Positions 1 to 50,241 of a DNA stretch of 50,241 nt are shown here, in pieces. Position 1 is the first letter of the stretch. The number at the start of each line of letters is the position of its first letter. Made by a program: the position numbers and the translations under genes. This DNA is from Candidatus Hodarchaeota archaeon. Lineage in GTDB: Archaea; Asgardarchaeota; Heimdallarchaeia; Hodarchaeales; Hodarchaeaceae. The stretch is taken from assembly GCA_016840035.1 (NCBI GenBank), contig JAEOTC010000146.1, forward strand, positions 1 to 50,241, in the 5' to 3' direction. Below the pieces are notes generated by a model. The model saw only the letters and a list, made by a program, of their open reading frames with translations. It did not search any database and was not told where the DNA came from.

Positions 1-1
1 A

Positions 2-286
2 GAGTTCTTAATGAAATATAAAGTTATGGGTCTTGCAGTTGCCTTTATTCTTGGTATGTATCTGGGGGCTTTAGTTCAAGCACTTGTGAACGACCTAATT
101 ATGCCGTTCATTAATCTAATTTTACCAAATGTTCCTTGGGAGCAGATTGCGTTATTACCAACCGATGCTAGTCCTGATGGAATCTTTCTCATAGGACATT
201 TTACAGGTGAGCTTGTCACTTTTATCGTCGTGGCGTTTGTAATATTCCTTCTAGTTAAGTTCACCGCTAGGATAGGTATTGAATAA
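2..286 (+). CDS. mscL: Large-conductance mechanosensitive channel MscL (5'-truncated by window edge)
   Basis: Frame is open from nt 2 (E-F-L-MKYKVMGLAVAFILG...LVQALVNDLIMPFI...GHFTGELVTFIVVAFVIFLLVK), matching MscL TM1 (LAVAxIIG, LVxDIIMP) and TM2. Confidence 0.9.
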   Translation, partial: EFLMKYKVMGLAVAFILGMYLGALVQALVNDLIMPFINLILPNVPWEQIALLPTDASPDGIFLIGHFTGELVTFIVVAFVIFLLVKFTARIGIE

Positions 287-288
287 AT

Positions 289-310
289 CTTTCCTTTCCC
301 TTTTTTTTTC
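289..310 (+). terminator. Pyrimidine/oligo-T tract, putative archaeal terminator of mscL
   Basis: ctttcctttcccttttttttt directly after the TAA stop. Confidence 0.6.
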
Positions 311-445
311 GAGCTATTCATCTAACGGAGAGATAAGACTCTGTACAAGAAATGGGAACTTGTAAACTAAGGATGGATGTCTGGAGCTTCTATTAGACTT
401 TTCAAAGTCTTAGGTAAAAAAGAAGATGGAGTGAGAGAATTCTCT

Positions 446-1813
446 CTACCCTGAGACAGTAAAACCATCAAAAGCAACTGAAGGTACTTTCCCCATGAAG
501 GTTAATTTGTTATCGCTACCAAAAGCGATAATTTGTTGAAAGGCATTATATAGATTTCCAGCTATAGTTACCGCATCTAGAGGATGTTTAATTGCCCCAT
601 TTTCGATTACAAAACTAGAGGGAGAAACAACGGAGAAGTCACCTGAAATGAGATTGGAATGCATCATTCCCATCATGAAATCTGTAACAAGAATCCCATT
701 CTCAATTTCAGCAATTAACCCATTCAAATCTTTTGATCCTGGAGATACAGAAATCGTGGTGGGAGCGACAGTAGGGAGTGCTTCATATGGTTGGGGACCA
801 GCTCTATTAGCATTCCCAGTGCTTTCGGTACCATACGCTTTGGCATAGTAATTATCAAAAATGAAGGTTTTCAGGACCCCATTCTCTATGATAGGAGTCT
901 TCGTTCTAGGATAACCTTCTCCATCAATAGCATGGACATTAGGGTCTTCAAAGATTTGTCCATCATCATAGATGTTCAGATTCTTAACACCCACTTGATC
1001 ACCTATTCTATCTGCAAAAGCACTTCGTCCTTCTACAACACTCTTACCATTTACAGAATTACTAAGTGCAGTTCTAATAAACTGACCAGCAGCGATAGGA
1101 TCAAAAACAAATTTAGTTTGTTCTGATTTTCCTAATGGAGAAGAATCAAGCAATTTAACAGCTTTTTTAGCCCCTTTAGTGCCGATACCATCAAATGATG
1201 GAACACCTCTATCCATGATATAATCAAAACCAGTCTTCGTTTTTCCATTTTCTACAGCGGTGATATACGATTGACCAAAAGTGCCGGTTGATGCAGAGGC
1301 TTTTAAAATACCATCAGAATTACCAACTGCAAAAGCACCATATTCAACATATACTCCTCCTGAAACAGATGTGATACGTGAATCAAAAGCTTTTGCTTCC
1401 TGGAATATTTGATCTGCTCCACGAACGGCTTCCTCCGAAGTAACATCTAGAACAGAAGCATCAATAATTCCTTCTTTTCCACTATTGGGATTATGAATAA
1501 ATGATTCCCATCTATCATCAGGTTGATTCATTTTTGCACCAGTGATTGCAGATTCTATTGCAAAGTTAACTGCGGTATCAGTGATACCCGATGAGGAAGC
1601 AAATCCAATTTTTTTATCCAGAACACATCGACAACCTACTCCAATGTGTCCTCCTCGTTGAGCAGTGATAATTCCAGCATCCATATTTATTGCCAGCTCA
1701 TTGGACTTAACTAGAAATAGGTCTAGGGATTTAACTCCTATTGCATTCCCATGTTTTATTCCGCGTTCAACACGGCTCAGAAGATCGTCTTTCATGTCAG
1801 TAAATTCGCTCAT
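446..1813 (-). CDS. pmbA: TldE/PmbA family protein (non-catalytic partner of TldD)
   Basis: Motifs DGEGYPRTKTPIIENGVL, STGNANR, SNLISGDFS, TIAGNL; no HExxH; 4-nt ATGA overlap with tldD; GGAGG upstream. Confidence 0.9.
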   Translation of the reverse strand: MSEFTDMKDDLLSRVERGIKHGNAIGVKSLDLFLVKSNELAINMDAGIITAQRGGHIGVGCRCVLDKKIGFASSSGITDTAVNFAIESAITGAKMNQPDDRWESFIHNPNSGKEGIIDASVLDVTSEEAVRGADQIFQEAKAFDSRITSVSGGVYVEYGAFAVGNSDGILKASASTGTFGQSYITAVENGKTKTGFDYIMDRGVPSFDGIGTKGAKKAVKLLDSSPLGKSEQTKFVFDPIAAGQFIRTALSNSVNGKSVVEGRSAFADRIGDQVGVKNLNIYDDGQIFEDPNVHAIDGEGYPRTKTPIIENGVLKTFIFDNYYAKAYGTESTGNANRAGPQPYEALPTVAPTTISVSPGSKDLNGLIAEIENGILVTDFMMGMMHSNLISGDFSVVSPSSFVIENGAIKHPLDAVTIAGNLYNAFQQIIAFGSDNKLTFMGKVPSVAFDGFTVSG

Positions 1814-3237
1814 TTTGATTCGCCTCCAAAACGTACCTTGGAAAAGAGTAATTTAGGACCGCCATCACCAACAGGTAAAGGAAATTGACCTGCTTTTCCA
1901 CATCCTCCGAAATAGCCCGAAGAAAGTTCAAAATCTTTTGTTGCTCCTTCTACAAGTTTTAATAAATCAAGAATATTCCCTGTCAGGCTTACATCTTTGA
2001 GGGGGTACTTTTTCTCTCCATTTTCTACCCAGTAACCACGGACAGCTTTGAATAGAAAGTCACCGGATCCTTCAACTTGGCCACCACTAGTGCGAATGGC
2101 ATAAATCCCAGTACCAAGTTGCTCAAGCGCTTCTTCTTCCGTCATATCTCCAGGTGTGAAATAAGTATTCTTCATTCTAGGAATAGGGGGGTGTGCGAAG
2201 TTAATAGCTCGTGCATTTCCAGAATATTCAGTGTTTAACAAATTCGCTGTACTTCTTGATGTAAGGAAGTTCTTGAGAACTCCATCCTCCATCAGTACTG
2301 TACGAGTTGTTTTTACTCCTTCATCATCGTAAGGCAGGTATAATGGTGTTGATTTCCCATTGAATTCAGAGACTCCTTCGTCAATGATTGAAACGATATC
2401 AGCACCCAATTTCTCTCCAATCTTGTCGTGAATCGGACTTCCCTTGGTTACAATAAAGTCTGCTTCAGTTAAATGACCAAAAGATTCATGTGCTAAGACG
2501 CCGACGAGAGTATTTTCGCACAATGCTCGGAATTCTCCTGCTGGGGCTGATTTCGCTTTTAGTTGCTCTTTTGCCCAGAGTGCTGCATTTTTCCCTAGAT
2601 CCTCGGGTGTATTCTCACCTTGTTTATAGAATTCTAAACCAAACGATCCACCTCGTCCATCACCTGCGCGTACTAAATCCCCTTCTGGTGTTTTACTTAC
2701 AACCGTCGTTCGAAGATCAGAGATATAAGGTGACCATTGAATTTCAGTCCCATCTGAATTTGTAAACATCTTTTTACCTGATAATTCACCATACATTAAG
2801 ATGAGACTATTGATATCTTTTCCATATTCCTTAGCAGTAGACTCCATCCGATTTATTAAGTCCAATTTAACCTCGGATTCAGCTAGCCATGCAGGTTCCT
2901 TGAGTTTTGGTTCTAACATTTTTTTAATTGGAGATTTAGGTTCAATCTCGGATTTTACAATAACTTTATTGGAAGTGGCTTTAGCAATTCCCAAAGCATC
3001 CAAAGCGGCTTGTTCTAATGCTTTAGTATTAGTAATATCAGCAGAGAACGCATATGCTGAGGCACCTTTATAATAGACATTGAATCCGACCCCTGTTCGG
3101 TTCATTGTCTTTAACTGAGTAATCCGTCCATTTTCTTTGATAATTGTACGTAATAAGAGTTCATCGTAACGGGCATCAATATAATCTGCCCCTAAGGATT
3201 CACCCTTAGTAATTATCTTTTGTAAGACATCAAACAT
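1810..3237 (-). CDS. tldD: TldD family metalloprotease
   Basis: AHESFGHLTEAD (HExxGH), YDDEGV, PIPRMKNTY and C-terminal GGCGKAGQ; AAGGAG SD upstream. Confidence 0.93.
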   Translation of the reverse strand: MFDVLQKIITKGESLGADYIDARYDELLLRTIIKENGRITQLKTMNRTGVGFNVYYKGASAYAFSADITNTKALEQAALDALGIAKATSNKVIVKSEIEPKSPIKKMLEPKLKEPAWLAESEVKLDLINRMESTAKEYGKDINSLILMYGELSGKKMFTNSDGTEIQWSPYISDLRTTVVSKTPEGDLVRAGDGRGGSFGLEFYKQGENTPEDLGKNAALWAKEQLKAKSAPAGEFRALCENTLVGVLAHESFGHLTEADFIVTKGSPIHDKIGEKLGADIVSIIDEGVSEFNGKSTPLYLPYDDEGVKTTRTVLMEDGVLKNFLTSRSTANLLNTEYSGNARAINFAHPPIPRMKNTYFTPGDMTEEEALEQLGTGIYAIRTSGGQVEGSGDFLFKAVRGYWVENGEKKYPLKDVSLTGNILDLLKLVEGATKDFELSSGYFGGCGKAGQFPLPVGDGGPKLLFSKVRFGGESK

Positions 3238-3351
3238 ATAGTAGCTCCTTTATTTGATAGTTAGATCAGGAACTGGAGTTTTTTTTAAAAGGGAGTCGGT
3301 TGCGGCAGACTGAGTGGGTGTTAATCCAAGAAATGGAATAAGAATCGAAGG

Positions 3352-4086
3352 TTAGACAAGTTTCTTGAGGAGTTGATTCAGCTCTTTTTTTGTAATTCGC
3401 CGTCCCTTTCCATTAATAATTTCGAATATTGCTATACAATGAGATTCAATGTTTATTGAAAATATCCTTAAAGATTCAAAAGTAAATTCTCCGGCATTAA
3501 ATTGTTGATTTGCATGAACACTAAAATCCAATATACGTCTAAAGATTTGAGTCGTTTGGTCAGTATGTTCGTTAATATTAGGATCAATAATTGATTTGAA
3601 TACAGGATGAAAGTATTTTGTCTCATAAATAACGTAATTTCGAAATTTAGACTCATTCATAATCTTGATAAGGTTATTCAAAGACTTTAAGTCGATTTCA
3701 ACCATATCGCTATACATTGTTTTGACAACTTCATGGAATCCATCAAAGAAGAATCGTTCGATAATTGTCTCTTGATGTAAAACCTTGGTATACATTAACT
3801 CAAACTTTAACACTACTTCTCGGATGAAATCATGCTGGCGAGAATCATCTTCTTCTGTTGTAATAAGCACTCCATACGTCAGAACACCCTCATAAAGAAG
3901 GAATACGTAATCATCTCTTAAACGAATGGATTTAATGGTTTCTTGTTGAGTTACGCGAAGTGCACTAAAGATGGCGGACATCAATCCAGCACTTAAGTCC
4001 TCATCGATCTCGGATTCAAATGTACTAGTAAACTCGTGATTGAAAACTAATATCCCTGTTTTATTGATGATACTAAGTCCTAACAT
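3352..4086 (-). CDS. Longin-like domain protein, possibly with a second longin/roadblock-like domain
   Basis: N-terminus LSIINKTGILVFNHEF...DEDLSAGLMSAIFSAL...IKSIRL...FIREVVLKFELMY...FDGFHEVV follows the longin beta-beta-alpha-beta3-alpha-alpha pattern. Confidence 0.6.
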   Translation of the reverse strand: MLGLSIINKTGILVFNHEFTSTFESEIDEDLSAGLMSAIFSALRVTQQETIKSIRLRDDYVFLLYEGVLTYGVLITTEEDDSRQHDFIREVVLKFELMYTKVLHQETIIERFFFDGFHEVVKTMYSDMVEIDLKSLNNLIKIMNESKFRNYVIYETKYFHPVFKSIIDPNINEHTDQTTQIFRRILDFSVHANQQFNAGEFTFESLRIFSINIESHCIAIFEIINGKGRRITKKELNQLLKKLV

Positions 4087-4208
4087 CTGATGAAAAACTC
4101 TCTAAAGCTAAATTCTACTAGTATAGGCAAAAGAAATACTGTTCTCTGCCATTGAAAAATGAGTAACAAAGCTCAATTATAAGGGTTTGAGTATTCCAGA
4201 AAATTTTG

Positions 4209-5471
4209 CTAGAATTGTTGAGTTGTTATTGGGGGAAATTCTGTAGCAAATAGCTGATTAACAATACCTAAATAGTCTAAATCAGAGATTTGAGCAAGGC
4301 CCAGTGAGTACAATTTCCGAAAAGGTACCACACCCATAAACATTGAAGAGAATTCCTTAATATTCATTTGAATTTCTACTTCAAATTCTTTAAGATCATC
4401 TTTGACTGAGCATACTCCGTTTTCAAAGTGAAGAAGTAATTTTCCATTGTTTAGTTCTACAAAATTGTCTTTTAACGATAAAAGGAGTTTCACGGTTTGA
4501 TTACGGAAATTAAACGAGGATAAATCAGTAAAGAGTTTCTTTACGTTAATAATCCGATACATTATTCCTAATCCTTGGATATTACTTTCCTGTGAGGTTA
4601 AAAATATCCTTTGCCCACCATTTCGTGGGTCAAAAAGAAGATAATGGAAAAAATCATCCTGAGTATGGAAATACATGTTTCTAACTTGATCTGCTTGAGT
4701 ATGAAGATAGGCAAGCAATCCATGGAGAGCATCGCTATTCTCATAAATCAATTCTTCAATAATTAGATCATGTAATATAAAATTATCTGGAGTAACACGT
4801 TTAAAACTAAAAGCAAGAAACCCCTGAAGGGTGTTATCCTTTTTATACCCAATAACATTTAGCTTCGGTATGGATCGTTCCATACCTTTTTCATTTGTCT
4901 GGATCATCCCATGGGTTTTCTGAGCATAGCGATTGAAACATTCCACAATTGCAGAAAGGTCTGAAATTCCAAGTTTTACAATGTGATTTTTACTCCCTTT
5001 AGGTAAGGAGCTTGGCTTAAACTGGTATCTATTCATCTTTTTACCAAGGCCATAACCCATAGCAGCATAAAAATCTGGTCTAAATGGATAAAGAGCAGTA
5101 ATTGTAACTCCTTTTTCATAATAATGGTCGTGGAACGCTTTCACAATATTTTTTGCAGCATGCTCTTTTTTATGCAATAAATCTACACAAACTAAACCAA
5201 TACCACCAACATCAACCTGATGATCAAATAGAGTCATTCTAAAATCAAAATAAACCATTCCTCCTGCCAGCGTGTGGTCCTTAAAACATCCCATATAAGT
5301 GATAAGTGGGTTCTCCTCGTTAGATGCTTTCATTCGCTCAAGCCATGCCTGTTGAGCCTCGGCAGGAAAATTGTCGGGAAGCATAGCTGGATATGCTTTC
5401 ATAGCAATTAGTTGAAAGTCATCGAGTTCTTCTGCTGCTAGCTTTCTGATGGTATATCCTTCGTAGTCCAT
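4209..5471 (-). CDS. Eis-like GNAT acetyltransferase with C-terminal SCP2-like domain
   Basis: GGIGLVCVDLLHKKEHAAK, LYPFRPDFYAAMGYG, MYRIINV and L..KDNFVELNNG motifs; 420 aa is typical of the Eis family. Confidence 0.85.
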   Translation of the reverse strand: MDYEGYTIRKLAAEELDDFQLIAMKAYPAMLPDNFPAEAQQAWLERMKASNEENPLITYMGCFKDHTLAGGMVYFDFRMTLFDHQVDVGGIGLVCVDLLHKKEHAAKNIVKAFHDHYYEKGVTITALYPFRPDFYAAMGYGLGKKMNRYQFKPSSLPKGSKNHIVKLGISDLSAIVECFNRYAQKTHGMIQTNEKGMERSIPKLNVIGYKKDNTLQGFLAFSFKRVTPDNFILHDLIIEELIYENSDALHGLLAYLHTQADQVRNMYFHTQDDFFHYLLFDPRNGGQRIFLTSQESNIQGLGIMYRIINVKKLFTDLSSFNFRNQTVKLLLSLKDNFVELNNGKLLLHFENGVCSVKDDLKEFEVEIQMNIKEFSSMFMGVVPFRKLYSLGLAQISDLDYLGIVNQLFATEFPPITTQQF

Positions 5472-5642
5472 AGTAGAATTCCTCTGAAATCTCTAATCCG
5501 AGATTAGTCAATGAAAATTGCTAAGAAGGTGATTTTTTAAGGATTCTGACATAGGCAAAGTCAAAATCGTCTATAGTATGATGTACAAGAGAGATAAGTT
5601 ATGATATGTCAATAATGGATTTTTTCTAGAGGGAATAAGTCG

Positions 5643-5666
5643 AAAAAAAGAAAAAGGAGGAGAAAA
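5643..5666 (-). terminator. T-rich terminator of the giant surface-protein operon
   Basis: Minus strand reads ttttctcctcctttttcttttttt immediately after the TAA of the 920 aa gene. Confidence 0.6.
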
Positions 5667-8429
5667 TTAGGGCGGTGGCTTTCTCCTAGACCTTTTTGAA
5701 CTTTTAGGCGTATCCCCCGTGCCTCCGCTATCACCTTTGCCACCAAGTCTATCTCTGATAGCTCCAACGCCCTTGTCAATAGCACCAGTCTTTTTGCCTG
5801 CGTAAATTACAGCTGCCCCACCACCACCAATGATTGCTCCACCAGCAGCCATGGGAATGATAGTATCCAAAAAGCTTGGCTTGTAAACGGTTGGGGTATA
5901 AGGAACAAAGGTGGGAACCGTTTCCCGAGTGATAAGTATTTCTTCTGGTCCAATAGTGATCCTTAGCTCGTAGCTAGTAGCCTCACCTTCATTCATCAGA
6001 ACACGGAAATAGATATCTGTGGAATTAAACACATCCGTATAAGTCTGATTCATGGGGAAAGGACCAACCGTTTCAGCTGTGCTGGCTGTTAGGTAACTAG
6101 AATCTATTACACTTCCATTTGGATATAAAAGTTCAAGATCTAAGTTTTGACCCTGACCAAAAGTAACCTCAACAATTATTGCAAGACCGGCAGGAAGATT
6201 TGTTACATAAAAATCATCATCCTTAACACGCATCTGCAAATTTGACATAGGATGTGTCACAGGTTCATCAGGAATATTGTTTGTATCGATGAAACTAACT
6301 TGTGTGGCTTGAGCTAGATAATCATTGTCTTCATAAACATCGTCCGTCTCTAGGATATCGATAGATAGATTATACTGATTGGTTAAACCGTCAATAACAC
6401 AGACAATGTAATACTTGCCTGTTCGGGTTGCAGTAAAAGATAATGTTTCATTGAACAGTGTTCTACTCTGTGCAGCCAAGGATTGATCATCAAATAGAAG
6501 ATCAAGATCAATATCATTTAGATATTCTTCAACACCCCATGTACCTGCGACATATGTAAGATTGATCTCAATTATGTCTGATGAAACCAGATAAACGTAG
6601 TACCAATCGTCGTCTTTATCACGAAGGATCATTTCAGAATAATCGCCTTCAGCAATAGGAGCAGCCGTTTGGGCATTGTCATTAGATTCGAACGCGTCAT
6701 CAAATTCGGCGAGAACAATGGACATGTTATATTCTACACCAATAGTTGCGTAAGAACCAGCTTTTCCTGCTACTCCAATATAATAAACATCGGTTCTCCA
6801 AGCCATGAATGAAACTGTTTCAGTATTAGAAAGAGATAACGCAGAGCTATCGATGATGGTACCGTCCGCGGTGGCTAATGCTAGATCTAAATCTCCTAAA
6901 GTATTATTAAACTCAATAATGATCGTGAGATGATCTCCAGAAAGAAGAGATATCACATAAAAGTCCAAATCACCTTCTTGGGAGAAAAGCCCACCAAAAG
7001 GATCGGCGGGAGTAGGCCGTATCTCTTGCGATATACTGGGTAATAGATAAGGATGGAAAATATCGTCGTTGTCTTCTGCCCAATCATCAATCTCATCCAT
7101 AGCTATAGTGAGGTTGTAATAGCGAGGATCAGTATTATCTCCTGTAATGTGAATGAGATAAGTAAGATCCTTATTTGCTCTATGGGGCCCTATTCTTAAT
7201 CCACCAAAAATCGGGACACCAGCGCCAATTAAACCCGCTGCAGTTTCATTCTCGTACAATGTCATCTGAAGATCTCCGATGAAAGAGAACCACTTAAGAT
7301 CGATCAAAATCCGTTCTGTGGCCGATGCGGATACTTTATACCAATCATCAGAGCTTGAAGAGATAACCAGTCCCGAATGATGGCCTTCAATCATGCCAAT
7401 AGCACTTGCATTGACATCATTGCCTCCTGCTTCAACTTCAAGCGAATCTTCAATGGTAATGTTCAATTGGTAGTAATTTACAGTATTTAGATAGCTGTTA
7501 TCAAAAAGAAGATAGTACCATCCGTCATAGGGAGTCTGAAAGGAAAGTGTATCGATATCATTCGCACCCATATCTTCGAACTTGGCAATATCATTCAAAT
7601 TACCATCAATCGCCTGTTCATCATAAACATAGACCCAAGGACCGTCAGGTTCGGGATTCCCTGGATCTACAAAGGAAGCAACCGTAAGTGTGACTTCTGA
7701 TTGTTTATAGAACCAGATACAATACCAATCTTGCTTGTTAAAGTCAGAGAACCCTGTTGTTAATGAAAATCGTAGATTAGAATATGAACCAGGGAGGATC
7801 TCATCATCACTTGCACCATCACGAGGATCATCAATCTCATCAATTTTATCATTTGGGCTAGTAACCTCCCATTGATCTTCTTGAACGACTGACATGTTAT
7901 AAGTAGTTGAATAATCATCTTGGTATCCAATAAATGGTTTCTCTGCAGTGACTTCAATGAAAAATATGTCATTCTGAGTGATATATACTGGTCCAATACC
8001 TTCCTCATTTCCATTTCCATTACTTACACCTACTGTAGTCCCATTATTCGCTGTAACTTTGATATCTATATCAGCTACCAATTCTGGATCTGAATAGGTA
8101 AACAATTGTCCATTAGTATCATAGACATTTGTTTGATTAAATTCTAAGAAAATAGAGAAGTAGAAACCAGTATAAACATCAAATCGGTATAAGTCTTGAT
8201 CCAAAGTGCTTACATTGAGAGGTGTATTGGGATCATTTTTTACTGAGCTAGTACCTAAGTTAAGTGCAGTTCCAAAATCGTAATCTGGACCTTCCCAGAC
8301 GCTATCTGGATAGGTATAGGGAGAAGCAGAAACCACATTAGGGGTCAATGGCGCAAAGACGAGTAAAAACTGAAGAAAGAAGACAAGTATCAACAGTTTT
8401 GTTATCTTGGACACATTTTTAGATTTCAT
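5667..8429 (-). CDS. Membrane-anchored surface protein with six tandem PPC (pre-peptidase C-terminal/collagen-binding-like) domains
   Basis: Signal peptide; repeated D-x-x-E-x-N-D linkers (DDWAEDND, DDAFESND, DDVYEDND), D-x-D-[WF]-Y, D-[LI]-D-L and Y-x-L-x-I motifs; Gly-rich TM plus basic tail; ATGA overlap and GGAGGT SD. Confidence 0.8.
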   Translation of the reverse strand: MKSKNVSKITKLLILVFFLQFLLVFAPLTPNVVSASPYTYPDSVWEGPDYDFGTALNLGTSSVKNDPNTPLNVSTLDQDLYRFDVYTGFYFSIFLEFNQTNVYDTNGQLFTYSDPELVADIDIKVTANNGTTVGVSNGNGNEEGIGPVYITQNDIFFIEVTAEKPFIGYQDDYSTTYNMSVVQEDQWEVTSPNDKIDEIDDPRDGASDDEILPGSYSNLRFSLTTGFSDFNKQDWYCIWFYKQSEVTLTVASFVDPGNPEPDGPWVYVYDEQAIDGNLNDIAKFEDMGANDIDTLSFQTPYDGWYYLLFDNSYLNTVNYYQLNITIEDSLEVEAGGNDVNASAIGMIEGHHSGLVISSSSDDWYKVSASATERILIDLKWFSFIGDLQMTLYENETAAGLIGAGVPIFGGLRIGPHRANKDLTYLIHITGDNTDPRYYNLTIAMDEIDDWAEDNDDIFHPYLLPSISQEIRPTPADPFGGLFSQEGDLDFYVISLLSGDHLTIIIEFNNTLGDLDLALATADGTIIDSSALSLSNTETVSFMAWRTDVYYIGVAGKAGSYATIGVEYNMSIVLAEFDDAFESNDNAQTAAPIAEGDYSEMILRDKDDDWYYVYLVSSDIIEINLTYVAGTWGVEEYLNDIDLDLLFDDQSLAAQSRTLFNETLSFTATRTGKYYIVCVIDGLTNQYNLSIDILETDDVYEDNDYLAQATQVSFIDTNNIPDEPVTHPMSNLQMRVKDDDFYVTNLPAGLAIIVEVTFGQGQNLDLELLYPNGSVIDSSYLTASTAETVGPFPMNQTYTDVFNSTDIYFRVLMNEGEATSYELRITIGPEEILITRETVPTFVPYTPTVYKPSFLDTIIPMAAGGAIIGGGGAAVIYAGKKTGAIDKGVGAIRDRLGGKGDSGGTGDTPKSSKRSRRKPPP

Positions 8430-11400
8430 TTTCGAGACCTCCGATCTAAAAAGGGTGTAGCGGGAATGATTAATACTCCGATTAAAGCTGCAATGGATAG
8501 AAATATTGGTTCTAAGGAGAAATTAGTTTTCTTGATAGAAACTGGAGGTGAACCTGGATCAATAGACACTGTATTTCCATCAGTTCCAGGTCCTAACTGC
8601 TTTCCAGACAATGGATCTTCCTGAGGAATAATTATGTCTGTTTTCCCATGAAGAACATATATCCATTTATCAGCAGTTCCAACTGCAACATCCTGAATAC
8701 CATCATCGTTGAAATCAGCTAATGCCATAGCAGTGATGAGATAGGAAGGAACAAAGGATGCCCAGACAACTTCTCCAGTTGTACCATCAAGAGCAAATAT
8801 ATTATCATGATTCAAGGTAAGAATATCCTTAATACCATCATCATTCATATCTGCAACAAGATATTTAGGTAGATAGAACGTTGAGCGATCTTCAAAGAAC
8901 CAGACAATATCAAGAAGGAGTCCAGACGTTGGTTTCCCCTCGAGTAGGTAGGTTCCATCCCCAAATGAATGGACTACAATCTCATCCTCATTATCTTCAT
9001 CAAAATCACCAATTGTCATATGAGAAAGACGGAAGGGAATGTGAAGATGTGTTTTCGCAGCAAGAACAACAGAACTTGACCAATCGTTGCTTCTATAAGT
9101 AGCTACAGTACCATTGCGTACTATAACAGCTATCATAGGTAAACCTTGATCCTGATCAAATGTACCAACCGCAAAATCTTGTACCGTGACTGGGAATGCT
9201 CGGATGTACGATCCATCTAGTCCATTCAATATCCAGATAGAATGTTCATAAACTGCTACTACAATATCAAGAGTACCACTGTTACTGAAGTCAGCAGCCT
9301 CGAATCGGGTGAATGGGGCAAAGGGTTGATAGGTTTGCCATAAGATCGATCCACGGCCAGTTGAAGTGTCCATGGTTACATTGTATAAGTCAAATCGACC
9401 CCAAAGATGGGTAAATCGGAAACCTAGACTAAGACCAAGTTCTTCGACCACACCATCTTGATTTACATCAATAAATTTCATTCTGTTTATGATAACAGGG
9501 CCTAGATAATCTTCCCATATAGGTCGTCCAGTTTCACCATTAACAATAACTAGTAATCCGCTCTTGAGCGCAATAGCTACATCACTATAACCATCATGGA
9601 GATGGAAATCTTCAACTGCAATTCGACTAATAGGAGAGCTTACGCGATATTTCCAGATCATATCACCTGTAGTGCCATCTACTGCAATTAAATAGCGAGC
9701 GCGATCACCAAAGATTATATCTTCATCTCCATCCGCATTGAAGTCGCCTATAGCTAATCTGGTGACCATACCCCGTGTTTCAAACGAGATAGAATCATCC
9801 ATTTGAACAGCAATATTCCGATACTGAGTTGGTTCATGACGGACATAGGAAAACATAGCTGAAAACCCTGCAGGAGTTAGTATTGCTATATCTGCAAATT
9901 TACCAAAGTTACCAATAGAATGGTAAGGAATGAAACCACTAAATTCGTAGAAGAAGAGAGGAGTACCTTGACTTCCATCAATAACTTTCAATTCCCCTGT
10001 GTGAGGATAATCATTTCCTTGGTAAATAGTGGAGAAAAGAAGGTCGTCATGCTCACCGTCATCATCTAGATCACCCATGAAAATATGGGAAGCATACGAA
10101 TTCCAGAGATAATATTCCCAGAGGGATTCTTGCAGGTCTAACCCAGAGAATGTCATTAGTTTAGTAGGACCAAAAGCTACATAACTGAAATCATCCATAG
10201 CCCAGTGGCCCTCCCATCCAGCTGGACCTATTCCTGAAACTTTTACTGTATAGATTCGGCCTAATGGATCAGTTAATTCAACGTATTGGGTTGGAGTAGA
10301 ATGAGCAAACGTGGCATTAGTCACAAAATTTCCATCACTATCATAAGCAGTCCATACATAATCGTATGGATACCCAGTACCCGTTCCTATCCAAGCTGAA
10401 ACAATATAAGCTCCAGAATCGATGTCCACATAATTATCTGTTTCAAGAGTATAAAACCCCATTACTCCAGAATGAGGAGTGACCACAGTAGCTGAAAGGT
10501 CGACAACCGTCCAACCCTGAAGAGCAGAATTATTCAAGTTGGAAAAGGTAAGCCCTTCGATTTTATGTGCGACACGTTCGCCTTCAAAGAAATCTTCCCC
10601 TGTGTATGTGAAAGAACCGCTTGAACCCATAATCTGGAACATGACATCTACATAAGAATCATCATTGAAGTCATATCGAAGAGTATCTTCATAATTTCCT
10701 ACAGAGTTCTCGATTGTCATATTCCATAATTGTTGAGATCTGTTGATTAAGCCATCATAGGCAAAAAGAGTCCCATTGTTAAGGATTAGGATATCTTCAT
10801 GAGCATCATCTGTTAAAGACATTTGAACAGCGGTTAACCCGAAATCAGTATCATTAAATTGATACTCATGGATGATAGACCCATTCACATCAATGTATGC
10901 AACCGCTCCTTTTTGTGAAATCGTATCACGACTTGAGATTAGCAATGTCTGATTACCATCTGAAATATGCTCGACCTTCCAACTATTATCGGCATTGTAG
11001 AAAAGTGTGGGAGATCCACTCAGGATATTACCATCATGACCACTTATGACGTATACACGGTTATTGAGACCAATAACCATATCAAGTGTAGGATCACCAT
11101 CCATATCCGCTAAAATAAACTCGTTGAGCTCGTATGTAGATTGATAGTCAAAGGGAGTTGGTGATTGCCAGCTTTCTGTAGGATTATTCTCATCGATGAT
11201 TAATCCATATAGTCTTAATGCTCCCCGTTCACCAGCAGCTTGCATATCATAATCGATTACTAAAAAGACTAGATCATCACGACCATTAACATTTAAATCA
11301 ACAGTTTTCATCCATAAGATTGCAGAATTCCTTGAAATTGAAAAATCAATGTTAGAAAGATCATATGCCCAAAATTCTTTCCCTGTGGTTCCGTGGAGAG

Positions 11401-14400
11401 CTTGAATTACTGGATAGCCTCCATAGTAATTAGCGTCAGGATCCATTAGTCCAAGTAAAACATCATCATTCCCATCATTGTCTACATCTGCTTCTACGAG
11501 TAACACTTCAGGACTTGGATCTCTCGTCCAATATCCTCCTTCATAGCTGTCGTTTTCCCAGAGGAGATCATAATCGATGTAAAGAAGATCGGTGGCAGGA
11601 GGATCGGTAACCATGCCTTCAAAGGAATATACATTACCTTGGAGACACGAGACGATAACTTCATCCATTCCATTACCATTCGCATCATACATGGCAATAT
11701 CGGTGGTTTGGGTAACAAACGAGTCAGTTTGCCAGGATTGATAGTATTCTAATACCTGGTTTACCTCATCCCAGTTACCACCAGTTTGAGAGACTTCTAC
11801 AAGGAACGCCTTACTACCAGAAGCAACTGCGATCTCCCGACGATAATCTTTATCACTATCACCAACGTCAATAGCACGAGCTTCGAAGAAGTCGAATTTA
11901 GTGAAGTCTGAGGAGGGATTCATTCCGAAGAAGATATTGTTATAGAAACCACGATCTGTCTCTGGAGTATGGAAATCTGCACCAAATTGTCTGCCAGCAA
12001 GATAACCAGCTGTAGCATAGCCAGTATTACCGTCGGAACCTGGATTATCAGTACCAGTGGCATCATCTCCATAAGCAACAAGGTTTCCTCCATAAGCGAC
12101 AATTCCTTCATCTTCAGATACGATTGGCGTATCATAATGAACTATAGGCGTGGGTGGAGTTCTACTTACATAAGATAGAGCACTACCACCTCCCACGGTG
12201 AGGTTATAGATACTTCCTACAGTTTCACCTTGATAACTTAACTCTCCACCACCAGTTGTCAAACTACCGCCAACAACTTCGACTAGTCCTGAATGTGCGG
12301 AAATATCCCCTGTAGAAATCTGTGTAGATGTTCCACTTACACTAGATGAGTAACCAAGATTAGAAGTCAATGCACTTGTGGCATATTTTTGTGGGGAAAT
12401 GCTAGCTAAGCTGAAGAAATCATACTGTGACATAAAGGAGTAAGCAAAGCCTCCAGTATAATGTGGAGTAATTGCAGGTCCGACAGAGATTAATGATTTA
12501 ACAATGATATTGGGATTTTGTTTTAAGACCATTAAACTAAACCCAAGGATTGGAAAAACTCTGTAAGTGGCAAACGGAGGCGTAGTTGTAACAGATTCAG
12601 GTTCACGCCAGGTATTTCCATCATCTTTAGAATAAGTAACCTGGAGAGCTCCTGAAGGGAGATTTCCATCTGCTTCGAATATTACCATCAGTGTTCTATC
12701 GGAAGTAACAGTTTGGGTAATTGAGGGATGTAATTCATCTATGGCATCGCTGGTAGCTCTGGAGTAGGGGAAGACTTCATCCCACATAGTAGAAGAATTA
12801 GATTTGGCAATCCAGAGATCATAGTCAATTTTAGCCTCAGAAAACATCATTCCTGTAAAAACAATGACCACGTCTCCACTTGTGGATCTTATTGCATCAT
12901 GGGAGACAGCACGATAACCCGATCGACCCCATGTAAGATTATTCTGCACTGCGGAATAGCCAATGTTGGGAATACGGGCTTGAGGAGGAGTGATACTATC
13001 TGCAGGGAATTGATGTTGCCAATAGATTCCTCCTGTTGACATGTTCATATAGGAGATTGCCACTCCTTGATCCTGATTGTCTCCATGTGCCCATACACTA
13101 GGATTATACAGGAAGTGGGATCCACCACTAATAGCTGTAGATCGTTCCTCATTAATAGTACTAAATATTGCGTTTTCCCAGTTTAAAACGCCGCCATTTT
13201 CCTTGAGCTCAAGTAACCAGATCCCTGCGCGTGTGTATGTAGAGAAAGTTAATATCCCTGAAAATGCCAAGAACACACGACCTTCTCTTGTTTGGAAGAG
13301 AGAAGGCTGCATTTCAAGTGAAGAGGAGGAGTAAGCGATACTACCATATCCACCCATAACCAATTGAATACGAGCAAAGATATTTTCACTTTCTAGAACA
13401 GGACCATGTTGAGACCAAGTATCACCAAAATCATTGCTAGTGGCATAATACAGATGAGATCCACCTTTAAAGATTTGAAGCCATTGACCACTCTGGAATC
13501 CAGTTGTCATATCATACTGAAGTTCGATGAAATCAGTATTGCGTAGAGCAAGTGCAACTTTCGTCTCTACATCAAACATAGCTTTCAATTTCATATAGGG
13601 GAAATTGACATAACTTGTGAGAATAGAACGTTCCAGATAGAAATTATCCCTGTCGTTTGGTCCTTTATCAGAATTCTCATAAATGACAATCCCTTTGAAA
13701 GTCCCTACAATGATCTCTTTATATTCATCATAATCCTGATTGTCGATTTCGATATCATAAACAGGATTATCTTCCATGAGATGCATAGGTGCCCACCATG
13801 AATAGGCATAGGTACCCACTTGATTTTCAAGGACGGCCACGAACCCATTATATTGACCCCACCAAGTTTTATTGACTCCTCCAAGAATGATTTCATTAAA
13901 AGTATCATTATCAGTATCAGCAACAGCAATAGATTCAATAGAAAGAGTTTTTACGGTATCGGAAGATAGAGGATTGCCAGGTATAAAGTACCTACCTCTT
14001 ACGGGATAAGGATCAACGAGGAAATTCTCATAGAATTGATCTGCACCATTTGACTCAAAAACAAAGAGGAAACTACCAGCTGCTAAGACAAACTCTCCAT
14101 AACCATTGTAGTCTAAATCACCACCAAAGGCTGCAGCTGTGAACTGGGTAATTCCTAAATCTTGGAAAAGTGGAGCCCAAGCAGATTGTCGCAAATCAGC
14201 CTGCCAGATCAAAGTATATTCATCATCCACGGAAACAAAACCATTATTTCTTTGTTCCCAAACAAATATAGATAATCCGGCAGTAGCTACCATTTCTAGG
14301 AAGCCATCGTTGTCCATATCAAGGCCTACGACGAGCTCCTCAATATGATCCCAGATAGTTCGATAAAATGTGCCACTTACGCCCTCTAATTGATCCCATG

Positions 14401-17400
14401 CATAAGGAGATTGAGTAGATAGTTCTGTATGCGTGATATCTTGAGATCTATACGCTCGTTTATACGTGTTATTGGTGAGGTGCTCAAATACATATAAATT
14501 ATTATCAAAATCACCAATAATAACTTCACCACGTCCATCTTGATCTAGATCACCTGTTTCAATGGTAAGAGTCCAACGCTCAAGTTCAGCCTCACTGGTC
14601 CAGGTTTCGAAAATATGGTACCCATAATTAGCTATAGGAGTGAGATGACTATCTGTTCCAGACTTCAAGTTAATTTCAAGACGAGAGATGATGGGATTTG
14701 TTCCAATCACATACGCATTGTGGTTCTCGTATTCTGCATACAATTGGATTAATTGATGTGTATGGGTATTATAGGTTGTAATATGACTTACTTTCCCAGT
14801 TTTATCATACGCAAATGAAGCATGGGTTAAATTATTAAACCTAAGGCCACCCCATGAGTTGGTATATAACCATTTGTTTTCCTCCCATTGAGGAGCCCAC
14901 TTATAGCCAACGTTTTCGAAATATGTAGTAGCGACAATTGTTTTTTGACGATTAGACCATCCTACTGTTAAATCAAGGTCACCATCACCATCATAGTCGT
15001 ACAACTCAGGAGAATCAAATAATTTGTTAGTAGCTTTAGTGTTTAAATCCTCAAAGTAATCGGGATCGAGAATAAACACAAGATTATTAACATTTTCAAT
15101 AAAGTAAACACGTCCATTAGTTAATACAATATCCTGATCACCATCGCCGTCTACATCACCAACAGCAGTTTCAGGCATCCGTTGGGATTTTTGGAGGGCA
15201 CGCTTCAATAAGCCAGTAATTTCAAGATCTTTTAGCTCAAATTTTCCAGTATACATTCCCAGTGGGGGAGTAGTAGGATCATAGGTATAGACATCTAGCC
15301 CAGCTGTGGCATAAGTCCCGACTGCTGGATCATACATTTCACCAGGAATATTACTAGCCCAACCCAACAACATGATTTCAGGGAAATAATTCAAGTCATG
15401 ATTGAAATCAACAAATCTGGGGGATATAGATTTTTGTTCGTAGAATGGATTGGCATTCACTGGAAGGAAGAAGTATTGAGCAAGCTCAGATAACTCATGG
15501 GTTAACTCTGGTACCACTATAAGTTTACCATTTGTGGTTCCAATGATCATATCGTTCTCAGGAATGTTTAATTCAAATATATCCTGATATGGCTCAAAAG
15601 CAGGAACACTTTCAAAGATCGCGTTGAAAAAAGAGCTAAAAAGCGAAAGCTGAGTAACTGAGGCAAATTCTCCATAAAATCCATTAGGAGCACCAAATTG
15701 CTCTGTCTCTAAGAGGGCAATCTTCTCATCAAGAGAAACTGGAACTTCCCACTCATCACGTAAAATTTGACTTTTTGTTTCGTTAAATAACCAAGTAGGG
15801 ATTTTTCCAGGGCTTTTAACTTCTACAATGTCCCAGATGTTGGTACCTTGGGTATAGCTATCGTTCGTGTATGAATTCCACAATAAATTGTATGCATGAG
15901 CATTAGAATCATACTCAAACATAATGATTTTACCATCACTAGTACCAAGGACGATTTTCTTACCTTCTGATTCACCAGAGGTATAGGCTTTATAATAATC
16001 TAGATCAAGACTTCCAATGGTAAGTGAGGTTGCAGCATCCATAGGACGGTAAAGAACAGGGGCATATCCACCTTTAATCATGAAATAACCATGATTAGTG
16101 ACATTAATTCTCATATAGCGGAAATGTGACCATTTCTTCTCGGAAAGAAGAGGATCAATATCTATCTGAAGATCATCGTCCCCAGGTGCAGAGGATACTA
16201 AAGCAAGTGAAATATCCTTATTTTCCACTAGAGCCCATTCACCATCTCCACGAGAGACTTCAAACGAAATTTTGTTCAATTGTGGTAATGTCCATTCATT
16301 AAAGCGGAGAACGACATCATATCCGAGTCCTTCCTCGGGAATAGCAACTAATCCATCACCCATCACTTCTTGATCCTTACCCCAATCGACAATGGCGCTA
16401 GCAAGAGTATCACGGGCATTGAATACAGTATAATTCTCTGCAGGGTCGTGATTAATGTCTCTAATGCCACCAATTTCAGTGTCATCGACAATATTATCTC
16501 CATTCATATCAATATATACACCATCTTCACCCCAAGGATCAAGCTTGCGATGAATTGCCATAGATGTATTTTTGGGCCATTGGGGTTCCCAACCATATGC
16601 ATGGGGTTCAGGAACTAAGACATCATCAACAACACTCACATAATATACATGTGCACCTGCAAGCATACTGTCATTGAGCGAGGAATAAGTATAGGCGTTG
16701 AAAGTGTCTGTAGGAGGAATTTCATTATTTGACCAGGTCATGAAATCAATATAATGGTTCAAATAGTGACCTAAACCTTCAAACCCTCCGAGTTGCCAGG
16801 ATTCAAGTGGTGCCCATAGTCTATGGGTAAGATAGCGTTCACCCACGATAGGTAAATCTTCATAATTTACTACGACAGTATCCTGACCAACCGCGATGTA
16901 TGCAATTTCATCTGGATCGTCGTCATCTAAATTATCGACGATAACTCGAATAACCGGTTTCCAAGTAGTATTACCACTGTCCCAATGATAACGATATGAG
17001 TTATCCTGAGTAAGAGGCCAAGGTTTTCCATTAATCTGTAAAATTGTTCCGTTATTTTCGTAGATATATACACGACCCAGTTCTGTGCCTACTACAATCT
17101 CGGGAAGAGCGTTATAATTCGTATCACCAGTGGAAAGAGAGAAAATCTTTTCACCAACTGGAATAGTTGCCTTCTCAGTATATTCTATCCAATGTTCATC
17201 ATTAAATGGATAACCAGAATGATTCGTATATTCGTAAATATGGATTTTCTCATCCCAAGAGCCTGCAATAACATCAGGTAGGTAGTCTTTATCGACATCA
17301 GCGATAGCTACACCCCAAACCTGTTGTAGTTTAGGACTGGTCCAAACATGGACAAATTGGTTCTCCATGTTATCATAAGGATCGTAAATATGTTCTTGTT

Positions 17401-17962
17401 CAAACACATAGACATGACCATCAGCACTACCAGCAGCAATTTCCATAAAATCATTGTTATCAGTATCTCCAAAGGCAATTGATAGTACGTCTCCAGTGAT
17501 TATCTCATCACCACTATCCCAGACTTTATCATATTCACGGGTGAAAGCATTCCAACGATAAATGTGAATTTCATTATCGTAGAGATATCCACCACCTACA
17601 GCAAGAAACTCGTTGTTAGGATCAGTGGTTATGCATCTAACAGCTGCTTTCGTTAACCATGGTTCCCAAACTTTTTGATACGACATTTCAGTATTCATGA
17701 GATGTTTTGTAATGTCCATATTTCCTGGTAGGAACTTATTCCCAACACCTGGGTCACTGTTAGAGTAAAACCCATCCTCAGTACTTTCAATTGAGGCTCG
17801 GAGTGGAGAGATAGGTTGATCCAAATCCAAGAAGAAATCTTCCCAGGTGGGTTCAAGCTGGAAAAGTCCAACGGATACGGCAGGACTGAAGACAAAAAGA
17901 CTTAGTACACCAATAGCGAGCATACGATAGATTATTTTCTTCATGGGTATTCCTCCTTGCAT
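8426..17962 (-). CDS. Giant (~3170 aa) FG-GAP/VCBS multi-beta-propeller surface protein with Asp-box domain and C-terminal TM anchor
   Basis: About 30 [GA]D-h-D-x-D-G-x-x-[DE]-h blades; Asp-boxes SNDFGDTW and SKDDGNTW; signal peptide MKKIIYRMLAIGVLSLFVF; TM IFLSIAALIGVLII. Likely true start is ATG 17944 (AAGGAGG 7 nt upstream). Confidence 0.85.
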   Translation of the reverse strand: MQGGIPMKKIIYRMLAIGVLSLFVFSPAVSVGLFQLEPTWEDFFLDLDQPISPLRASIESTEDGFYSNSDPGVGNKFLPGNMDITKHLMNTEMSYQKVWEPWLTKAAVRCITTDPNNEFLAVGGGYLYDNEIHIYRWNAFTREYDKVWDSGDEIITGDVLSIAFGDTDNNDFMEIAAGSADGHVYVFEQEHIYDPYDNMENQFVHVWTSPKLQQVWGVAIADVDKDYLPDVIAGSWDEKIHIYEYTNHSGYPFNDEHWIEYTEKATIPVGEKIFSLSTGDTNYNALPEIVVGTELGRVYIYENNGTILQINGKPWPLTQDNSYRYHWDSGNTTWKPVIRVIVDNLDDDDPDEIAYIAVGQDTVVVNYEDLPIVGERYLTHRLWAPLESWQLGGFEGLGHYLNHYIDFMTWSNNEIPPTDTFNAYTYSSLNDSMLAGAHVYYVSVVDDVLVPEPHAYGWEPQWPKNTSMAIHRKLDPWGEDGVYIDMNGDNIVDDTEIGGIRDINHDPAENYTVFNARDTLASAIVDWGKDQEVMGDGLVAIPEEGLGYDVVLRFNEWTLPQLNKISFEVSRGDGEWALVENKDISLALVSSAPGDDDLQIDIDPLLSEKKWSHFRYMRINVTNHGYFMIKGGYAPVLYRPMDAATSLTIGSLDLDYYKAYTSGESEGKKIVLGTSDGKIIMFEYDSNAHAYNLLWNSYTNDSYTQGTNIWDIVEVKSPGKIPTWLFNETKSQILRDEWEVPVSLDEKIALLETEQFGAPNGFYGEFASVTQLSLFSSFFNAIFESVPAFEPYQDIFELNIPENDMIIGTTNGKLIVVPELTHELSELAQYFFLPVNANPFYEQKSISPRFVDFNHDLNYFPEIMLLGWASNIPGEMYDPAVGTYATAGLDVYTYDPTTPPLGMYTGKFELKDLEITGLLKRALQKSQRMPETAVGDVDGDGDQDIVLTNGRVYFIENVNNLVFILDPDYFEDLNTKATNKLFDSPELYDYDGDGDLDLTVGWSNRQKTIVATTYFENVGYKWAPQWEENKWLYTNSWGGLRFNNLTHASFAYDKTGKVSHITTYNTHTHQLIQLYAEYENHNAYVIGTNPIISRLEINLKSGTDSHLTPIANYGYHIFETWTSEAELERWTLTIETGDLDQDGRGEVIIGDFDNNLYVFEHLTNNTYKRAYRSQDITHTELSTQSPYAWDQLEGVSGTFYRTIWDHIEELVVGLDMDNDGFLEMVATAGLSIFVWEQRNNGFVSVDDEYTLIWQADLRQSAWAPLFQDLGITQFTAAAFGGDLDYNGYGEFVLAAGSFLFVFESNGADQFYENFLVDPYPVRGRYFIPGNPLSSDTVKTLSIESIAVADTDNDTFNEIILGGVNKTWWGQYNGFVAVLENQVGTYAYSWWAPMHLMEDNPVYDIEIDNQDYDEYKEIIVGTFKGIVIYENSDKGPNDRDNFYLERSILTSYVNFPYMKLKAMFDVETKVALALRNTDFIELQYDMTTGFQSGQWLQIFKGGSHLYYATSNDFGDTWSQHGPVLESENIFARIQLVMGGYGSIAYSSSSLEMQPSLFQTREGRVFLAFSGILTFSTYTRAGIWLLELKENGGVLNWENAIFSTINEERSTAISGGSHFLYNPSVWAHGDNQDQGVAISYMNMSTGGIYWQHQFPADSITPPQARIPNIGYSAVQNNLTWGRSGYRAVSHDAIRSTSGDVVIVFTGMMFSEAKIDYDLWIAKSNSSTMWDEVFPYSRATSDAIDELHPSITQTVTSDRTLMVIFEADGNLPSGALQVTYSKDDGNTWREPESVTTTPPFATYRVFPILGFSLMVLKQNPNIIVKSLISVGPAITPHYTGGFAYSFMSQYDFFSLASISPQKYATSALTSNLGYSSSVSGTSTQISTGDISAHSGLVEVVGGSLTTGGGELSYQGETVGSIYNLTVGGGSALSYVSRTPPTPIVHYDTPIVSEDEGIVAYGGNLVAYGDDATGTDNPGSDGNTGYATAGYLAGRQFGADFHTPETDRGFYNNIFFGMNPSSDFTKFDFFEARAIDVGDSDKDYRREIAVASGSKAFLVEVSQTGGNWDEVNQVLEYYQSWQTDSFVTQTTDIAMYDANGNGMDEVIVSCLQGNVYSFEGMVTDPPATDLLYIDYDLLWENDSYEGGYWTRDPSPEVLLVEADVDNDGNDDVLLGLMDPDANYYGGYPVIQALHGTTGKEFWAYDLSNIDFSISRNSAILWMKTVDLNVNGRDDLVFLVIDYDMQAAGERGALRLYGLIIDENNPTESWQSPTPFDYQSTYELNEFILADMDGDPTLDMVIGLNNRVYVISGHDGNILSGSPTLFYNADNSWKVEHISDGNQTLLISSRDTISQKGAVAYIDVNGSIIHEYQFNDTDFGLTAVQMSLTDDAHEDILILNNGTLFAYDGLINRSQQLWNMTIENSVGNYEDTLRYDFNDDSYVDVMFQIMGSSGSFTYTGEDFFEGERVAHKIEGLTFSNLNNSALQGWTVVDLSATVVTPHSGVMGFYTLETDNYVDIDSGAYIVSAWIGTGTGYPYDYVWTAYDSDGNFVTNATFAHSTPTQYVELTDPLGRIYTVKVSGIGPAGWEGHWAMDDFSYVAFGPTKLMTFSGLDLQESLWEYYLWNSYASHIFMGDLDDDGEHDDLLFSTIYQGNDYPHTGELKVIDGSQGTPLFFYEFSGFIPYHSIGNFGKFADIAILTPAGFSAMFSYVRHEPTQYRNIAVQMDDSISFETRGMVTRLAIGDFNADGDEDIIFGDRARYLIAVDGTTGDMIWKYRVSSPISRIAVEDFHLHDGYSDVAIALKSGLLVIVNGETGRPIWEDYLGPVIINRMKFIDVNQDGVVEELGLSLGFRFTHLWGRFDLYNVTMDTSTGRGSILWQTYQPFAPFTRFEAADFSNSGTLDIVVAVYEHSIWILNGLDGSYIRAFPVTVQDFAVGTFDQDQGLPMIAVIVRNGTVATYRSNDWSSSVVLAAKTHLHIPFRLSHMTIGDFDEDNEDEIVVHSFGDGTYLLEGKPTSGLLLDIVWFFEDRSTFYLPKYLVADMNDDGIKDILTLNHDNIFALDGTTGEVVWASFVPSYLITAMALADFNDDGIQDVAVGTADKWIYVLHGKTDIIIPQEDPLSGKQLGPGTDGNTVSIDPGSPPVSIKKTNFSLEPIFLSIAALIGVLIIPATPFLDRRSRK

Positions 17963-17980
17963 TTAGATATCCCCCTCCTT
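17945..17980 (-). promoter_or_regulatory. Two tandem Shine-Dalgarno/ATG units at the gene A/gene B junction
   Basis: Minus strand: AAGGAGG-GGGATATCTAA-ATG-C-AAGGAGG-AATACCC-ATG; the stop of gene A abuts the first ATG. Confidence 0.65.
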
Positions 17981-20900
17981 TCGTTCAGGAAGTGAAAGCA
18001 GTTTCCTCAGATCTATGCTGTTTATCAGGAATAAAAGTACTCCTGTGAATCCAAAACCAAGAATACCACCCCAAACGAGGGGAGTAAAATCAACTGGTTT
18101 AACTAAGATATAGAATCTAACACTCTTCACAACTTCAGTATTATCAGGTCGTGTAGCAATCATCTCAAGACGATATGTGCCTTTTGGAAGAGTTAGAAGT
18201 TGACTCTCAAACTGATAATGCCGAGGGTTATACTCCATCTTTGTGAATTCATGTGAAACAGGACCTGAACTGAAACGATATCCTACAGAGGTAAAACTGG
18301 TAAAGTTAGTACCAGTGACAGTTACCAGATCTGTCTCGTAGACCGCTTCTATTGGTGAGGTGATCATTAGATCGTCTCGATAGATATCCAATGCATCATA
18401 CATCTCTGTTAAATTAGTAAATTCTAATGGATTTGTACCGACAAGATGTTCAAGCCCATCTCCCCAAGTATCGTTGTCAGTATCCCAATTAGCGGGATCT
18501 GTTCCAAGGATCTGCCATTCAAGTCCATCTAATAAGCCATCATAATCCGAATCTGGATTAAATGGACCACCGCCGGCTATCATTACCGTCGGAGTCATGG
18601 TACCATTGATAGAGCTATCCCCGAAAAATTCATACCCATCAGGAATACCATCATGATCGCTATCAAAGATCAACCCGTCTAGCGTGCCGTTAATGAGACT
18701 ATCGGCCTGCATCGGGTTACTATGATACGGTAACCCAGGATCGAGTTCCGCTCCATCGGGTAACAGGTCATCATCTGTATCTGGATCCGTTGCATTTGTC
18801 GGATACGTTGGGTTGTACGGCCCCATTAGATTAATTTTGAATTTGATACGTCCTGTTTCAATACCTATCGGAACGACTGCAGTGGTTTCATTACAGTCAA
18901 GTAAACCATCAGCATCAGTGTCGTTTTGTAAGGGATTAGTAAGATGGAAAAATATTTCGTCATAGTCACTTAATGTATCATTGTCGGTATCTACGACATC
19001 GGGGCGGGTAAAGTAAGTGTCTAATTCCTCTGAGTCACTTAAGAAGTCGAAATCTGAGTCAGCTAGAACTGGTGAGGTATTGTATATTCGTACAAAGTAG
19101 AATCCAACATAAGGATAGATAAGACTCGATTGATTACCAATCATTAATTCAACACCATCGATGATGGTATCACCATCGGTGTCATTAGAGAGGGGATCTA
19201 AAAGAATTGGGAATGGAATTTGATAGAAGTCAAAGACAACTTCAGGAACTTGACCTGAACCTAGATACAATTCCCAACCATCAGTGATACCATCTAAATC
19301 AGTATCACCGTAAGTTGGATTGGTACCATAATAGTATAGTTCATCACCATCGGAAAGACGGAAAGTATAGTCGATTCTTCCACCAGCGTAGACCACAAAG
19401 TATGTTATGGAGTCAAGATCGGTATCCCATTTGAGGGGGTCAGTCTTGATTCCATTATAGGTACCATATACCTCATCTCCATCTCGGAGATAGTCGCCAT
19501 CCCATACACCATTACCATTTTCATCCAGAGCTTCATCCCATTCTTCTAAACCATCATATCGACCATTCTGGTTAAGATCATTCCATTCTTCCGAATCAGT
19601 ATCATGATCATGAGGTTTGGTTCGGTAAATGAAAATCTCTTCATAGTCATCTAACCGATCGTTATCAGTGTCCTCGTCCATTGGATCGGTAAAGTAAACC
19701 ATTAATTCTGCCCAATCACCAATTCGATCTCCATCACTATCCACTGAAAATGGATTGGTATGATACCAATAAAGTTCTTCTCCATCAGAGAGTCCATCAA
19801 AATCAGTATCGGGGTTGGCTGGATGCGTTCCGTATTTGAAATACTCATCCCCATCAATGACCATATCATGATCTCCATCAGGGTGTAGCGGATTTGATCC
19901 TAGTAGAATCTCTTGCATATCACCTAAGCCGTCCCCATCCGTATCTGGATTGGCATAGTGAGTGTGATTTGACTGAGAACCACGTGTACCTTCTAGTCCA
20001 TCAATTAATCCATCATTATCAGTATCAGCGTCACAAGGATCACTTGGAGGATCGAGAGATAATTCATACCCATCAGAATTCAGAATTTCTGAGATTGGGG
20101 GATCATCATGTGGTTGATCGGGTGCACCTGTTCGATTGTAACTCATAATACCTGTATCTCCGTCAGTATCAGGGTTAACTGGATTTGTATAGGTTACATT
20201 TAGTACAGGTTCACCTTCAATCATGTAAATGATTGGCATACCTTTTACCTCCCAATAATCAGTCGTTAGGATCCAGGAACCATCAGCGATCTTGACATAA
20301 GCACTGGCATGACTTGGGGCAATACTTCCGTCCATTAATTGTTCCCAAGTATCATCATCAGTGTCAGAATCTAATGGATGAGTATATCCACCATTAAAGA
20401 TAATGGGTGGTGTATCTGTTCCAGCTTGTACCGATTCATTATACAACTCATCCAATCCATAATAAGGTCCAAATTCACCTTCTTCACCGTCAAGGAGTCC
20501 ATCACCATCGGTATCAGGATTTAATGGATCCGTGCGGTCATGATAGATTACACCACCAATCAAAACTGATTCTACCGAGGGAGTGACGCGCTGGATATCA
20601 TAGGCATGATTCACTTCATAGAAGTCATCAATACCGTCTTCGTCAGAGTCTGAATCCAATGGATCCGTTCCTATGATAATCGCTTCTTCATAGTCAGTTA
20701 ATCCATCCCAATCTGTATCTGGTTGCAATGGATTGGTTTTTGTATTATGATATTCGACAAAATCATCTAGACCATCAGAATCTGAATCCGGTAAGATGGG
20801 ATCTGTCTTTGAAGTCTGCGTCTCGAACTTATCTGTCAGTCCATCCCCATCTGTGTCTGGAGAATTGGGATTAAGACCAGGAGTATTCAATTCATCCTGA

Positions 20901-28278: not shown

Positions 28279-30033
28279 ATGTCTGAACAACAAAAATCCA
28301 ACACTTCCTATCTCATATTGATCATATTAATACTTGCCAGTGGTACAGGGATCGTTTCAATATTTTTACTCAACACAAACTACGGATCAGTTGATGTTTC
28401 TATAATTAGAATTCCTAATAAAGGTGGTTACCTAACAGGCTTACTTTATAAACCTAAGGGTGTTTCAGGAGAAACTCCCCTCCCTACTGTCATTTGTGCC
28501 CATGGATTTTCAAATACCAAACAAGCGATGAGCGGTTTGGCTCTTGAACTAGGCCGTCGAGGATTTATCGCTCTTGCGTTAGATTTAGAAGGTCATGGAA
28601 GTTCAGATCCAGCTAGTAATGATTCTACTAGGGGTATATTATCTGCAATTGATTTTCTTAACTCCTTACCCTACGCTAACACCAAATCTATCGGTGTTGC
28701 AGGACATAGCATGGGTGCTGCAGCCACATGGTCTACAGCGCTCTCTCATGGTAATATTACTGCATCAGTATTGATAGGAGGATTACCTGATCTCAGTCCT
28801 GAGGGCCCTTATGATGGAAAATTCAATGCTACTTTTCCAAAAAATGTGTTAGTCGCTGTAGGAGAATATGATGAATTTTTTGGTGATGTTTCAAACTTAA
28901 ATACGGAATTAATGGGTCTATTCGGGACCACTAACCCGATTGTACCAAATCATAGGTTTTATGGGAGTTTTCTGCCCAACAGACAAGATGCTAGAAGATT
29001 AGTTATATCTAAAACTATTCATGTCCTTGAACCTATTGATCCCCTAATAATTACGGAAACAATTCAGTGGATGCAAATTACTCTCAAGACTGAGGGGTAT
29101 CATGATGAATATTACATTCCCCATCAAAATCATATCTATACTTATCGAGATATCGCCAGTGTTGTCACTCTTGTATCGCTTATTTGCTTATTCCTCGCGT
29201 TACTTCCACATATATATACTTTAAAGTCATTTAAGCAGGAAGTAGAAACTTCTAGACTCGGATTTATGAAACCTGATCTTAAGCGGACAAGCATAGTATG
29301 GGGGTGTCTAGTTATCTTCTTATACTTCCCTGTAATGCTTTTAGGTACATTTATTCCAATCCCCCCAATGACTTATGCATCCTCAATCACTTTATGGTTC
29401 CTTCTAATCAATATTATTACATTTGGACTTGTTTACCGATTTTCTTCAAAGTTTGGAACCGAATTTTCCCTTAAAGAACTTTTTCAGAAAGACTCCCGAA
29501 TTTGGGGTGTAAAAAAGGGCGTTGGACTAGCTTGTGGATTTATTGGGGGTTTATATGTGATTATATTTCACCTCGAAGTCGTCTTTCAAATTCTGTTAGG
29601 ATTCATCATCACTCTATTTTCAAATCTCTTTGTACTTCCTCGACTTATTAGTTTTCTAATTCTTTTACCTTTATTCTTAGTTTACTTTATTATTGATGGA
29701 TTACTCTTTCATGCAAATCCTGAAGTGCGAGAAACGAAAGCTACTATGAGGAATGAATTTGTTGATGTGATTAGCTTACTTTCAGCCAAAATATGGCCAT
29801 TTATTCTTGTGGTTGCCAGTATTTACCTTCCACGGGTATTATTTGGAATTAATTTATTACCAGGTGGGTTGATTGCACTTTCAATCCAATTCTTCTGGGT
29901 AATAGGGCTATTTTTTGTTGCAGGATCATTGATTTCATGGTTCTGGTATCGCGAAACTAATTCCATCTTACCTGGAGCTGTTTTTAACGGTATTATCTTC
30001 GTGTGGATCTTAACGTCTCTTTTACCTGTTTAA
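28279..30033 (+). CDS. Membrane-bound alpha/beta hydrolase with multi-pass C-terminal membrane domain
   Basis: N-terminal TM, VICAHGF, LDLEGHGSS, GHSMGA, GEYDE, TIHVLE, then ~8 hydrophobic segments. Start taken at ATG 28279 (AAGGA upstream); the ORF is open from 28234. Confidence 0.85.
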   Translation: MSEQQKSNTSYLILIILILASGTGIVSIFLLNTNYGSVDVSIIRIPNKGGYLTGLLYKPKGVSGETPLPTVICAHGFSNTKQAMSGLALELGRRGFIALALDLEGHGSSDPASNDSTRGILSAIDFLNSLPYANTKSIGVAGHSMGAAATWSTALSHGNITASVLIGGLPDLSPEGPYDGKFNATFPKNVLVAVGEYDEFFGDVSNLNTELMGLFGTTNPIVPNHRFYGSFLPNRQDARRLVISKTIHVLEPIDPLIITETIQWMQITLKTEGYHDEYYIPHQNHIYTYRDIASVVTLVSLICLFLALLPHIYTLKSFKQEVETSRLGFMKPDLKRTSIVWGCLVIFLYFPVMLLGTFIPIPPMTYASSITLWFLLINIITFGLVYRFSSKFGTEFSLKELFQKDSRIWGVKKGVGLACGFIGGLYVIIFHLEVVFQILLGFIITLFSNLFVLPRLISFLILLPLFLVYFIIDGLLFHANPEVRETKATMRNEFVDVISLLSAKIWPFILVVASIYLPRVLFGINLLPGGLIALSIQFFWVIGLFFVAGSLISWFWYRETNSILPGAVFNGIIFVWILTSLLPV

Positions 30034-30125
30034 CTAGAACGATAGATAAGATTTAATATAAAGATAATCAGATCCGAAAATTAATAAGTCTCAATTAATG
30101 GAGGAATCTGAAGGAGGCATCTTAT

Positions 30126-32099
30126 TTGGCCAAGATGTTATGGAAACCATCGGAGATACAGATTAAAAACGCGAATCTGACCCATTTTATGGAATACGTC
30201 AATGATAAGTTTAATCTTCAGCTTACAGATTATCCAGAGTTACATAAATGGTCGATAGAGAATGTAAAGGACTTTTGGGCAACATTCTGGGATTTTTCCG
30301 AAATAATTTCTTCTCAGAAGTTCACTGATGTTGGTATCAATTTAGATCGATTCATCGATATTGAATGGTTTCCAGGTGCTAAGCTGAACTTCGCTGAAAA
30401 CCTGTTACGATTTAAAGATGAGCAGATTGCTTTCATTTTTCGGGGAGAAACAAAATATCGAGAAGTAATGACGTACTCGGAACTTTATCGAAAAGTAGCA
30501 CATCTCTCACAAACATTACGTGGTCTAGGGCTTTCCAAGGGAGATTTTGTTGCTGCGTATCAACCAAATTTAATAGAAACCATTATTGCAATGTTAGCAT
30601 CTACTAGTATTGGTGCTACGTGGGCTTCATGTGGGGGAGAATTAGGATCGAAAGCTGTTCTTGATCGTCTGGGTCAAATTAAGCCAAAAATATTGTTTAC
30701 TGCTGATGGCTATTTTTACAAGGGTACAAAAATAGATTTAATCCCTAAGGTAAAGGAAGTCGTAGCGGGGTTAAAATCAGTTGAGAAAGTGATTGTTACA
30801 CCCTATACTCAAAGAGAAAACTTCGACTTTTCCATTTTTCCTAATGCTATCTCGTTCAATGATGCTTCTAATTCTACTTCTGAACCATCCATCCAATTTG
30901 AACAAGTGGATTTTAATCATCCTGGTTATGTAATGTTTAGCTCAGGTACTACAGGAAAACCGAAATCCATGGTTCAAGGAGCAGGTGGAGTGTTGTTAAC
31001 TCAATTAAGGGATCTAATACTCCATACTGATTTAAAACGGAGTGATCGTATTACTTATATCACCTCTCCCTCATGGATGATGTGGAATTGGCTTACCACA
31101 TCATTAGCAGTGGGTGCAACAATTTTTCTTTATGATGGTAATCCTCTTTATCCATCTTGGGAAGCAATGTGGGATATAATCGATAAAGAAGAGATATCGA
31201 TCTTTGGTACTTCTGCAAGTTACTTACATTATCTACATGGGATAGGGGCAACCCCTCACGAAAAATTTGATCTATCATCCTTACGAGCAATTTCACAGAC
31301 TGCATCGTCAATTTCAGCAGAAGTGAATGAGTGGATGTATACTGCCATTAAGGAGGATTTCCATTTTAATTCTATCACTGGAGGATCTGATTTGAATGCT
31401 ATTTTTGCTGGTGGAGTACCAATTCTTCCAGTTTATGCTGGTCAGCTCCAAGCTAGTGCATTAGGAATGCGGATTGAGGCCTATAATGAAAAAGGCCTTC
31501 CAGTGCGAGATCAGCAAGCAGAACTTGTCTGTGAAAATCCCTCTCCTAGTATGCCTCTGTATTTCTGGGATGATCCAGATAATCTTCGTTACAAAAACGC
31601 ATATTTTAATCACTATGATTTTCTCGATCGAATGGTTTGGAGACATGGAGATTATGTCATTATTCACAGCGATACAGGGGGAATGACCGTTTTAGGACGT
31701 TCAGACGCTGTTTTGAAACCCTCTGGTGTTCGTATTGGGACTTCAGAGATCTATAATATCGTAGAAGCACTTCCTGAAATTGCAGATAGCCTTGCTTGCG
31801 GTCAACAATGGAAAAACGATCAGAGAATAATTTTATTTGTAAAGCTTGCTTCTAATTCAGTTTTAAACGATGAATTAAAGAGAAAAATCAAAGAGGAGCT
31901 CCGATCAAAAGCTTCTCCTAGACATGTACCTTCCCTTATACTTGAAACACATGATATTCCATACACATTTAGTATGAAAAAAGTCGAGATGGCGATTACA
32001 AATATCCTACATGGAAAAGCTGTAACAAATAAAGATGCACTATCTAATCCCGAATCCTTAGATTTCTATGAACAAATCAGGACCAAAATTTCCGAATAG
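30126..32099 (+). CDS. Acetoacetyl-CoA synthetase (acetoacetate--CoA ligase)
   Basis: LWKPS, WFPGAKLNFAENLL, MFSSGTTGKPK, SWMMWNWL, WRHGD, GRSDAVLKPSGVRIGTSEIY, SPRHVP; AAGGAGG SD before the TTG start. Confidence 0.93.
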   Translation: MAKMLWKPSEIQIKNANLTHFMEYVNDKFNLQLTDYPELHKWSIENVKDFWATFWDFSEIISSQKFTDVGINLDRFIDIEWFPGAKLNFAENLLRFKDEQIAFIFRGETKYREVMTYSELYRKVAHLSQTLRGLGLSKGDFVAAYQPNLIETIIAMLASTSIGATWASCGGELGSKAVLDRLGQIKPKILFTADGYFYKGTKIDLIPKVKEVVAGLKSVEKVIVTPYTQRENFDFSIFPNAISFNDASNSTSEPSIQFEQVDFNHPGYVMFSSGTTGKPKSMVQGAGGVLLTQLRDLILHTDLKRSDRITYITSPSWMMWNWLTTSLAVGATIFLYDGNPLYPSWEAMWDIIDKEEISIFGTSASYLHYLHGIGATPHEKFDLSSLRAISQTASSISAEVNEWMYTAIKEDFHFNSITGGSDLNAIFAGGVPILPVYAGQLQASALGMRIEAYNEKGLPVRDQQAELVCENPSPSMPLYFWDDPDNLRYKNAYFNHYDFLDRMVWRHGDYVIIHSDTGGMTVLGRSDAVLKPSGVRIGTSEIYNIVEALPEIADSLACGQQWKNDQRIILFVKLASNSVLNDELKRKIKEELRSKASPRHVPSLILETHDIPYTFSMKKVEMAITNILHGKAVTNKDALSNPESLDFYEQIRTKISE

Positions 32100-32233
32100 T
32101 TGAAAGGAAGAGTCTTGTTATAGATATTTCATCAAGTATATATGTGCAATCTGGATTGTAATTCCAAGATAAACGATTTTAGAAGAGATAAGTATTAAAA
32201 GTGTCAAGAAATTGATATATTTGGCGAATAATT

Positions 32234-32635
32234 ATGGTAGAAATCTTAAGAAAAACAATGCCTTCCTCTTTCTCTTTTGATGAAACTGTTGAACATGTTC
32301 AAAAGGTTGTAGCGGACGAAGGTTTTACTGTATTACTAACAAAGGCGATAGATCAAGTAATTGAAAAGAAACTTGGAGTGAAAGGATATCCTAAATATAC
32401 AAGCATTATGGCCTGTGGTGCTGATTTAGCAAAAGCTGCTTTGGATGTACAGAAGGATGTTGGAACTCTGTTCCCTTGTAGCTTTGTGGTTTATGAAGAA
32501 AACGCTGAAATTAAGGTCGCTCATGTTTCAATAATGAAAATGTCTGTTGAATTAGGTATTGCCCCAAAAGATGGAATGGCTCCAGTTATCAAGAAAACTA
32601 GTGAGCGGGTACATGCTGCATGGGATAAAATTTAG
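32234..32635 (+). CDS. DUF302 domain protein
   Basis: SFDETV...EGFTVL...KKLG...IMACGADLA...GTLFPCSFVVYE pattern. Confidence 0.85.
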   Translation: MVEILRKTMPSSFSFDETVEHVQKVVADEGFTVLLTKAIDQVIEKKLGVKGYPKYTSIMACGADLAKAALDVQKDVGTLFPCSFVVYEENAEIKVAHVSIMKMSVELGIAPKDGMAPVIKKTSERVHAAWDKI

Positions 32636-32765
32636 TTGAATAACCAAATACATGGTAATTTTTTCCCATTTACTTTTTCTTTGTGACTAGAACCTTTCCT
32701 ATTCTAGAGTATTCTCTGCAAATCGTTTTATATTGATCATTTCGATGAAGAACTGGGATACAAAA

Positions 32766-33341
32766 ATGAGTGATAAGGTCACCATAAGAGATTATCAAAC
32801 AGAGGATTGGCCTTCAGTGAAGCTAGCTTTACTAGAATCGGATATTTACTCTGTTTATGGTCCAACTGTTCTTAAAAGTGAAAAAAGTCGTATAGATTTT
32901 TATTTACAGGTACCTGAGAAAGGAAGAGTATTTACCGCGTATATTACAGAGAAAATTTCTGTTGAAAGTGAAAGCGACTCCGATGATGAACCAAAGGAAG
33001 AAGTTCGTGAAACTGTTGTAGGATATGCGGTAATCGATTTCTTTGGTCGTGGTATTTTTATATTGTCTTTGATTGTCGGAAAACAATATCGTGGACTGGG
33101 TTATGGCAAGCGATTAATGGAACATATTAAGACATTTGGTAAAAAGAATACACAATATACCATCCTTCGTGGCTCTGCTGATGAACAATTGGTAAGTGTA
33201 CATTCATTTTTACTTAAACAAGGTTTTAGAGCGTGTGGATTTGTAGAACATGATTTATCATGGGACCATTCGACTATTCATTATGTTTTCCCTCTTCGTG
33301 AAGAAGAAGAGGATGAGCAAGAACTGTTGATCTCAGCTTAA
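32766..33341 (+). CDS. GNAT family N-acetyltransferase
   Basis: VTIRDY; LIVGKQYRGLGYGKRLM (motif A); FLLKQGF. Start taken at ATG 32766. Confidence 0.85.
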   Translation: MSDKVTIRDYQTEDWPSVKLALLESDIYSVYGPTVLKSEKSRIDFYLQVPEKGRVFTAYITEKISVESESDSDDEPKEEVRETVVGYAVIDFFGRGIFILSLIVGKQYRGLGYGKRLMEHIKTFGKKNTQYTILRGSADEQLVSVHSFLLKQGFRACGFVEHDLSWDHSTIHYVFPLREEEEDEQELLISA

Positions 33342-33365
33342 GTCCCAGATTTTTTGCAACAAGAA

Positions 33366-33923
33366 TCATTCAGTATATCGGTTAAAGGAAATAAATTCTT
33401 CTACAGACTTCCGAATGGGTCTTTTTAGTTCTTTTTCCTTTTGTTTGTCACTCATTTCATCAGGAAATGCTGATGTATGCTTTCCAACAATTATTAACGT
33501 AATTACTGAATTCTTTCCGGGAATATTTAGAAGTTCTTTTGTTTTTTCCACACTAAAACCTGCAATTGGGTGTGCAACCAGTCCCATTTCAGTTAGTAAG
33601 AGGATTAAATATGCTGTTGCCATACCTGTATCAAATAGAAAATATGGATCTCGTTCGGCTATCTGACAGTCTAAGCTAGCTTCTGAATGAACAGCAACTA
33701 TCATTGAAGCATTTCTTGCCCATTGGTTGCCGCGACTCAAACAAGTAAACAGTTCTTGAAGCACAATCTCGTCATGGACGAAAATATAACGCCAAGGTTG
33801 ATTATTCATACAACTAGGACTAAGTGAGACAAGTTCTGCGACTTTTTTTATATCCTCAGAAGAGATGTCCACAGGTTCAAGAGCTCGATATGCTCTCCTT
33901 GCTCTAATTATAGAATCAAGCAT
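33366..33923 (-). CDS. Nitroreductase family protein
   Basis: IRARRAYR, LSPSCMNNQPWRYIFV, DTGMATAYLIL, LIIVG, RKSVEE. Confidence 0.92.
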   Translation of the reverse strand: MLDSIIRARRAYRALEPVDISSEDIKKVAELVSLSPSCMNNQPWRYIFVHDEIVLQELFTCLSRGNQWARNASMIVAVHSEASLDCQIAERDPYFLFDTGMATAYLILLLTEMGLVAHPIAGFSVEKTKELLNIPGKNSVITLIIVGKHTSAFPDEMSDKQKEKELKRPIRKSVEEFISFNRYTE

Positions 33924-34079
33924 AATTTTTCATTCCCAGCAATTGATATGTGAATACATGTACATAAAAAACTCTCCCTATAAAACTACTCCCCCTCTTT
34001 TCAGATTCCTAAAAGAAAAGTATTGTTTTTTGGATTTGCGAGGATAGCTAGTTTTATTATTGAGTAATTCCTATAAATT

Positions 34080-35129
34080 TTGAATGGAATGCAATGTCCA
34101 CTTAATAACCAAGGGCTTTCTCCAGGGAAATGTGGAACTAGAATACATGATGAAATGAGACCAGCATGTGAAGTAACGCTAAAAAAAGAAAAAGGAAGCT
34201 TTCAACGAATAATTAAGTCGATTCTTCTATCTAGACCAGAGGACTATTTAAGTATTTATCAAAGTGGATGCAATCACGACTGTCTCAAATGTCACTCAGC
34301 CGAATTTTCTAAAGCGGTAAACGGTGAGTGGTATAGTAATGATAGACTGGCACAAATAGCTGCTGAATACTCTTCTTATGTGACTGTCTCTGAACCCCGT
34401 TCTAGAGCCACCATGTGGCATGCTGATGACTTATGTCTGCACTGTGGGTCGTGCATAATTTATGGAAACCGCGCTCCCCATTGCCCGAAAAAACTAAGCA
34501 CATCTCAAGTTACTCTTTCACCCCAAGGGTTTGGCCCTGCAAGAAATATTGTAGCATTTACTGGGGGAGATTTAACCTGCAATCCGAATTATTATGCAGA
34601 TGCTGCTACGAAAATTAAAGATGCTTCTAATGGAAAGTTATGGGTACTAGTAGAGACAAATGGGTATGCATTGACCAAACGGAATCTAGAAATGCTTAAA
34701 GCAGGACAAGTGGACTCTTATTGGTTGGATATTAAAGCATATGATAAGAAAGTATACAAAAAATTATGTGGTACTTCTAATGAGACGGTTCTCAAATCTA
34801 TAGAGTTGATTGTAGATTTAGACTTTACTTTGGAATTATTACTACTTTTTATTCCTGGATTAGTAGAAACGGACCAACATATTCAGATAGCACGGCTTAT
34901 TTCGGAAATCGATCCTGAAATTCCTACCTCGCTCTTAGCATTCTTTCCCACCTACAAATTAGCATCCTCTCGTCCTCCCACATTCGAGGAAATGACAAGG
35001 AGTTTTATTGCAATGAAAAATGAAGGAATCCTGAACTTACGACTTGGGAACCTTGGTGTTTTTGTTAAAACACCTGAACAACAACTTGAAATATATGAAT
35101 TACAAAAAAATGAGTCATCTTCGTTATGA
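34080..35129 (+). CDS. Radical SAM protein (PflA/AmrS-related) with additional Cys clusters
   Basis: SIYQSGCNHDCLKCH (CxxxCxxC), FTGGD, ETNGY, DIKA; inserted CLHCGSC...HCP. Confidence 0.88.
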   Translation: MNGMQCPLNNQGLSPGKCGTRIHDEMRPACEVTLKKEKGSFQRIIKSILLSRPEDYLSIYQSGCNHDCLKCHSAEFSKAVNGEWYSNDRLAQIAAEYSSYVTVSEPRSRATMWHADDLCLHCGSCIIYGNRAPHCPKKLSTSQVTLSPQGFGPARNIVAFTGGDLTCNPNYYADAATKIKDASNGKLWVLVETNGYALTKRNLEMLKAGQVDSYWLDIKAYDKKVYKKLCGTSNETVLKSIELIVDLDFTLELLLLFIPGLVETDQHIQIARLISEIDPEIPTSLLAFFPTYKLASSRPPTFEEMTRSFIAMKNEGILNLRLGNLGVFVKTPEQQLEIYELQKNESSSL

Positions 35130-36163
35130 AACCTGAAAACAATCTAGAAGTATTCAAAAAAGAATCTCTTCTATATTACCAATTGGACGATAAGATTGTA
35201 AGATGTAATACATGTTCGCATAACTGTACAATTCGTGATGGATATTGGGGATTCTGTGAGACTAGAAAAAATGAGAAGGGAACTTTAAACGTTTATAACT
35301 ACGGTTTAGTATCCTCTTATTCAATAAATCCGATTGAAAAGAAACCTCTGTTTCATTATTATCCAGGAACCACTGCTTTGACCATAGGTGGATTTTCATG
35401 TAATTTTAAATGTCCTTGGTGCCAAAATTGGAGTATCAGTAAAACCACACCCCAAAAGATACGTAATCCTATCTTTCTATCCCCGAATGAGATTAAACAA
35501 AGAATACTCAAAGAAGGTCAGGTAAAGGGGATATCGGTTTCCTTTAATGAACCCACTATATCCTTAGAATATGTTCTTGATATATTTAATCTACTCGATT
35601 CTGATTACTATAAAATGTTTGTAACAAATGGATATATGACAAAGCAGGCATTAGATGTTTTGATAAAATCAGGATTAACCGGGATGAGTGTTACAGTGAA
35701 AGGAGACGAATCTATTGTTCAAAAATATTGTAAAGCCGATATAACCAAGGTATGGGAAAATATTACCTATGCTAACAGTCGAAACATACATGTGGAGATC
35801 ATATGTCTGATTATTCCATCTGTAAATGATACATTTGATTTTTATTTAGATACTGCCAACCGATTGATCGACATTGATAAAAATATCCCCTTACATTTTA
35901 CACGGTTTTTCCCAGATTATCGATTTACTCATGTCTCTCCAACACCAATTAATAGTTTGGAAAATGCTCATACTACCGCAAAAGAACGAGGGATCAATTA
36001 TGTATATCTCGGAAACATTCCTGGACATCCATTAGAAAACACATATTGCCACCAGTGTCATTCCTTGTTAATTAAGCGTACTGGATATCAAAGTGCGTAT
36101 TCTATGGATATTGAACAAGGTAGATGTTCTACGTGTGGAGAGAAGATTCCTATTCTGTTTTAA
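35126..36163 (+). CDS. amrS: AmmeMemoRadiSam-type radical SAM enzyme
   Basis: CNTCSHNC, NPIEKKPLFHYYPG, CNFKCPWCQNWSIS, FNEP, VTNGY, PLHFTRFFP, YVYLGN, NTYCHQC...CSTCG. Confidence 0.9.
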   Translation: MKPENNLEVFKKESLLYYQLDDKIVRCNTCSHNCTIRDGYWGFCETRKNEKGTLNVYNYGLVSSYSINPIEKKPLFHYYPGTTALTIGGFSCNFKCPWCQNWSISKTTPQKIRNPIFLSPNEIKQRILKEGQVKGISVSFNEPTISLEYVLDIFNLLDSDYYKMFVTNGYMTKQALDVLIKSGLTGMSVTVKGDESIVQKYCKADITKVWENITYANSRNIHVEIICLIIPSVNDTFDFYLDTANRLIDIDKNIPLHFTRFFPDYRFTHVSPTPINSLENAHTTAKERGINYVYLGNIPGHPLENTYCHQCHSLLIKRTGYQSAYSMDIEQGRCSTCGEKIPILF

Positions 36164-36212
36164 ATGGGACTTATAACTCAGGATAGGTTCAAAGAAAATT
36201 TCCCAATCTTAA

Positions 36213-39200
36213 TCATTTTTTTCCTTTTTTCTGTTTCATTCTTTTCCTTTTCTCTTTGGGATCGAATAGTGAAGTCATATCATCAAGCATCCCATCAAAT
36301 AAATCTCCAAAGGCTTCTTGACTTTGTTCATCAGATAAGGTAATTCCCTCATCCTGAATCATGGCTGCATGTTGAGATAAGGAATTGTACTCTGGGGATC
36401 CAACTGGAAATTTCGAAGCCGTTCTTAGACAGAATGTAACGATTTCTGAAAGACCTTCATTGTCTTCTAATTCTTTAAACATAGAAGTTGCCTTGTATAT
36501 TTGATCAATCGCATCATTAATTTTTCCTTCGGTCAAAGCTATCTTAGCGGATGTCAAAAGGAAATTTGCTTCTTCCTGTTGCTGATTATTTTCTTTGAAG
36601 TATCTAACTAAGTTTTCTCTCTCCGATATTGCTAGTTGATTTCCCACTGGAGAGCGATACAATTCTTCATAGATTTCCGCAATTTTAGAGGAGTAAATAT
36701 TCTTTCCTTTCTCCCCGAAGGCTTTTAATTTCTCTGATGCTGTATTAATCAAAGAAATTGCTGTTTCTGGGTCTTCCTCAAGTAATGATCTACCAGCAGA
36801 ATAAAACATATTGGAAATTTCAACGAGGAGGTCTTCCAAGCGTTTCTCAATACTCAATTCTAAGCTTTTTTCGCCCCACTCGAGAAGGGAGGGGAAGTCT
36901 CCGCGCATTAAAAGAAATTTAGCTCTATCGACATTATTTTCTACTACACTCTGCATGTTTGAAACACTTAAACTCAGATCAATGAGTTGATTATAGAGTT
37001 GGATGACTGCAGGTTGATGGTGTTGCTCTTTGTACAATTTCAATCCATGTTCTTTGATTTCGGAACAAATTTCAGTAACTATCTCCTTATAATTTTCGAT
37101 AGAACTTGCTTCTTCTCCAGCTTGTGCCCACATTGTTAAAGCAAGGTCTAAACGAAGAGGAGCAAATAAAATGGCATTATCCTTGTACAGTCTTACCGCT
37201 TGTTTTTTCATGTCTGATTCAGTAAGAATTTTATAAAGCGCTTGTAAAATAGCCCATGCCTCATCAAATTGCTCGTCATGTATTCTTGATTTTTGATCTC
37301 GATCAAGTAATGAAACCACCTTTTCTGTAAATTCTTCATTTTCTGCCTCTAAACGCTTCAGAAAAGAGAAAGTTTGTCCATAGATAGTTATCGCGTTGTG
37401 ATAATCTTCCTTTCTAGAAGATAAATTCTCCATAACTGGCCAGATGAATGAGATGAATTGATCAGGCATATTCAATTTTTCATGAAACTTTAAAGTTAAG
37501 AGGATCATTTCTGTAATGACACTAGTTTGCTCTAAGCCTAATATGAAGTCATTAGTCCATTTCACTAATTCCTGTAAATGAGGATGAGACTTATCTTGCT
37601 CGTAATATATAGTAAAATCTTTCAAAAGGAAATTATTGATCTCAGAATAATATTTTGGTTCGACTGCGTTTTCTGCTAAGTGCTGAACGAATGGAAATAG
37701 AAATGCGTTATATATTGCACTTTTGTGGACTAAGGATGCAATCTGTTCTAATTGGTTGATTATAAACAGTTTTGTTGCTAAAACGGATGAAGCAAGGGTT
37801 TGATCCATTAAATACTGGAGATTTCTTAAGACAATCTGGTCAAGCTCTTTTTCATCTGCAGCCACCTGTGTGGATTTTGAAATAAATTCCACAGCTAGTT
37901 GTGGATTACTTTCAAGTAGTTGTGTTCCGATTTTGAAATAAAAGTCCGCAGCTAGTTCTTTATTAAAAGATTGAAAGATTTCAAATGCTTTTTCTGCATA
38001 TTCAGTAGCTAACTCAATTAAATTACTATTAATTGTCTTGTAAGTTATCGCTGCAAGCACTTCACCTTGTTTTTCACTTGAAATGGCTGTGCCTGTTTCA
38101 TTCATAAGCTTAAGAAATTTCCTAAGACTTTCATGTTTACTTTCAAACTGAGAATATAATGGGTCAGAACGCTCGATGAGATATTCTACTAACGCTTGGA
38201 GTTTATCTTTGGCATCGATTTTTTGGAAGTTTGAGAAACTTCGTTCTAGGAAGTCGAATTCATATGTCAATTTTTCCTCTTGACCAAGAGTTTGTGCGAA
38301 TGAAAAGGCCGTGTCTCCAGCCATTGCAATGTCACCGAAATAAGTAAACAAATCGACGATAGAAATTAATTGAGTTGCCGCAGCATCAATTTTCCCTTCA
38401 CTTAACAACTCACCAAAATTGCTCTGAAGAAATGTAGTAATCTCTCTTGCTCTTCCAGACTCTTGATACAAATCCCACCAACTTTGGGCACAATACTCGA
38501 AATATGGAAGAGAACGTAATCTAAGCTTTTTCTCAAACATTAATTGTCCGTAATTAAACAAATATTCTGTAGTCTGATCTACAATCTTGTCATCGGCCTT
38601 TTTGGCTAAGTTAATTCGTTGAAGTAAATATAACACACCTTTATTGTTATGAAATTCTATTGATCCTTTCTTAACTAATAGCATTCTAGAGTTGAGTATG
38701 TTCTCACAATGTGTTTTTCCTTGGTTGAATAGATATTCTAGAATCTCTTCAGTAATTTCTTTGTTTTCATACTTAAGAGCAGCCTCGAAAGCATCAACTA
38801 TAGTATTTTCAAAATCTTCCTGATGATTAGCATTGTCAAATACCTGTGTTAATGACCATAAAAAGGGAGCAACTCTTGTTACAGCATCTGCCTCAATAAA
38901 ACCGGCACTTGCAGTTTTCTGTAATACACGTGCTATGTCAACTTGTTTTTGAGCTTTTTTCAGAGCTTTTAGAGCTAATAGTTGGGCAATTTTCAGAGAA
39001 AGTTCTTTTTGTGGATAAGGTTGAACATCAGGTCCTTGTGCTTTGAAAAATTGCATTAAATACGATGTATCCTCCATTGCTTCGGCTGGTCGGTTAATAT
39101 CAATAAATCGACTAACTTTTTCAAGTTTAACGTTTAGTATCTTCTCCATTACGGTCTTATCAAGTGAAACAGATTGATAAGCATCTATTGCTTTAGTAAA

Positions 39201-39689
39201 TAATTCGACACCTTTATTGTATTTTTCTTCCTTCCCCAAGAGATGACCTGGTGCAAGAAGATGCTTCCCATCAGCAAAGTATACATCTCCAATATCTTGA
39301 CTAATTTCATAGGCCACATTGGGATTATCAGCTAATTGATACAATTCTAACGACCAGGTTAATACTTTTAATTTTCCCTCTGGCTTGAGGTCCTCAAGCG
39401 TATCCCTCATCCTACCAGATAAATCCAAAAAAGTTGGTAATAGTTCTTTTATTGCTTTATGCTGTTCTTCCTGTAATAAGTGCTGATAATATGCTTGAGC
39501 ATATTCAAACATCATTGAGTTTTTTCCTGTTTTTTGAGAGGTAAAGAACGCTTTATTAAAAAGTTTGAGGCTTCGCTGACCATCTGGAATGCTTTTGGCT
39601 ACTTGGAAATAAGTCTTGGCAGCTTTTTCGAAATTTCCTGCACTTTCAAACGCCTGGGCTTTCTCTAATTCTTTTTGAACTTCTGACAT
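36213..39689 (-). CDS. Large all-alpha solenoid (TPR/SNAP-like) hypothetical protein
   Basis: 1158 aa with no TM or signal; recurring amphipathic helix pairs (AAKTYFQVA, ELATEYAEKAFEIF, EEANFLLTSAK...AIDQIYKATSMF); acidic then polybasic C-terminus. Confidence 0.65.
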   Translation of the reverse strand: MSEVQKELEKAQAFESAGNFEKAAKTYFQVAKSIPDGQRSLKLFNKAFFTSQKTGKNSMMFEYAQAYYQHLLQEEQHKAIKELLPTFLDLSGRMRDTLEDLKPEGKLKVLTWSLELYQLADNPNVAYEISQDIGDVYFADGKHLLAPGHLLGKEEKYNKGVELFTKAIDAYQSVSLDKTVMEKILNVKLEKVSRFIDINRPAEAMEDTSYLMQFFKAQGPDVQPYPQKELSLKIAQLLALKALKKAQKQVDIARVLQKTASAGFIEADAVTRVAPFLWSLTQVFDNANHQEDFENTIVDAFEAALKYENKEITEEILEYLFNQGKTHCENILNSRMLLVKKGSIEFHNNKGVLYLLQRINLAKKADDKIVDQTTEYLFNYGQLMFEKKLRLRSLPYFEYCAQSWWDLYQESGRAREITTFLQSNFGELLSEGKIDAAATQLISIVDLFTYFGDIAMAGDTAFSFAQTLGQEEKLTYEFDFLERSFSNFQKIDAKDKLQALVEYLIERSDPLYSQFESKHESLRKFLKLMNETGTAISSEKQGEVLAAITYKTINSNLIELATEYAEKAFEIFQSFNKELAADFYFKIGTQLLESNPQLAVEFISKSTQVAADEKELDQIVLRNLQYLMDQTLASSVLATKLFIINQLEQIASLVHKSAIYNAFLFPFVQHLAENAVEPKYYSEINNFLLKDFTIYYEQDKSHPHLQELVKWTNDFILGLEQTSVITEMILLTLKFHEKLNMPDQFISFIWPVMENLSSRKEDYHNAITIYGQTFSFLKRLEAENEEFTEKVVSLLDRDQKSRIHDEQFDEAWAILQALYKILTESDMKKQAVRLYKDNAILFAPLRLDLALTMWAQAGEEASSIENYKEIVTEICSEIKEHGLKLYKEQHHQPAVIQLYNQLIDLSLSVSNMQSVVENNVDRAKFLLMRGDFPSLLEWGEKSLELSIEKRLEDLLVEISNMFYSAGRSLLEEDPETAISLINTASEKLKAFGEKGKNIYSSKIAEIYEELYRSPVGNQLAISERENLVRYFKENNQQQEEANFLLTSAKIALTEGKINDAIDQIYKATSMFKELEDNEGLSEIVTFCLRTASKFPVGSPEYNSLSQHAAMIQDEGITLSDEQSQEAFGDLFDGMLDDMTSLFDPKEKRKRMKQKKGKK

Positions 39690-39747
39690 ACTTAACCAAC
39701 ACTAATCCTTCTCAAGGATGTACCGATTTGATAAAGGTAGCTCAACA

Positions 39748-41103
39748 CTAGAAAAGAGCTAAGACAAACACATAGAGTGCCATTGCACCTAAGTGGATTC
39801 CTGTTATTGTTAATCCATAACGAATGTAGCCCATAAATGTGATGGATACACCTTCTCTATTACTCATTTCCATAATGTAGATCCCTTTTACACTACTTAT
39901 CAAAATAACTGAATCTGTAATATTTACAACCGCGAGTATTGCCCACCATACAATTCTAGGATCCGTATTACTACTCATAAGATCAATAATTGGGCGCAAC
40001 AGAAAAATCAGGGGGATGTTCTCGATGATACTCGTGAGCGCACCTAAAATACCTGAGAATGTAACAACGCCAATTTCTGGAGAAAATTGCATCAGATTGA
40101 GAGTGGGTTCTTCCAAGAGTAGAGGAAGCTCTGTTAATTGAATTAGTCCTGACATAATAAATATTCCAGTTAGGAAAAAGAGCATAGGCCAATCAACAGA
40201 TCGTATGAATGATTCTACATGGTCAGAAAAGAATATCAATACAATTACCCCACCTCCGATACAAATAATGTCCACACTAATGCCTATGGAAGTTCCAATG
40301 GCTAGGAATATAGTAACGATCACAAATATTATTGATGCTTTGTAGAAATTTTTGCGAGAATCAACGAAACTCCATGGATCGATCGTATGAAGAAGTCGTT
40401 GTAATTCAATCCCAAAAGAGATTTCTTTCTCTTTCATTGCCAAAAATGAGTCTTTAAACATCAGATATGTTACTGGGATTGTCACAATTACCATTAATGA
40501 GACAAAAGGAAAACTCAGAATAAAGAAATCTAGGTAAGACCAGTTTTGTTCTAATGAGACATATGCTGCTGTATAAGAAGCAATTGGTGTAAGCATTCCT
40601 GCAAGATTACTATAAACCAGTTCCAAGAATAAAATTGGTTTAGGATCGAATTCGGCAACTTGGGATATCAAAATTGTAATGGATGAAACAATAATAAGAG
40701 CTAAGACATTAGTAATCATCATACTGAGTACTAAGACGGACAAAGATAGAATCATCGTCAAAACATAAAAGGAACCCCTAATATTCCTGAGAATATAGAG
40801 TATAAATACTTCTAATAGGCCAGATGTTTTTAACATTTCCATAATAATAGTAACGCCTATTATGGTCATAATAAGTTCGATATCCAACCATTGGTAAACA
40901 ATATTGACTTCATGAATTAAATTTACAGAGCTAGCAAAAGCTATCGTTACAACGACTCCTACTAACGTAATTGATACCTTGTCTACTTTTTCAGATGCAA
41001 TAACGATCAGTATAACTAGAAATATGCCTGTTAGTAATAAACCTGCATTGATGTCCACAAGTAGGCCTCTTATATTGCTAGATAAGTTAGTATAGTAAAT
41101 CAT
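39748..41103 (-). CDS. SLC13/ArsB/NhaD (ion transporter superfamily) permease
   Basis: ~12 hydrophobic segments; SMMITNV, SNLAGMLTPIAS, VDWPMLFFLTGIF, SIIENIP, ITFMGY. Start may be GTG 41058. Confidence 0.85.
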   Translation of the reverse strand: MIYYTNLSSNIRGLLVDINAGLLLTGIFLVILIVIASEKVDKVSITLVGVVVTIAFASSVNLIHEVNIVYQWLDIELIMTIIGVTIIMEMLKTSGLLEVFILYILRNIRGSFYVLTMILSLSVLVLSMMITNVLALIIVSSITILISQVAEFDPKPILFLELVYSNLAGMLTPIASYTAAYVSLEQNWSYLDFFILSFPFVSLMVIVTIPVTYLMFKDSFLAMKEKEISFGIELQRLLHTIDPWSFVDSRKNFYKASIIFVIVTIFLAIGTSIGISVDIICIGGGVIVLIFFSDHVESFIRSVDWPMLFFLTGIFIMSGLIQLTELPLLLEEPTLNLMQFSPEIGVVTFSGILGALTSIIENIPLIFLLRPIIDLMSSNTDPRIVWWAILAVVNITDSVILISSVKGIYIMEMSNREGVSITFMGYIRYGLTITGIHLGAMALYVFVLALF

Positions 41104-41321
41104 TTATGGAATATCGATTGTAAATTGTTTGTATTGAATTATAGCTCCTTTATCTTTGAGTGTTTGCTTTGCATACTAGCGTTGTTAGAAGTTCTTACCA
41201 TATGAGTTGAGAATCTATCATCTACAAGCACTTAAAGACTCGGAATTACTGATGCACTGAACAATTTCTACATAAATGTATAATTTCTAAAGCTTATTTA
41301 TATCAAATAATTCGTGTCACA

Positions 41322-44105
41322 GTGAAATCAATGCTTAAGCTAGCATTTCGAAATGTTTTTCGATCAAAGCAAAGGTCATTCCTGTTAATTTTTGGAATAA
41401 CGATAACACTTGCTTTAGAAACAGCAGTGATTGTAACTGTCGACACTATCTATGATGATTTTCTTTTTGACAATAGGAATCAAAATTATACAGATATATC
41501 TGTCCACCCCAAATCCTGGGAAAATCTGACTTCTTTACGAAACCTAACTTCAAAAGTAGGCTCTATTCCTGGGGTGAGAACTGCTTCAGAAGTCTACTAC
41601 ATTTCTGCGGAAGTCCTCCAAAATCAAACAGGCTTTCCTGTGAATGCACTTATCTTTGGTGTAAACTTCAACACGCATCCTGATATTCCAATTATGAACA
41701 TATCTGAAGGATTTAGGTTTGGTATCGGACAAACAATCATCGTTTCGCAGATGGTAAGAGATCTTATGGGTTTGTCATTAGGTGATACCCTAAATCTACC
41801 AGAACTACCGAATATTGGTTTTAAAGGGGCTGAACTGGTTATTGGAGGAGTTTTTTCTGCACCACCATTTTTTGGGAATAGAGAAACGCAAGCTGTAATT
41901 TTAATAGATATTGAAACGATTCTCGAGTTATTTGAGCTTGAAAGTACCTTTAACTCTCTGAATATGAAGATAGATGTTACAGCGGAAGATTTTATTGAAT
42001 TAAAGAAAATATCAGAGAATATCAAAGACATCTTAGGCCCTGAATATGATGTATTTGTAGGAAAAGAAATTTCAGATTTACAGGGCCTTGGGATAAAGGC
42101 ATATTCTATCGCTATGAATATAGTTATTCTTGCTTCACTACTTGTCGAATTTCTATTTACTACAAATATTCTGACCATTGCCGTCCGAGAAAGACAAAAG
42201 GAGTATGGAGTACTTCGAACAGTTGGAATCAGCTTAAAACAATTATTTTTAGTGTTATTCTATGAAATTCTTGTTTACTCTGTTATTGGTGGTTTAATAG
42301 GAGTCTTAGTAGGGATCGGTTTCTCCAATTTGCTGGTGAGTGTTATCGATCAATTTTATCCTACATTAGATTTTCACGCAATTTTGATTAATCCCTCATC
42401 TGTTTTAACGGTGTTTCTTTCGGGGATACTTGTGGCTCTATTTTCAGGAATTTTCCCTCTCTATCTAATTATACGTCTACCAGTAATTCACAATATTCAT
42501 TCCAAAATAAAAGCAGAAAAGAAATCTTCACTTCCTGAATATTGGAGATACACAATAGTTGTAGGAATAATACTAGCGTTTACAGGATATATGCTTACAA
42601 ATTTTACTCGGACTTCAAGTTTCCTCGATTTTTCTTTGTTCTCATTTCAATTCATAGCCATTGTTCTAATTTTTGGAGGTACACTATTTGTTGAGGCTGG
42701 CTTACTCAATTTTCTTCCTAAAGCTGGAGAAAAAGTCTTTAAAATCCTTAATATACGCCTAGGACTCATTTCAATGAGGAATATAGCACGTGAATTTCAA
42801 AGATCCTTTTTTACTATAATGACCTCTTCTATTGCGTTAACATTCATAATCCTAGTTGGAGTTGTCTCAGCAACCATTATAGCCAGTGTTCCACATTATT
42901 ATGAAGGTCAATGGGGAAATATCGATTTGGTTGTTGAAACAAATGACCCTGGCCAACCAATTAACTTTTCTGAAAGTTTACTTTCAAATGAACGAATAAA
43001 AAAGGTTGCCTATGTCCAAGAACAACGAACAGAGATTAGTGATTCAAATGGTTATGTGTACGGAGTAAATCCAGTTCAATATTCAACTTTTGCAGAACAA
43101 GTATATGAATCACTTGTTGATAACAAACCAAGTTATCAATTTCTTGAATCTGATAACTCTTCTCAAACACCAATAAATTCATTGATCTCAGAAGATTTAT
43201 ATCGGGCAATAAATAAACCTCTTGGCGCTAATGTATCAATCAAAACAACTTCAAATACTACAGTGAATATTAGGATAGCTGCCATCATTAAAAGTAATAT
43301 CTTTTTAGGAAATGGCCAGTATCTTTATATTGGATCCTCTTATTTCCAGGAGATATTTAATTCCTCCCTTGCGAAGGTCTTTGTGTGTGACGTAATTGAT
43401 GACTTTAGTCTTTCCGAAACTGAAAGAAATATCACTCTTTCATATCCTTTCCTGAGGGATGCAGTCGGAATAGAACATTATGGTAGAATAATCGAAAACA
43501 GTCTGATTTTTCAAGCTAATTTGTTTCAAGTGCTCTTTTTCGAAACATTCATTCTTGCAGGTATAGCACAATTCGTTGGGGTACTAATGTCCACCCTTCA
43601 AATGGAAAGAGAGATGGGAATTATGCGGAGTATGGGTTTGTCAAAGAAAGGAGTATTAACGATATTCCTTGTTGAATCAATGACATTAGGTGTAACAGCC
43701 ATATTTTTTGGTTTTCTTGACGGACTATTTAGTGCTTTACTTCTTATTTGGTATATTTCATTTAGTATACCTATTACGATGAATTTTCCGTTGGATCATG
43801 TTGCTTCATGGTTATTCTTTTCATTCCTATTTACTATTGCAAGTACAATAATTCCAGCGTATAAATCTAGTCAAAAAGAAGTCGTAGCGACGATTTCTGC
43901 CCGACCAATTCGTTCTCTTACAGAACAAATGTTGAAGAAGTTAGACTTGCCAAGGTTGATTTCCTTTGAGAATATTGTTATTCCTGCCTATTTTCGGCAC
44001 ATATCCAAAGTTATCATGATTATTTATTATATTATAGTCATTGTACTAATAGCAATCATAATACGGGGTATGCTTCTTGGTGAAGGCATATTTGTTATAA
44101 AATAA
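41322..44105 (+). CDS. FtsX/MacB-like ABC transporter permease with duplicated domains
   Basis: KLAFRNVFRSKQRS, ERQKEYGVLRTVG, RNIAREFQRS, REMGIMRSMGLSK. Confidence 0.9.
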   Translation: MKSMLKLAFRNVFRSKQRSFLLIFGITITLALETAVIVTVDTIYDDFLFDNRNQNYTDISVHPKSWENLTSLRNLTSKVGSIPGVRTASEVYYISAEVLQNQTGFPVNALIFGVNFNTHPDIPIMNISEGFRFGIGQTIIVSQMVRDLMGLSLGDTLNLPELPNIGFKGAELVIGGVFSAPPFFGNRETQAVILIDIETILELFELESTFNSLNMKIDVTAEDFIELKKISENIKDILGPEYDVFVGKEISDLQGLGIKAYSIAMNIVILASLLVEFLFTTNILTIAVRERQKEYGVLRTVGISLKQLFLVLFYEILVYSVIGGLIGVLVGIGFSNLLVSVIDQFYPTLDFHAILINPSSVLTVFLSGILVALFSGIFPLYLIIRLPVIHNIHSKIKAEKKSSLPEYWRYTIVVGIILAFTGYMLTNFTRTSSFLDFSLFSFQFIAIVLIFGGTLFVEAGLLNFLPKAGEKVFKILNIRLGLISMRNIAREFQRSFFTIMTSSIALTFIILVGVVSATIIASVPHYYEGQWGNIDLVVETNDPGQPINFSESLLSNERIKKVAYVQEQRTEISDSNGYVYGVNPVQYSTFAEQVYESLVDNKPSYQFLESDNSSQTPINSLISEDLYRAINKPLGANVSIKTTSNTTVNIRIAAIIKSNIFLGNGQYLYIGSSYFQEIFNSSLAKVFVCDVIDDFSLSETERNITLSYPFLRDAVGIEHYGRIIENSLIFQANLFQVLFFETFILAGIAQFVGVLMSTLQMEREMGIMRSMGLSKKGVLTIFLVESMTLGVTAIFFGFLDGLFSALLLIWYISFSIPITMNFPLDHVASWLFFSFLFTIASTIIPAYKSSQKEVVATISARPIRSLTEQMLKKLDLPRLISFENIVIPAYFRHISKVIMIIYYIIVIVLIAIIIRGMLLGEGIFVIK

Positions 44106-44124
44106 TAGAAGGTGTACAAAAAGC

Positions 44125-44412
44125 ATGGAAATACCAGAGATTGAGGTTCAAAAACCAAGAAAAGAAAGAGAAAAATACTTCCTATATCTTGCAATTCCCT
44201 TAATTTTACTCTCACTGACTTTTTGGCTCGCAAGTGGTGTTTCCAGAGACAATTTGAAATTTTATCTCGAAGGTGGATATGTAGGAGCAGCTATTTATTA
44301 TCGTGATTTAGCGGAGCAATTGATGTTCAATTCCATTTTATTGATAGTAATTGCCCTTATACTACTAACTATCGGAATAATAATGTATTATTTGAAGGAA
44401 GAAGAATATTAA
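44125..44412 (+). CDS. Small two-TM hypothetical membrane protein
   Basis: Two hydrophobic stretches; GAAGGT upstream; co-oriented with the permease. Confidence 0.65.
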   Translation: MEIPEIEVQKPRKEREKYFLYLAIPLILLSLTFWLASGVSRDNLKFYLEGGYVGAAIYYRDLAEQLMFNSILLIVIALILLTIGIIMYYLKEEEY

Positions 44413-44444
44413 GACATTTAAACGAAATTCGCCGAGGTTAAACA

Positions 44445-44960
44445 ATGGATATAAGCAATGATGTCAAGAAAAGACAAAGAATTCTCCTGATCATCCTTTC
44501 AATAAGTGGGCTCTTTTCGCTTGGGGGTCTAAGTCTTCCGTTTATTTCAGTCCGTTTAGACGAGAATATAATATTACAATTAACAGGAGGAAATTTATAT
44601 TTTACTCAGTCATTGACCCTAACTTTCGGTACATTGATGGTTTTTACTGGCGCAGTAATGGCATACCTCTATTTACGTGATATAACAGTTGTAGATATTG
44701 ATAAGAAGTTAGAAAATGTTATGGTTGTCTTAGCCCTGTCATTCATGGCCTCACTAGTTGGTTTTATTCTCCTAATTCTAGATATAATCGATGCTTTCTC
44801 TGAGGCTGCCTCTATTGGCCTTGAAGACCCAATAATTTTCCAAATAGGATTTCTTCTCTCTGTATTAGGGCCAGTAATCCTGATTATGGGTTTCATATAT
44901 CTTGGAACAACTCGAAAAAGAATCGATATTCATTTGAAAGAGCATTCAAGTGTTTCTTAA
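44445..44960 (+). CDS. Four-TM hypothetical membrane protein
   Basis: Four hydrophobic segments; GAGGT SD upstream. Confidence 0.7.
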   Translation: MDISNDVKKRQRILLIILSISGLFSLGGLSLPFISVRLDENIILQLTGGNLYFTQSLTLTFGTLMVFTGAVMAYLYLRDITVVDIDKKLENVMVVLALSFMASLVGFILLILDIIDAFSEAASIGLEDPIIFQIGFLLSVLGPVILIMGFIYLGTTRKRIDIHLKEHSSVS

Positions 44961-45242
44961 CGATAGTTCAAGATATTTCAACCTCTTGCATTAAGCAATT
45001 TGTTTTTAAAAGAAATAATCAAGAGCGAAATTTATCATATAACAAGGCGAACTAAATTCTCCTCTGAAAATTATTTTTGTCTTTGAAAATATTAAAATAA
45101 TGAGCAAAGCACTGACTGAATAGATTTATTTCCGCTCTAAAATTATTCTAGTTAGAAAGAAGGCAAATTCTAAGATAGAAATAATAACAAATGTGAACCC
45201 TAATCACTAAATTTAGAGGAAATACTTTTGGCTGGGTAAAGT

Positions 45243-46448
45243 ATGAAATTAAGAGATTATACAATTAGAAGATTGTTACTGCTAATTCCTGTCATGTTCG
45301 GAGTTAGCATTATGAGTTTTATTCTCTCCAATAGTATTGGAGATCCGATCGCTTCGTACATTGGAGAAGATCAAGATCGACTTACAGAAGATCGAGTAAG
45401 GATTCTCACAGAACAATTAGGACTTGATCAACCACTACATATTCAATATTTTAGGTACCTACAAAGGCTTTGGCCTCTTGAGACACCTGAACTCACTAAT
45501 ATAGGTACGTGGTATTTACGGGCACCCGATTTAGGGGTTTCATCATCGTTTCGGCCTCCCGCGCCTGTCATAGATGTAATTGTAGACCGATTCCCAGCAA
45601 CTGCGGAGTTAGCCATTTTCTCAATGATATTTGCAGTAGTCATAGGTATTCCTCTTGGAATAGTATCAGCAATTCGAAAGGATCAGCTCCCAGATCAAGT
45701 GTCTAGAATAACAGCTTTATCAGGTGTCTCCATGCCTATTTTCTGGCTTGGGTTAATGTTACAAGTTTTAATTTTCAATTCTAATCAAATATTCGAGGAT
45801 TTAGGCCTTGGATTTAAAATGCCTTATCACGAACGATATAATATTAACAAATTTTATCAAAAAGAAGATAATATTTTGGGGGCAGTGGTCGGGCTACTCA
45901 ATCTGTTACCGTTTTTAGATCTTGGTCCGATCCCAACTACAGGGTTTTATTTAATAGATAATCTTTTGTACTTACCAGCAGGTGTACCACCCCTAGAATC
46001 AATTGTGTTAAGCTTAGAACTATTTGTTGATGCATTAGTTCACATATTCCCACCTGCATTTTGTCTTGCCTGGGTACAGATGGCCCTTATTACACGGATG
46101 ACGCGAATGGCCATGATTGAAACAATGCGGCAAGATTTTATTCTGCTAGCGAAATCCAAAGGATTGACTGAGAGGGTCATAATTTACCGGCATGCACTTA
46201 AGAATGCCATAATTCCGACTCTCACAATCGCCGGACTTTCATTAGCTGGTTTATTAACCGGAACAGTGTTAACTGAAACTGTATTTGATTGGCCCGGAAT
46301 TGGAAGATGGGCGGTGAATGCAGTATCAAATCTAGATATATCTGCCATTCAAGGTTTCGTAATGATTACCGCGCTAATCTATGTACTCAGCAATCTACTG
46401 GTAGATATCCTCTATGCTTATGTTGACCCAAGGATTAGGTACGATTAA
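45243..46448 (+). CDS. dppB: Peptide/nickel ABC transporter permease DppB/OppB
   Basis: RRLLLLIPVMFG, GDP, LGLDQPLHIQYFRYL, RFPATAELA, SMPIFWLG, AKSKGL...HALKNA, ETVFDWPGIG, DPRIRY. Confidence 0.93.
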   Translation: MKLRDYTIRRLLLLIPVMFGVSIMSFILSNSIGDPIASYIGEDQDRLTEDRVRILTEQLGLDQPLHIQYFRYLQRLWPLETPELTNIGTWYLRAPDLGVSSSFRPPAPVIDVIVDRFPATAELAIFSMIFAVVIGIPLGIVSAIRKDQLPDQVSRITALSGVSMPIFWLGLMLQVLIFNSNQIFEDLGLGFKMPYHERYNINKFYQKEDNILGAVVGLLNLLPFLDLGPIPTTGFYLIDNLLYLPAGVPPLESIVLSLELFVDALVHIFPPAFCLAWVQMALITRMTRMAMIETMRQDFILLAKSKGLTERVIIYRHALKNAIIPTLTIAGLSLAGLLTGTVLTETVFDWPGIGRWAVNAVSNLDISAIQGFVMITALIYVLSNLLVDILYAYVDPRIRYD

Positions 46449-46461
46449 AGGAGGACATGAA

Positions 46462-48324
46462 ATGACAACTGGTTATGAATTAGACATGCTTGAAGATGAT
46501 GTTCCCTCTGAAATATTTAGTTTCAGAGAGTCATTGAAGACACGAGGAAAAGAATTACGTCACAGTATTTCCTTATTACGAAAGAGTCCTTTGTTTCTTT
46601 TCGGGTTTGGTACCATTTTGGCATTAGTCATAATTGCTCTACTCGCCCCATATATTACTCCCTATGGCCCAAGAGAATTTTTAATAGATCCATTAGCAGG
46701 AGAGATTTTAAAACAAGAACCTCCAGGGGCAATTGATACACGTGAATACCTTCTCTGGACCGATTTCTCTGATGTTTCAGCTCAATTTGGCCTTGCAGAC
46801 GGTCTTCTTGTTAGGACCTGGCTTGTGGATCTTAATAACGACACAAAAGTAGATTTTCTTATCGGTACGAGTGATAGTCGGTTACTTTTCTATCAAAATG
46901 TCGGTACAGGTGCTGAAGCTACTGAGTGGGAATTAAATACATCTTTTACATTCCCAGAGATTCCAGAAAATGTTACACATGTGAGTCCTACAACAGGAGA
47001 TATGAACCGTGATAATGTTACTGATATTATGATTGGTGGGAATGACGGATTCCTTTATCGAACGATTAATCGAGGAACCCCCTCCAATGCAAATTGGACT
47101 GATTTTTCTCTTGTAAGGAATGAAACGGGAGCTGTTTTAGAATTTCCAGGTCAAGCACATCCAACATTAGTGAACTTCGACCGTGATGGAAATAATAAGA
47201 CAGATTTAGTTGTTGGCTCAACTGATAACAAGCTCTATGTATATATTAACGAGGCATCAATTATCCGTCACGAAAAATGGGAACTTGTACTTTTAGAAGA
47301 AGCCCCACTAGATATCTATGATGATCCTTTAGATTTTGAGGGTCTAGGAACAGGTTCGATTAAAGCTGATTTCTTGCATATTAATCCGACAGAGAGTTGG
47401 GATATGATAGTTATTTTTGATTCTGGTCATTACTACTATTACACCTCTATCGGACTGAAAAGTTCTCCCAGCTTTCTAGAAATGGATAAAGATAACTTAT
47501 ATGTAACCTTCACTTTTCCAACATTGGAAGAAGTCCCAGGCATGGATTTCCAGTGGTATGATTTCAATCATGATAATATTAGCGATCTTTTTGTATTTTA
47601 CTCTGAAGGAAATGTCAGATTTGCAGAGCAGTACAAAGAAAGGGACGGTCGGCCTCTTATCTTTGGAACAGATGCATTGGGAGGAGATATTTTTAGCCGA
47701 TGTATATGGGCTCTTCAATTAGACCTGATTCTCGCGATATGGGTCGTTTTATGGGCACTAGTTGTTGGGACAATAGTTGGTTCGATTGCAGGTTATTATG
47801 GAGGCTGGATAGATAACTTGATGATGCGAATTACCGATGTGTTCTTCGCTTTTCCAGGTTTAATCTTAGCAATGGCTATTGCTGCAGCTCTTGGAAAAAA
47901 CATGTTTAATCTATCTATTGCATTAATTGCTGTTTGGTGGGCTGGTTACGCACGAATTTCCCGTGGGCAGGTTTTATCAGAGAAGAATAAACTCTATGTT
48001 GAAGCTGCTCGGGCTGTTGGATTGAGTAACACCCGTATCATATTCAGACATGTCCTTCCCAACAGTTTATATCCCTTACTTGTAGCAGCCACACTAGATT
48101 TAGGTGGAGTGGTTCTTACTGCAGCGGGATTAAGCTTCATTGGTTTTGGTGCTAATCCAGGTGATGCAGAACTTGGAAGGATGATAGCTGACGGAAGAGA
48201 ATACTTTATACAAGCACCGTGGCTAGTATTTTTCCCAGGACTAGTAATTTTCCTAATCGTACTAGCATTCAACCTCATAGGCGACGGACTAAGAGATGTT
48301 ATGGATCCAAAGATCCGACGATAG
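46462..48324 (+). CDS. dppC: Peptide ABC permease DppC/OppC with an inserted extracellular FG-GAP beta-propeller
   Basis: ALLAPYITPY...EPP[~310 aa insert]FGTDALGGDIFSR, MRITDVFFAFP, YVEAARAVG, HVLPN, GDGLRDVMDP. Start is ATG 46462 after AAGGAGGA. Confidence 0.9.
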   Translation: MTTGYELDMLEDDVPSEIFSFRESLKTRGKELRHSISLLRKSPLFLFGFGTILALVIIALLAPYITPYGPREFLIDPLAGEILKQEPPGAIDTREYLLWTDFSDVSAQFGLADGLLVRTWLVDLNNDTKVDFLIGTSDSRLLFYQNVGTGAEATEWELNTSFTFPEIPENVTHVSPTTGDMNRDNVTDIMIGGNDGFLYRTINRGTPSNANWTDFSLVRNETGAVLEFPGQAHPTLVNFDRDGNNKTDLVVGSTDNKLYVYINEASIIRHEKWELVLLEEAPLDIYDDPLDFEGLGTGSIKADFLHINPTESWDMIVIFDSGHYYYYTSIGLKSSPSFLEMDKDNLYVTFTFPTLEEVPGMDFQWYDFNHDNISDLFVFYSEGNVRFAEQYKERDGRPLIFGTDALGGDIFSRCIWALQLDLILAIWVVLWALVVGTIVGSIAGYYGGWIDNLMMRITDVFFAFPGLILAMAIAAALGKNMFNLSIALIAVWWAGYARISRGQVLSEKNKLYVEAARAVGLSNTRIIFRHVLPNSLYPLLVAATLDLGGVVLTAAGLSFIGFGANPGDAELGRMIADGREYFIQAPWLVFFPGLVIFLIVLAFNLIGDGLRDVMDPKIRR

Positions 48325-48339
48325 TCAGGAAGGAAAACA

Positions 48340-49395
48340 ATGATTGAATCACAAGATACAGTATTAGAACTCCGAGATATCAGAGTTCACTTTTTCACCT
48401 ATGATGGTGTTGTGAAAGCTCTTGATGGAATCACTTTTGATGTATTCAAAGGAGAAAGCCTAGGACTAGTTGGTGAAACTGGTTGTGGAAAATCTGTCAC
48501 TGTTAGGTCAATTATGCGATTGATTGAAGATCCAGGGAAAATTGTAAATGGTACAATTATGTACAGAGACAAAGATATTCTACAAATGGATGAAGAAGAC
48601 GTTAGGAAACTTCGTGGTAAAAAAATCGCCATGATATTCCAAGATCCGATGACTTTCTTAAATCCATTAATTACCGTTGGAGAACAAGTCGCAGAAGTAA
48701 TTTTACTACATCAAGGATTACCCGGCTTAACTGAAGCCGAACAGGAGAAGGTTAAGAAGGATAAAATGCAAGAAATCCTAAAAGAAGAAGTAGTAAAAGT
48801 TTTCGAATTGGTTCGCCTTCCTGATGCCGCAAGTCTCTATACAAGATATCCTCACGAGCTTTCAGGAGGTATGCGTCAGCGTGTCATGATAGCAATGGCT
48901 ATCGCAAGTAACCCAGATGTAATGATTGCTGATGAAGCCACAACAGCACTGGATGTTACAATTCAGGCGCAGATATTAAAATTACTCCAAAACCTCAAGG
49001 ACGACTTAAATACAACATTGATTTTTGTCACACACAATCTTGGTATTATCGCAGAAATGTGTGATCGTGTCGCAATTTTCTATGGTGGACAAGTAGTGGA
49101 AGTAGCGCCCACTAAAGTAATTTTTAAAGAGCCAATCCATCCATATACCAAAGGACTACTAAAAGCCATTCCTCTTTTACACGCACCAAAAGAGACGTTA
49201 GATTCAATTCCTGGTGTGGTACCCAATCTTGTGAATCCTCCTGGAGGATGTAGATTTAACCCACGCTGTTATCTAGCGGAAAAAAATCCTGAGATCAAAG
49301 AAAGTCATTGCATAGTTACGAAACCCGATCTTTTGGAATATGGATCCAATCACCTTGTAGCATGTCACGTCCGAGCAAAGGAGCAGAACAAATAA
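48340..49395 (+). CDS. dppD: Peptide ABC transporter ATPase DppD/OppD
   Basis: GETGCGKS (Walker A), IFQDP, YPHELSGGMRQR, ADEATTALD, HPYT, GCRFNPRC...C...VACH. Confidence 0.95.
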   Translation: MIESQDTVLELRDIRVHFFTYDGVVKALDGITFDVFKGESLGLVGETGCGKSVTVRSIMRLIEDPGKIVNGTIMYRDKDILQMDEEDVRKLRGKKIAMIFQDPMTFLNPLITVGEQVAEVILLHQGLPGLTEAEQEKVKKDKMQEILKEEVVKVFELVRLPDAASLYTRYPHELSGGMRQRVMIAMAIASNPDVMIADEATTALDVTIQAQILKLLQNLKDDLNTTLIFVTHNLGIIAEMCDRVAIFYGGQVVEVAPTKVIFKEPIHPYTKGLLKAIPLLHAPKETLDSIPGVVPNLVNPPGGCRFNPRCYLAEKNPEIKESHCIVTKPDLLEYGSNHLVACHVRAKEQNK

Positions 49396-49400
49396 TAGAG

Positions 49401-50241
49401 ATGAAACCAATGAGTCAAACACAGAATATAGAAGAATCACCTAAATCATCTCCTCCAGAAGAAACTGGAAGCGGAAATCTTCTTGAGATAAAGGATCTTG
49501 TCAAATTTTTTCCTATCACAGGTGGAGTTCTCAGTAAAGTTATTGGTTGGGTACATGCAGTTGATCATGTTTCTTTCATAGTACCCAAAGGTAAAACGAT
49601 TGGTGTTGTTGGAGAATCTGGATGTGGAAAGACTACTTTAGGAAGAGCAGTTTTGAGATTAGTTGAACCTACTTCAGGGTCAATTATTTTTGATGATAAA
49701 GATCTTACTAAAATCCCCCAACGACGATTTAGAAAATATCGTAAGCGAATGCAGATCGTTTTTCAAGATCCCTATGCTAGCTTGAACCCCCGAATGATGG
49801 TTAAAGATATCTTAACAGAACCTTTACGAGTTCATAAGACCATACCCAAAGACAAAATTAATCCTTATGTTTTAGCCATTCTCAGAGAAGTTGGTTTAGA
49901 CAAAGAACATCTAAACCGATTCCCTCACGAATTCAGTGGAGGTCAAAGGCAACGAGTATGTATTGCCAGAGCTCTCGTCTTGAATCCCGATTTGCTCGTG
50001 CTAGATGAACCTACCGCATCAGTGGACGTATCTGTCCAAGCTAGAGTTTTAAATCTTTTAAAACGTATTCAGACACGACGAAACTTAACTTATATGTTTA
50101 TCAGTCATGATCTTTCGGTTGTAACTCATATGGCCGATATCATCCTCGTCATGTACCTGGGAAAAATTATGGAAATTGGCACTAAAACCATGTTTACCAT
50201 GGAGAAATCAAAAGTTCATCCTTATACTAGTGCTTTAGGAG
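49401..50241 (+). CDS. dppF: Peptide ABC transporter ATPase DppF/OppF (3'-truncated; absent from the supplied ORF track)
   Basis: Manual translation: MKPMSQTQ...LLEIKDLVKFFPI...HAVDHVSF...GESGCGKTTLGR...VFQDPYASLNPR...FPHEFSGGQRQR...LDEPT...HPYTSAL, open to the window end. Confidence 0.93.
   Translation, partial: MKPMSQTQNIEESPKSSPPEETGSGNLLEIKDLVKFFPITGGVLSKVIGWVHAVDHVSFIVPKGKTIGVVGESGCGKTTLGRAVLRLVEPTSGSIIFDDKDLTKIPQRRFRKYRKRMQIVFQDPYASLNPRMMVKDILTEPLRVHKTIPKDKINPYVLAILREVGLDKEHLNRFPHEFSGGQRQRVCIARALVLNPDLLVLDEPTASVDVSVQARVLNLLKRIQTRRNLTYMFISHDLSVVTHMADIILVMYLGKIMEIGTKTMFTMEKSKVHPYTSALG

Follow-up and report, generated by a model that had tools for sequence, protein, structure and literature searches.

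What do three abutting genes for giant, surface-type proteins contribute to the cell of a Hodarchaeales archaeon? To our knowledge, all cultured Asgard archaea show, by cryo-ET, one membrane covered with irregular protein structures, and we know of no named adhesion molecule for Asgard crawling or partner contact; Hodarchaeales is the order proposed as closest to eukaryotes. Earlier work describes an amorphous coat or "complex surface proteins" on cultured Asgard cells (PMC9834061; bioRxiv 10.1101/2025.11.06.686947) and their crawling when attached to a surface (PMC13716822). The S-layer protein identified in cultured Hodarchaeales is different from the three proteins considered here (bioRxiv 10.1101/2025.02.26.640444). 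The locus lies in a window of 50,241 nucleotides, the whole stretch of DNA that was analysed (contig JAEOTC010000146.1 of a Candidatus Hodarchaeota archaeon), and its genes are called A, B and C in the order of reading. The view towards which we lean is that a two-gene module, restricted to Asgard archaea and patchily distributed among them, is present here in the three-gene version of the Hodarchaeales, and that its most likely role would be as a part of the Asgard coat that contributes to cell contacts. The layout of the locus is as follows.

24638..25031, minus strand: region upstream of A, 394 bp, presumed promoter (sequence inspection)
17963..24637, minus strand: gene A, ORF of 2224 aa
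8426..17962, minus strand: gene B, ORF of 3178 aa
5667..8429, minus strand: gene C, ORF of 920 aa
5641..5666, minus strand: T-rich run (T5, T7) directly 3' of the C stop (sequence inspection)

The original prediction described three co-oriented genes of about 6300 residues with no intergenic space, and this is what the minus-strand ORFs show: they sum to 6322 aa, the ATG of B directly follows the TAA of A, and B and C are joined by an ATGA overlap. The strong SD sites that it claimed are found ahead of B (AAGGAGG precedes the start ATG, and Met7 is also preceded by a good SD, CAAGGAGGAATACCC) and of C (GGAGG 9 nt upstream), but the SD of A is weak. The predicted T-rich terminator and upstream region of about 390 bp are likewise present, the T-rich run past C being a likely archaeal oligo-T terminator. 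Across the 394-bp spacer, a gene with a Pfam match to NAD-dependent epimerases is divergent from A. Both gene junctions are spanned, with 0 differences and 0 indels, by contigs of one public run, which is possibly the source of the present DNA. Read joints in that run were set aside as artefacts of repeats or other organisms, their sides all measuring 23 letters or less and falling in short contigs only. The closest named loci are in Candidatus Hodarchaeota/Hodarchaeales MAGs, in keeping with the prediction of a probable Asgard host, and horizontal acquisition was rejected, as the GC content of the locus (0.39-0.41) is not clearly separated from that of its flanks (0.35-0.39).

The three proteins are acidic and Cys-poor, with short basic tails past their TMs. 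Hydropathy places hydrophobic segments at both ends of A, B and C, which agrees with the signal peptide and C-terminal TM foreseen for each, and Pfam assigns each protein a different acidic repeat, as had also been proposed: TSP3_bac in A, FG-GAP_3 in B and PPC in C, all of them modules of an extracellular type. No enzyme family scored above cut-off in any of the three in Pfam and NCBIfam profile searches, consistent with the predicted lack of an intact catalytic site. PDB sequence searches with A, B and C returned 0 matches and, together with literature searches, no characterised S-layer or adhesin locus, as expected from the original prediction. The CTERM sorting models of NCBIfam matched none of the three proteins, and a search of the 87%-complete genome for PF09721 (archaeosortase) gave no match.

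The polypeptide of A runs from a signal sequence through an alpha/beta domain, a helical tract, an amphipathic beta-sheet block and a TSP3 region to a TM and tail.

24506..24577, minus strand: A residues 21-44, N-terminal hydrophobic segment, signal peptide or signal anchor (KD 2.18)
23624..24448, minus strand: A residues ~64-338, alpha/beta three-layer domain, then short strands (AF2 pLDDT ~88)
21818..23620, minus strand: A residues ~340-940, helical tract of ~600 aa (AF2, conservation)
20993..21805, minus strand: A residues ~945-1215, beta block of ~11 antiparallel amphipathic strands of 16-19 aa (AF2 pLDDT 76)
18443..20932, minus strand: A residues ~1236-2065, TSP3-type Ca2+-binding repeat region (Pfam TSP3_bac; at least 21 DxDxDGxxD motifs)
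18008..18082, minus strand: A residues 2186-2210, C-terminal TM, then a 14-aa charged tail (KD 2.17)

Orthologues of A in other lineages begin with ordinary short signal peptides. The AF2 model gives the alpha/beta domain a flavodoxin/caspase-like fold, with VIA Z scores of 10.7 to SAVED-CHAT (8tl0) and 8.9 to legumain (5obt), and PBP/LacI and other unrelated flavodoxin-like folds tie with these caspase-like matches. The only invariant positions in the orthologue alignment of this domain are aromatic, Gly or Pro. A clan CD peptidase (caspase, CHAT or legumain) was considered and rejected: there is no His/Cys dyad, and His and Cys are conserved nowhere in the domain. Conservation within A is lowest in the helical tract, which short paralogues lack. 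By comparison, the beta block is the best-conserved portion of the head, and its strands alternate a strongly hydrophobic face with a small or polar one. All 50 of its top 50 VIA matches are outer-membrane beta-barrels (Z 7-11; CymA, Z 11.0), and Atlas yields TM scores of 0.44-0.52 to bacterial outer-membrane barrels; the Foldseek matches to barrels are partial (TM 0.2-0.4, rmsd 8-20 Å). The model of the A head has three parts, namely an alpha/beta domain, a helical tract and a sheet that resembles outer-membrane barrels.

With the whole head, Foldseek also returned lipovitellin/MTP/apoB and Tc-toxin A subunits, which we set aside at TM 0.04-0.11 and rmsd above 35 Å; the lipovitellin/MTP-type matches have E values of 1.5e-3 to 8e-3 with a TM of about 0.1 and an rmsd of 36-39 Å. 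For the beta block alone, the single large-lipid-transfer match in Foldseek is ApoB at rank 50 with a probability of 0.04, and no large lipid transfer protein occurs in the VIA and Atlas match lists. The head, about 1200 aa in length, has no Pfam match and no PDB sequence match, an ESM-Atlas feature search gave no usable match, and it is represented by 86 cluster representatives among 1.84 billion proteins. The TSP3 region scores 44.8 bits against the bacterial-type Pfam model TSP3_bac (cut-off 25), and the eukaryotic TSP_3 model is not among the Pfam matches listed for A. This region is very strongly conserved, including its individual spacers, and its Asp columns are invariant.

B begins with a signal peptide (residues 10-35 hydrophobic by hydropathy) and ends in a TM and a basic tail of 5 aa; between them are several beta-propellers of FG-GAP/VCBS type, a domain with Asp-boxes and a stretch rich in S/T/G.

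16673..17731, minus strand: B residues ~78-430, first FG-GAP propeller (conservation)
13673..15415, minus strand: B residues ~850-1430, conserved FG-GAP propeller region (motifs, conservation)
12473..13525, minus strand: B residues ~1480-1830, BNR/Asp-box-like domain (two SxDxGxTW boxes)
8663..11875, minus strand: B residues ~2030-3100, further FG-GAP propellers (Pfam, motifs)
8444..8524, minus strand: B residues 3147-3173, C-terminal TM (KD 2.32)

Against Pfam, B scores 78.5 bits to FG-GAP_3 and 18.9 bits to FG-GAP, and 23 FG-GAP-type DxDxDGxxD/E loops were counted. The first propeller is its best-conserved part (46-51% identity across families versus ~28% overall), the second propeller region is also kept in short paralogues, and the propellers of residues ~2030-3100 are poorly conserved between lineages. 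A sialidase or BNR propeller was rejected as an identity for B: it has two Asp-boxes, but FRIP is missing and BNR_2 scores 17.1 bits, under its cut-off of 31.4. There are strong indications that both A and B are single-pass membrane proteins of giant size whose large domains carry Ca2+ repeats. Glycosylation is a different matter. Many NxS/T sequons had been reported for all three proteins, and this stands for C (17 versus a shuffled expectation of 7.8 +/- 2.6) but not for A (17 versus 12 +/- 3) or B (29 versus 24.5 +/- 4.5), where the counts are near expectation; support for glycosylation from sequon enrichment is therefore rejected for A and B.

Are A and B one unit? Among 40 relatives, 20 have a strong match to A, 19 of these also have a strong match to B, and none has B without A. 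The two genes are adjacent in every intact locus examined (~16), with gaps or overlaps of 20 nt or less. They stand in the order A-B in loci L010-L015, L017, L018, L050, L051, L054, L055 and L059, and in the order B'-A', with an ATGA overlap, in L009 and L016. In one genus, A-B is a single ORF of ~4850 aa (examples of 4881 and 4836 aa), and more ORFs, of 4271-4901 aa, are present in that genus. The fused product consists of A, the TM of A, a Lys/Ser-rich basic linker of 55-70 aa, a second TM that corresponds to the signal sequence of B, B itself and a final TM; with a TM at either end of the linker, the two large domains would face the same side of the membrane. Co-occurrence in 19 of 20, adjacency in both orders and fusion in one genus strongly indicate that A and B, the products of translationally coupled genes, act as one functional unit.

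The pair is Asgard-restricted as far as searched, and its loci come from records labelled Hodarchaeota, Heimdallarchaeota (Heimdallarchaeum), Lokiarchaeum ossiferum and others, the pair of Ca. Lokiarchaeum ossiferum being NEF87_004127/004126. It was found in 90 of 400 Asgard genomes and 37 of 85 genera and is thus missing from ~78% of the genomes sampled, including whole families (f4, 0/12; f20, 0/135); even in the genus of the window, only 12 of 21 genomes carry it. This patchiness means that the pair is not a general Asgard requirement, a general coat or a general contact device. The A heads of pair-bearing lineages are 24-30% identical, several divergent paralogue pairs can occur per genome, and the genes flanking the pair are not conserved. 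Literature searches on Asgard integrin, thrombospondin and FG-GAP proteins and on the L. ossiferum tags and accessions found no description of the pair, and the supplements of PMC9834061 contain no entry for NEF87_004127/004126.

The third gene behaves differently. C consists of a signal peptide (residues 6-33 hydrophobic by hydropathy), six PPC-like repeats, a Gly-rich TM and a basic tail of ~40 aa.

5940..8318, minus strand: C residues 38-830, six PPC-like repeats (hhalign, Pfam)
5796..5861, minus strand: C residues 857-878, Gly/Ala-rich C-terminal TM (KD 1.77; orthologues 1.85-1.99)

The six repeats are mutually related at hhalign probabilities of 92-98% and are joined by invariant E-x-N-D linkers; a BLAST self-comparison revealed no repeats, and profile comparison was required. 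Pfam PPC (PF04151) matches repeats 4-6 at 55.2 bits (cut-off 25.9). The KKTG...RKPP tail is conserved among orthologues. Full-length C is limited to the order of the window (families f1 and f2). Outside this order, the third slot holds a NosD-like beta-helix protein or is empty, and anchored proteins of this NosD-like/beta-helix kind follow the pair in L009, L012 and L014. C is an order-specific accessory of the A-B pair, in a slot filled by beta-helix proteins in other lineages. Consequently, of the proposed three-gene unit, the tightly coupled A-B part is conserved but C belongs only to the order of the window, and a conserved A-B-C synteny was not borne out.

We propose that A and B are neighbours in the cytoplasmic membrane, that the large domain of each faces outward and that the two probably form a 1:1 hetero-complex; the predicted topology draws on hydropathy, domain types and the fusion layout. 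Ca2+ in the TSP3 and FG-GAP loops would stiffen the proteins into a tall surface structure, and C, with six PPC-type binding domains on its own anchor, would probably add a ligand-binding arm. A-B would most likely form part of the irregular Asgard protein coat and make contact with surfaces, particles or partner cells. For the three proteins, mutual binding and its stoichiometry, exposure at the surface, co-transcription of the genes and a part in adhesion or capture are predictions from the sequences. A narrower version, in which A-B is a 1:1 heterodimeric receptor and the main Ca2+-dependent attachment device of the carrier lineages, serving adhesion during crawling or to syntrophic partners, with the A sheet touching or entering a foreign membrane or lipid, seems to us rather improbable. 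The most conserved parts are the membrane-distal first propeller of B and the beta block of A; such a pattern is unusual for adhesins that meet variable targets and is easier to reconcile with a structural role or with a partner that is internal and conserved.

The same conservation speaks for regarding A-B, with or without C, as a structural envelope scaffold that would bear load or set spacing in the coat (for example, by shaping protrusions or by fixing coat height) and bind no external ligand. The best-conserved regions are the distal modules and the whole TSP3 region with its spacers, as fixed intramolecular or intersubunit contacts would have it, and thick irregular coats occur on Asgard cells (PMC9834061; 10.1101/2025.11.06.686947). 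We nevertheless give the scaffold only a minor chance. The pair is patchy even within the genus of the window (12/21), genomes hold multiple divergent paralogue pairs, and binding-type accessory genes (PPC, beta-helix) lie alongside, a combination that suggests a variable set of interaction tools more than it does an essential scaffold. The proteins might instead be co-regulated yet physically independent, clustered for shared expression only: large surface-protein genes often cluster, and the A-B complex is a prediction from gene arrangement. This is distinctly unlikely, as the adjacency of A and B outlasts inversion of their order and is kept across lineages whose A heads are only 24-30% identical, the fusion recurs with membrane topology preserved, and presence and absence of the two genes coincide.

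Two further readings give the proteins more specialised tasks. The head of A could be a hydrophobic-ligand or membrane-contact device, its barrel-like sheet and helical tract holding lipid or entering a foreign membrane while B and C dock, for contact-dependent exchange or attack. The alternation of strongly hydrophobic and small or polar strand faces, the membrane beta-barrels that make up all top structural matches of the beta block, and the lipovitellin and MTP entries in the whole-head Foldseek list (E ~1.5e-3) point this way. However, the lipid-transfer matches carry no weight at TM ~0.1 and rmsd above 35 Å, the barrel matches are partial (Z at most 11; Foldseek TM 0.2-0.4, rmsd 8-20 Å) and short paralogues drop the helical tract, so that we consider such a device very unlikely. 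The slimmest chance of all goes to polymer capture for feeding, in which glycans or proteins would be bound by the propellers, the PPC array and the Asp-box domain, and in other lineages by pectate-lyase-like beta-helices, for use by separate hydrolases and the many ABC importers. PPC, BNR-like and NosD/beta-helix modules do typically accompany secreted hydrolases and polysaccharide-binding proteins, and peptide ABC transporter genes lie within the same window; yet a hydrolase domain was found in or beside the pair at no locus examined, B has no FRIP or other sialidase signature, and the flanking genes are not conserved.

How, then, does the A-B coat or contact module relate to known systems? 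Like integrin alpha/beta, A and B would be two single-pass membrane proteins with short cytoplasmic tails, B sharing FG-GAP propeller blades with Ca2+ loops with the alpha subunit and A, with its N-terminal alpha/beta domain on a long stalk, taking the place of the partner subunit; the coupling and fusion of the genes imply that the two work as a pair. Integrin beta has a VWA-type beta-I domain with a MIDAS metal site; Pfam gives no VWA match in A, and the alpha/beta domain of A shows no evident MIDAS motif: the top 50 VIA matches are CHAT, PBP/LacI and REC folds within the fold list searched, and no Asp, Ser or Thr is invariant. The stalk is built of TSP3 repeats in place of EGF repeats, B has five or more propellers against one in integrin, and the GFFKR/NPxY motifs of integrin tails are missing from the tails of A (14 residues) and B (5 residues). 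The resemblance is at most an analogy. The thrombospondin family has type-3 Ca2+ repeats in common with A, but the TSP_C and coiled-coil oligomerisation domains have no Pfam match here at E <= 0.01. The likeness of the pair to integrins and thrombospondins is one of widespread repeat modules only.

Long bacterial-type TSP3 runs also occur in the Myxococcus xanthus surface proteins CglD and MtsC/MtsD, which have a role in adhesion or cohesion. A scores 149.3 bits against the CglD model (NCBIfam NF033765; cut-off 400), from the repeats only, and 19 (cut-off 350) and 15.8 (cut-off 800) against those of MtsC/MtsD. CglD, for its part, is a lipoprotein in the outer membrane of a diderm bacterium, and these proteins have no counterpart of the A head, the TM anchoring or an obligate propeller partner. 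Similarly, the repeats of C share Pfam PPC and the E-x-N-D...A linker motif, which binds Ca2+ in collagenase CBDs, with the PPC/collagen-binding domains of clostridial ColG; C differs from ColG-type proteases in its six tandem copies, membrane anchor and conserved cytoplasmic tail, and in having no protease domain. The nearest Asgard comparison, made by description only, is the "badge" of Nerearchaeum, a large surface-exposed protein with big beta-sheet domains proposed for cryo-ET surface densities (bioRxiv 10.1101/2025.07.22.663070). It resembles A and B as a large Asgard surface-type protein with such domains, but it is described as one protein that has homologues in every Promethearchaeaceae genome, and no partner, stalk or gene pair was reported for it (10.1101/2025.07.22.663070).

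The A-B pair is one of few concrete conserved candidates for the surface structures of Asgard cells, it is large enough to be visible in tomograms, and it brings with it, in the A head, a module of about 1200 residues that carries no family assignment. Since the pair is large, present in cultured L. ossiferum and, as far as searched, Asgard-restricted, its role is testable in cultures and data sets that are already available. Its three-gene form is that of the order proposed nearest to eukaryotes, and the patchy distribution limits what can be claimed for eukaryogenesis. Finally, we note that the four public runs listed as containing the locus, with no RNA run among them, are marine-sediment metagenome DNA from one study.

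What is the conserved unit of this locus? The window carries three long co-oriented genes for large putative surface proteins, identified by ORF calling and translation:

17963-24637, minus strand: gene A, 2224 aa
8426-17962, minus strand: gene B, 3178 aa
5667-8429, minus strand: gene C, 920 aa

The three genes are tightly coupled translationally. The ATG of B directly abuts the TAA of A and is preceded by the Shine-Dalgarno-like AAGGAGG, with another Shine-Dalgarno sequence ahead of the conserved B residue Met7; B runs into C through an ATGA overlap that is preceded, 9 nt upstream, by GGAGG. A T5/T7 run follows the C stop codon, and between A and a divergently oriented epimerase gene lie 394 bp. 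The ORF calls and the sequence therefore bear out the original prediction of three co-oriented ORFs with a TAA-ATG abutment, an ATGA overlap, a T-rich run after C and a region of about 390 bp upstream of A. Contigs from public metagenome runs span both gene junctions without indels, the best run possibly being the assembly's own source. The flanking genes (two TldD/PmbA genes, a GNAT-SCP2 gene, the epimerase and hydrolases) are unrelated to the locus, and no conserved neighbourhood links them with A-B in the other loci read.

Hydropathy analysis shows one N-terminal and one C-terminal hydrophobic segment in each product, as expected; the C-terminal segment of C is Gly/Ala-rich (KD 1.77 in the window, 1.85-1.99 in orthologues). 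Pfam assigns TSP3_bac to A, FG-GAP_3 and weak propeller families to B, and PPC to C, and motif counts agree: A contains DxDxDGxxD in its canonical form 21 times, and B has 23 loops of FG-GAP type plus two Asp-boxes; the proposed TSP3-type, FG-GAP and PPC repeats are thus all present. C consists of six segments of ~120-150 aa, all mutually related in profile-profile comparison (92-98% probability, profiles built on nine orthologues), and three of the six match Pfam PPC directly. No enzyme family exceeds threshold in any of the three proteins in Pfam or NCBIfam, in line with the earlier reading that no intact catalytic site is recognisable. The claim that each product has many NxS/T sequons did not hold, since A and B are at shuffled expectation and only C is enriched. 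Two C homologues, P0112 and P0113, have a precomputed PF01105 (emp24/GOLD) match beside PPC, which could reflect either coincidental beta-sandwich similarity or a genuine GOLD-like repeat.

The evidence for a functional unit concerns A and B. A's head (residues 45-1232) has a strong match in 20 of 40 same-class relatives, 19 of which also match B strongly (queried with its N-terminal 1300 residues); B without A occurs in none of the 40. The two genes are neighbours in all ~16 loci read, with a gap or overlap of at most 20 nt. Their order is A-B in most loci and B'-A', with an ATGA overlap, in the second paralogous locus of many genomes. In one genus, A and B form a single ~4850-aa ORF: after A's C-terminal TM come a Lys/Ser-rich linker of 55-70 residues, a second hydrophobic segment corresponding to B's signal sequence, and B with its own TM. 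This natural fusion preserves topology, since the two large domains stay on one side of the membrane, and it links A and B 1:1.

The distribution of the pair is broad but patchy. Searching with a profile built on A's conserved beta block detects the family in 90 of 400 Asgard genomes and 37 of 85 genera, with none in some whole families (for example, 0 of 135 in family f20); this patchiness rules out a universal Asgard role. Among named loci, the nearest come from Candidatus Hodarchaeota/Hodarchaeales MAGs, at 92% identity in A's head and 80% in C, so the window was correctly called probably Asgard. By record titles and cluster names, carriers also include Heimdallarchaeota (including Heimdallarchaeum), Thorarchaeota, Hermodarchaeota and Kariarchaeaceae. 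Within Lokiarchaeia, carriers include Ca. Harpocratesius repetitus and one cultured organism, Ca. Lokiarchaeum ossiferum, in which A and B are NEF87_004127 (annotated "hypothetical") and NEF87_004126 (annotated "VCBS repeat-containing"). Short paralogue pairs also exist: A'' (~1550 aa) retains the alpha/beta domain, beta block and TSP3 region and lacks A's helical tract, and B'' (~1830-1940 aa) retains B's first propeller and the 1000-1450 region.

Several further loci were observed. On the closed chromosome CP070695.1 (loci L009/L010, G010:C1:1643000-1681000), both paralogous loci stand in tandem on one strand in the order A-B-C, B'-A', beta-helix protein, so that genes for giant putative surface proteins run on for ~37 kb. 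The two Lokiarchaeia genomes share a homologous gene of 444-468 aa immediately 3' of B (L050 18219-19625 and L051 1-1333), its products starting with near-identical N-termini (...LEKIRVLGENGK...); it was not seen beside heimdallarchaeial loci. Elsewhere in the window's own genome are another A-like N-terminal fragment (G000:C175:3418-4905, a 551-aa ORF, 39% identity over residues 21-527) and a 1788-aa ORF that weakly matches A's beta block (G000:C3:20923-21456, E 1e-8) and has ~1790-1800-aa counterparts in genomes G004 and G020; a second, fragmented pair and a third, distant family could account for these. Two short contigs with A-head fragments, L027 (82% identity to the window's A) and L037, were binned as "Candidatus Aegiribacteria sp." and "uncultured bacterium", respectively, and are most likely mis-binned Asgard contigs.

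The third gene is variable. In full length, C orthologues are restricted to the two families of the window's order; matches in other Asgard genomes are PPC-level, reach at most 56 bits and lie at unrelated positions. A collection of 5.8 billion proteins yields just 18 C clusters, named "hypothetical" or "PPC domain-containing", nearly all of them in Hodarchaeales or Heimdallarchaeota records. Membrane-anchored NosD-like beta-helix proteins, a 994-aa protein with no family assignment, or nothing related lie 3' of other A-B or B'-A' pairs. The conserved core is thus A-B, and C is a lineage-specific accessory. Of the suggested Asgard-wide A-B-C synteny, the A-B adjacency stands, but full-length C was found only in the window's order.

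What is the structure of A's head? Residues 45-1232 match nothing in Pfam or in a PDB sequence search, and only 86 cluster representatives among 1.84 billion proteins at E <= 1e-3. An AlphaFold2 model from a 32-sequence alignment (mean pLDDT 72) divides this head into a confidently predicted alpha/beta domain, a helical tract of ~600 residues and ~11 antiparallel strands, each 16-19 residues long. CHAT (Z 10.7) and legumain (Z 8.9) are no closer to the alpha/beta domain than generic flavodoxin-like folds are, and the domain has no conserved His or Cys; on this model it is at most an inactive caspase-like fold. Three structure searches with the beta block, which folds by itself at pLDDT 76, return only outer-membrane beta-barrels, with partial superpositions: all 50 top VIA rows (Z 7-11), FepA and EspP in Foldseek, and barrels at TM 0.44-0.52 in Atlas. 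Its strands alternate, one face being strongly hydrophobic and the other small or polar. Lipovitellin/MTP and Tc toxins, returned by Foldseek as relatives of the whole head, carry no weight (TM ~0.1).

Across the class, A's TSP3 region, A's beta block and B's first propeller are most conserved, and A's helical tract and B's C-terminal propellers least. This sequence pattern argues for fixed contacts, either between subunits or with a conserved partner, over rapidly evolving ligand recognition at the tip. We propose that both large domains are extracellular, that A and B form a 1:1 membrane assembly, and that Ca2+ stiffens the TSP3 and propeller modules. The assembly would be part of an irregular surface coat and help contact or adhesion, with C contributing a PPC-type binding arm. 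The three-subunit adhesion machine first envisaged is partly supported: co-occurrence, adjacency and fusion favour a two-gene core, the third gene is order-specific, and the adhesion role is putative. Because a different protein has been identified as the S-layer protein of cultured Hodarchaeales (10.1101/2025.02.26.640444), the pair is not the S-layer itself. Unidentified "complex surface proteins" are described in L. ossiferum (PMC9834061), an amorphous coat in a cultured heimdallarchaeion (10.1101/2025.11.06.686947), and a dependence of Asgard crawling on adhesion (PMC13716822); none of these three reports names the A/B genes. Giant Ca2+-repeat surface proteins are a known kind, and we found no description of this A-B system in the searched literature. 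Its cultured carriers make it directly testable.

Finally, we note two other genes of the window. A 1158-aa ORF (36213-39689, minus strand) has no Pfam match at E <= 0.001 and was earlier read, by sequence only, as an alpha-solenoid. An OppC-type ABC permease (46414-48324, plus strand; BPD_transp_1, OppC_N) contains an FG-GAP_3/BBS2_Mid-like insert of ~150-250 residues, placed after its N-terminal TM and ahead of the permease core. The insert is a predicted extracellular module of propeller type, which is unusual for a peptide transporter.
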